This document shows positions 1-64,000 of a stretch of DNA of 64,000 nucleotides, in pieces. The notes beneath the pieces were generated by a model. That model made no database searches. It was not told the DNA's origin and was given only the letters and a program-made list of their open reading frames with translations. The stretch lies in NCBI GenBank assembly GCA_036172245.1, contig JAYWIR010000019.1:2046001-2110000 (forward strand), read 5' to 3'. The translations under genes were made by a program, and so were the position numbers. Numbering within the stretch: the stretch's first letter is position 1; each line of letters begins with the position of its first letter. This DNA comes from Raillietiella orientalis. Taxonomy: Eukaryota.

Positions 1-2899
1 CGGCGAGAAGGAGATCGCGACGGCGCTTGCGCGAAAGATTTTGGGCGCGAGACCACCAGGAACCGCCACCAGTGCAGGTCTGGGTGGCAGCAGTAAGTAC
101 TCTAACGCAGTCCTGGAGGTCCGACGGAGGCGGAGGATTCCACGAGAGCGGCCTTCGAGAGTGGCTCAGTCGATGCAAACAAACCTCCCTTGAAGAACTT
201 GTTGCGCGTCGCATCCGTGCAATCTCTTGACCGGGCTCGCTCTTCTGCCTGGAAACCAAAGATGTTTTGTCAGCCGCTGATTCCAAAGTCCGCGCACTTC
301 GAGTGATGGGATCCCGAATCAGAGAACGACCTCGAGTAGTCGATCGAATCTAGAGGAATCAAAAACAAACGGATGCTGTCCCTCATCCGCCTCCCGCTGC
401 TTCCCCTATGAATCCTCCTGGCGCTTGTCCGGAAAAGAACCCCAAATCCAGGAATCTTTCCTAGGCCGGTCAGAAAGCTGGCTCTGCAGAACCTGCCCAG
501 CACTTGCGGTCCTGAAGAAGAAGAAAAGAAGGAACGGGTAAGAGCAAGCAGTGGAAGTGGACTTGCAATGTATGTCGTCCTCTAGTCTCCACCTTCTTCC
601 TTTGGAGTTCCGTTTGCTTCCAAGGGAACAAGACGCATCTCTGTCCCCAGTGAGCAGTCCCGGAGGAAAGCAGACTTCCTCCCCCATCCGGTGATTCCCA
701 GAGCTCGCCGCATGCTGGGGACGCTCGGCTGCGAGTCGAGGAGTCCTTTACCCGCCCGCCCGCCATCTTGTCTCCAGGGTTTGCCTTTCTGCAAACCACA
801 GCGTAGCTCCACAGCGGAGTCAATTTCCTTGCCGCCTCTTCAGACCTTCTCCGTGAGTCGAAGAGGGTATTCTGCTCCCCTTCTAAAGGGCAGCAGAAGC
901 GCAGTCGGAGGCAAAGAGTCAAGGAAGGCAGCCTTCTGAGGAGGTGGTCCATCTCCAGAGAGTGGACGTCTAAGCACACTTGGCACGGAGCTGCAGCTCA
1001 GGAAATGCCTCCCCTGCCGTCCACTGGGAACCTTTGCTCCCTCCACGAGGAGATGAGTGACGCAGCCCTTGAGAAACTGTTCCTCTGCAGCGGAATGTAC
1101 ACATACTGATTCCTCATGGATGCCGGTTGAGCATTAGGATCACCACTGTGTTGGCCGCTCTGGAGTCGACAGCGGTCCTGCAGCGGGAACCTTCCAACGT
1201 TTTCCCTACGCTTCGTTCTGGCATCGCGTGGTCCGGGACAACCTTCTGTAGGATGATGCTAGATGTGCACGAGAGCAGACTACTCACGCTAACTGTGAGG
1301 CTCTTGGTGTTCCATAAGTTGGTAACCAAGGAAGGAAAGAAGACTCCAGACCTCGTTCCGGTTCTCACTTGTCACTGCTCGGGTCTGCGTTTCCCAAATT
1401 CGGAATGAAATGGCAAATGACTTACCTCAGTCTGAGAACAGCGATTTGGACAGATGTGCGAGAATCGAAATCCTTCCCCAAAGACCAGAAATCTATGTGT
1501 TCTTAACGTGTTGTTCCAAAATGAGGATCCATGAAACAAACGCGAACCTCGAGTGTCCAGGATAAAAGCAGCTCGCTCATCGCTCCCCCACCTCCTTCCT
1601 CCAGCCATCCTCGTGCATCCAGCTCTTCTTTCCATGCGAGGTAGAGGAGCAAGAAAGCTCTTTCTCTCTCCTTCTGCACCGGCTTCTTCTTCTAATGAGT
1701 TGGCGACTCTGGAAGCAGCAAATTCATCTGGCGTGTCGCTGCGGTCGTTTCCGTAAGACCATGCCAAAATATCCTTCCCTTATAGCGTTATGTGGCTCCA
1801 GAGCTCGAAGAGAGCATTTGCTCTCTCATCCTTCACTACAGTGCGGAAGTCTCCTGCCTTCGGCTAAGGCCGCTAGGATCACGCTTTTCTGTTGCCATTC
1901 CCAGGGCGGTTTCTAGAAGGCTTCCAGATCTGTCGTACATCCTGAGCGATAGATTCATCCCTCTTAAAAAGGTGATACAGAAACAACGCGAATGGAGATT
2001 TGTCTTTCTCTTCTCACGAAAAAGGGGTGTAAGGCAGCACACCCTTTTCGAGGTCGAAGGACAAAGGCGTCTTGAAGAGCAGGCAGTGGAATGAAATCAC
2101 GAATGAGGAGTACGCCAAAAAGAAGAGAAACGGAAACAGGCTCCATGGCTGAGCCCTATCAAGTCAGCAAGTGTTGCTCTAGTAAAAGAGAAAGTTGGGG
2201 CGGTGGTGCAGCCAACAACGAATGGGTGAGCCCAAGGGCAGAGAAAGAACGTCCTGGCGGTTGCCAGCCCAACTTGTCACAACCCTTCGAACTGCGAGAA
2301 GGCGCCGCGAGCGAGCCCTCGACGGAGCAGAGGCATGAGATGAGCCTACGACCAGCCTGGTCGACGCAACGCTGTCATGGAAACGAAAAAAAGGGAGTGT
2401 AAGCTGGGAGGGAAGGCAGGCATCACGCAGGCAACGACAGACGGATGCTTGCGCAACACTGCGAGGAACAGCTCTTCTCCGAACCACGCCGGAGGTGCCA
2501 CCGACCACTGACCCTCCAATGTCTTCTCGGTCAGCCCACCGTGTACGGAGCCACCCACAGGGCATTCGGGTCGGTGTAGTCGGGTGAGTCGTCGTTAGAG
2601 GCAGGCGTCGCCGCTGCCGTTCAAAACCCTGAAGACGGAGAAGGCTACAGAGGTGGAAGCAGCAGATTCCGAAAAGGTCTGGCCGCAGGCACAAAGTTCC
2701 AAAGGTTCCCAACAGTGCCAGACAGCGACTCTTAGGGAGTTTCTCATCTCTGAATTTCCACATTGCGTAAAGGAATCTCCATCGACTACAGGGAGGTCCC
2801 TCATTTCTTCGCAATTTCTCAGCTACACTTGTGTTAAAAGAAGGGCGCAGCGGATGAAAGAGCAAGTTTCCGCCATCTTCTTGTCCCTTCTCTGCTCTT

Positions 2900-4133
2900 C
2901 GATTCTCGATACCTCCGGGTAGCTTCGGTGGTTCTTTCGTTATGGACGGTGGTCCGCCCCACATTCTCGGAGCATGCCTCTTCTCGTGCGCCCGACCCCT
3001 GCTCTTTTCGCTGAGCTTTCGCCTTCCCCAGCTTCGCTCGCTCTCGAGATCCCAGAGGAGATCCCACCATGATGATTTCGACAGTGGACGGCGCCAGAGC
3101 CGGAATCCCTGTCACTTGGCCCCCCTTCCTCTGTCTTGCCCCTCCCAAACGAGAGCTCGAGACCTCACCCTGGGGCACTCGTTTGCCCTGGAGTCTGCTC
3201 CCGAAGAAGCAAAGTCTGGGAGCTCCCAACTCCAGGCGTTTCGGGGTGACCTCCCGGGTCGCCGGCTCGTCTTGATCCCCCGCGATCCTGGTTCTGCCTT
3301 CCCACCTTCCGCGTCTTCCGCTCAAGAGGGCAGCGTTGCCGCTGGTGGTGATGCCCGAGAAGGCAGAAGGCCGCCGCACGAACGGATCCTCTGTCTACGA
3401 GCCGAAGGTGTTGACCGCCGCCACCCGGAGAAGCCCGACGCCGCGAGGAACAGCCTCTTTGCTCGATCCGGCTGTTCCGCAAGAGACGCCCACGCTTCGT
3501 TGTGCCGAGTCGCGCGCAGGACGGAGAACCGTTCTCCTGCGCGCGTCGAATGCTGAGTCCTCTAAGTTGTCCATCTCGAGAACTTCTCTTCCAATAGTCC
3601 ACTTTATCTCGGTCCACAAACTCTTTGTCGGTTCTCTTAGCGGCCGATAGTTCTCTGGCATGTCAACCGCCCCACGACAACCGCCCTTCTTCCCTTGGCG
3701 CGGCCTTCTCATGCGCTTTTGAGAGTTTTGGAAGGGCGTTCCGAGAGGCAGTTTGCTCCTGCTCTTGCAGTACCAAGTCGGTTCCGAGGAAGGAACCAGG
3801 GCTGGTTGCAGGTCATCAGCTCCCAATTCTTCTGAGCTCTTTGGATACGTTTCGCCAGTGAGGCTGCGGATGCGAGTGCGCGCGTGCGTGATTCCTCCAA
3901 CGCTCCTTCGACGTATCCTGCTGCGTTCCTGGCGTTCGTGGTGGCAAGATGTTGAGCCCTGCGGCACGTGGCCACCGAACCTCGCATGGTCCACACCGAA
4001 ATGGAAGCGTCTTGGCGCGAGACAGTGCTCCACTCCAGGCAGAGTCTTCCATTTTCCAGAAGAGCTACTTTTCCAGACGGAGGGCCCACGGTAGAGCGCA
4101 CCTGGAGCCGCTGGGAACAGGAGAATTCACGTG
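2900..4133 (-). mobile_element. Degenerate non-LTR retrotransposon RT segment; near-identical to 38281-39532
   Basis: Minus-strand peptides KKGGCRGAVDMPENYRPL..KSLWTEI (NYRPI-like RT domain 1/2), VAAVNTFGS (D..NAFGS-like) and IMVGSPLGS (domain 7-like), broken by stops and frameshifts. Direct-orientation copy about 35.4 kb downstream. Confidence 0.65.
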
Positions 4134-4520
4134 TTTTCCAACCCTTTGTAAAATTCCATGTAAGGACGATGCAGTTCCATTTTCTTCCGCTTTTTTTCCT
4201 CCTCCCTTCCTTCTTTCGTTCCTCCTTCTCCTCTTTTTTCTTCTGCCTTTCTTCTCTTCTTTTTACCGCCTCTTAGTGTTGAATGGAGGCGAACGGCAGA
4301 TATACGACTACTTGTCTGTTTCCCCGGTAACTGGGAATCAGCCGGTCTTGCTGGAAGCGTGCGGCGCCGTGTGGGGAATAGCGGTGTGCAATAAAGCCAC
4401 CGACTCTTCCCATCCTTTCCATTTATGAGGACTCGAGATAATGTTGGAGCCCAATGAACGAGGGGAGATATCGTTTCAAGCGCGAAGGGAACTCTCTGAG
4501 GCCGTAAACATGGGACTCGC
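4134..4520 (-). mobile_element. Old L1-like ORF2 C-terminal remnant
   Basis: Minus-strand PHKWKGWEESVALLHTAIP resembles PLKWQESALMLLHRGLP of the main LINE family; interrupted by a CT-rich microsatellite. Confidence 0.35.
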
Positions 4521-4740
4521 ATTGTAGGAATGTGGTCTTACGCAACCAGTATACCGAGGAGGACTCCATGAGCTCTCTGTGGCTTTCTTTTTTTTCTCCA
4601 CTACCGTAAAGAACCTCAGCATCCTCTTGGATGGAGATCTGAATCGTGAATTTTTTTTCTCCGTGTCATCTCTCTCTAACCACCATTTCGAGCGATCAGG
4701 AAGAAGCAGCGTCTCGAGACGAACGAGTTCGGAAGGTTAT

Positions 4741-5470
4741 CGTGGCCGTTGCGTGGTCTCCGAGCGCGGTGTCAAGAGCCGCGGGTTCGAATCCCACTCG
4801 GGGAAGGATCGACTCCAAGAAACTGGTGCGTAGTGGGTTTCGAGTCCCCCTTCCTCCCGCAGGATGACAGCTGGTTGGCCTATCCGGGTGTGGCAGTGGT
4901 GGAAGCCGGAAACCCCGGATGCCTCCGTTGAGTGGCCGGGATTGGAAGTTGACCCTCCGGGTCCTTCCAAGAACCAAGGTGCCGGTTCCCTTCGGGGCTA
5001 AAAATGAAAACGTCCCCTATCCTTATGGGAGGACCTTTTCTTCATCCTCCCTCCCATCTCTTCCTTCTCTTCCCTCTCTCTTCCTTCTTTCCTTCCTCCT
5101 CCTCCTCTTCCTTTCCTCCTCCTCCCTTCCTCTTCCTCCTCCTCTTCCCTTTCTCTTTCTCCCTCCCCCTCTCTTCCTTCTTCCCTTCCTCCTCATTCCT
5201 TCTCCTCCTTCCCTCCATCCATCGCGTCCCATGGAGCTAGTTGATACCTGCCTCGAGGGTTGCCCCTTGCCTCTCCAGATGCGCGTTGCTCCCTTCAGGG
5301 AGCGGCCTCTCGGAGAAATTGGGAAACCTCCCTTCGAAGTTCCCTTCGGAGACAACGGGTGGTGTCGGGAGATCCTGAGTGTGGTGGATTCCACTCCGCG
5401 CCCTGATCTGATGCTGAGAAAGGGTCAACAGGGATGAGGTTTTTGGTGTCCTTTTCGAAAGCTCCGAAGG
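4741..5470 (+). mobile_element. tRNA-derived SINE, copy A (empty LINE target; interrupted by a CCT microsatellite)
   Basis: A-box-like TGGCCGTTGCGTGG, B box GGGTTCGAATCCC near 4783, conserved body GGTGGAAGCCGGAAAC..GTTGAGTGGCCGGGATTGGAAGTTGACC, and CCCTTCGG repeats shared with the other copies. Confidence 0.75.
5040..5220. repeat. (CCT/CTT)n polypyrimidine microsatellite
   Basis: Almost pure C/T tract. Similar tracts at ~4195-4265 and ~7200-7290, and a GA-rich tract at ~8520-8574. Confidence 0.9.
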
Positions 5471-5819
5471 CAGTGTGACTCGGAAGGCGGAATGTGCTGA
5501 GCATGTCAGCCGTCCCTGCAGGATGAGCCGGTAGGTCAAAGTTCACGCGCTCCCTGATCGTTCAAGAGGAGCGCGGGTTCTCGGTGCTCCGCCGAAAAAT
5601 CCGGGCCGAGGCTCCTGGGGCGCCTGACTCATCGCCCCAGGAGACCGAGACGTTTTCTGGACGCGCAGACTTGCAACCGCCAGCCCGACGATGCCTTCAG
5701 CGTTCGCGCCTGGAGGGGAGAACCAACCCATGACGGACAGTGCGCCGCCGACGTGAAGGGAGGACGGCCAACGAGAGATGGAGCAGGAGGGATGGCTCCC
5801 ACCAGGGCAATGGATAGCG

Positions 5820-6560
5820 CTCACACTCGCCATCTGAACTGGCCATTTGCAAGCACCCGTAACCACAGCTCCGCGAGGCGGGAAGACTGCAAAGATGCTG
5901 TGAAGCTGCCCACGCGTTTGGTGTACTTGGGAAGCACCTCGGGATGGAGTGCGATTAGGCTCTTGGCAGCATCCTGGCCAAGGGCGCCTGGGACGCGAAT
6001 ATGCGGTGCCTTCCCAAGCTCCCTCGGAGCAGTTTTCCATTCCCTCTCCGTTTTTTCCCTCTCCCTTCCCTCATCGAAGGGAGATCTCGCTGTTAAGGCA
6101 TGCACGAGCATGCCGTCCCATCGGCAAGGTCTCCGGGACCAGTCGAAGTGATGGAGATGGTGAGCTCGGTTGAGAGGATGCTTTCGAATGTGGAGAACGA
6201 CGTGCCTGTGGTGGCGGGAGCCGCTGCAGGGACATCATCGAAGAGCTCTCGCGCCCGTGAGGTGCGATGATGTCGGCGCCCCTGAAGAGGAGGATCATGC
6301 CTCAGGAGGGGTGATACGACCGGAAGATGCCCGGAGCTGTCCTGATCAGGTCCCTCTGGCGTGGCCAGGTGCAAACCGAGGAGAAGGAACGGTGAGAACG
6401 ATGGAGCCGCGTGTGAGGAGGTCCTGCACCAGCATAAACTGACGAGGGTGGGACTTCGGCTGCGCAGAATTTCCGGAGGCCAAGGGCGACGCTCTGGTTC
6501 CAGATGCTCCCTGTGCCGATGATGAGAACCGACTTTTCTCTCGGCAGAAAGGGAGTCACT
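5820..6560 (-). mobile_element. Degenerate R2-group LINE C-terminus (restriction-like endonuclease remnant)
   Basis: Minus-strand HLPVVSPLLRHD (RHD motif), then ARSPFDEG..IRVPGALG resembling the DV..PFE and IVVGALG motifs of RLE domains; frameshifted. Confidence 0.4.
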
Positions 6561-7899
6561 CCTAGGTTAAAGAGAAGTTTCGCAATATCTGGTGCAGGGA
6601 TTCCCGGAGAGGAATGCTGCCGATAGGTCCCTTATCTGGACCAACCACTTATCTGCAAAGTGGTTGCGCAAAGAAAGAGGCGATCGTCGGTCGCATGTAC
6701 GCAGCCAAGAGCCGGAGGAGTCTCACCCGAGGGAAAGCTGCGCAGGCGGCGGTCCAGGCACCGCCCGCCCCGGAAAAAAGGGAAAGGAGGGATACCGAGG
6801 AAGAAGCCCTCGGAGAAGGTCCACGCGTTCGAGGCTGAGCCCCGTCGAAGCAGCCTCCGCAGACGCCCGCTGGACGACCTCCTAGATTCATCTGTCCCTG
6901 ACCCAGTCCTTTTGGGGATCCGGATGGATTGTCGGCGCCGCTTGTCTGCCCACTCGCTTTCCGTCGCGCAGGTGTGCGCCCGGTTAACCGGCCTTTGACG
7001 GCTCTCTGTTTGCTCACGCTCGCAGGTGACTAACCACCTTATCAGCCACCTCTTCAGAGCCTGAGCACACCGAAGGTCCCCCGCAAACAGAAATCGGGAA
7101 GAGCCCAGCCGTCTAAGAGGGAACCCTCGCCTACTAACCTACTGGCATCCTCCGATTCCCGGTGGCGTCTGTGCGAGTCGGATTGCCTCCGAAAGCTGTA
7201 TTTTTCCTTCTTCTCTTCCTTCTCCTCCTCTCATCCTTTTCCCTTTCTCTTCCTCCTCCTTCCCCTGCTCTTTTCCTCTTTTTATCCCCCTCAGCATTGA
7301 TGTGTGCGTCCCACTTCCAAGTAGCTTCGCGTGACCATGATGAAAACTTTCTTCAACAGCTCTTTGCACCCTCCCTGGGATGCGGAAGCAGAACGGGAAC
7401 GAGGTGGAGTCGACTCGTTCTCGACCGCCGAGTCGCGATCGCCGGAGGTCCGGAAAAAATCTTCCGGAGACAAAGACGAAGGTTTCTCTCTGCCTTCTCT
7501 GTGGAGCGACGGCCAGAATGCATTAGTGCAGGGTACTTCAGGAGCGGAGAGCTGCAGATGCTGCGCGATCGCATCATCCGCAAAGCCAGAGCGGGACCGC
7601 AGCTCTCTTGAGATGAAAAACCCTCCCACGAGATGCTTCTACGCCGGACGATGGGCCACCTGATGGGATTGCGAACTCACATGCATCTTTCGGATGTTGC
7701 TTCTTGAGGGACTCTGGACTCTCAAGAAAGGTGCTGGACGTGGAAATGGGCGGTTCCCAGTTTGCTCGACCATGAATCTGCACGGAAGAAAGGTGAGCGG
7801 AAAGAGGTGGAGGGTGAGGAATGGCAGAAGGCTTGTCAGAGTCTCCAATGATGAAGAATGGTCGGCAGGGAAAAGTTGGTCCAAAGTTCTTCTGATTGC

Positions 7900-8510
7900 C
7901 AGGGGGCTGGTTAGTCTTCCGGGAGGAAGTCAAGGTGCTGGTTCTTGCCATGAGCATCAGACGGAGTGAAGGGGAAGAGAAGAACGGGTTAAAGATGGCG
8001 CTGGAGGCGAGCAGGTTTCCTCACAAAGATATGCTGGCCAAAGAGGTTAGTGACGACTGTGGAGGTTCAGAAGGATGTCCCCGGAAGGGGGACGTGGCCT
8101 ACGAGTGATGTCACTATTAGGAGAAGGGGCAGCACAAATTATACTATCCAGACCCCGGCGTCTTTGGTAGGAAAGCGACATAGCACGCGGAAGACGTGCA
8201 GGCAGATTGCTGCTGCGGTGGCGTGGATGCAGCGTCGGAGTCGGCTGCTGGAGGCGCTGTGCGTGAGGCTGACGGCAGATGCGAGGACCTCTGTGGTGCG
8301 GGGACTGCACTGTATGGAGATTAAGGCGCCTGCACTTTACCCCTATGAGGGATCCAACGTCCCAGAGATGCTTGCTGCAGCAGGTGGTTTTCCTCACTCG
8401 GGCTTCTCCTTATGAACGAAGGGAACGAAGAAAGGGCCTTTCGGGTTGTGGGATGAACGCTTGGGACGTTATGACAATGAGAACTCAGGTCATGGGGATG
8501 TTCATAGAGG
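7900..8510 (+). pseudogene. Possible decayed LINE gag/ORF1 remnant
   Basis: Weak motifs only (YPY.., PTSQRCLLQQ resembling P.RC..CQ) across frameshifts. Confidence 0.2.
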
Positions 8511-8574
8511 GAGCATGATCGTGGAAGGGGAAGAAGGAGGAAGATGGATGGGGTAGATAGGTAGAAGAAGGAAG

Positions 8575-9426
8575 AATTCCGAATGTCGAAATCTCGAAAG
8601 ATTATTGAAAATAAATGCATGTTTTTCTTATGTATATATTAATGGATCAATTCGTACTATAAGGATTATGAAAAATAAATATATATACTCATTATCTATC
8701 TATATTTATTTATGTTTGGATTAATGTATATTAATATATTATGTATATTAACATTTATATACAGATTAATATACAAATTTATTTTGACCTGCATGTTTAT
8801 GAATATGTATTCATACCTATATATTCAGCATTGTAAGAGTAGATGAATGTGTCCATTATAAATAATAATATATGTAAGAAATGTATATCAAATGAATATA
8901 TAAATATGAATTATAAACATGTATATTTATCCAGCTATCAGAATCGCCCCCAAAATGCAATCCATCATTTACGGAGAGAGTGTCATTGAGCGTTGGAAAT
9001 GACAAACAAAGCAGATACACGGCATAGCCAATTAAAGTAAGCAATAAGAAATGATGAGAACATAAAATAGTGGAAAATTGAACATGTGAAATATTAGTAG
9101 ATATATATTATTATATAAATATTTTTATTATCATATGTATAAAATATGTCAATGTATATATATTCGATAATAAACATATATTTTTATAATCTTCAATGTA
9201 TATATTAATAATATATTAATGCATATTATCAATTATATCAATAGATATATATCCCAATACATATAAGAATAAATTTGTATATTAACCTGTGCATGAATAT
9301 GTATATTAACATATTATATACATTAATAAGCACATGCATTTATTTTTCATGATCTCCACAATATATACAGTAAACATATCTATATTTACTTATTTAGGAC
9401 CTCTCGAGAGTCCGAGATTCGGAATT
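8575..9426. mobile_element. AT-rich MITE/foldback-like element with 26-bp terminal inverted repeats
   Basis: Left AATTCCGAATGTCGAAATCTCGAAAG (8575-8600) versus right CTCTCGAGAGTCCGAGATTCGGAATT (9401-9426): 22/26 inverted match. Subterminal inverted AAATAAATGCATGT / ACATGCATTTATTT. Very AT-rich, non-coding interior. Confidence 0.75.
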
Positions 9427-10679
9427 TTGGCAGTTCGTAGGGATTCCGGCGTTTGGGATCAGCACCGATAAGAGGGAACATGAGTAAAGAACGGAGTAAA
9501 GAGCAGGTGTTTGGGCCTCGGCGCAGTTGGTTCATTGTAGGTCAAAGATGATGACGGCATATGAGAGAAGGTGGTCAGAATGCCTGTCCGAAAATGCTGC
9601 TGCGAGTTTCGCCCTTTGGCAGGCTGCTGGAGCACTCTCAGGCGTCATGGAGCTCCGAATCGAAAGAGAAGATGGGGAAAAAAATCCGAGCGGCCTGTGA
9701 AGATCTCCCCTCCGAACCAGGAAGAACGTGGGTGGCGAGCCTTCGCTGCCGGAATTCTGGGACCACTCAGAGGAAGATGGCGTTCCTTGCCTTCGTTTAT
9801 CGCCACCGGGAAGTACAGGAAAGCGGGACCGAAGTGGCGCCTCGCTCAAGGAGAGCGGACCGAGGAAAAAATCTTAGTCGACATTCCGCCTCCTAGTGGG
9901 ATGGGCGCACTAACAAACGCGTCCTTTACGAAGGCAGGAACCTGTTCTTCAAGAAAGGGAGCTGGGAATCTGGGGAGTCTGAATCCTTGTTGGGTCGTTA
10001 CTGTGGCAGTTTCGAGAGCGATAAATCGGGTGGCCAAACGGGCGAAGACACGGGTGCATCCGTCCGAGATACGAAGATAAGCGCAAGACGGGAGAGTGAT
10101 AAGAAGTAGTGCGCAGCAGTTGTCGAACCGGAGTTTCGCAGGCTCCAGGCTGCACCCGATTCCAAGGGCGGACGCAGAGTGTAGGTGAGGTGCCGAGCAG
10201 GGGGAAGCAGGGAGAAGAGGAACGCCTTTGCAACAGGGCGACCTCAGGCGGACTTCGCCTCAAGCGATGCGGTACGCGACGAAGGTGCTCCACGCCAAGG
10301 AAGCGCGCGCCATCTCTTCGCCGGCTGAAAGACATGAGCGCGCACGCACGCACACGTCCTTGCATTTCTTCCAAACGAATCTAAACGAGCCTTCTTCTGA
10401 GACACGACAGGGCTGCGCCGATTCCAACCTTTCGAAGATCAGGCTCAGGTCCTCCTTCCTCCATCAGGCCTGATCGGAAAATGGTCCACTAAAAGAGGCT
10501 GAGATCACACTGGAGAACGCATTGCAAAACGCGGAGGATCGAACGGAAGGATTGGACCGACCGCTCCATGGCTCGCTGAAAGCTGTGGGAATCACGCAGG
10601 CCGCTTAAGTGGGAGGATTGCAGTTCGGAACCGCACGTGACCCCCCATCGCCACCAAATGAATCGATAATCAGGCATGC

Positions 10680-11350
10680 CAGGATGTTCACTCCCAGTGA
10701 AGGTCTTCCTGAACTTGTGCTTGTCCCGCTTCCCGCTTCACAGCACGACGTCGGTCTTCGCCCCGATGCTTGGGTCGGCAAGTCGTCCAAACTGACGAGG
10801 TCATATTCCTCTTTCCTGGATTATTTGACGCGGAACCCTGATGACGTGGTGGCACGAGAACCGTGTTGCTTCCGAAGACATCACACTGCTCCAATGATAT
10901 CAACGATTGGAGGTCCATCCCTGTTGGAAATAGCGTGTACAGGGTACACGCTAAGATTGAAAGAAGGGATCGTGGAACAGAAAATAATTTGTCCCCAGGA
11001 AAGAGGATTTCTTCCCTTCGACGGGGTGCTGAAAAGGAATTTCATCCCTCGAACCCACCTCGACCAAGCGAGGTGGCAGTCGAAAGACCTGGGAATGGTG
11101 TTCCTAGTTATAACAAACGCGTTTGGAACGATCTTAATGATGAGAACAGTGCAAGAATCTGGAATTGGCCCTCAACTTACGAAGACCGTTCAGAATATGT
11201 GAAAGGACGCCGTGACATGCGTACAGGTGGATTTAGCAATATCGGATGCGGCTGATTGCCGACATCTCTACTGCTGGCGGAAGGCTTCGAGTGTTGCAGT
11301 TCCTTTCTTGAGGATTTGTTCGGTCTTTGTGTTGCGGCGATGAACCGCTG
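10680..11350 (+). mobile_element. Degenerate R2-group non-LTR RT fragment
   Basis: LLPKTSHCSNDINDWRSIPVGNSVYRVHAKI (domain 1/2), QERGFLPFDGV..NF (domain 2a) and LGMVFLVITNAFGTI (domain 3), linked by frameshifts. Confidence 0.7.
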
Positions 11351-11744
11351 GAAGTTTTATCCCGAACGAGCGACCCCTGCAGCATCGGGTTGACCAACCG
11401 ACGTCCCCGCGTTCTGATTTTCCGATGACGAGCCCTCAAACCCTTACAACGGCCTACGACAAACGGCTTCCGAAAAGTGCACCGAGCAGGGGTGGGCAAC
11501 ACGACATCCTCTTGCTCACTGACGTGATGGTTAAGATACGAAGTGGATCAGGAAGAAGTAAAGAGAAGGAACTGAAAATCAGGGATTCTTTTATAAAAAT
11601 CTCGTCTCCTGCGGCAATTGGGTCCTTCACGAGCTCTTCGCCTTTAGTGAATTCCTTTCAGTATGTTACCTGCGTATTTGAATTCAACGCTGTGCTTCAC
11701 GTGCTCGTCCTCACGTGCCAGAAATGTGACCACTTCCCGGCCCT

Positions 11745-11948
11745 TTACAGTGCTCTTTTATTCCTTTTTATTTTATTCTCTTTTTGTTTCCTTTTCCTCC
11801 CCGCTGCTGAGGTGAACCTTATCGGTCTGCAGACCGGCGACCCTGCTGGTCCATGGACAAATTGGGTGAAGTAGGACCACGTGTCCCACCACAATTTATG
11901 GGTTTATTTTAAATTCTAATTAACGCCCTGGAGTGTTCAGGGGTGATC
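11745..11948 (+). mobile_element. Diverged 3' UTR fragment of the L1/Tx1-like family
   Basis: T-rich tract, GCTGCTGAGGTGAACC, and terminal TAACGCCCTGGAGTGTTCAGGGGTGATCA resembling the family 3' end. Confidence 0.5.
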
Positions 11949-12200
11949 AGAGACGACCAGGGCGAGGGTCCGCTCCCAAGCGTAAGAGAGCAACGGACTC
12001 CTTTCTGGAGCATTTTTGGATCCGTAGGGTCGATCCCTATAAACTGAAGAGTCATTCGCACCCTCGGGTGGAGTGGACAGCTTGAAAAACCTTCGTGAGC
12101 TCCCCCTAAAGTGGCGAACGGTTTTCAGCATCAGCATTTGGCGACCAAAAAGAAAAAAAGCTGGAAGGAAGGCAGCGAAAACATAAGTCAAAGGATTTCT
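11949..12200 (+). mobile_element. SINE copy B, 3' half
   Basis: AACGGACTCC..GGATCCGTAGGGT..GCACCCTCGGGTGG..GGCGAACGG..A-rich..GCTGGAAGGAAGGCAGC, shared with copies C, D, E and F. Confidence 0.7.
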
Positions 12201-12779
12201 AACATACAGAAGATGGGAATGCGACTCGCTGGAGCAGGAAAAAACAAGAAGCAGATGCTCACTGGTCGCTGGTTGCCCTCGGACAGCAACTTAGAGGAAA
12301 TCGTTTTGCAGGAGATAAATTGGGAGAAACCGGAACCCCGTGGCGGTCTTCAAGCAGGATAAAGCGAGTTGGGAACCTCAAGGTGGACACATAGACAGAG
12401 AAGATCTTGCAGTCCAACCGTCGCACCGGGAGATCGCATGGGAGAGATCGCGGCGACAGCACCGGATACTTCAAGACCAAGAAAAGACTCCAAATACAGG
12501 AAGCCGTCTCTCCCTTTCTTCCGACGGGGAATTTCCCCCTCCAATGAGAATTCTACTGGATCCCCGGGAATCTAAGAGAGCTTGGAATTCCTCGCACGCA
12601 GGCGGGAAACGCGAAGAGCACGGCGTGCGCCAGCAGCCACCATATGCAGGATCTTCACTGGGGACAGACGCGTTTGGGATTGCCGGCTGAGGGACAGCGA
12701 GTTTCTGATGGGACGGAGGGGTAGAGGATCTCCACGAATATACATCCACCGTGTGTACCAAGGCCCGAAAGATCATGGG

Positions 12780-13220
12780 TGTCTCTGGAGGGGATGTTCG
12801 CTGGAGAAGCTGACTGCTTTGATGGTGAGGCCGCTGTTTGCAAAGTAAGCTTCACAGAGCTGCAAGAGGCTCTTTCCAGCAGTGGGGCGCCCCCAAGCCG
12901 ACAACCTTGGGAGGCTGAAGGGATCGAAGGTTGTTTTCCCACAAACGAGGATGAGCTCTGCAGGAGGCTTTTTCGTCTGGAAAATCGGAAATTCCTTCGG
13001 CCTTTTCGCTACGACGCAGTGGGACGTCACCTCTGAACGGGATGCCGCACCATGGACGGTGTCTGATGCTCAAGAGTCCGTTGTCTTACGCCGGTGCACG
13101 AACTGTGTTCGATAAAAAGGAATCCATAATGATTAAGACGCTTCGAACGAATCAGTAACGTGACTAACCCTTTGAGATTGCCGGTTGAGGGACAGCGAGT
13201 TTCTGATGGGACGGTGGAGC
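12780..13220 (+). mobile_element. Degenerate LINE RT domain-0 remnant
   Basis: VSFTELQEALSSSGAPP resembling FT..EL..AL...APGPD. Its end carries the second copy of a ~45-bp direct repeat (12673-12717 / 13171-13215). Confidence 0.35.
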
Positions 13221-13577
13221 TCATCAGATTTAAACGTTCCGTATTGACCGCACGCGACGGTCGCAGTTGTGACCTCTGTGGACGGAAATGCTCCTTTCGC
13301 GTGCCGCCTACTCGATCGGAGGTACCGACCGACTTTATAAAGTGCTGATTAAAGTTACCATTATAACTGTTCATTCACACCACACTGAATAAAAGATTTT
13401 CATTTTTCCCAAACATATACTATTTATTTAAAAATTATAATTACAATTCGGATGAATCGATAAGTCATTCACATTTTTAAAATATCACAAAAAATGAAAA
13501 GTAATATAATAAATTATATGCGACAAAGAGGGGGGGGGGGAAACGAGAATCGTTAGCAGATATAAATAGAATTTTGT

Positions 13578-13619
13578 TTACTGTCGTTGCTAAGGGGATT
13601 CCCTTAGCAGCGACAGTAA
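13578..13619. repeat. 19-bp-stem palindrome/hairpin
   Basis: TTACTGTCGTTGCTAAGGG-GATT-CCCTTAGCAGCGACAGTAA; one T.G mismatch. Confidence 0.9.
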
Positions 13620-14239
13620 CGTGTTATAATTATTATAAGAACGTAAGTTTATGTGATAACATGGGTATTGAGTGCTAACTGATATCGCGAGCATAAGGTA
13701 AAACCATTTGCCAGATGAGTCCAGACGCGCATACGAGTCCGCAGGACTCAAAGGGTTAATGGATGAATTAATAGCGTGATTCGGAGATGCGCACGACCCA
13801 CCATCGGACCCACCATCCTCACCGGTGCTGCCGCGATTGGCGTCCTTCCCCACGTCCGAAAGTTCGGAAAGAAGGATTCGCGTTCGCTCCGATTCCCGGA
13901 TGCTGCGGCACGCAAAGTCAAGGATCTCTGGCCGGAACCTCTTCCGGGTCCGCAGGATGCGTGAGAAGATCCGATTCCGAGTGCGTTTTCGCCGCCTCTT
14001 TTCCGCGGGGATGCCGCACGCTCGCGCGTCCGCTTTCGCTGCGGCCGTCGGGGGGAGGACCGCCGCCTCGCACGCGCATCCATCCATCGCCGTTCCTTCA
14101 GCCACCTCGCATGCGTCTCGATGCGGGGAGGGGAGAGGGAGCGGAGGAAGAAAAAAAGAAAACAGGAACCGTTTCCTGAAATGGAAAACCAGCGGGAACA
14201 TGCTTAGGAAACGGACGGGCGCAACGGTGGGTGATTTCC

Positions 14240-14906
14240 TCGAACTCTTCGTTGCTGCTTTCCTTCCTGCTTTTTCATCCACTTTTCTTTCCTTTTTTTT
14301 TTGTTTGACTCGCTACGCACTCGAGGACTCCTTTCGCCTGATGGTTCACGGAGCTCTTTGACGCTTCCCATGCCACCCGAGGGTGAGTGTTGATTCTTCC
14401 AGTTGGGGAAGGATATGACCCAGGGGGAATTACCCTATGAATCTAGGAAGTCTCCGGAGTAAGGAGTCCGTTCCTCTTACGCTTGGTAGGAGAACCTCGA
14501 AGGGAACCCTCGCCATGGTTGTCTCCGAAGCGAATCCCGAAGGGAACCTCTTCCTTGTTCTCTCCAGAGGGACCGTCCGGACTCTGGAGGGAACCCCGAA
14601 AAGGATCCGCTTCTGATTTCCTCCTCCTCTGAGAACCCTGAAGGGACGCTTCCCGATTTCTCAGAAAGTTCGCTCCCCGAAAGGGGTGGCACGCTTCTTG
14701 ACACTCTATAGATGCCAGAGGCAATTCCCGAGGAGAGTATTAACCAGCTCCTTGGTACCCGATGGAGGGCCATCCCGAGTGGGAGGAAGGCTCCATTTTC
14801 ACAACTGGAGTGTCCCGAAGGACGTTTTGATGTCCTGGAAGGAGCTCGGAGGATCCTGTTTTGATCCCGGCCAGTCAACGGGGGAATCCGGTTTCCGGCT
14901 TCCACC
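14240..14906 (-). mobile_element. SINE copy C, body and 3' part (head displaced to 17293-17452 by LINE insertions)
   Basis: Reverse complement of the SINE body, including GCCACCCGAGGGTG, GGAGTCCGTTCC, the CCCGAAGGG array and CCCGGCCAGTCAAC..GGTTTCCGGCTTCCACC. Confidence 0.75.
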
Positions 14907-15031
14907 CAGCTGGCCTGAGTGCCAGATCCCGGCAGGCTCCTTTTCGTATTCATAAGTAACGTGGCAGGATCAAAAGTTCTGCCACAGACATGTAGGTTTA
15001 GAAATAAACGCTCTGGCGTGACCGGGTGTCA
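14907..15031 (+). mobile_element. Short 5'-truncated L1/Tx1-like copy (3' UTR only)
   Basis: Matches 17180-17292 and the reverse complement of 41792-41920; ends ACGCTCTGGCGTGACCGGGTGTCA. Confidence 0.8.
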
Positions 15032-15038
15032 ATCAGTG

Positions 15039-17292
15039 CTGCGCCGATCACCGTGGTAAACGCGGACGCCAAGCTGCTAGCGAAACTGTGGGCCAAGCGG
15101 CTGGAGCGGGTGGCGGAAAGCATCATTAGTGGTCGTCTGCTGTTCCCGGGTGGAACATGGACTTCAACCTGCTTTGAGCTAGCACCTGGTTCGCGCATCA
15201 ACAGGAAAGGGAGATGATGGGCAACCGGAATTCCGGAGCGACCGTCGGTCAGGGACGGGAAGGTCGGGAGGGGAGGGGAGCTCTTGCGGTCGCAATTGAT
15301 TTGCACAAGGCATTCTATTGAGTCGACCAGGAGCTTTTCCTGGAGCTATTGGAACGCTTGGACTTTCCGACCGCATTGTGGGCCTGCCTGCGCTCCAGCT
15401 GGCGCCACGCGCTCATCAACTGCAGACGGAGCACGGAGTGCCGGCGCGACGCGGTATAAGGCAGGACGACAGCCGGGGCCCCCTGCTCTTTGGCACCAAT
15501 TTTGAATTCGTGCTGAGAGCATGCAGCAAGACTCTGGCTTCCCGCCTGCACGTATGTTTCGGCACGCCTGCCGTCTCAGCATTCGCGGACAATCTTCTGA
15601 TGTTGCTTTCCATATCCACCCGGTATGCTCACTCCAGGGTTTCTTCGAGTTGCTTAGTCGTGGGACGGGCCTGGTGATGAACAAGGCGAAGTCATCCGTG
15701 TTCCCGTTGGTGCGTCGTGGGCAGGGCGGCTGACTGGATCCGCCTGGGGATCCCCATGGGCAGGTACTTAATGTACCTGGCGTTCCGTTGGGGCTTCGCA
15801 GAAACCTGGTCCAGTCGTCTTCAGAAAGCACTGCAGGCTCTCGACACGTTCCAAAGAGACAGGTTTTATATGCCGGAACGGGCCGCGGTGTGGAACACGT
15901 TTGTGACTCCCCTCCTCCGCCCCCTCCCTGCTTTTTGTTTGACCCCTGCCATGCAGCATTAAAAAGCGAACAAAGGACTTCCTTTGGAACGCCCCCAGGG
16001 GCAAAGTAAGGTCGGTCTCGAGTCCGCCTAAAAGACTTGTGTGCTCCGCGCCCGGACGGCGGCCTAGGTCTCCCCTGACCCTGGCGTGGATGGAGTTGCA
16101 GCGTGGGACTCACGTCCTTCCTTGCGCACCCTCCACGCAGCCTCACCCACTGCGGAATACAACATCGGCAGGTGGCCACGCTGGTCAGGAAAAACGGATG
16201 GATCTGGTGCCGCCCAGAGAACAGCAGTGCCTGGCTGCAGGGAACCGTTCGCACGTGGGCGAGGATCCAGGAGCCAAGCGCGGGAAAAGTCTGCCGTTTC
16301 CTGTACACGCGTAACAACAACTGCACGCTCCGGGAGATCCTGGAAGATCCCGCGAAGAGCAAGCAGAATCTCCCTCGCCGCCGCGCTGCCCTCTCTTAGG
16401 GAGCATATGGGCAGGAGCCTCACCTCTAGATGGGAGGTTACTGTGGAAATATCCGGAAGCAGGAAAGGACTAGGCGAGTGGACGACGGAACAGCTCACTG
16501 ACCCTGCGACCCCGAGTGCTTGACCTCGCGGACTTTTGCGCTAGAGCGTGCTACTGGGCATTCCTGAGGGAGACCTGTAGTGGCCACTGGTGCTCATGCA
16601 CACCCGCACCTTCCCCTTAAAGTGGCAGGAGTCGGTATTGATGCTGCTGCACTGGGCCCTCCCGTGCAACGTCCGCCGGCGTGTGTGTGTGAACCCAAAC
16701 TGTGCAAAGTGTGGGGAGCGGGAATCCTTCCCGCACCCCTGGTGGACTGTATTGCTCTCCAACTTCTTTGGGGACACTTTGCCAGGACCCTTGGAACACC
16801 CGGCGGTAACGCCAGAGACGTTTGAAAGCGCCTCTTCCTGCGCGATACCCTCACGCCGGCCGCATCCCTAGAAGCGCTCTGCTGCCCACGCAGCGGTATC
16901 GTGGCTGCATGGAGCAACGCCAGAGGACACCCAAACGAGAGGGACACCATCTATTTTGCTGTTCTCTTCATGAGGATAGCATCAAGATGTCCCCTATCTG
17001 GTAGTTTTGAAACAGGAACCTGCCGGCATCCTTATAAGGATGCAGAGGACGCCCCCTCCAGCACACAATGATCCCTCCCTGGACCCCCCCATGTTTTTGA
17101 CTGTATGTTTTTTGTTTTTGTTGTTTTATTTTTTTTTCTTTTTGTGTGTCTCCCCTTCTCCTGTGCTGCCGAGGCGAACCCCGCTGGCCTGCGTGCCAGA
17201 TCCCGGCGGGTTCCTTCTCGTAGTTATAAGTAACGCCACAGGCATGTATGTTTATTTTCTATAAAAAAACGCCCCTGTGTGACCGGGTGTCA
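15039..17292 (+). mobile_element. 5'-truncated L1/Tx1-like LINE (ORF2 pseudogene: RT plus zf-RVT, and 3' UTR)
   Basis: PITVVNADAKLLAKLWAKRL (RT2), AIDLHKAF (RT3), RGIRQDDSRGPLLF (RT4), SAFADNLL (RT5), GLVMNKAKS (RT6) and KWQESVLMLLHWALPC..CAKCGERES (zf-RVT); multiple frameshifts. Confidence 0.9.
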
Positions 17293-17452
17293 ATCATTCG
17301 CGCACTCGAATGGTCTAACCCGCGTCATCTTGTGAGGGAAACTCGAAACCCACGACGCATCCATTTCTCAATATTGCTCCCTTCCCAGGTGGGATTCGAA
17401 CCCGCGATGCTTGGGACCGCGAGCGGAGACCGCAGCCACTTGGCGGCTACCA
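17293..17452 (-). mobile_element. SINE copy C, tRNA-like head
   Basis: GGGATTCGAACCC (reverse-complement B box) at ~17391, plus GCGTCATCTTGTG and ACTCGAAACCCAC matching other copies. Confidence 0.75.
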
Positions 17453-17669
17453 GAGCTGGCAAAGCAAGTTTTGGTCCCTGATCGATTTCCTAAACTACCC
17501 CTTCACATATTGCCAACCTTCCGTGCGGCCCGCGCCTAACCTCTGATGACGATGCAACCGAGGAATGGAAGAATCCTCAGGGCATCTGTCTTCCGAGCAC
17601 GGTCACACACGGACTGAAACGGTCCCCGCTTTAAAGAGTATCCGCTCCTTTGGGATGGGACTGGAACGC

Positions 17670-19700
17670 CTTCAGTCCAATCCGTTCCGGTGCCTGCGTC
17701 GCAACGGCATCCCAAAGATTTCCATGTTGCTGAGGCGGCGGTGAGCTTCGGGACGATCCCCCGCTATTCCGTTATCCACATGTGCTGGAACATCAACGTG
17801 AGCACCTGCTACTTCGGCAAGAACGTCGGCAGCAGCGTTTCTCGTCTTCCCAAGGATGCGCGGGACTTTTTTGGAGGTGTCGAGAAAGAGCTCTTCGGCT
17901 TTCGTCCGTAGGAGCGCAAACATCCCTTCAGGTGCACTGGGACCTTGGCCTATCCAAAACAGTAACATCCCTTGACACCTTCATATCCCTCCGCACGAGA
18001 AGGATCACACCGAATCGGACGCAAAATGGAATAGAGGAAACCATGAGGAATAGAGGAATAACGGTACATTGACCACTGTCATCCGGGTCACGGGCCGAAC
18101 GAGCAAATCCAGAACGACAACGTGCGCCGCCGCCACAAGCAACTCGCGGAGGAACGCGACAGCCGCCGATCGGGGAAGAAACCACACGTCCTGCGCGGAG
18201 GTGCACACGCGGCGCGGCGAGCGAAGAACCCGACGGGATTCGCGAGGAAGTGGGTTCGAAGCGCGCCTCAGTCCACGTGCCCCCCCTCTCCCTCCTCTGA
18301 CACAGGTGCTTGCGCGGTGACGAGGAGTCACCGCTCGGGCACCCCGCTCACGCGAGAATCCTCCTCACTGAGGCACTGGGAGGGCGGAGCCACCCCGATT
18401 GGTCCGCCCCCCGCCTCCGGACGCTTCGAAGGGAAACCAGAAGACAACAGAGTGGCCCAAGTTGCGGGTGTCTTGGCGCCACGTGGACGAAGGCGAATTT
18501 CCCCAGGCTGTGGGCAGAACGCGCGCTCCTCAAAAACTCCAGGGGTTGACCGCCGCCCTTTTCGCTGCCACGAGGTCTCCTGGACGGTTGAGGGACCCAC
18601 TGTTCCTCTTTTTATCCGGAAGGCCACTTGCATCGAAGGGAAATTGTTGAGGTTATGCCCTGCAGGGTTTGCTCAGAAGGGCCGCGCAATTGAGGATACA
18701 GCGCCCGGGGAAACAATAACAGCTGCCTAGCAGTCTTCGGGGCTCCAGCTGCAGCTTTCTATTTTGCAGTGTCCGCACACCGAGTTCAGTTCTTCGAAGA
18801 CTCGGAAGACACCGAGTCTTCGAAGCGGTGGTTGGACCTCTTAGAGGTCCCGCAGGAATTTCCCTAGAAAGGGCTCTTCGCTTCGTAGGGAGGGGCACCA
18901 GGAGAGAGTGGACCCGCCATGGTAGACGACGAGACCTCATCGCAGTCAATATCCTCAAAAAACACACCATCCAAGAATAGTCCATTGTCTTGTCCTGGCC
19001 GCTGAAAGCAGTCTTCCCATTCTCCTACAAACGAAGTTGGTCCGTGGGTGCCTCAAGGTACATCTCCTCCTACTGGGACCCACAGGGCCGCTTTTCCACC
19101 ACGCCCGCAGCAGAAGGAACTTTCGGAGTTCTCGCTGCCGGTGGCTACCAACTCGTAGAGCACCCCTAGCGACGCCGCAGGAGGGTTGCACGGACACGGC
19201 ACAAGAGGCGGACGAGCCGACTCGCAGGGATGGGTTGGCGACAGGGTCTCCAGAGTCTCCCCACGCGTGTTCACCGACGGCCCGAGGGAGTCAACCGAAC
19301 CGGGAAGGACTCAAGATTCCCCTTGTCTTGCCCCCGCATGTCGGCACACCACGAACGTGACGACCGGGGCTCCAGACCGGAGTCCCTGATTTGCGCATTC
19401 TGGCCCTATCTTCAGATCGGCTGCGGTTGCCAGAGCACCCGAAGGCGTTGCCTGCCAACCTGCTCCCCCCTTTCTTCGAACCATCCCTGTCCTCGTCGGC
19501 TATCTGGCATCCCCGCGCAACCGTCCCTATCCTGTGGATGGAGCTCTCCCTTCTGACGTGCTGCGACACCGCACACGAGATGGCTAACATTTTGGCAGGT
19601 GGCAGTGTCTCAGGGGTAGGGAGCTCTTGCAGTGGGTACTGCAGCTTGCTAACTCTGGGCCGGCTCAGTGCCCTCGCGGAATGCCCCGGACCTAGACGCA
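17670..19700 (-). mobile_element. Heavily decayed non-LTR RT region
   Basis: Weak motifs: MVCFLRILTA (domain 3-like), LRGPTTASKT..GVR (before domain 4) and a thumb-like peptide at 17672-17968. Confidence 0.3.
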
Positions 19701-19829
19701 CCCTCCGGCATCGAAGCAGCCGACGAGGATTCGATTCTGCCAAGCCGTCCGCCGTGGAGTGTTGCTGTTGTCTTCCCTGGGGACAACTACCCCTGCAAGA
19801 TCAGGGTCACAGGAGGCAGGCGAAGTGAG

Positions 19830-20510
19830 ATGCCCGCGCTGGAGTCCGCGTGTCTGCGGCCTCCTTGCGTCATGGGTTGTAATTCCACCCGGGGAAGGGT
19901 TGAGAAATGGGTGCGTCATGAGTTTCGAGTCCCCCGCTAGATGGTGCTGGCTGCAGACTTCGTGTGCAACACCGGTGGAAACTGGAAACCTCGGGTGCCC
20001 CGGTTGACTGGCCAGGATTGAAAGTTAACCCTCCGGGGTCCTTATGGGAAGCTAGGAGTCGGTTCCCTTTGGAATCCTCCCCTTCTCAGGTTGTGCAAAT
20101 AGAGCCGTCCTCTATCCTCGTTGGTTTCTAAGAAGCGCTTTGCTCCCTTCGGGGATCTCTTCAGAGGAAGAAAGGGGTAGCGGCTCCTTGAGGGTCCCCT
20201 TCGGAAAAGAAATAATAAAGCAGACCCTTTCAGGGGTTCCTCCAAAGAGACCTTAAGCAAGAATTTGTTTCCTTGAAAGTTCCCTTCGGAAGCAACCAGG
20301 GAGGAAGGGGTTCCTTCCCAAGCGTGGGAGGAACGGACTCCTTCCTCTGGGGCCCTTCCTGGATCCGTAGGGTGGTCCCTCCGGGGTAACAACCTATGAC
20401 TTGAAATGTTATAGGCACCCTCGAGTGGCGTGGAGCAGTGGTGAAGAACTTCGTGGGTAGCCAGGCGAACGGCGTTTCCCGAGTGCTTAGCAAATCCTTC
20501 CCAAAAAAAG
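19830..20510 (+). mobile_element. SINE copy D, near full length (empty LINE target)
   Basis: Degenerate head, GTGCAACACCGGTGGAAACTGGAAACC, GTTGACTGGCCAGGATTG, CCCTTCGG array, GGATCCGTAGGGTGGTCCC and GCACCCTCGAGTGGCGTGG. Confidence 0.75.
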
Positions 20511-21435
20511 TGAGGGAGGAGGGAAGGACCCCTCTGATTTCTCAGCTCGTCAGACAGTTTCCGCCAGAGGCTGCGCCAGCTGCCTGGACCGATCCCCACC
20601 TGCCGACGGACCTCCCCGTCCCGTGGGCGCGGAGGCATGTAATGCCACTCTGCCATTACAAGCCTGCAGCCAGCATCATCTTGCGGGGTAACTTGAAACT
20701 CACAACTGCTGGTGGCCGCCTCCCTCGTGCTCGCTGCATCCGGACAATCCCGTCGGGGACGGGCTGGATCCTGCGGAAGGGTTCCAGAAAGCAGGGCGCG
20801 TGCCTCCCGCCCACTCGGAGAACCAGTACGCCAGCGAGGCTCCAGAAGCGGGAACCGTGGCGGCGGGCGGGCGCCCAAAGCACAGGAGCACCAAGCGGAC
20901 GCGGGCGGTTTCGTGAAGGCTGCGCCTTCGCCGCCGCCCAGCCGGGAGCACCCGGCCGGGCCTCTTCGGAGTTGGCGGTGCATCTTAGGAGAGCGCCTGC
21001 AGGCAGACGGGCGCGACGCTTCTCGGGGATTCGTGGCGTGGCAACCCGTCGTGCCTCTGCCGGACTCCCGACAACCCCTTCAGCTGCGCGCGCTACGCCC
21101 GCTCCCTCGACGATTCGGACCGCATCCCTCGGAAACCGGCGGTTCCTGGACCCATCACGAGATGCTGCTGGAAACCGGAGAGCTCGGGGCCGACTCGGGC
21201 GAAGGCGTCACCGTCTCCTCCGCTCGAGGTTGAGACCGCACGCCCTTCCTTCCGTCTACCGGCGGTCCAGCCAGTGCCTCCAGCCCATCTCTCTGAAGCG
21301 TCACACCAGGTGGCACGGGTGCGCTCCCACGTGCATCGCTCCAGCAGCATCCGCGGTGGGCTCGCGAAACTCAAATCTCACGAACCTGCGGATCGCAGCT
21401 CCGGGTGTGGGTTCGAATCCCCGGACACGCCTCAG

Positions 21436-21985
21436 CCCCGAACGATTCGAAACCCCGAAAGATCATAATAAATCAAAATCAATATAATGTTTATTTCGTT
21501 TATTTTTTATAAAACCCAATATATACATTAACAATATGTTACTACATATTATCAATTGTATTAATAATGGTATATGCTAATAAATATTAAAAAATATGTA
21601 TGCTATTTTCTTACAATACCATATTTTCTTACAATCTTTTTATGTAAATGAGCATATTAATAAATGTCATAATGTATAATAAACATAGTATTTATTTTTG
21701 ATAATCCTTAACATATATATATTAATGCCATATTGATGCATATGATTAATTATATTAATGATGCATATGTTAATAGATATTAAAAATATACATGTTAAAA
21801 TAAGCTTGCATATAAATCCATATATTATTAAAATACATCACATGCATTTATTTCTTACAATCTTTATTAACCAATATATAGGTAATGTATATATATATAA
21901 TTTTTAATTATGTATATAATGATCTTTCGCAATAAAGATCAGAACAAATAATTACATACTTATAATGACATGTGGAATTATTTAT
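21436..21985. mobile_element. AT-rich MITE family, partial copy
   Basis: Begins CCCCGAACGATTCGAAACCCCGAAAGATC (TIR-like); the interior shares ACATGCATTTATTT and TATTAAT motifs with 8575-9426. Confidence 0.6.
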
Positions 21986-21989
21986 TATG

Positions 21990-23337
21990 AGCTTTGGGGA
22001 TAATATGTATTCCGGCGGATTGCGAACGACCTGAAGAACAGTTTCTTCTTGCCATTTCTGAACCAAGTGATGGGAAAGCTCCATCTCGTGCTTCCTGCCC
22101 TGTGGGCTGCCAAGGACCTACAGCCCACGTATCGCCACCTCCCATTCTTGCTAAGCAAGACGAGGCGCGACCCCACGAAGAGCTGCCAGGCAACCCTCGA
22201 ACGCGGTCGAGCGATGTACGGCAACCGATCACGCCGCTGCCAGCGTTAAACCCTTCGAACAAAAGGAGGACTGCCTGCCTGCAGGAGTCAGTTTTCGGCA
22301 CGGGCGAGGCAGAGTTCATCTTCGGAACAGCAGATACGCTCCTCAGCCGCTGAGGCAGATCCTGGGGAACACCAGGAATCTGCTGTGGGCTTCGTTCACC
22401 CCCCTCGCCCCAGTGCTGCCCTCCCTAAGGGAAGCTAAGGACAGCCAACTTCCGGCGGGGAGGAACGTGACATGTACTATCCAGAACAAGAAGAAACAAC
22501 AGCTGGGGGTGTGGACAACTCTGGAGCTGTCGGAACGCAGCGACCCCGAGTGCCCCGCCCAAAGGACTGCTACTCTGGGAAGAGCTGCTACAGATCCCTC
22601 TGAAGGGGGTATAGTGGCCCCCGGCGTGCTGAAACACAGTGCTACCCTCCCCCTAAAGTCGCAGGAGTCGGCGTTGCTGCTGCTGCACCGGGGTCTCCCG
22701 TGCGACGCCCGCCGTCGTCACTGGACACAGGGGGGATGCGTGGACCCGAACTGCGTCAGGTGCGGGGAACTTGAATCCCTCCCGCACCTCCCAGTGGACT
22801 GTGTTGCCCTCCATTTCCTTTGGGGGCGCTTTTCCGCGACCATTGGAACTCCCGGCGGCAACCCCAGAGACGCGCCTCTTCCTGAGCGACGCCCGCATGG
22901 AATGTCGGCCGCATCCTTAGCAGCACTTTGCTGCCCACGCCGCAGGGCCGTGGTTGCATGGAGCATTGCCAGAGGAGACCAAACCGACGCCATCTATTTT
23001 GCTGTCCTCTTCATGAGGATCGCGTCAAGATGGCCCCATCTGGGAACCTCGAGACAGGAACTTGCCGGCATCCTTGCAAGGATGCAGAGGACACCCTCCA
23101 GCACCTGGTGATCCCTTTCTGACTCCTCCCCCCTCCCCCCAGTTTTTTTGTATTTTTTTGTTTTATTTCTCTTTTCGTTTGTCTCCCTGTGCCGCCGTGG
23201 CGAACCTCGCCGACCTGCCCGCCGGCTCTCGGCAGGTTCCTTGTGTACATTTTACCACGTGGCAGCATCACGCATCTCGTCAATGACGCCCAAGTTTTAT
23301 TTTTAACAAACAAACGCTCCGGCGTGACTCGATGTCA
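21990..23337 (+). mobile_element. 5'-truncated L1/Tx1-like LINE copy (ORF2 C-terminus plus 3' UTR)
   Basis: ORF 22413-23111: PLKSQESALLLLHRGLPCDARRRHWTQGGCVDPNCVRCGELESLPHLPVDC (zf-RVT); ends ACGCTCCGGCGTGACTCGATGTCA. Confidence 0.85.
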
Positions 23338-24462
23338 ATCCTCGTTTCCCGCCTGTTTCTCCGAGGCCTTCCGCTGTTTCGAGAGCGTCCTCCTCTTTCC
23401 TTCCTTCTTCTGCACTTCCTGAAAGTTATCTTGCGTGGTTGGCACAGCTTGCTGTGCGGGGTTGACCTCTTCGGGCTGTTCCATGGTGCGTTCCCTCAGG
23501 GGGGAGAGGCCTCTCATCTCCCTCCACTCTGCATATTTCTGGCAGCTCCTCCTGGCGTGACCAGTGCTCTTGCAGAACGTGCAAACCTCGGGTTGCTCGC
23601 ACGACCCGACCTGGTGCCCCTGCTTGCCGCAGCGCAAGCACCGAGATCGGGGACACGCCTTTACCCGGTGGCCGAAATTCTTGCAGCCGGTGCAGAACGC
23701 CGGTCGTTGGCGATATTTTACGAGCACCTCCTGCGAGTGCTCATCGATTCGCGCCACTCCCGGGATCCCCGCGTCTTCTTTCAACTTGATTTTGGCTACT
23801 GCTTCCCCGGAGAAGACCTTGGCCTTGCGGTTCCTGAATTCCACGTGCTTGACTGCTCCGTATCCGGCGAGGAATTGCCACACCGCTTCTTTGGCGGTGA
23901 GTTTGCTTATTCCGGAGAGGAACACTGTCGTGATGGACGTCTCGGGGATTCCCCGCAGCACTTTTCCGTCGACCCCGATGCCCTCTTTGACAAGGGCCTC
24001 AATGAGTGGTTCGCTGTCCGTGTAAATGGTGAACCCACGCAAGGCCGGGATAATTGCCTGCACGCTACGGAAGTCCACGTTTGATCTGAATAGGGCGACG
24101 TACACATCCTTTATGTTGTGCATCCCGATTAATTTGGTTTTAAAGGTGATCCTTTCCACGTCCGGGCCCAACTCAATCATCGGTTGGTCGATGTCTTTCA
24201 GGGTGATCACCTCGGGTGGGCCTAAATTTTGCGCCCTCGCCATTTCCTCGAAAGATGGCGCTGCGTTTCGGTCCACGCGGAGATTCAAACGCCGCGCCGG
24301 CGGCGGCTTGCACCACGCACGCGGGGTCATCGCTCTCGCGCTCGCCGTTACCTCCGTGGGCGTCGCCGTCGGCTGAGGGGGCGCGGACACGGTCCCCTTC
24401 TCCTCCTGCGTCCTGCTTGCGGCGGATGAGACTTCCGGCCCCGGGGGATGACAGTCTTCCAT
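23335..24462 (-). CDS. Gag-like ORF1 protein of a Tx1/L1-type LINE with three CCHC zinc knuckles (375 aa from first ATG)
   Basis: Uninterrupted frame with CTGCKNFGHRVKAC, CLRCGKQGHQVGSC and CTFCKSTGHARRSC (Cx2Cx4Hx4C), preceded by an RRM-like segment (TVFLSGI..FLAGYGAV). Confidence 0.85.
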   Translation of the reverse strand: MEDCHPPGPEVSSAASRTQEEKGTVSAPPQPTATPTEVTASARAMTPRAWCKPPPARRLNLRVDRNAAPSFEEMARAQNLGPPEVITLKDIDQPMIELGPDVERITFKTKLIGMHNIKDVYVALFRSNVDFRSVQAIIPALRGFTIYTDSEPLIEALVKEGIGVDGKVLRGIPETSITTVFLSGISKLTAKEAVWQFLAGYGAVKHVEFRNRKAKVFSGEAVAKIKLKEDAGIPGVARIDEHSQEVLVKYRQRPAFCTGCKNFGHRVKACPRSRCLRCGKQGHQVGSCEQPEVCTFCKSTGHARRSCQKYAEWREMRGLSPLRERTMEQPEEVNPAQQAVPTTQDNFQEVQKKEGKRRTLSKQRKASEKQAGNED

Positions 24463-25329
24463 CGTGGAGGGGCAGCCCAGCTGTGCCCGCACTGCACCCA
24501 ATAGGAGAGCTGACAGGTGGGGTCACTCGGGTGTGGGCACTATCCACTATCTTTCTTTAGGGTTTTCTTGCCCACTCGGGGCACGCAATGGTTATCGCGG
24601 GCAACGGGAACTTCCGTTGCCTGGGCGAGGAAACTGGGTAAAGTTTTCAACTAGCAATAATCACACTTCCGCTCACATCCTCAATACAGCACTACCCAAT
24701 CGCAACACGTCTCCATGTTGGATCGTGGGCAGTGGTACCAAGTGCATACTGGCTGTGGCCAAGAAGCGGTTGTGATGGTGCTCTCTACGAGCGCTGTGGT
24801 GCCTTCCATCACTGAGAATGCGCGGTACGAGTCCTCGGAATGGTGGATTAAAATTTTTTGCCTGTGAAATCCGATTGTCCTTACTACTTGTCGTTTGAGG
24901 CACGGGTTCGCATGTGCTTTGCAGGACACGCGGACCTGCGTGCCCTCGCTTTTCGCTTCCGCCAAGTTTCGAACTGCCAGTGCCATCTTGTGGCGTTTCC
25001 ACGAACTCTCCCCCCCCCCCTTCAAAAGAAAAAAAGAAAAAAAAAAAGATTTTTTTTTCCCGGGTGCGTTTGCTGCAGATTGAAATTCGTCGATTCTGCT
25101 GACTTGCACCACGTACTCCACGTTGTGCCACACTTCAAAGAAAAATAAGCTGCCGCCTCGATTGCAGGTAGATACAAACCGTTCCAAGGAAACTGCTTTT
25201 CCTGCTCTTTCTAACAGTTTCCCGCTTCGGAAAATTTTTGAAAGCGCAATTGGAACTGCATACGAGAGGTGTATTAATTCTGTTTACCTGAATTTTTTTC
25301 CCCTGAATGTGCTAGACTGACCTTGTCTT

Positions 25330-28250
25330 TCGGTTCATTTCTTTGTTTTTTGTCTGGATTCGTCTTCCCAACAGCTAACATCCTCCTCCTTTCAACTCAC
25401 AGTAAATTCACCTTCCTCTCCAGCTATTTATTTCTTATTCATCCTTCAATGAATCCGATCGAAAACCTCCCTCTTCCTTCCCTTTTTGAGGAACATGGCA
25501 GTTCTGGGATCGCAGTTACAGGAAATCCTTTCTTTATTTTCCTTGCCAGTATGTGGAAATTGATACTTTGTCCCTTTGAAGAGGCACAACTCCATACGTA
25601 CAGCACCCTTTGAAGTCTTTAGGTAAATCCTCACATGTAAAGCGCGCTGTCCTTTGCATCCTTTAATCTTTTCGGATGTCAAGGTTGCGAGCTTAACTCC
25701 GATGCTCTCGCCAAAAGCAAGAAGAATAAGTCTGAGCAGCCTGAAAGGTTTTGAGGAAGCTGAAGGCCGTCTGAGACGTCGGCAATCGCAATGCGTGATT
25801 TGAGTTCAGGGAACAAACAAGAGATAACCAGACAATCCGGATCGCAGTTGAGACTTCCAGACTTCGTCTAGACAAGCGGGCATGGAGATAATCGGTTGTT
25901 TCCCACCTGAGCATCTGTTTCACCCATTTTGGAATCGCACAAAACCCATGTCTTGTAAGATTCGTTTACTCGCTCACAGCACGCTTGCTTGCTCGTGTAC
26001 GAAAGTGAAAATCCCACCGGTGAGACGGCATTCTTCAAGGATGCTGACGGATGGAATGCAGAACACCGAAGACAGCACCTGTTTCCTGTCTCCCTGGTGA
26101 TGCTTCTCGCATGTAGCAAACTACTGATGATGCTCTACTAACTTCCAGCCCAGTGACAATAAGTCGATTCATCGGTTTCGGGTACACTGGTTCCCTGGCA
26201 ACGGCTGAATCAGGAGCCTGCCTCGGAGATCGCTACAGATGGGATCCGACCGCTGGTATTGACTCCGGAGCTCCGGGAAATCGATCCAGGGGCGTGCATT
26301 TGCAACCATCTATTTAGCGTTTTCACTACAATTTTCTTTCTTACTGGGGTAGTGGATAACGCTGATTTCGTTCTCCGTTTCTCTTGAAAACCACACTACT
26401 GCACGCAAGTGGCACTAAGAATGCTGAGGTGGATCAAAGCTTCTTGGAGAACCCCCTTCAAAAATTCCGATCCGGAATCAGCCACGTGTAAATTGATGCT
26501 GAAAGAAATCACTTCTTCAAAACGGATACTGAAAGAGATGACTAAGAGAGATGACTTCTTCAAAATAGATACCAAAAGAAATGGCTACTACTGTGAGGGA
26601 AACGATGATACGCTTGAAGGATATCTGATGATGGAATGCTTGTGGTCTCAAATGATACAGATGGCATAGATGAGTGCCTGTCTGTAGTCAAGAGGAGCGA
26701 ATTTGTAGTGCTTGGGGATCATGAATGAGGCGCGTTTGTTATTTTTGAAATCTCAGCATCAACGGATGACCAGATTGAATAGCGATAGAGTGAGAATAAT
26801 TTCCATCAATTTATAGACTTTGTTTGATCTTGTCGCTCTTTGAAAGACCCAGGGGTTTCAGAGCGGCTTTCGATAAGTTGGCACGTCCCCATTCCTAATT
26901 TTCCACGCACTTTGCTCGAAATGGAAGAAGACAAGGGCACTTTCATCTGTGTGAGGGACGAATGGAGAGGAGGTGAGAGGTTTCCCGTTTGCTCACATCA
27001 AGGCGAGTGTGGATGATCATCTGCAGCTGAAAGACCACGTTGATATATGGCTATGGCAGAGCAGCTGATTTTTGCTCTTCGTACAACGGCATCAAGATGT
27101 TTCTGTTTGGGATCACTCCGATGGAAAAGCCCCTAGGAGTACAGCATCCTGAGAAACCACAGCCACGTCTCATTCGTACCCTCAGGTGTTGAACCACTAA
27201 AAGCAAGTGCTTAGTGCATGGCAGTGGCGCTGCTTTGCTGATGCAGTCGGGGAGAAAACCTGAATTTCCTTAACGTTGCTGATTTGGCTAGATACTCATC
27301 TGGCCAACCCTTCCCATTATTCCATCATTTGCAACTACCCGTCGCGTACTGCCCCGCCATTATGTTTTTCCTCTTATTAGATTCGGGTGGAAGCCTACTG
27401 TGCTCATCAGAATGGCTTTGAGAAATCGAAGGAATCGAAGAGGGAATGAAACCGCCCAAGGGGATTCCAGATTGAGGTAACGCAGCAGTAGATACATCGT
27501 TGAATGTAGGAACCGGAAATCAACGCGACTCATCTGAGCTTGGCTTTCCTGGAATGCTCACTCGGTTCAATGGAGCTTCTCCCTTGAGCGAGTGGGTATG
27601 CACGACTAACGTTGCTCCAGATTCCATCGTCGGCTCATCCATCGTGCAGTGTGTTCTTGTTTATTGAATTCCCTCCCATCTGATTCTGGATATTAGCATT
27701 GCTATGGCGACCAGGAATTCACGCCATTCCCATTCTGAATCGATTCGATCTCAATGTTTCCTCAGTGTTCGTTTTTGCAGTTGCTTACTTTCTGCAACTT
27801 TAGAAACCCACAGACGTGCAGTTCGTGATGCGATTATGGAGTTTACTGGTTTTCGATTAATAACTGTAAAATTGGTTGTGGATGAGAGGGATGCAAAGAA
27901 CTGAAACCTCATTTACATTCGTTCTTTCTATCTACATTTGGGGAACTGTTCCTTTGTTCCGCTGCTGTATAAAAGTCGGCTTACAATTTGCGGGCAAAGG
28001 CTCTCAAATCTTCTTGCTACTTCAAACGAAGACGGACGTAGGAATTCTTGTTGCCTAGGTGACCGTAGCTCGTCTAGACAAGCAGAACAAAGTGTATAGC
28101 GACGAAGATAGCAGCAGCGTTCCTGGGAGTGGAGTCCTACAAGTATTCGGGAATTCGATTCTATCCGGTGGTGTGACAAAGGTCAGAGTGACTATAAACG
28201 TGCATTCTGCTCTCATCTCTGTACGTTTTGGAATGGAAATCTATTAAGTG
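25330..28250 (-). pseudogene. Possible NACHT/NLR-like pseudogene debris
   Basis: AFSFLKTFQAAQTY (~25730-25770) resembles the HD2 motif YSF.H.TFQEF.AA; RSPR..FEVARRF and VLCIPLI (~27880-28060) resemble TSRP/EV.GF/PL motifs. Many stops; no Walker A found. Confidence 0.3.
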
Positions 28251-28799
28251 TACAATGAGGATTCTTTCTGAAGAATAAGAAAAAAGATAGTTGTACTTTC
28301 CGCATTCAACTCGAAGCCACAGTCTTAAGTTGCTCCTTTCTCGGCAAATAAAAGATTTGCGTCTCGAATGAGTCCAAACCGATCACCGCCTGAAACTGTG
28401 GCTGCAGCAGTGATTCCCGCACCATTCCTTAATTCCATTCTCCTTCCTCTGGACAGTTTTATGAGGTTTCCGAATAATTCCTAATTTCATTTGTGGATTC
28501 GCTTTGCAAACCTTTATTTCACCCTACCCATGATATGATCTGAATCAAATATTGGTTCAGGAACGATCAGATTCCTAAAGAAAAATATCTGGAAGCTTTG
28601 CGCCATGGGAACACTTTTTTTTTTTCTTGGCTGTAGTTGCGCCCTTGAAGCCGAGATGGCACTGCATCCGATCTCCATTTTCATGCAGTTTCGGTGAGCA
28701 TCTGTTTTTCGCAGGGTTACCAGAAACTACAAAGCAAGTTCACAAGGCTTTTCACGGCGTCCATCTCTTGAATGACAATCACTGCTGGCTTTTCAGGCA

Positions 28800-31095
28800 G
28801 AGATTTGCAATGAGCATGCGAGTTGTCGACAGAAACAGCAAGATATAATCAGACAGTGGTTGATACAGTCATTTGCATTTGCTAACGTTCTGGTTTATAA
28901 TGGGAGGATGTAATGTTCCTTCCTGCTTCGATCTTAGACTCAATGAGATCCGGTCATCTCTCGACTCCCCGGTCTAAGTTCTTGTATCATTTTTTAAGCA
29001 ATCTTCTCCAGTTGCCAGGAGCTTTCCACGCAAATTTGACACGAACTTCTTCTTCGGTCGTTGTCTTGTAAAGAGAAATGGCTGCTTTGATTTCCTTTGG
29101 ATTCGCTTCGGCTAAAAAATTCACGATTTCCAAGGATACGCTACCTATCTGCTCATATCGCAAATGCCAGTGCGCTTTCTCTTTTAAATGGTTTAAAATT
29201 GGGTTCGTACCTTGAAGTTTCTTCAGTACGGAATCAGTGTGTGCTAAAAATGTATTTTCTTCGTGTCCATCCATCGTTCCAATCCTTTCCTATACAGACT
29301 GCGGTATGGGCGTTCCATCCGAATCCAGTTTTCCCATTCACAGGACTCCTTCAATCAATACTTTCCTGGTTCTCAGGACTTCGCGGCTCGTTTTGGTACA
29401 GAATGTACGATTTTCTTCGAGTCGACTCCAATTCAAAGCACGGCCTTCGGACGTGACGAAGCAGCGTTTGAGACGAAGATCTCTGTGTGGATTTCGAAGT
29501 TTCTCCTGGGAGGCTGCGTTCGCATCTTCAGCAAAAAAAAAAAAATCCACGCTTTCTAGAGTTACAAAGTTATAACCGGAAATACCTTCCCTGGACATCT
29601 GCATTCTTCGGAAACTGAGAAGTCTTTCTTATTGTTCTCTTACACAGAAGCTTTTCAGTAAGCTGCAGAGTCTACTCGGGAGTGCGAAGAGGTCTGTAAG
29701 AGTTTACTTCTTCCAGCGACTCTGACCTTATTCAAGGATTGGCTTAGCTCCTAGGCACTTTTCAAATGCACAGACACGGCCTTTTTCTTTTTTTTTTTCT
29801 GATGGAAAAAAGGCATTCCTATCCGGAACAACATGTGCACGTCAAGCAGTTGGATGTTACAATGCTCTCCTTTCATAATCAGCCCACTGTTTTCCCTGGT
29901 TAAACAGAAGCTGCTTGAGGCAGGTATCTTCCATCTTGGAAGCTCACCTACTAACATTTTAATTATCTATTCTTTTTTTTTTTTTTTTCCTTCCATTTTC
30001 GGAGACGTTGAACTTTTGGGCTTTCCGGAGGAAACGAATCGGTTTTCCTCTCTCTCTCTCTCTCTTCTCGTTCACATGGCAATCGAGCTTTGCAAGGAAA
30101 CTCACTTTTCAACCGCGAAAGGGTTAGAAATGCTTAAAGCTACTCGAACTCTTCCACAGAAAAAAAAATGCAACCCACATGTATTTTTCCTAATCAGAGA
30201 CACCCGACGATTGAATGGCTTTCTAATCATTACATGAATAGTGCTCATTTGGAAGCAAGAAAAGAAAAGAAAAAAAAATCCTTAATGATGAAATGATAAT
30301 CTTGCTAATCACGAGCTCCTTCGATGCCGTGATGGCATCAGAATAAAGCGATCTAAGATCTCAGTTTTGTGAACGCAGCCACCAATCGGCCAGAGTGATC
30401 CACTCACGAAAGCAATAACTAAAAGACCTCCTATAAACAAGGGGGAGAGAGAGAGGGAGAGAAAGCATGATCTGAAATAAATGTTATCTGGGAATAACTC
30501 AGAGAAGCGCAAATGGCGCCAAAGAGATTCTGCAGCGTCTTCCCCGCAGTTGCTTTTTTTTTTTTTTTTTTTTTTTCCATTGCAGCCTGCAACACTTTGT
30601 CCCTCGAAAAATTCCTTCAGAGTTTTCCGCTCGTTTCCTTAATCTGCTCGAGTAGAAATCACCCACGCCGTTTCCTCTAAAGCACACACACCCACACCGA
30701 TCCAGCAATCTTGGATCGTTCCGTTCTGCTCTGTTCCAGGATTCCCAGCCACCCAGCAGAGCAGATGGATTTTCAGCGGCGAGAAAAACCAGAGTGAAAT
30801 AGCTCGTAACTCTCTGCTGCTCTTCGGACAAGCGGAACCCCTTACTGATTTCCATCGTGAGGTAATTCCGCCTCTCTATACACTGAAATGAGCTCCACAG
30901 TGTTCGGTCATCCGACCATTTGCAGTCTGGGGCTGCTGCTTTGAGAGCTTGGAAAAGTTCCAAGATATACCCACCAAACAGCTTTTCTCCAAAGAAGTCT
31001 TTAGCAAAGGGAGCAAGTCGACTTAAAAACCTTTCCAAAAATATTCTGGAAAACGTGGAAACCAAGCAACTGTTGCATGGCGCTCCTTGCAACAC
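28800..31095 (-). pseudogene. Second possible NLR-like pseudogene fragment
   Basis: Protein-like frame 28987-29470 with in-frame stops; MEISKGF and FSPLKIHLLC at ~30750-30860 resemble NACHT C-terminal motifs. Confidence 0.25.
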
Positions 31096-32199
31096 CAGGC
31101 ATTTACTTGCACTGCGATCAACCTTGAGGCCACCTACCGAGCAGCTGCACTTCAGTTCGCCCCTTTACTTCACTTTTCCTCTCTTAGATGGCGCTCGCTG
31201 TACGGATCTTCAACGTGAGCTGGGGGGGGGGGGAATTTTGCGTAGGAGTGTGTACAGTTTTCTAATGACAGCTTTTTGACAGCCTTTGGGCATAAATAAA
31301 CCATAAAACATATTTTAAAGTTGAGAAATAGAGGATAAATAACAACACAGGAATTTAGAAACGCTGAAAGCATAAAAACGTAATTCGCTTACTGTCATAC
31401 GTACCTTGTATTGGATACAAATGTTTACAATCACTAAAGTACATAAATCTTTAGGCATGTATGATTTTTATGCGCATACTCATATATATATATATATATA
31501 TAGGTACATACGTAGATGTGTATGCGTCTGTTTAAATATACACACAATGCTTGCACACTAAGGTTGCATACATGCGTGCATTTTGCACTGAGCGTACATA
31601 ATCTCAACTATGTAATTATATATACATTCAGTACGGCGTGACACGCATTCGTAAATCATCTGTGCACAGTGTGCATCAGAAGATTCCTGCGCTCCAAATG
31701 TGCTTGTACATCGAAGAAAGATGGCTTGCAATCGCGGATACATTAAAGTACATAGGTGGATACATTGGGATGTTTCCAGTAGGTCTTATCCTTCCCCGCG
31801 GTCCTGAAAACACCTCCGAAGTGATTCTGCAGGCTGCAGCATCGCTGCTTTATTTGGGGAAGATTCTCCCATGGAAAAAGGTGTGGCTTGCCTCGACGGA
31901 GACGCACGTGTGCGTGATTCCCTCCCCCCCCCCTTACTTTAAGGTGTACTTCAGTTTACACCGAACACTTCCGGCAGATACTTAAATAAAATTCAAGATC
32001 ACTTGGCTCATAAGAAAGGGATTGAGCTCAAGTTCGTGGATAAGGGAGTGAAATCCTGGGAGAATGCACCTCGCTGCTTTCCTTTTTTCGAAAGTGCAAA
32101 GTTTCGTGTGTCTATTTATTTATTTTTTCGAGAAATGAAAATCAACAACGCCCACTGGAGAACTACATTGAATTTACTTTTACTGGCTCTATTTATAAA

Positions 32200-34500
32200 A
32201 ATTCATGGAGCCCCCACCGAAACACGAGCCCGTTCGGAATGCCTTGCTTTTATTGGTGCAGTGGAGGAAGACAGCATCTTGCCGTGAGAGAATCGATGCT
32301 AAAATAGATCTTCCACAGGCTATTTGGGTTTCCACCTAGTTTTGGTTCCTCTTGTGAATGACAAACCCATAAATAGCACGGTTTTAAATGGGGATTTTCT
32401 CGAATTAATTCCTCCTGGGAAGATTCATCAGGGACGGTCCGATGGCTCACCCGCGGGCTTTGCAGGGAGGGCCGCGGGGCGGGGGCGGAAGCCCCAGAAA
32501 GGCTTCATATTTCCGTAGTCCGGGAGTGGACTGCCACTTTGGGAAAAAGCATCAGGGTGACCCCTTCCGTTCCTTGTGGCGGAGGCACGAGCGGGAAACG
32601 AATCCAGGATCGCTAGCGCTCGCGTTCCGGGATTCCCGGTCCCGATTTCTGAACCGTCCGCACGCTTTGCAACCAGAAGAGGCGGATGAACGAACACCGC
32701 GGAATGATGAGAGTGAAAACGAGTGTACAAACGGTGTCAAAGGCGTCATTAAGGACGCGCAAACGACGCAAGCGGGATTGGAGGGAAGCTGCGGGGGAAC
32801 CGGAAATCAAAGCAGATTCCGCCAGATGTTTCTGATTTTCCGCAGCGAATTTGGCTTTTTTTTTTTTTCTTTTTTTTGTTTTTTGTTTTTTTTTTTTTTA
32901 CAGTGAGTGGCACGGGGAAAGACATCAGCTGACCAAGACTTCAAACACCCATCGTCCTGGAGACCGAACCGATTTCGGGAAGAACACGGGAGAGTTGCAG
33001 TTCAGCACACGCGGCTGCTGCTAGGAAGGTGGGGTTTCTTTGACCGGCATTCTCCCCTCAGGGATTCAGGGACACCTGAACGTTCGATTTCTGCAGCTCT
33101 GCGATCCGAGAACGCGTAGGGAGTGTTTAGCTGGACGCCAAGGCTTCGATTTTCATCTCCTGCTGGCGTCCCTGCGGACCACGTCGCTATGGAAAAATTT
33201 GTAGATCGCATAACTGACAGGCAGTCGGAGAGCCGGGAAAGTGCACCATAGCAACGTGATACGTCTGGTTCTTTTAGCAAAACAACGGATGCGTTCCAAG
33301 TGGTGCAGGAAACGGTCCGAACCAAGGAAACGTGAACAGTTTAAGAATAGGAGGGAGAGTACTTTACGAGAGTAATACCTACTAGCAGCGCATCATTCCA
33401 TCACTATCGTGACGACGAGGAATATTTGTTGCTCGCAAACTTCGCCCTTTTTTTTTCTTCGCAGGTTTCCATGGGAACCTGTTTCGGGAAAGGTCCACCT
33501 ATATGCTGATGCGGACAGGTTTTCGCATCTGCCCTTAACAATTCCAAGATGGAAATGCTACTTGGTTCTAACGATCGCCAAGTTAGCCAAAGGTGTGATA
33601 TGTGAGCGCGTGACGTCACGACTCATTAAACGCTTTCACTTATCCCTTGAGTGCTCGGTGGCATCATTTTATTTTGCATTTCAGGAGTCCTTTTTTTTGC
33701 CCAGACGATTTCAGAGAATGGGTGTAGTAGATTTCGCCTCCTCGAGATTTCGCGAAAACCACCAGCTAGCGTGAATTCGACGGTTGGGGGGGAGGGTTCG
33801 TTCGACTCGGGTCTTTCCATGGGGGCTTTTCGGTCTCAGAACTGTCTGCGTCGTTCCGGCGATGGGAAAAGAGAATCGCCGGTGCTCTCTTTTGCGTGTG
33901 TGCGTTTCCCTTCGAAAAGTCTGGAAGCCACTCCTGCCGTCTCCTCGTCGCTAGCAGCAGACGAGAATTGGTCTCTGATGCCTTCAGCATGGGAATGCAG
34001 ACAGCCAGATCGCACCTGTGTGATGACGTGTTGCACAGGAGAAGGAGCTGGATGCCGTGTGCCACGGGCAGAGTGGAAGGATCCCATCTTCGGACCACCT
34101 GGTTCACATCCTCTCAAGACCTTTTTCCGCGTCGCGGTTTCGCATGGTTCGCATTTTGCCCCGATGGGGCGCATGCCGATGTGTTCCCATGAGAGAGAAA
34201 AAAAAAAAGGGGGGGGGGGAGTTTCGGTTCGCGCGGTGCGACCCTCCCCGCTGCCTCGAGCACTTTCGAGGTGTTTTCTGCAGCCGGGACTTCAAAGGCA
34301 AGCGGCGTGTCCCTGACGGCTGAAGGAACTGTACCAAGCGGTGGACGTCCACCTGCAGCGTGCCCTGCGGACGAGCCGAAGAAGCGTCGCTGGCTTCTGC
34401 GCACCACCGTCGGTCCTTCCAGGTTCCCCCAAGAGCGCTTCTCCCCGAAGCACCTCTCTTTGCCAGAGGCAGCTCCGCGAGCCTCCAAATGAGGAAGGCG
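32200..34500 (+). mobile_element. Decayed APE-type LINE ORF2 remnant
   Basis: Motifs in the expected order: VLNGDF (APE GDFN-like, ~32385), SSWRP (RT2, ~32955), LDAKA (RT3, ~33131) and HLYAD (RT5, ~33497). Confidence 0.5.
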
Positions 34501-35591
34501 ACGTGACGTGAGCGTCGTATTCGGTAGTGTTTCCACTGCCCAACTTTTCCTTCCCGTGGCGCTTTCCTCGACATGTTGTCGTGGTGGGTCCACCACGGCG
34601 TAATGTCAGATTGATTTTTATTTATTTATTTATTTCACGAGGAACCGCACCAGCAGGTGAAGTGCGATTCTTGCGAGCTCGAAAATAAAAATCCACTCAT
34701 GCAAATGAGAGTCGGCACTTTTGTACGCGCGCATCCTTAACCCGAATGTTTGTGTGTCATGACGTTGCGGGGACGTCACTGTGTGTATGTGTGTGTGTGC
34801 AATTTGCATCTCATGCGTGTAACGATCGCGTGCTGCGAATCTCTTGTGGATGGCTTCATCTGCAACTGTACGAGAGGAGAATCTGCCTCGTTCCGATCCG
34901 ATAAGTCTGCCGTTCAACCAGAAGAGACGAAGAGAAACTCCCGTTTTCACCTTTGCCCGATCCATTTCATTAAAACAACTTTCATCCGGACGCACCATCA
35001 GCAGCCTTCCAGACTGCTCTCTTTCTCTCTCTCTGTCTCTCTTTTTTTTTCTTCCTCAGCTGTCAGTCTCGGAGGCGTGATTTTCATCCCGAAATAGCGC
35101 TTACATTTCATGTACTCTGCTCCGAGCACCAAGTGCCACTGCTCGGAAGACGCGCATCCCGAGTCCCAGAAGGACGAGCATTCGGTAGTCATCTGAAAGC
35201 GTTCGGTAACCTTCCGGTGCGTGGCATCCCGCTGGAGCCACGGACAGGCGCTACGAGGGGGATAATAAATCGTGTAAGGTCAGAGGTCAGGAACTGCTAC
35301 GGCTGCAAGTCGCAAGCAGGAGGACCGGGCAGGGTGGCCAGAATCAGGCCTTGCGGCGGGAAGAAACACGAGCTGTTCGGAAGAGGATGGACGAGAAAAT
35401 GACAGTTTCGAAAGTGTAGCAAAAGGTTCACACTTCGGCTTACGTCGGAAAAAGTGTCCGGGAGCTCGTCGGCCTTCCCGAGGGACAACAGCTTCCGCTC
35501 CCTTTTGGTAAACGCGGTTCCTCCCGTGTGTTCTGGAAGTTCGCCCTGATCTTGCAGTAAAACATTCATCCCTGAACGAGAGACTCCTTGA

Positions 35592-36400
35592 TGATTATCG
35601 CCCGTTGTGTCGGGGAATTTATTACATAAAGCATTAAAAATGCATTGGTACAAATACACGTGCAATGAACCTGCCGAGGACTGGTTCGCAGACCGGCGAG
35701 GTCCTCTTCAACAGCGTGGGGAAAGGGGAAAAAAATAAATAAATAAGCAAACAAAGCACACAAAAACGGGGGAGGGGAAATTTTACACGGGGAGGAGGAG
35801 GGGGGAGGAACTGAAGAAAGGATCACAGCATGCTGCCAGGTGTCCTCTGCACCCTGTTTAGGATGCTGGCAAGTTCTGTCTTTATTGCTGCACCACCCCA
35901 GGAGGGACCATCTTGAGGCGGTCTTCAGGAAGATCCGAGCCCAGTGAATGGCGTCCCTGCCGTTGTGGCCTCTTCTTGGTGCCGCTCCAGCCCGCGAAGG
36001 CAGCGGACAACTGCGAGGGACGCGGCTGAAGGCAGTGCGGCGCGAAGAGCTTTGAAAATGTCCCGGGGTCGCCCGACGGGACTCATAGGGTCACCGCGAG
36101 GCGATCCCAAATGGGACGGAGGGCAGTACAGTCTAGCAAGAGGTGCGTGAAGGTCTCCTTCTCGCCGCACCTGCCCCACTCCGTACCCACACTCCCTGTG
36201 TCCAGTGGTGAAGGCGCTCTTTGCACGGGATTCCCCCGTACAAGACCAGCAGCGCCAAATTCCACCACTTGAGGGAGAGGGTGCTGCGGGGGGCCACCTC
36301 ACCTGCTCCAGAAGGATGCCAGGCAGCTCTTCTCAGCGCACAAGTCCGTAGGGTGGGACATCCGGGTCGCAGCGTCCGTCACTTCCCGAGTTGTCCACGC
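35592..36400 (-). mobile_element. Diverged L1/Tx1-like 3' fragment
   Basis: Minus-strand KWWNLALLVLYGGIPCKERLHHWTQG and GEKETFTHLLLDCTALRPIW (zf-RVT), then a T-rich 3' UTR like the other copies. Confidence 0.75.
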
Positions 36401-36499
36401 CCCCAATGGTTTCTTTTTTGCTCCCATCTTGCCAGGATTACGCTGTCCCTTGCGCCCCTTGGGGAGGAAAGCACTGGAACAAGGGGGGGAGGAGGGTGA

Positions 36500-37300
36500 G
36501 CGACTCCTAGATGACGGAAATCCTTTAAGATTCTTCTGTTTCCGCTGCTTTCCTTCCAGCTTTTTTTCTTCTTCTTCGGTCTTTCTTTTCTTTTTTTTTG
36601 GTTCTTCAAGTGCTCAAGAACCTTTCGTCTAGGCGCCCACAAAGCTCTTTGACACCGTCCGCGCTGCCCGAGGGTGCATGTAGATCTTCAAGCTAGGAGG
36701 TGCCTCGGGGAGACGACCACCCTATGAATCCAGGAAGGGCTCCGGAGGAAGGAGTCCGTTCCTCTTGCGATTGGTAGGGGGATCCTGAAGGGAACTCTCG
36801 CCCTGGTTGTCTCCGGAGAGAACCCCGAAGGGATACTCTTCTTCCTTATCCTCTCCAGAGGGACCCTCAGAAAGGATTCGCTCCTCGTTTCCTCCTCTGA
36901 AGAAAATCCCGAAGGGACGCTTCCCGATTTCCCTGTAGGGTGCTCCTAGAAGGGAGCAGCGTGCTTCTTGACACTCTCGAGACATCGATCCACCAGCACC
37001 GTGGTACGCGATGGATGGTCTCCCCGAAGGAAGGGAAGGGACGACTCCATTTGCACAGCCAGATGGGAACCCAGAATCTCTCCTTGATTCCTGGAAGGAC
37101 CCTGGAAGGTCAACCTCCAAATCCCGGCCAGTCAAAGGGGTCATCCGTCCTTCACCAGTGCCGCACCCGAACACCCCAGCCAGCGTCGTCCTGTGGGGAG
37201 AGTAAACGATGCATCTCCCGTTTCTAGATGTTGATCCTTCCCCGGATGGGATTGGAACTCGCCACGCTTGGTGCCGCACGGCGAAGACCACAGCTATGCG
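36500..37300 (-). mobile_element. SINE copy E, near full length (empty LINE target)
   Basis: Head GGGATTGGAACTCG at ~37248, target TTCACCAGTGCCGCAC 37151-37166, CCCGAAGGG array and T-rich reverse tail. Confidence 0.75.
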
Positions 37301-38280
37301 GCCTCTAATGCGGGCATGTGCCCCGTGGGGCTATACCACTGACCCAAACCTCCCTTGATGAAACTTCTCCAGCCTTCCGTCTCCGTATCTGGAGTGGTGC
37401 TAAAAAAGTCGAGGGAACGCGGATGAGTCCCGAAACCGTCTGGTGTCCATGCAGCTTCATCTCGTGAGGAAATGCTCCTCCGAGGGCGTAAGATCGGGAG
37501 AGCGCGTTAATGGCCGGGCTCACACCTTTCGGGGTGCAGAGGTCGTGTCACTAGGAGCGGGACGACGCGTCCCAGTGACCCTTCTTTCGAACTGCGCATG
37601 CCATTCTTCCTTTTTTTGACATCCAGAACACACTGAACCATGCAACCACCACCATCACCTGTTCTCTTCAGGCCTGCCAGCAGAGACCCGCAGCGTCCTC
37701 CCTTCATGTGCGTGCCAAACAAAACACGCAGCTCCTTCCAGACCAGCGGTACGGGAACCGAACCTGAGGGCGATGGAGGTACCCATGGAAACGCTGGCGA
37801 ACACTGTAGCTTCCTTCTTCGCAGCTGCCGGGGGAGCATTCGAAAACCTGCATCCAGGCTCTCTGAACCACGGTGTATCCTAAAGTACAGGAACTCGCCG
37901 GGTCTTCATCCTGGTCCTCTTCTTCGGCATCTTCCTTTAAGGGTCTTCCCCATTTCGCTCCGTGTCAAGATAGCACGACTGGAGCGGAGTTTCCGGACTC
38001 CAGGCTTTGTGGCAAAACTCCTTGCTGTCCCTCGTCAGCTCTTGGCCGGTCTTCCTCATTCCCAATCTGAAATCCACTGGGATCTGGGTTCATGTGTTTC
38101 CTAGAATCAGTGCTCACCTCTTGAGAGCTTCGAACATCAAGGACTGATCGCCTCTGGGAAGAGATTTCGATCGTGGTCCATTTCTTTAAAGCTGCTGCTC
38201 ACATGACCACTCAGCATCGAAATGACGCACAAAAATGAATGTTTAAAGAAGGACACTCGCGGATGACCACCTTCTTTTCC

Positions 38281-39532
38281 TCGACTCTCGATGCCTCCGG
38301 GTAGCTTCGGTGGTTCTTTCGTTATGGTTGGTGGTCTGCCCCACATTCCCGGAGCATGCCTCTTCTCGTGCGCCCGACCCCTGCTCTTTTCGCTGAGCTT
38401 CCGCCTTCCCCAGCTTCGCTCGCTCCCGAGATCCCAGAGGAGATCCCACCATGATGATTTCGACAGTGGACGGCGCCAGAGCCGGAATCCCTGTCACTTG
38501 GCCCCCCTTCCTCTGTCTCGCCCCTCCCAAACGAGAGCTCGAGACCTCACCCTGGGGCACGCGTTCGACCTGGAGTCTGCTCCCGAAGAAGCAAAGTCTG
38601 GAAGCTCCCAACTCCAGGCGTTTCGGGGTGACCTCCCGGGTTGCCGGCTCGTCTTGATCCCCCACGATCCTGGTTCTGCCTTCCCACCTTCCGCGTCTTT
38701 CGCTCAAGAGGGCAGCGTTGCCGCTGGTGGTGATGCCCGAGAAGGCAGAAGGCCGCCGCACGAACGGGTCCTCTGTCTACGAGCCGAAGGTGTTGACCGC
38801 CGCCACCCGGAGAAGCCCGACGCCGCGAGGAACAGCCTCTTTGCTCGATCCGGCTGTTCCGCAAGAGACGCCCGCGCTTCGTTGTGCCGAGTCGCGCGCA
38901 GGACGGAGAACCGTTCTCCTGCGCGCGTCGAATGCTGAGTCCTCTAAGTTGTCCATCTCGAGAACTTCTCTTCCAATAGTCCACTTTATCTCGGTCCACA
39001 AACTCTTTGTCGGTTCTCTTAGCGGCCGATAGTTCTCTGGCATGTCAACCGCCCCACGACAACCGCCCTTCTTCCCTTGGCGCGGCCTTCTCATGCGCTT
39101 TTGAGAGTTTTGGAAGGGCGTCCCGAGAGGCAGTTTGCTCCTGCTCTTGCAGTACCAAGTCGGTTCCGAGGAAGGAACCAGGGCTGGTTGCAGGTCATCA
39201 GCTCCCAATTCTTCTGAGCTCTTTGGATACGTTTCGCCATCTCGTGTTGCCTCAGTGAGGCTGCGGATGCGAGTGCGCGCGTGCGTGATTCCTCCAACGC
39301 TCCTTCGACGTATCCTGCTGCGTTCCTGGCGTTCGTGGTGGCAAGATGTTGAGCCCTGCGGCACGTGGCCACCGAACCTCGCATGGTCCACACCGAAATG
39401 GAAGCGTCTTGGCGCGAGACAGTGCTCCACTCCAGGCAGAGTCTTCCATTTTCCAGAAGAGCTACTTTTCCAGACGGAGGGCCCACGGTAGAGCGCACCT
39501 GGAACCGCTGGTAACAGGAGAATCCAGGTGCT
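38281..39532 (-). mobile_element. Degenerate non-LTR RT segment; near-identical to 2900-4133
   Basis: Same PENYRPL-containing peptides; about 98% identical by eye, plus a 15-bp extra segment at 39240-39254. Confidence 0.7.
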
Positions 39533-41639
39533 TCTCAGCTCTTTCCCAGCTCTTGAGTTGCGCGCAGGATGGAGGTGAGTTTCCTTCTCCAGTGCGCGTC
39601 GAATGTTGAGCTGCCACTCCAGCACGAGTGTCTCCAGCTGATCAGAATTTTTCTCACACGTTGCGCCACCACGCCGCGCGAAAAAATCCAACGGCTGCGA
39701 GGGCACGGGCCGGCCTATTCGTGCACCCTGGATGAAACCCAATTCTCCTGTCTTGCGTGTTTGAGGACGGATTCTCATCTTGTTTCGGATTCCCGGTGCC
39801 GGTCTGGGTTCTCGGTGCTTCCGAGTCGAGTCGACCGCTTCATCTTTTATCTTCCGCCAACTCATGCGCAGTTCCGAAAGGAAGATTTCCCGGATGGAGA
39901 AGGAATGTGGCCTTCAATGCTCTTCCTCGAAGGCAGCTGATTTTTCTTCGGCTTTCGCTCTCTTCGAAGCTCACTGCCTCCCTCCTGAAATGGTCCTGCG
40001 ATATGATGTGTGGAGAATCCCGGGTGGACGGGTCATGGATTAGCGTCTTGGGCTGTCCCCCCTCCCCTGCACTTCAGTCTTGACAACTCAAGTCTCGTAC
40101 CATTTCGTTTCACGTCTACTCACAGCTTGATAGGCGCTTCTCAGATGGCTTTTCGATACTGCAGCTTCCTTTGTCCGCAGTAGCCTTTCCTGATCTCTCT
40201 CCGTGCATCCACCCGCCTCGTCATGGCCTTTCTCTCAGAGCTCCCGAAACCTTCGAGCTACACCACCGAACAGTGAGAAGTGAGGGAGAGGGTGGGGGGG
40301 GGGGGAGAAAGCACCCAATTTGGAACGGGACGCTCGACTGCGCGCTGACTCTTCCCGGTCCAGATTTCAAGAGACTCTCTGGTCATGAATGAGGGACTCT
40401 GAGGATGTGGCGTTCGTTTGCCAATTAACAGACGGCACCTCGCCTCTTAACGCCTTTTCCGGCTCTCCTACGGCAGTGGATTCCTCCTCGGAGTACTGTG
40501 GCGCATGTGGCTATCAGACTCATGGGAAAAAAAAAAAAAGGAAAAAACCATCGCAGCGTTGACCTGACTTTCTGGAAGACCCTTGAAATCAGAGATGCAC
40601 CTAAAAATGAACACGTCGCTCGTGTAGGTTTTCCTGAGGAAGCATGTTTCCCCTGAAGAGATGCCTTCGGGCGTGGTTTCAGTGTGAGATCACGGGAACA
40701 GCAAGCTCTTTCGGATGGGAACCTTTCGGAAAGATCCACTTTTTTTTAGAAGGAAATAAACGGATGCGAAAACAATCCTGGTAACAAAGCAAATTGAAAA
40801 CAAAAAAAACAAAAGGTCCGACATTTCCGTAGTGCTTGTGCTGAACGAGAGATTCATGGCGTGGGGCCCCATGAGATGGCATTCTGCACGAGAAGATGCA
40901 AAGCCTTGTCGACAGGCTTTTCGTCTTTTAATTTCCTTATTTGGAATTCGGAAGGGTTTGAGCTTTCTGTGAGCGTTTTGAGAAGTGGGAGGCTGCCTCG
41001 CGGAGAGGCAACCCTTTGAGTTTCGGCGGATGATCTCTGGCGCGGGATGCAAACTGATGTCACGGCAAAGAGACGAGAAGATTAAATGCAAATCCACTGG
41101 AGTTTGCGTAGGTTGCCTTGCAAAGCAGAGCCATCTATCCGAAGAACGCACGACTGGACCGCATCCTAAGTGGCCTCAGAGTTCAAGGGAGCCACCCCTT
41201 TTCGCAGATGGCTGCTTGCATATCAATTAGAACGGATGCTGCAAGTCGTCAGCACATTGGCCACGGCTGTCGAATGTTAGGAACCTGCCTCCCCCTACTC
41301 CCTCCTCTCATCTTCCTTCCGATGCACCATTATGCAAGCAAGGAAACGGATATCTCCGATTTCCTCAGACAAGGGAGATGAGGAAGAGCACACATGAGCT
41401 GCCAATTCCTTGCCCGCTCCGGATCACGGGTTTTCATCTCTTCCGTGCTCGGCGGCGCATCTCCCCCCAACGAGATGGAGAAGATCCTGAGGGAAGAGGA
41501 AGGTCCACCTCTTCCCGAAACAGAGAACAATGCACTCTTCGGAAAGATCGCGTAGCCGCTCCGAAGGGAACCAAGAGCCGACCCGTGCGTCTCGCATCCC
41601 CCTTCCCGGAAACATACGCGGCGGCAGCACCCTCTCTGC

Positions 41640-41791
41640 GCGGGCCGCGTTGGCCTCCGCGCGTGGCACCAGGCGCCGCGGGTTCGAATCGCACCCGGGG
41701 AAGGATCCACGCCGAGAATAGGGGAGCGTCGTAGGTTTCCAGTTCCTTCCACAAGATGACGCTGGTTGGACCATTAGAGTGCGACACTGGT
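41640..41791 (+). mobile_element. SINE copy F, tRNA-like head up to the insertion site
   Basis: GGGTTCGAATCGCACCCGGGGAAGGATC, CAAGATGACGCTGGTTGG, ending GTGCGACACTGGT. Confidence 0.75.
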
Positions 41792-43520
41792 TGACACCCG
41801 GTCACTCTGGGACGTTAATTTATAAAAAAATAAACGAAGACTTCTGTGGCAGGACGTTTGATCCTACCACGTTACTTAAGAATACGAAAAGGAACCTGCC
41901 GGGATCTGGCACGCAGGTGAACGGGGTTCGCCTCGGCAGCGCAGAAGAAGGGGAGACAAACAAAAAGAAAAAACAAAAAACATACAGTCAAAAGAATGTG
42001 GGGATTCTGGAAGGGATCACTGTGTGCTGGAGAGCATCCCTGTGAGGATGCCGACAAGTTTCTGTTTCAAGGCTCCCAGATGGGGGCCATCTTGACACTA
42101 TCTTCGAGGAGAGAACAGCAAAATAGACGACGTCCCTCTCGTTCTGGCCTCCTCTGGCGTTGCTGCTCCATGCAGCCACGAGGTCGCGTAGGCAGCAAAG
42201 TGCTGCTAGGGAGGGATGCGGCCGGCATGAGGGCGTCGTGCCCGCCCCATCCCTAGCAGCGTCGCGCTGGCGTGAGGCGTAGCGCAGGAAGAGGAGCTTT
42301 ACTACGTCTCTGGGCTTGCCGACGGGAGTTCATTGGTCGCGGAAAAGCGCCCCCAAAGGAAATGGAGGGCAACACAGTCCATTGGGAGGTGCGGGAGGGA
42401 TTCAGGTTCCCCTCACCTGACGCAGTTCGGGTCCACGCATTCCCCCTGTGTCCAGTGACGACGGCGGGCGTCGCACGAGAGGCCCCGGTGCAGCAGCATC
42501 AACGCCGACTCCTGCCACTTTAAGGGGAGGGTACGGATGTTCATGAGCACCAGGGGCCACTGCAGGTTTTCCTCCGGAATACCAGTAGGACGTCCCAGCG
42601 CAAAAGTCCACGAGGTCGAGCACTCGGGGTTGCAGCGTCGGTGGGCTGGCCCGTCGTCCACTCTCTCAGTCCTCTTCTCCTCCAAAGATTCCACCCATCT
42701 AGCCGGAAGGCTACTGCCCATATGCTACCTAAGGGAGGGCAGCGCGGCGGCGAGGGAGATTCTGCTTGCTCTTCGCGGGATCTTCCAGGATCTCCTGGAG
42801 CGTGCAGTTGTTACGCGCGTACAGGAAACGACAGACTTTTCCCGCGCTTGGCTCCTGGATCCTCGCCCACGTGCGAACGGTTCCCTGCAACCAGGCACTG
42901 CTGTTCTCTGGGAGGCACCAGACCCATCCGTTTTTCCTGACCAGCGTGGCCACCTGCCGATGTTGTATTCCGCAGTGGGTGAGGCTGCGTGGAGGGCGCG
43001 CAAGGAAGGACGCGAGTCCCACGCTGCCTGTGGCTTGCTGGACGAGGAGGCGTGCAGGTTGGTTCAGGTGGTGCTCCACAGGTTTGCCACGATGGCGAGT
43101 GTTCGAAGCTGGAGCTGGAACTCCATCCGCGCCAGGGTCAGGGGAGACCTAGGCCGCCGTCCCGGCGCGGAGCACACAAGTCCTTTAGGCGGACTCGAGA
43201 CCGACCTTACTTTGCCCTAGAGGGCGTTCCAAAGGAAGTCCTTTGTTCGCTTTTTAATGCTGCATGGCAGGGGTCAAACAAAAAGCAGGGAGATGGCGGA
43301 GGAAGGGAGTCACAAACGTGTTCCACACCGCGGCCCGTTCCGGCAGACAAAACGTCTCTCTTTGGAACGTGTCGAGAGCCTGCAGTGCTTTCTGAAGACG
43401 ACTGGACCAGGTTTCTGCGAAGCAGAAGTCCCCAAACGGAACGTCCAGGTACTTCAAGTACTGTTCCGTGGGGATCCTCAGGCGGATCCAGTCCGGACGC
43501 CCTGCCCACTCCAGGCTACC
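41792..43520 (-). mobile_element. 5'-truncated L1/Tx1-like LINE flanked by an ACACTGGT duplication
   Basis: Reverse-complement homologue of ~15730-17292 (KYLDVPFG, KWQESALMLLHRGL..CVDPNCVR); ACACTGGT at 41784-41791 and 43521-43528. Confidence 0.9.
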
Positions 43521-43910
43521 ACACTGGTGGAAACCGGAAACCGGACGCCCCGTTGACTGGCCAGGATTGGGAGTTGACTTTCTGGAGTCCTTCCAAGAAT
43601 CAAGAAGCCATGATTCCCTTCGGGGTCTTCTTCAAAGACAACCAGGGCGAACCAGGTGTCCCTCCCAAGCGGAAGAGAGGAGTGGAACTTATCCTCGGAG
43701 CCTTCTTGGATCCATAGGGTGGTCCCTCCAGGGTTGACCTTAACATGAATAGTTGCCCGTACCCTCGGCATGGAGCAGTGCCGAGGAGCTTCTTCAGCCG
43801 CTCCTGAGGAGGCGAGCCAGGGTCGGAAGCATTTGGCGAACCCTACCCCTCCCTCCTCCCCCAAAAAGAAAAGCTGAAAGGAAAACGGGAGGACCCCAAA
43901 GGATTTCCAT
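43521..43910 (+). mobile_element. SINE copy F, body resuming after the LINE
   Basis: ACACTGGTGGAAACCGGAAAC..GTTGACTGGCCAGGATTGGGAGTTGAC, CCCTTCGGGG and GGATCCATAGGGTGGTCCC. Confidence 0.75.
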
Positions 43911-44944
43911 CATCGTCGGCCAATAGCGCCTCCGCATCCACAAAGCGCACGTATGATGGTTCCTGGTTCCCGGGACTGCATTTGCTCGAGAGGAGATGGC
44001 ACTCCCACCGAGCCTCCTCCGCAGCCACTTAAGAGGAACTCATGCAACCGTTTCGCGATCCCTGCTCTCGCTTGGAATATGGGGAAGAGCTGCTCATAGT
44101 ATATCTTCCTGTTGCTGCTGCTCTGAGCCCTCCGAGAACCGCAACAGTGTTGGACCCGGACGGTTTCGCTCCCCTTGGACGGCAGGTAGGCAGTCGAAAG
44201 GGGTGAGAGACGGTAACGCGGGAGCGGACGTTCCTGGAAGGGAATTTCTGTATCAGCGAAGGCTACATCAGCGGCAGAAAAGGGAGGAAGAGGGGAAGGA
44301 AGGAGGAAAAGGGAGGAGCGGAAAGGGAGGAGGAGGAGAACTTCATTCGGCATGGCAGCGTCTTCTCAATTTCCCACGCCAGCCTCCTACGCGTGACTCC
44401 CACCCATCCACAGGAACTGACATCTGCCGTCTCTTCATGGAGATGGACCGCCACTCTCGCGGTGCAGCGGAGAGAGGGGTGCAAGAGGGGGATCCCTACC
44501 TCAAGAGAGTGCTGCATCTCTCCCTCCTCTCTGAGTGGACCCCTAGAAAAAAGTGGACGAGAGCCACGTGTCCGTTTCGAATCTTTCGGCTGTTGCTTCC
44601 GGCCTCTTTTCCTGTTTTCCGCTCGCGTCTCGAAAATTTCCCTGAGGGAGCAATCGGAAGCAGGGAGGAGGGGGTTCCTCCGATTGCTTGGTAATTTTCC
44701 CAGCTCCGTGTGGTCCCCTGATCCGGGAGAGCCCGCGTCGGCGGCTTCCGCGCGCCGTAGAGGATCGACACAGAGAACGGGTGAGTTCGCAGGATGCAGG
44801 TCGGCTCGCGGGCTTCGGTGTGACACTGGAATGACTCTTGGAGACCGGGTGACCCCACCGACTAGCCGGAGTTGGAAGCAGACCCTCAGAGGTCCTTCCG
44901 CGAGTCTCAGCCTCAGGGTTTCCCTTCCAATTCGCGTCAAAGAA

Positions 44945-45310
44945 CTGACCTTCCCTTCGGGGGGCCCCCCGTCTAGTCGATAGAGTCCATTTCCTCCTCG
45001 GGGGTCCTCCCCAGTGAGCCAGAAGCGCCCTTCCTTCGGGAAAACTCTCCATAGAAAATTGGAGCGTTCCTTTGTGGGTTCCCTTTGGAGAAGAAATCAG
45101 GAGTGGGCTTTCTCCCTAGAGAAAAGGAGATTGGATTCCATCTTCGGGGTCCCCTGGATTATTAGGGTGGTCCCTTTGAGGTTCGTGCTGGCTGAGTTAC
45201 ATGCACCCTCGGGTGGCATTTAAAGAACTTAATGAGCCCCTGCAAAGGCATCGCAGGGTCTCTCCGATGCCCCGAAGAGGTCAACGATTCATGAGTCATG
45301 GTAAACCCAG
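44945..45310 (+). mobile_element. SINE copy G, diverged 3' part
   Basis: CCCTTCGGGG variants, TAGGGTGGTCCC and GCACCCTCGGGTGGC. Confidence 0.6.
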
Positions 45311-45320
45311 GAAACCTGAG

Positions 45321-45813
45321 CTAGGTAAATTAGTTTTAGGGGGGGGTCATGTTGTCTGATTAGGTTTGGTTCAGAGGGTAGGCAGGGTAGGGTAGGGTGG
45401 GATAAGGTAGTTTAAGGCAGGTGGGGTGAGTGATTTTAGGTTAGGTTAGGTGTGGTAAAGGTTAGGTTAGGAATGCTAGGTGCGGTTAAGTTAGGTCTAG
45501 GGTGTAGGTTAGGTTACGTTAGATGGTAAAGGTTAGGGAAAGCTAGGTTAAGTTTAGGGGATAGGTAGGGTAGGGTGGGATTGGGTAGTTGATTGGGATT
45601 AGGTTAAGTGAGGTGCGGTTAAGTTTGGTCTAGAAGATAAGTTAGGTTACGTTAGGATAGGTCAGTTTAGGTGAGGTGAGGCTAGGTTGTGTGAGGCTAG
45701 GATAGGTTAGAGAAGGGTACGGTAATTGGTTTTAGGTTATATGTGATTTGGTGTGGTGAGGTTAGATGAGGTGAGGCTAGGTTTGGTTTAGAGGTAGGTT
45801 CGGTCACATTAGG
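45321..45813 (+). repeat. Degenerate (TTAGG)n telomere-like array 1
   Basis: TTAGG/TGAGG/TAGGG pentamers; GGGTAGGGTAGGGTGGG at 45385-45401; internal ~133-bp higher-order duplication (45479-45523 / 45612-45655). Confidence 0.85.
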
Positions 45814-46964
45814 TCACGTCTGTGAACACGTCCCTCAGTAGGAAGAGCGGTAGGGAGTTTGTTCCGACCGTCTGTGCTGCCTCAGTTGGGGTAAAGCAGC
45901 AAAGTGATCGTGCGCGTGGCTCCGGAAAGAAATCCGGATGAAGCTAAGGGGGACCCTCGCTGTTGTGGAAGTTCCGTGTGCCACCGCTGGCTGCCACGCC
46001 AGGTGCATCGCAGCAGCACTGTCGTCTCAACCGTTGTAGTTCTTTGAGAGTCGGCGCTGCGTTTGTGCTGAGAGCCGCGAAAGCCACGGCTGCTGCAGAG
46101 GCAGTTTTTTTCTCCAGGAAGGATCAGGAGCCGTTTCTGGAGGAACGGTGGAGCTGGAATTCCTGCCTCCCAGTGCTGTCCCCCTGTTCCCCTCCCCCCC
46201 CCCGCGCAGTCCGTTTCGAGTCCGAGGAAGACTTCAGGCGGAGCCGCTCGTCCGGTCTCATTCACGACTCCCTAGTGCGAGCACCGTCAGCTGGCAATTT
46301 GCAAGGACCACCGGCGTTTCCCGTCGAAGATGACCTGCCCTTTCCGCTTTGGAGGAGCCTGCAAGAAAACGTCCCGGGTCCAAAGGCGCTGCACACCCGA
46401 GGCACGAAATGCAATTGCTCACGCGCACGCTTAGCAAAAGGTTTCCGACGATCTGATGCTCTTCCTGCTGTGTGATCAGCTTCCAGAACCAAAGGGAAAC
46501 TGATTTGAACCGTCTCGATTCAAAGGGAGGCACCGCAGATGAGTGACCTGCTCCCTGAATAGACAAGGCAGGGCAACACGCCCGCTAATTATGCAAATGA
46601 GAACGGCAGCGATGGAAGCCTCGAATGCCGAGGTTTCCCATGGTTCGTTCCGCAAGCAACGAGCGCACCGACCTCTTCCTCTCGGTCGAAGGTCGAGGCT
46701 GCAGTTTGGAGCGAGTCCGCGCTTTTCGTAAGTGGCGCCCGCAGCGGGCGCAACCTCCGTGCAGGGGCGCGGATGCAAGGCTTTTCGGGGTGCAGTAAGC
46801 ATCCGCTTGGCAGCGTCGCAGGCCCATCCCAGCCCTGTCGCGCGCCCTTCGCCCTTTTCACCGGAGGCGAAATTTCTGACGGTGGCAAGGAGTGGTCCCC
46901 GCCACGAATCTTTGAATTCATCAGCTCGTGCGTTGGTTCATTCCACTCCTGAGCAGCCCCCGAT

Positions 46965-47020
46965 GGCCGCGATCGGACTCCGCGCGTAGCACCGAGAGGT
47001 ACCGGGTTCGAATACCCATG
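46965..47020 (+). mobile_element. SINE copy H, head (tail-like sequence at ~47270-47338)
   Basis: GGCCGCGATCGGACTCCGCGCGTAGCACCGAGAGGTACCGGGTTCGAATACCC resembles the copy F head. Confidence 0.55.
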
Positions 47021-47338
47021 GCGTGCCGGCGCCCATTGGGGCGCGTCGTGGGTTATCGAGCCTCCGCATGATGGCATCGACTGCGTAGGCACTGGTAGGA
47101 CGCTCTCGCGTCCACAGCTGGATGTGGATGCCACCGGTGCCAGCAGTCGGGAATCAAGAGTGGTAGAGCTTGTTCGCTCCGCGCGCATCTCGTGCGTGTC
47201 AAAGTGGATTCGTCCTGCGTCAGCCCCCCCCCCCCCCCGTGGCAATGTTGTCGAGCCGCGTGATGCCCCTATAAAAGGATTCTTGAGTTCTTGAACTAAG
47301 AAAAGGAAAACCAGGGGAAAAAAAAAAAAGCTGAAAGG

Positions 47339-47640
47339 ATTAGGTTAGGTTAGGTAGATGAGTTTTAAGGGGTGGGTTGGGTCATGTTATGTTTGGCAAC
47401 GTTAGATTAGATGAGGTGAGTTTAAATCGGATTAGAGTAGGGCAGGGTAAGGAATTTGGGGTTAGGTTAGATTAGGTTAGGAGTGGTGCGATTAGTTTAG
47501 GTAGGGACAGGTCGGGTTTAGGGGTAGTCGAGGTGAGGTGCAGTTATGGTGGTAGGGGCTAGGTTAGGTTACATCAGTTGAGTGAGGTGTGGTGGGTTTA
47601 GATTAGGATGGGTTTGGCTTGGAGGTAGATTAGATTGCAT
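47339..47640 (+). repeat. Degenerate (TTAGG)n telomere-like array 2
   Basis: TTAGGTTAGGTTAGG start followed by degenerate pentamers. Confidence 0.85.
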
Positions 47641-50600
47641 TAAGCCACGTCTGAGAACACGCCCCTCGGTAGGGTTGCAGTGGGTAGTCTGTGCTGACCG
47701 TCGGTGCTGATGCAGTTGGTGCGAAGCAACGAAAATGAGCGACTGCTTCGGTGATGCTGATTTCTTCTCGTAAGCAGGAGCTCGGGATTTCGTCTTGATT
47801 GCTTTTGATCTTGCAGCTGGAACGCCAGCATCTAAAGTCTTCTCTATTTTCCTTTTTGGAAAGCAATCTGGATGCTCATTGGGGATCACTGCAGATTCTG
47901 ATAGTGTCGGGCACAGAGTGAATAGATAAGGAGAAGAATGGGAAAACATGGGCTGATAACAGTTCGTGCTCCAAGAGCTGACATTCCGTCGCAAATCATC
48001 CGGGGAAATCGGAAATCTCGCCGAAGATTAATGATGCTCTTTTGAACGCTTCTCTGCGTCTCTGGGAACGGGACACTTCCCTGTTCCACAGTGTTTTCGA
48101 CGGCCGTCGGTTTCGATCCACTTTCGAGTGATGGGCTCTCTCTCACATGCTAAGACACCCACACGATCTCTCTTTTCAGCCTGTTTTGTTATTCTTGCGT
48201 TTTGGTTCCTCCGCGGATCTTTGCGAGCTCAGCTTCGCTGCAACCGTGAGCCGGAGGGTGGTAATCAAGCAAAGAATGCATAAACAAAGGCTGTTTGCAC
48301 CATGAAGCCAACCAGAAACAAATTAGAGGAGTTAGTGATCCGCCGAGTTCGTGTATGAGAGTGTGTGTTGGCTGCGCGTGTTTTTGGTGCTCCTCCTTTC
48401 GCGGAGGCAAACAAGCGTTCTTTTCATCATGTTATCTCCAGAAACGGATTTCCTTTTTTTGCACTGTTTTCATCAAGGATCGTTGTGTTTTCCTTCCTAA
48501 TAGACTCGTGGACCCACCTCCTTGTGGCAGCTGTGTGAGGTTTCGTACCCGTTCCGTCCGATCTCATCGAACATTTAGAGGACATTTTTCAACCCCGCGG
48601 CGGCTTAGTATTTTCTAGAAGCTGTGGTTCCGCAATCTTCATCGAAGAGGAAACGCATGTATTGAGAGAAAACATGATGACAGCTCATCCGGCGGCCCTA
48701 TGAGTCAATTTCTTTAATGAACCGATCACATCCAAAAGGAGGAGAGAAGGAAAAAAAAGAAAAAAAAAAAATTGACGATGAACCACAACTACTTGAGCGA
48801 AAGATGCGTTCCTCTTTGTGAGAAGGGTGTTTATCGCTACTTCAGGATGCTTCTGATTAAAGAAAGCCGGGTTGTTTGCATGTGCCTTGCTAAAAGTCTT
48901 TTCAGGTGAATGCCCAACAGCACTGCTGGCAGAAGAATAGTTGCGGAGCTTTGGAACCAAAGCAGTCAGATGGCAGACGACTCTTGCTTCAAGGGGAGTC
49001 CTTCCTTCTTGGTCACCACCTGAAGGTCCGACATGCGCGAAATTCAGGAAGTGAGGGAGAGGGAAAATTCGAGGAATCCTTAGGAAAACGAATCTCTCCG
49101 GAAACTCCCTGCAAGGGAAAGCCGGTAGCTTGTGGGATACGGAGTGCTCGTGAACTGAATACACCGTTCATTAGGGTCATTCATTAGGTTCATTAGGTTC
49201 ACCGGTCATTAAGGCAGACTGGCTGTCATTCGAAAGAGGTGCTCAAGCAGGCAAATGGAACTGAGCCACAGTTGTCCCTTTTCCTCTCGTCGCGTTCCTC
49301 CATTCATCGATAACGGGGTGAGCAAACTCGATTCCTCTATTTTGCTTTCCAAAATGCATCGTGGAAGAAGATTCCCATTTCGGTTTGTCACTGTACCAAC
49401 ATCCAGCGTTATTGTAGCAAATCACCTAAATTTGAAAGAGCCGAATAAACTTTCAGCCTACCTTCTGGAAAAGAGAGGTGAAGTCTTTTTGTGTTTGGCA
49501 AAGAAGAGGAACGGCTCCGTTCTTTGCGAAGCTGCTTGGAGAATGAAGGAAAAGTTTGCAGCTTTGTTTTATTTTTTTCAAAATAGACGTACCGGCGTAA
49601 CCGGGTTCAAACCTCGTGGAAAAGCGGCGCGCGTTTCTGTGGTCTTTTCCCGTAACCAGCAAATCCTCATCTGGAAATTCACTACTGTCCTTTGCCTGCT
49701 TGTTTTCCTGAGATTGGTTTTCGAAAGGAAAAAAAAAGCTGCAAGTCAGAGGGGAAAAGCATCCCCTCAAAAACAGGAAATGCCCAAAAAAAAGAAGTCC
49801 CTTTGGTTAACCGCCGGCTTCCAAAAAAGTAGGAAATGGAGGGTGGGAACAATAAATAAATAAAAAAAGACGGGAGAGTGAAGATAGGGGTCTTTGGTTT
49901 GAGACATTTCTTGCGTTCTAAAAGCTGTGTGGATGGTGACGATCTCCTTGGCGACTTCTTCTGGCAGATGAGGCCACCTTGCTGCTGTCTTCGAGGCAGA
50001 GATCTCGTGGAACTACGCCTTTCCTCCTGCCGTGCTGCGAAGACAACCGGATTCCCTGAGGCCTGAGCATCACGTGGACTGCATGTGCCAGATAGCCAGT
50101 GTCGAGATTGACACGAAAAATCAAGAAACCTGGAGCTCGAGCGCAGGATTTTCAATGAAAATGCTGCGAGAGCTGCAGAGCTGCCGAGAAAAAGGTGGAA
50201 CAGGCAACTAGCTTGACTTGAAAGAATCTAATACTTTGAAAGAAGATTAGACGGGAAGGAGGTGAGCTCTCCAAAGATGGTAATATTGAGGGTTTTTCTT
50301 GTTTTTTTCGTAAAGAATTGGTGGATGTGATTTTGAGGTAAGGCTGATCGGCATATCCTTGATAATGTCCTGATGATGTATCTTCTGATTTACTACTTAG
50401 ACAGTGAACGTAGATGACAGCCCAAAAGAAGTCTCCTTAGAGTTCCTTGAAGTTGTGCTTGATCCTTTGTGATTTTCGGGTTTCAGCACTTTGGGGAGCT
50501 CACGGTCACTATTTCAGGAGTTCACCACTTGACCATCATTCCTCGTCTCATTCTTTCCTCACCTTCTCTTCCATCCTTTTTTGATCCTTACTCTCCTTCC

Positions 50601-51579
50601 AGAAACGAGGGCCGAAGAACTCATGGTGGCGCGTGCTTGTGCGTGGCGTCAGCACGAAATCGCTCGTTCTGCTCCTGCGCGTAGCCGAGCAATAGGATTG
50701 TCTTCCCGCCTCCTGGGAGCTGTGGATCATGGTGGATTCGTTCTTGCTGCTTTCCACGTACTTGCATTTGTTTTTGTTTTTCTTTTGGTCCGCCAAGTAC
50801 TAAAGAACCGGACGGCTCCACGGATCCGTCACCATGGATGTTCACAAAGCTCTTCCACTGCTGCGCGTCGCCGAGGTGCGAGCGAAGCGCGGGGGAGCTG
50901 TCTTTCTCGCTGATTCCTCGGAGAAACCCCAAGGGGCCAGCCAACCTTCCAATTCTCGGCCGCTTTTGCCAACGAGGAGTCCTCCCGTGCGCGGAAGTGA
51001 GGGCACAGCCGGAGTCTGAGCCGTCCATCATCAGCCATCATTATGAGAAGACGCGAAACCCAACGACGCATCCGACTTGGCATCGATCCGGACCCGCTAC
51101 TCCGGGTACCAGACAAAAGACCGACGACAACGACACGCATATGCGACTTTGTTACAAGAACTCCCCTCCCAGCCTCTCCTTCGAGGTCGAAGTTTGCATC
51201 CCGTCAGCATGAACCTCAGGGACGTCATTCGACAGTCGTGATGGTGCGGTGGCTGGTGCCCCGGCTCTGTCAAAGAGACACCCTTACTTTCCGCACGGAG
51301 GAGACGGCTTGACGGCTTGATGTCTTGAATCCCAGCCGCGGAGGAGGCGATAGCGCCCTCACTCCCCCTGGTTCTGAACGCATGGACCACGGATGCCATC
51401 GAGTCTTTCCTGCTGCAGAGTCCGATTTGCTGAACTCGAAATTTCGAAACTCCTCATAAGCAAGACAAGTGAAGATAAAGAACGTGCTAGGAGATTTGAA
51501 CCTGCTGGTTGGATAGGGAGGGGAAGGGGGGAGGGGAAGAAATGCCAATACCTTAAGGTGTGGGACAAGACTGCTTTGT

Positions 51580-51930
51580 GTGGCATCCAGACTGAAAATG
51601 GAAGCTGTACGTAACCGGGAAGCGGTCTCATGTAACGAGCTTTGGTCCGAAGTGGTCTGTCCTCACCGTCCGGATCCGGTGCTGTACGAGAGTAGAATGG
51701 TCGTCGTGGACGTCGCCTGCTCCTTTGAGAGGCACACATGGAGCTTCCAGAAGGTTTCGAAAACCGGACAAAGACCGGTCTCAATGGGTAAGAGAGGGAA
51801 GGCGGCAAGGACGAAGACCTCACTGCCTCCGTGTCAACGACGGACTTTCGGGCAAACGTCGATGCCCTAATCTTTGGCTTCCTGGAGTTCCTCGATCCTT
51901 CACGTGAATGGGGTGATTGAAGGACTGGAG
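51580..51930 (+). mobile_element. R2-group LINE restriction-like endonuclease remnant
   Basis: RPDPVLYESRMVVVDVACSFE (PD..D motif), followed in another frame by VDALIFGFL (VDAIIVGALG-like). Confidence 0.7.
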
Positions 51931-53164
51931 ATTCTGTGGCTGCGACGCGACGGTATGAGGTGTCCCGCGGTTTCCTCGAATGTCCAGTACAACCGGGATG
52001 GACCCATAGATTGAGACGTCCCTCCAATGGGCAAGACGAACAGGACGAGCTAATGGCAGCCAACGAAGATGCGCAAGACCGAGGAAGTCTTCCGAAAAAG
52101 CAATCTGACAGCATCACGCACATGGGGCAAAAAGATGGACTCATATGAATGCGAAAGAGGAGAAGATGGTGAGGAGTGTTAACGTTCAAGGTGTTTCCAT
52201 TTTCGTTTTTTCCTTCATCACCTTAGAAACGCTTGAGAGAGTCACCGAAGGGCCCATACCTCAAAGGCTATCATTACAGCCGTCTTCCACTCGACCACAG
52301 GCATTCATGGGATTCCGGTTCCTTCCTTATGGACATCTATGGGTGGCCATAAGAAAAGAACCGAAATCTCTAGAGCATGCGAGGACCAGACACAAAATTG
52401 TGGACCAAGAAACAGTAAGCAGGTGCCGCGGGCGTGACCGGAGCGGAGACACAGAAACTACTCGGGTCGCAGATGGGTGGCCCTGCGAGCCAAGGCTGCA
52501 AACGGTTCATGGGAAAAGCTCCACCCTGCGGGGGCATCCATCAAACTTGGAATCGAACCTGCGGTCCGATATCGGAAATCTTGACGATCTCATGACGAGG
52601 TGACACGAGCGAAAGAGCGGTTTCCGAAGAAGGCCGCTGGAACGGAAGATTCAGATTTGTTTAAGCCACAGATCGGAAAGCCACGAAGAAGGAAACGTGC
52701 CGAGACCAGATAAGGATTCAGGATTGATCTGGTCCTGTCGAGGTGCGAGCAGCTGGTTCACCGTGTTTTTTTTTTTTTTTGAGCAAACAGCACATAACAT
52801 TTTAATCGGAGAGGAAGCTTTTAAAGGTGGCACATGGAGATCTGGCACTTTTGTATTGGGTTGCAAGAACGAGAACAAACTCTGCACGAAATTCTTATCT
52901 CTGTTTTCTTTTTCGATACGTCAGGAGAAAGTTGAGATCACTTGCATAAGCATTCTACTATCTATTATCCACTGCCAAGATAGAAACTAACGGATGGGCT
53001 CACCTATGGGACGGTATCGGCCCATTCGGATCGAAGACCGAAACACGAAAGGGCATGGTCCAGCACTCCGAGAATAGAATTCATCATCTACCGACGGCTG
53101 GAAAATGGAATGGCCAGCGAAGAAAATGGAAATGAGCAATAGAACATGATGGTGAAAACTCCAC

Positions 53165-53408
53165 ATGTTAAAATAATATTAATATAAACAGTATTTGTAT
53201 GTCAATAAATATTAATAAATATACATATTGAAATAAAGTCGTGTATTAATCTGTATACGTGTGTGTGTGTTTTCACTTTTTAGAATCTTTTCAATATACA
53301 TCAATTTGTATGTTAATCTATACCAATCTATATGAAATCCATATGAAAATATACATATTAATAGACCATTTATTTTCATGCTCTTTCGAGATTTCGACAT
53401 TCGGGATT
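53165..53408. mobile_element. AT-rich MITE family, right-end fragment
   Basis: CTTTCGAGATTTCGACATTCGGGATT (53383-53408) is a 25/26 reverse-complement match to the 8575-8600 TIR. Confidence 0.7.
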
Positions 53409-53749
53409 TCGATCATTTCACCGAGCGTGAAAAGGCGCTGCCCCCGGCGGAGAAAAGCAATCTACCATTCATGTATACGTGTGCATGTACGCGTACACGT
53501 GAGCTTTTCTGTTTTGTATATGCGTTTATATACCCGTGCGTGCGCGTGTAAATTGCTCTGGGACCTCCGCTGACCGGATGGAGTTTCTTTTGCTTTCGTA
53601 ATGGAAGCAGCGCTTTCCATTTCTACTTTTACTCGCTTGCGCAACCACCCTTGTGGCGAATGTGCCACTCAAATGAGCTCCCGAGCGGAATTTTCGCCAG
53701 AGCTCTTCCTCCGACGTACGAAGTGCTCCAAGAGGATGCCTCCGAACGA

Positions 53750-55500
53750 TGTTTTCCTCCAGAGTGTGACCATAATTATGGTGGGTGCAATCACCGAGGA
53801 GGAACAGTTTTCACAGAGAGAGAGGGAGAAAGAAAAAAGAAAAAACCACGTTCGACGTTGCTCCTAGAGGAATAGAAGAGCTCCTGAGCTCGTCTTCCTT
53901 GCACGGAACACGGCGCGCAGAATGCCGGATCTGGTGTTCACTGCGGGGTGAGACAATTCCGGAAAAAACGAAGTGGAAGGCCAAAGGAGACGTGACTCCG
54001 GTTAATGCAAACCCTCTGGTGGGCGCAGGAAATAGGAGCCGGACGGAACGAGTGCATCCGAAAAGGTCTTCAGGGAAGAACCAGAGACGCTTAATTTCCG
54101 AGTAAAGCGCCTTATCCAGGGCGCGTGAGCTTAGTGCAGAGAGAGACTCGCAGGCGGTGAAATCGATTAACATTTCTGGGACTCCGTAATCAAAACGCAG
54201 CTAATGAAATGAAACGCGAATCAGAGGTGCGCTGCACGTAGGAAAATTCCCATCACGACTGGAGGAGAAAACACAAAGAGGATGGGGGGAAGTCCGTGAT
54301 CTTTCCTGTCGAACAGTGGAGCTGGCGAGATGGTTTGTGGGGCCGCGAGTTCGCTGGACGCAAAAGGCTCTCGGGTCGACCCGCAGATGGACGTGCCGCA
54401 TCGTGCAGAGCGCAGAAATTGCAGGCCGAAGGATTCTCCAAGAGGGTGCCGCGAATGTGGTACTGACCGTGGCGAAAAGATGAGCGTGTCCGCCATGTCG
54501 CCAAGCAGAGTGGGGTGCGCAGGAAGGTTAATCCGAGGGCCACACATGATTTCACCCCCCTGGTGAATATTCTTGCAGGAACATCGAGAACCCTCAGTGC
54601 GGTACCGGAGAACAGGAAGGAGATGGGAGAACCACATATCTTTCTTGCAATCGGAGAACGATAGGTGCTGGAACACATTTGCGATCCAATCTCCAATCTA
54701 GACGGAAGGATGAACGCAATTCTCAACGATTTCCGCCTCGGCAGGGCAAGAATCAGCATTCGCTGAGGTGGGAAAGCAACGAAGATGGCGCTCACCAGTT
54801 CACTAAATAGGCTGGAAGCGGAAAAATTTCAAAAGACACGCGAAAGCTGGAAATAGAGATGTTCATCTGCAGCATATCAAGACTGTCATCTATACGATAG
54901 CTTCCCAAGGCTCAGTGGGGTCCCCAAGGCGGCAGCAGCAGTATGAACTCTTCATGGTCGTTTTTCGTATCCCTAGAGTCTGGTAAAGTCTTTGCCCAAG
55001 CCAAAATCTACCCTATGCATTCATCGTCCAGTGGTTGCGACTCTCAACGAAGCAGTCCAGCAAATCCGAAGAAGCAAGCACAGCTAGACGTGAAGCGTAG
55101 AGCTCTTCGACGTCCGTTGTGCCTACTCCCATTGCAAGACCTAGCGAATGATAACGGCCTTTAACGGTCTTTCGAGTAATAGTCGTGGCCCCTGGGGCTC
55201 ACATGCAGAGCAGGATAAAAAAAAGGAAAGAAAATCCCAGACGCTCCTGTTTACCGGAAGTCCGGAAGGCTGTACGTGCTCAAGTTCTTCGCCTGGCGGT
55301 CAAGAATTGCTAATCAGCTCCTGAAGTCGTTGAAGGATTGGAAGGATTTTTTGGTCCAAGGAAAGCTCACAATGCTCGAAATTCAGGCAAATCCTGGTCT
55401 TTCTACCAGGTATGGGGCAAGGAAACCGAGATCCATCTCATTGCTGCGAGATCTGCAGACCGGAAGGGAAACGTCGGCCAGCTAGCTGATCTTCGCGATC
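53750..55500 (+). mobile_element. Very decayed LINE RT region
   Basis: Only weak motifs (AITEEE, IPEK..KW, VSAM). Confidence 0.2.
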
Positions 55501-56949
55501 GCCTACGTCCGTTCTTCATCACATCGTGGTTGCCGCTGCCAAGTGTTCGAATCGGATTATATTTTCTATTTATTTTGCGAGCTTTTAGGACCCTTCCACT
55601 AGCAAGGAGCTGGTTTCGAAAGACAACTGGCACAGAATGTCACTTGACAGTGCATTCCAAGAACTCCTTTAACCTCGAATGTTGAGCCTTTCTTGAGGAA
55701 ATCTTAAAAATAGCCTGAGATTTTTCTACCACTACACTTTCAGAGTAGATAGTGGTGGAATCGAAATGCACGTTTTGTAGCTATAAGGACTGGGGGGTGG
55801 GGGGAGAGGAATATGACTCAAAACTGTTAGCGGCTCATCAATCATCAGTTGAGCTCATTGTCTGGAATAAGTGCTTCAGGTTGGATCCTTCTGCGTCATG
55901 GCTCTTCCTTATGTCTTACCTTCATTCAGAGTTTCATTGCCCAGTTTATGATTGGCTATCCAGTCGAGTAATCGGGGATTGTGCTCCTGTCCGAATTTTC
56001 CACAGCTTCCATAAGCGGTGGAGTAGTTAACTGTGCACGGCTCATGCACGAAGACACATTCTGTGCCATGGTCTGCTTCGGAACGTCGTTCATTCCCGAC
56101 ACTACGTAACACTTTCCCGGGCTTTTGTCTGCGGAGGTCATCGGGCAATCCTTCGGGCTACATCCTCAATCCGTCTGCAAACGTAACCATGCTGGGATCC
56201 TGCCGCAGCTTCTTTCTGACGCCCAGATCCATTCTCACGATTCCATGTTTCTTTTCTGAATAGCATTTGCGGTGCTTGGCTGCGCAACCACAAAGCGCAA
56301 CGGTAACTTACATACGTGCTTTATACTCATATCGTATGAGGTGAAAATTGGAGGAGGAGATTGCGGGCTCGCAGATGAATATCAATCGAAAAGCATCGCT
56401 CCTCGATGCTGCATCGAAAATCCCTCCCTTTGCGGATCCCCTGACAAAAGTTTCCGTCCTTCCGCCCCGTTCCAAGTGGCTTCGCCAACGCTGACGGCAC
56501 ACGCGAAAGAACTCCCCCTCTAGCGGGATGCTGAGAGTTTTGTCTCTCGAAACCCAAAGGTCCGCCCTCGTCGAAAGAGCTCTCTCCTCGGACGAGATTT
56601 GGATCACGGGAGATGCAAGGGCAGACGGGAAAACTTCAGTTCTTGCCGCGGCGGATTCCGAAACTTCGAAATGTGCGTTTGAACTCGCCCCACATGCGTT
56701 AGGGACAGATGAAACACTCGAGGTCGATACTTTGGATTCCGGAAGAGAGAGAGACGGCAACTTCTTCCCGGAGGCAGCTTTCCGTTTGCAGGTGTCGGTT
56801 CCATCTCTCTCGGATCAAACGGCATGCGGGCTTCATCTGCGCGTGTTGTCTGCCGAAAATCGAAGTGTCTTTCGGTCGCATCCACTTGCTATCAGGGAAT
56901 TTCCAACCCCCATCGCAACAATCTCAAACTGACCGCATCGTCATGGTCC

Positions 56950-58338
56950 AGCCGAGTTGAGAAAAGTTTGGCTGCGTGAAATCCTGATGACCAAATCTGA
57001 GATGCGTTTTGGGGTACCTCGGTGAAGTTCGGATGGAACCCAGAAACTGCAGCTTCCCGCAAAGTCCGCGTTCGAATGGCGCGATGCTTTGGTGAAAGGC
57101 TCCTTGCGCAACCCGGTCATGTTACAAAATAACCATCCGTGCCCCAAGTCGATTCCTCTCCATGCACAGCATCACGTTCTCTGCGCCTCTGAGCCAAACT
57201 TTGCTGCTTGTTCCTGCTGTTCCTCTCCGTATGTTCGTGCAGAAGCTTGAACGAACGGGCCTGCTGTGCTCCAGATACACTAACCGCTCGCTGAAGGAGA
57301 TGATGGACTGCCCGAGAACCCTGTGGACCCAGAAAACCCTTCTTGCTTTGACAGTATCGACCCTGAGGGATAGCCAAGACGGTTACCAGCCTGAAAGATG
57401 GAAAATAACCTGCGAGACGGCAGGCAAAGAGGAGCAGTTGGGATGCTGGACAGCTCTTTAACCGGCTGACGTCTCCACCCTCACCGCCCTCTCCAAAGGA
57501 CTTCTCCGTTGGGAGGATCTCCTCGGAATCCTGTTGGAGGAAGTGGAGATCCTCGCGTTCTTGGACAGCTCCGTGGTTCGGCTGAAGTGGCAGGACTCGA
57601 CGTCGCGACCGCCGCGTTGGGCCATCCCATGCAACGCCCTCCTCCACCACTGGACGAGGGGAAGTGCAGCGGCCCAGAGTGCGACAGGTGCGACGGAATG
57701 GGGAACCTTGCCGCACCTGCCTTTCGAATGTGTTGCCCTCCGGCGTGTGTGTGGGAACGTTTGAGCCACGTCCCTGAACTTCCTAAAAGACCACAAGAAG
57801 GCCTTATTCAGGCGGCGCTCTTCACGTGTGGCAGGATGTCGCATGCCACGGCGATCTCGGTTTCGTGCTGCGATCCGTGGGATCACGGAGGCTATTGCAT
57901 CCTCCTTGAGAGGATGCAAAGGACACCAGAAAGCAGTATGTGATCCTTTCCCTTTCCCTTGACACCTTTGAAGAATTCCAGCGCCAGGATTACCAGACAG
58001 AAACCGAGAGTCCAGGGCAGAGAGAATTCATTTGAAAAGCCATGTCCATTTCAGCAATTCTCTGAGAGGAAAACCAATCTGGTTCTTCACTGTACAGATG
58101 AAGAACTAGATTCTTACCTCCCAAACACTTTATAACCTTTTTGTTTGATGCTTATTTATTTATTGTTTCGTTTCCCCTTCCTTTCTCTGCACGTACCTCT
58201 TCCGGAGGCTGTTTCCCAGCAGAGAACTCCCTCGGAACATGCGGAAGTAGCGGCATTGTGCTGCCATTACAAAGTGAATGGAGGATTGATTGATAAAAGA
58301 TGTGTCTTTTGCAAGAAACGCCTCGGTGTGACCGGGTG
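56950..58338 (+). mobile_element. Diverged L1/Tx1-like LINE 3' portion
   Basis: RLKWQDS..WAIPCNALLHHWTRG, C-terminus ILLERMQRTPESSM* matching ILARMQRTPSSTW*, and end ACGCCTCGGTGTGACCGGGTG. Confidence 0.8.
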
Positions 58339-59849
58339 AAAACACGGAAACTCGAAACGAGGATGATTTTCCGGCGAGCTTTCAAGCTCCCGCAGGATGC
58401 GCATCATCCCGAATTCCCGTCATTTTTTGGCGTTTGCATCCATAATCGCGAGTCGCCTTTTTATTCCTCGCCTTCGCATGCTGAATTCTGCGTCTGTATC
58501 CATAGAAGGACTCATCGGCGATGACGCAAGCCGAAGCATGAAAGGTATTCGTTATGCTTCCAGCGAGGGAGTTCACGTTTCCTGTTTCTCTCAGAATCTG
58601 AAGCACTTTCCCGTCCCCTATAGAAAAAGCGGTGCCATCGACTAAAGGCCAGAATTGGCTGAATCGCAGCTGTTGGAGTCATTGGAACGCATGATATCCT
58701 TCCGACATTCACGAGAACTGCAGGTCGGCCTTCGATGCATCATCCTCAATACGCCACAGGGCTGCAATTTTGAGGAGCTGGATACAATACCAGCTTCAGC
58801 ACACTGGAGTCATTGCATATTTTTGTGTGCTGTAATCTGACAACACTCCCACATTCAAAAGAATTCCCGTGCTCTGCCTAACTGGAGGAAAAAAAAAAAA
58901 TGTAAAGGATCGTTTCAAAGAACCCAATCATCTCTTTTGAACTTTAGGGGAGAGATTATTTGCCGGATTCTGAATGCAGCTCAAAACGAACGGCGGCAGA
59001 GTGCCGCTGAATTCCACTGCAATTTTCTAGTCGTATTCGGTCTTTTGTCGTCCCGCTGTTCCACTGCTCTGCTCTTCTGAAATGGAAAATGAAAGTGCAA
59101 TTCTTCAGCTTTCCATTCTTCCATTTGGGCTCCGGGTTTTGCACCACGCGCGAGGAATCGTCTGCACTGCGAGATGGAAGATCTCAGCACCTGCAACATC
59201 CTACAGTTTGAGGTGCGTGTGCACCCCTATCCAAAAAATGGCTGATGTTGAATGAAATGCGAATTGATAATGTCTCGACCGTTTCCCTTAGGGCAGCGCT
59301 TCCCAAGCTACGTTCCGGGGAACACTGGTGTTCCCCAGAAAGTCAATAAGTGTTCCGTGAAAACTTATGGAAAACGAATGCATTTTGAATGCTGCGCCAA
59401 GTCGAAAGATGTTTGAAACTCTAGCGCTCCTCGCTTTGCGAGTCAGCAGCTTTGCTGATATGGTGTGCCCGAGGTCAGAAGAATTTGTCATTCAAAGACC
59501 CCAAAACATCGAAGCTATTCGTTTCACTAAACATACGCTAATTTATTTTACTACTTTCATGTGTTTTTGTTTCGCATAATTACAAATTTGAGAATGGAGG
59601 TTTGCTTTGTTTTCTCAACTCTTATGTTTACATGCTCGATTTGTTTATTATTAATATCTGCCTACCCTATAAAATAGCCCAAGCTATTCCCCCCATTTTC
59701 AGGATTTGTGAAGCGTTCCGTCATGGGAAGAAGTTTGGGAAACGCTGCCTTAGGGATAGTTTACTCCCTGATGTAGACACCCATGGGCGTAATGAAAGCA
59801 TTTGGGAATTGAGAACGAAAATGTGACGGAATTCCCTGCCTCCCTTTCG

Positions 59850-60800
59850 TCTGTCTGAATCTCATTGTAATAGTTTTGCTTCCTCTTCTTCTTGTTCTTT
59901 CGATGTCATTCTCGATAGGACTCTTCATCTGTACAGTGAAGAACCGGATTGGTCTTCCTCTCAAAGAAATGCTGAAACGGACATCACTTTTAATATCTCC
60001 CTTCCCTGGACTCTTGGTCTCTGTCAGGTAATCTTTAAAGGTCTCTGCCGCGTGAACAGAGGAAAAGTTCGGAAAATAGAAGAATGGAAAACAGGTGTTG
60101 AGGGTAGGAGAGTTGTAGCGAAACAGCCTGGGATCGATTTGAGAAAGGCTGAAATTAATTTTATATCGAGAGTGCTTGCATCGAGTTTGCCGAACCGGAA
60201 ACTGGGAAATCAGCTTCCTTGACGCGAGAAATTGAGGACGATGCTTGCTTTCAGGTCTTTCAGGAGGACTGAAAAGAACCAGTCTTCTTTCAAAGTGCTG
60301 TCTGTTTCCAAACAGTGTTGCACATCCAGTACATAGGAAGATCGAAAGTGTACGACCCATAGCGCATCCATCCTACATCATCCATCCAAGAAATCGCATC
60401 GCGTATGAGAAGAGCACCCAAATTATAGCTCGGAGTTATCATCGATATCAACTTCGGATTCTGTATATCTTACCTGGATATTCTGTGACGACCACGGTCT
60501 CCACGTGCATCCCGGGTTCCCGAGTACAATCTTTGACACTGTGCACGTACATGCGAAGAGTAAATTTTTCCTTTTCGTCAGTGGCCTCATGTTTCGTGTA
60601 CAGCTCTACCTGGTGACTTTGGGATGTTGGGTGCACCGGTGCTCCCAAACACTCTTCTCAGCTTTGAAGATTGCTTTATTTCACCAATTCGTGCACAGGT
60701 CAGCGCAATTCATGATCTGAAGAACGGCAACGTGTGAGTACATTCGCTTAACAACCGTCTCATCCAAATATTGGTGCACTTGGGATGTCTGCTGTGAAGA
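59850..60800 (-). pseudogene. Possible NACHT-like pseudogene fragment
   Basis: FSSVHAAETFKDYL (HD2-like) and VVVTEYP (sensor-like) in the expected order; weak. Confidence 0.2.
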
Positions 60801-60959
60801 ATCAAATGGTCGCTCATCTGTTGAGGAGATGAGGGACCCTACAGAATCCCCTTAGGGGCTCCTTGAAACCCAGAGTCCGCTTCAAGGGCACTGCCACCCC
60901 ACGAAGGGATGCCTAGGGCGTCCCGATGTCAGTCGAGACGGAGCTGCAGCTCTATTCTA

Positions 60960-61716
60960 GAACATTCGTCAAGTACCTCAGGAATCGTCGCGCGCCTGAC
61001 GGCTCACGCAACTCTTTAACGCCGTCCACGCCACCCGAGGGAGCGTGTGATTCTTACAGAAGGGAACCACCCTATGGATCCAGAAAGGGCTCCGGAGAAG
61101 GGAGGCCGTTTCTCTGACGCCTGGAGAAAGATCCCCGAAGGGAACCCTCGTCCTGGTTGTCTTTGAAGGAAACCCCGAAGGGAATCCTTAATTCCTTATT
61201 CTCTCCGGAGAGATTCCCGGAGGGGAGCGCTCCATTTTTTCTACTCCGAAGGGAACCCGCAAGGGAGTTGCTCCCTGTTTGCTTTTCTGAAGAGAATTCC
61301 CGAAGGGACGCTCCTGAATTTTCCCTAAAGGGCGCTACCCGAAGGGAGCGGCACGCTTCTTTGCACTCTTGAGGGATACCATCAATCCACCAGCACCATG
61401 GGTACGAGACGAAGGGTCCATCCACGAGGGGGAAGTGACGGCTCCTTTGTACAACCGGAGGGAAACTCCGAAGGGAACAGGACTCCTTGATTCTGTTTCC
61501 TGGAAGGACCCCGGATAGTCGACTCCCTATCCCGGCCACTCTTCGGAAGGATCCAGTTTTTCAGCTTCCACCGGTGTCGCATCCGAATAGAGGCTAACCA
61601 GCGTCATCTTGCAGGAGGAACGCGAACCCACGAAGCACCCCTCAATTCTCTGCGTCGATTTTTTCCGAGTATTCGAACCCGCGACTTTTGGAGCTAAGCG
61701 CGGAGACCGCAACCGA
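60960..61716 (-). mobile_element. SINE copy I, near full length (empty LINE target)
   Basis: ATTCGAACCCGCG head, target GCTTCCACCGGTGTCGCAT 61564-61582, clearest CCCGAAGGG array and GCCACCCGAGGG. Confidence 0.8.
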
Positions 61717-63039
61717 AACATGTGGCCTCCGACGCGGGCAGGATTCAAGAAGATTCACCGTGATGGAGAAGGGTTGGAACCAGCAGCGGTTCCGCGCAAC
61801 CAGAGGTTGGCGGATGAAGCCAGAATGGCAGAAACACGCAGGGGTGCACAACAAATCCCCCGGGAGATTCTACTGATGCTGCTTTTCCGCGTCATTGTCC
61901 ATTGGGCGGAAACGCGTCAGATGGAACGGGAACGAGATGCCCGCCGCCTATCGGGGAAGGCCGGACTCTCGGGGGTCACCTCACCTGCCCAATGCAGACC
62001 ATCTCTAACGTTTCGGAACCGCCCGCTTTCCGAGAGCGCTGCCTACAGAGAGAACAGAATTGGCTCCGCTCAAGATCACGACGATGGGGGAGGAGAACCT
62101 GGCGCAGCGCGAAGGGATCGGAGGAAATGCCTCTGGTATTCCAGAAGAACTTCCTTAGTGGAGGGAACATTCCCTTGCAGAATCCTCGCCTCCCCTCGAG
62201 AGCATCTCCATGAAGCCTCATAGAGAGCAGTACTTCCCATGGGAATCTAGAATGAGGTAGAACTCTCCAGACGTTTTGTGACCGGAACCCGTGTTCGGCG
62301 GCCGGACGTACGTCCTCGACTCTTTGTCTTCTGGCTCCCGAACGTGAGCCCACTTTGCTAAGGCACTCGCACGTGCAGACCCCGGGGCCTGCGCGCCGTC
62401 GTCCGCTGCCGCTCCAGGGGACCTCGTGCATACCTGGGACTTTGTCGGACCCAAGGTGTCTGCAGAGGTACATCCAACGCTTTCTCCTCGAAGGCTTGTG
62501 GATGGCCGCTCTTCGGTCTTGAAGGACGGAGCCTTGCCTGATTGTTTTTTCCTTCTCTCCCCGGTTCTCATCTGTCCTTCGGCCACCGCACAGAGTCACC
62601 GTCGTCCTTTCCTCCACACTGAGACTCTGAGCCGCACTCACTGACTCTACACCGCTGCCCGTCGCCCCACCGGCGCTTCTGCCCACTGTTCTAACGAGCT
62701 GGTTTTTCGAGCCCCAGGAGCGGTGCGACGTCCTCATACAGCAGGTGGCCTGAGAAGGGAGAGGCTTCCAGCTGAGGATGCTCCCAAGTAGCAGGCAGCT
62801 GAAACAGTTCCGTGGCAGAACTGTGCCACGAATGTTCTTGAGCCACGCGCAACCTCGCGTTCAGGTTCCCCGATCTTACGCCATCCTGCCCCCACGCTTG
62901 TGCTTCGAGCGGGGCCGGAGAGGGTTCGCCCGCCTCTTGTTCAACGGAGGGAGCCTTTCAAGCCCGAGCGGCGGCTCTTTGGAAGAAATTTTCGTCTGAC
63001 CTCGCCCCGAAGCCTGACCTTGCATCTGCGGCTGCGCGC

Positions 63040-63340
63040 ACGGCTCTACTCCACGCGCGGCAAGTTTATTTATAAAAGGGTACTTTCGTCCTCTGATGCG
63101 CTGACATCCCCGCCTCTCCAGAATTGGATGCAGCGGACTTGCCTCCGACGCTGCAGCCGTCTCCCTCATCCTGAAACGCCCCTTCCTCGTCTCCTGAAGG
63201 TGGCAAGGCAGGCGAGCTGGCAGTCACGTGTTTTCTAGGTCCTCGTCCGAGAAAATCGTGTTGATCCGAAGAGACGCACGGAGATGCACTGAGGCGATCT
63301 GGCAAGTCGGCAGTTGCGATGAAAGTCGTAATTCGAGCAC
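63040..63340 (+). mobile_element. Possible decayed R2-group RT N-terminal remnant
   Basis: RLYS..K, PHPETPLPRLLK (APGPD-like position) and IVLIRR (LIPK-like); weak. Confidence 0.25.
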
Positions 63341-64000
63341 CAAAAGGGGCGTAGAATATAGGATATGTAGAATATACCAGCTCTTGATCCCAAGCCAAGA
63401 TAGAGCCGGACAGTTGCGGTGAAAGTGAAGAAATAGAAGGCAGTACTGGTTTAAGGTGATCATCCGTTATAGATGCGTTCGATAGCCGGCGTGAGGGTAA
63501 GCAAGAAAAATCGACCTGAGGCTGCCCGAAAATACCGAGCTAATTGATGCAGTGCCACCCACGTAATCGGTGCCATGGATACCTTTGATGGTTATCACGA
63601 TACCAGTCAAAAATGAAATCTGTCACGCCCGTAGGTGGCGCAATCATTGGAACGCACCCAACTCTAACTGGATCTTCCTCTTTTGCAGCCGAATGTGCTG
63701 TAGCCGCAGTTCTGGCACCTGCTTCGTTGCCAAGCAACGGACTCTTCTCAACTTTGAGTGGATGGAGTCTGACTACCGTGCGCAACCAGGGAACGGGGTT
63801 TGCCAAGCGACGGTCCAAAGAACCGTTCAAGCGACCCTTCGACGTTTTCTTCTCCATCCCGGTGAATTTCTCCCGCTGGAATGCCGTCCCGCTGAATTTT
63901 CCCCAAACGATCGAAGCTCGGCATCTCGGAGTCTCCGTTCGTCCTTTGTGCTGATGAAAGCGCCTTGCATCTGCGGTGCTGCGTCACTCGCGCGCGCCTG

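Follow-up and report, generated by a model that had tools for sequence, protein, structure and literature searches.

In the 64-kb window analyzed here (the whole stretch of 64,000 nucleotides; repeat-rich eukaryotic DNA, ~53% GC), a LINE interrupts one copy of a dispersed SINE-like repeat, denoted copy F, and LINE sequence also interrupts a second copy of the repeat, denoted C (Table 1). At F, a perfect 8-bp duplication brackets the LINE, the exact 8-mers being 1729 bp apart; both copies of the duplication align to the repeat consensus, and after the interruption the repeat restarts with ACACTGGTGGAAACCGG. At C, the order on the plus strand is the 3' part of the repeat, ending with ..TTCCACC, then LINE_a, LINE_b and the 5' part of the repeat. 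The orientation of the LINE relative to the repeat is identical at the two loci, namely, antisense.

The first-pass annotation of this DNA had claimed that a LINE occupies a fixed position of the repeat, in antisense, in copies F and C, that an 8-bp duplication is present at F, and that the two LINEs are truncated at different 5' points. The coordinates and junctions agree with the first of these claims, both copies of the duplication read ACACTGGT, and the 2261-bp LINE_b and the 1729-bp LINE F indeed differ in their truncation. The insertion at locus C was correctly described as to site and orientation, but it consists of two tandem pieces (125 bp and 2261 bp) rather than one LINE. The tandem arrangement could be the result of two successive insertions into a regenerated site or of one event with a reverse transcriptase (RT) template switch; in all counts of loci, LINE_a and LINE_b together are taken as one.

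Table 1 Positions of the LINE copies, the repeat copies and the target sites in the window.
Feature	Position	Strand	Evidence and remarks
LINE F	41792..43520	-	1729 bp, 5'-truncated; splits repeat copy F
LINE F 3' end, GTGACCGGGTGTCA	41805-41792	-	without poly(A)
Target-site duplication, left copy, ACACTGGT	41784..41791	+	sequence
Target-site duplication, right copy, ACACTGGT	43521..43528	+	sequence
Repeat copy F, 5' part	41651..41791	+	nhmmer repeat profiles and sequence; profile positions 11 to ~151, ends ..GTGCGACACTGGT
Repeat copy F, 3' part	43521..43845	+	profile positions 232-505 deleted
Repeat copy C, 5' part	17293..17438	-	profile positions 5-147; adjoins LINE 3' end
LINE_b	15032..17292	+	2261 bp, 5'-truncated within RT-like region; 3' 14-mer GTGACCGGGTGTCA as in LINE F
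LINE_a	14907..15031	+	125-bp LINE 3'-terminal fragment; immediately upstream of LINE_b
Repeat copy C, 3' part	14289..14906	-	profile; positions 149-778
LINE G	22380..23337	+	related subfamily; outside repeat
Open 318-aa frame of LINE G	22155-23108	+	zf-RVT-like Cys/His motif CxxC..E..H....C
LINE H	35592..36400	-	diverged relative; 3' end outside repeat
LINE K	57585..58341	+	diverged relative, end GTGACCGGGTGAAA; flank not repeat
LINE M	49562..49609	+	weak short 3'-end fragment (E 0.0012); flank not repeat
Insertion ending in LINE I 3' end ..GGGGTGATCA	5357..11949	+	6593 bp; diverged LINE relative
Uninterrupted site, repeat copy A	4888..4904	+	motif search
Uninterrupted site, repeat copy B	19964..19980	+	motif search
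Uninterrupted site, repeat copy D	37150..37166	-	motif search
Uninterrupted site, repeat copy E	61566..61582	-	motif search
Uninterrupted site, diverged repeat copy L	44815..44840	+	repeat profile
Repeat copy A	4753-5356 and 11950-12160		profile
Repeat copy B	19859-20520		profile
Repeat copy C	17438-17293 and 14906-14289		profile
Repeat copy D	37299-36576		profile
Repeat copy E	61718-60955		profile
Repeat copy L	44761-45240		profile
Repeat copy N	51098-50774		profile
Repeat fragment	46974-47083		profile

The 3'-terminal 14-mer of the LINE, GTGACCGGGTGTCA, occurs without mismatch at three places in the window, 15018-15031 (+), 17279-17292 (+) and 41805-41792 (-), and at 17292 it abuts the reverse complement of the repeat 5' part. 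According to BLAST and profile searches, the break in repeat C falls at profile positions 147/149 and that in repeat F at 140-157, where the overlap is the duplication. The breaks in C and F are the same site within 4-8 nt that are not assignable to LINE or target: four junction nucleotides, A(T/C)CA, fit the LINE tail and the target alike and, because these are shared by both, the duplication at F measures between 4 and 8 bp. All three LINE ends with the exact 14-mer (at two loci) lie at the target site, compared to none of the five ends of diverged subfamilies in the window. Two LINE copies at one nucleotide of the repeat, observed at two loci in one 64-kb window, suggest a preference for that spot.

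The repeat and its uninterrupted sites

The repeat is ~780 bp long, carries an A-rich tail and is represented by ~9 dispersed copies in the window, as judged from a 784-position profile for which copies E, D and B were used. The first-pass annotation had taken it to be a tRNA-derived SINE. With ~780 bp and internal TTCCCTTCGGGG-type repeats, the element is longer than was assumed there and exceeds the usual size of SINEs (mostly below ~600 bp). The tRNA derivation is weakly supported: a B-box-like motif, GGTTCGAATCC, is conserved in the repeat head and, at 90% thresholds, ARAGORN made a tRNA-Gly-like call on one of the six repeat heads, but at default thresholds it found a tRNA in none of the six, and Rfam, with E values up to 1 for the window and up to 10 for the head of copy E, returned no tRNA. 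By its sequence, the repeat is perhaps best described as SINE-like, maybe tRNA-headed. TTCCC/GGGAA motifs are abundant throughout its length.

With up to three mismatches, the target motif GTGCGACACTGGTGGAA occurs six times in the window, and all six occurrences are in repeat copies (0.16 occurrences expected from shuffles). Four copies, A, B, D and E, had been listed as empty sites and are uninterrupted; the profile adds a fifth, copy L.

LINE 3' ends and coding capacity

Profile analysis identified eight LINE 3' ends in the window (seven strong and one weak), with a 3' region common to all, rather than the six counted previously; the additional ends are those of K at 58341 and of the weak fragment M at 49609, and the end of LINE I, formerly placed at 11948, is at 11949. 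All eight ends have in common a stretch rich in T, a conserved segment that can form a hairpin, and ..TCA as the terminus, and the copies are truncated at varied 5' points, with lengths of 125, 1729 and 2261 bp. As remarked in the first-pass annotation, the ends of G, H and I are not at the site occupied in F and C, and the same applies to those of K and M; all five belong to diverged subfamilies. The flanks of G, H, K and M showed no match to the repeat profile. Several candidate similarities were examined and rejected, namely, a 13-mer match between the K flank and the repeat (score 26, with shuffles reaching up to 29), exact 8-9-mers at 20114, upstream of G, and at 37087, upstream of H, as possible duplications (unsupported by structure), homology of the LINE 3' end to its target (a score equalled by 27% and 49% of random sites), and a dinoflagellate spliced-leader relic (no matches).

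The insertion that ends in LINE I breaks repeat copy A at profile position ~545, in sense orientation, and has an 8-bp duplication at its borders (GAGACAAC, 5349-5356; GAGACGAC, 11950-11957). Thus, 8-bp duplications are found at two insertions, the one in F and the one in copy A. The repeat, with 8.0% of the window, holds three of the seven LINE-end loci (binomial P ~0.014).

Pfam domains, RVT_1 included, were found in none of the 197 ORFs of at least 110 aa in the window, and RVT_1 was also absent from 11 shorter pieces and from 43 pieces of the 6.6-kb insertion; the latter gave no credible match of any kind, and inside the insertion no ORF1 or RT homologue was detected. In the Pfam search, the shorter pieces yielded weak CCHC matches besides a sub-threshold match of zf-RVT to 22590-23108 (E = 0.0038; 18.3 bits, under the Pfam cut-off of 27.5 bits). 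Language-model neighbours, at a score of 0.95, lean towards zf-RVT, which is on 25% of the members of one cluster. A FADN (YxDD-like) box and neighbouring RT motifs were recognized at 15300-15730, by eye only. The search of the PDB produced nothing significant, with an R2 RT chain (8gh6_A) at E = 0.66 only, and across all the domain, structure and protein libraries searched, no RT or endonuclease scored above threshold in the LINE pieces. When the 318-aa frame was compared to 1.84 billion representative proteins using phmmer, two matches were obtained, of which one is relevant (an 87-aa metagenome protein) and the other, a repetitive protein, was set aside. Word-indexed protein searches with the ORF1-like protein and an RT piece gave no matches, a degenerate pattern of the LINE 3' end had none in metagenome, genome and viral contigs, and in a contig search that started from the 87-aa relative, 598 stretches fit a pattern but none was confirmed. 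It is mainly the structure of these elements, together with the weak zf-RVT match and the motifs seen by eye, that points to their identity as LINEs. The window contains no RT or endonuclease sequence that could serve for a placement in the Tx1 clade, and the L1/Tx1-like label of the first-pass annotation is a candidate one.

Proposed integration at a preferred position of the repeat

The insertions at C and F look independent of each other: there is no relation between their outer flanks, they differ in the 5' junction and in the nucleotides at the 3' junction, and the two repeat copies are not close. If two independent hits are assumed in an element of 784 bp, they would by chance agree in nucleotide and orientation in ~1 of 1,570 cases for one named pair; over all three pairings of the LINE-bearing repeat loci, the corresponding value is ~0.002. 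Two integrations at one nucleotide and in one orientation are far beyond chance. The explanation that we favour, and consider fairly probable, is that a LINE subfamily without poly(A), ending in ..GTGACCGGGTGTCA, uses target-primed reverse transcription to integrate, with a preference for one position of the abundant ~780-bp retroposon, which it enters in antisense orientation. The endonuclease would nick the sense strand of the repeat at ..CACTGGT^GGAA.. (profile ~151/152), and the freed 3'-OH would act as the primer from which the LINE RNA is copied into cDNA, beginning at the RNA 3' end. This synthesis would mostly end early, and a cut of the second strand 8 bp off would produce the ACACTGGT duplication. 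The position, orientation, duplication, differing 5' truncation and uninterrupted sites are seen directly in the sequence, whereas the type of endonuclease, the order of the nicks and the span that is recognized, either a short nick motif or ~30 bp per side, are what we infer in this scheme. The view of the first-pass annotation, namely, that the family uses an abundant SINE as a safe-harbour target, is supported in part.

Another explanation, which appears unlikely, is a hot spot of short-motif cleavage, whereby the endonuclease prefers a pyrimidine-to-purine step, e.g. T^GGAA, and the abundant repeat happens to hold one very good site. In its favour, the repeat contains 6 of the 15 GGTGGAA sites of the window, 4 of the 7 YGGTGGAA sites and all 3 CYGGTGGAA sites, so that a specificity of 7-9 bp at the nick would be enough to give the pattern. 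Furthermore, the nick contexts at the F site (T^GGAAAC) and at the insertion in copy A (C^CGAAGGG) are each a step into a GAA-type purine run, the latter belonging to a related LINE that entered the same repeat at GTCTC^CGAAGGG (nicked strand) with an 8-bp duplication, and TTCCC/GGGAA motifs fill the repeat. However, only 6 of the 38 CTGGTG sites in the window are in the repeat, and yet all three ends of the subfamily are at a single site. In addition, the filled copies resemble each other for 33 bp to the left and right of the site, which is unexpected from a preference of 6-7 bp.

This local similarity is considerable: identity between C and F in the 33 bp flanking the site is 30/33 and 28/31, compared to averages of 68.8% and 67.4% for 20 other repeat pairs in the same flanks (maxima, 81.8% and 90.6%), and farther from the site, the identity of the C and F repeats is 55-76%. 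The raised identity fits extended recognition of the target, although, judging from the sequences, it could equally reflect recognition of ~30 bp per side or local co-ancestry via conversion. At C, 4 of the 8 nt of the cleavage site are off the consensus, which would be odd for a nuclease reading the cut site. A tentative extension of the favoured reading, to which we give a lower but appreciable likelihood, is that the LINE lineage uses the SINE-like retroposon as a dedicated landing site and reads ~30 bp per side rather than the cut site, with diverged sister subfamilies at other fixed positions.

Copying at the level of DNA or cDNA, whereby a single integration was transferred by ectopic gene conversion between inverted repeat copies 24 kb apart, seems improbable. 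It would account for the confinement of ~90% identity between C and F to the 33 bp beside the LINE and, also, for the mosaic structure of the LINE copies. LINEs C and F are 95-97% identical over ~630-700 bp (C ~15800-16430), a block with apparently the same frameshifts, compared to ~80% on either side, and F and G share a block of ~200 bp that is 95-97% identical and includes a common 15-bp insertion. These mosaic blocks and shared frameshifts suggest that sequence was exchanged among LINE copies at the DNA level or that dead templates were copied. The repeat tree is star-like, with C and F together in 8% of the bootstrap trees, and a C+F clade is not rejected (AU p = 0.425). With mosaic LINE copies and a repeat tree of this shape, LINE and SINE phylogenies cannot be compared reliably.

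The junctions argue against such copying. At F, the whole ACCAGTGT is kept at the 5' junction and the first LINE nucleotide corresponds to C 15717, whereas at C only ..TTCCACC is kept, followed by the 125-bp fragment, and there are 685 bp more LINE than in F. Neither 5' junction is derivable from the other by simple deletion, F keeping five extra target bases (AGTGT) and C having both the extra fragment and the additional LINE sequence. The 3' end of the LINE is followed by ATCATTCG in C and by ACCAGTGT in F, and 4 of these 8 nt differ inside a context that is otherwise 93-100% identical (the preceding 14 nt are identical and 14 of the 15 following nt agree). A single ancestral chimera of repeat and LINE, retrotransposed or duplicated as a unit, is disfavoured and, in our view, very improbable: LINE identity outside the conserved blocks (~80%) is near that of the repeat (74% overall between C and F), but the DNA outside the repeat shows no homology between the two loci, the LINEs are unequal in length and have different 5' junctions, and the repeat copy nearest to F is A (80%), not C.

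Relation to known target-specific LINEs

R1 and R2 are rDNA-specific LINEs with a fixed insertion site, where copies are often found in tandem or nested; R2 has a restriction-like endonuclease along with upstream and downstream DNA-binding domains. The present LINE resembles them in its apparently fixed site and in the tandem pieces found there, whereas the target of R1 and R2 is a host gene and the present target is not. The endonuclease of mammalian L1 prefers TTTT/AA, and nested L1 insertions are found in A-rich parts of Alu. Thus, in L1, a short preference at the nick site makes repeat positions hot spots, as may apply to the present LINE. Unlike the case of mammalian L1, the present site is GC-rich (CACTGGT^GGAA), the element lacks poly(A), and the insertions match at one nucleotide. 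LINEs of the Tx1 clade are often sequence-specific, among them Mutsu, which targets 5S rRNA, and Dewa, which targets tRNA arrays.

Among crocodilian Tx1 families (Kojima 2015, PMC4494074), Tx1-Mar inserts preferentially into Mariner-N4_AMi, Tx1-9_AMi inserts ~300 bp into Harbinger transposons, and Tx1-8_Crp and Tx1-4_AMi target LTR retrotransposons; the same paper cites Tx1L in Tx1D (piggyBac-type) of Xenopus, Keno in U2 snRNA, and Kibi and Koshi in microsatellites. The crocodilian Tx1 families prefer a fixed position in a multicopy transposable element, as is proposed for the present LINE. They differ in that their targets are DNA transposons and LTR elements, whereas the present target is a SINE-like retroposon, and in that they were analyzed genome-wide, whereas the present LINE is known from two loci. 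With Tx1L, Keno, Kibi and Koshi, the present LINE would likewise share sequence-specific, endonuclease-driven integration into repeated, dispensable DNA, but those elements enter RNA genes, microsatellites or, for Tx1L, a DNA transposon, and their specificity is documented on many copies. Given that Tx1 families at fixed transposon positions are already published (PMC4494074), the mechanism is not new in principle. Searches of the literature on LINE target specificity, outside Repbase Reports and paper supplements, did not turn up a LINE directed at SINEs.

If the pattern reflects only a hot spot for a short motif, it belongs to what is commonly seen where repeats are nested. If the preference is real, it represents a new class of target, a SINE-like retroposon, rather than a new mechanism; under the extended reading, with a dedicated landing site, this would be the first SINE-specific LINE and a case of a parasite living on a parasite, with a safe harbour among retroposons. 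The finding would also caution annotators that composites of a LINE within a SINE may arise more than once at one position and need not be duplicates of each other. Target-specific LINEs illustrate ways in which mobile elements spare the host, and some are under development as tools for site-directed insertion. With a SINE-like repeat as the target of such a LINE, thousands of natural target variants would be available from which the recognition code could be read.

Mosaic identity among LINE copies

Three LINE copies within 30 kb, namely LINE C and LINE F (inserted at the same site and in the same orientation in two copies of the ~780-bp SINE-like repeat) and LINE G (a copy outside the repeat), are 95-97% identical in blocks, against a background of about 80%. 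Apparent frameshifts are common to the copies within these blocks, and a 91-bp segment (~43118-43028) is present in LINE F and absent from LINE C. Taken together, these sequence features indicate that the mosaic probably arose either by gene conversion or because dead templates were copied.

Coordinates of features in and around the LINE copies
Feature	Position	Strand or orientation	Remark
High-identity block, C vs F	15800-16430 vs 43440-42740
High-identity block, C vs F and G	16642-16810 vs corresponding parts of F, G
Stem GGCCTGC..GCAGGTT, examples	17185-17215; 41870-41900	second, -
Insertion	5357-11949	sense to repeat	6593 bp; splits repeat copy A, profile position ~545
8-bp duplication around insertion	5349-5356 / 11950-11957		GAGACAAC / GAGACGAC
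U4 snRNA-like sequence	24570-24709	-	full model length
Open frame, 395 aa	23338-24522	-	three CCHC knuckles

Insertion and internal structure of the repeat

The interruption in repeat copy A marks a second insertion site within the repeat, and the 3' terminus of the inserted sequence is a diverged LINE 3' end. No protein domains were detectable inside the insertion (5357-11949); its GC content drops to 41% at 8-10 kb, an indication that it may hold nested material.

The body of the repeat consists of TTCCCTTCGGGG-type units, with variable length; profile positions 232-505 are deleted internally in copy F, the copy split by LINE F, and copy A contains a CT-rich, microsatellite-like expansion at 5035-5213. 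A separate degenerate, G/T-rich array (45436-45710) is read by Tandem Repeats Finder as (TTAGG)n, with 54 copies and 61% matches, a decay too advanced for the telomeric label.

U4-like sequence near LINE G

The U4 snRNA-like match (41.2 bits) falls below the gathering score of 46, and its Sm site is degenerate. It lies upstream of the 395-aa CCHC frame, at a distance of 48 bp, and the end of this frame adjoins the 3' end of LINE G on the opposite strand. ZCCHC3-type RNA-binding proteins are the language-model neighbours of the frame, with a score of 0.95. The two sequences may represent an snRNA-LINE chimera or, alternatively, a LINE 5' region beside a U4 pseudogene.

LINE 3' regions and a database relative

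The stem is preserved in all six aligned LINE 3' regions, mostly via one-sided changes, and is a candidate recognition hairpin for the reverse transcriptase. The ends of LINE G and of LINE M, which likewise lies outside the repeat, are both followed by A(T/A)CCTCGT (23338-23346 and 49610-49618), with 8 of 9 positions in agreement; a common target preference of the two subfamilies, or chance, could account for the match. The sole database relative of the LINE's C-terminal region, P0003 (87 aa, 65% identity), is encoded on a 2870-bp JGI metagenome contig, so that an element related to this LINE exists in an environmental sample.
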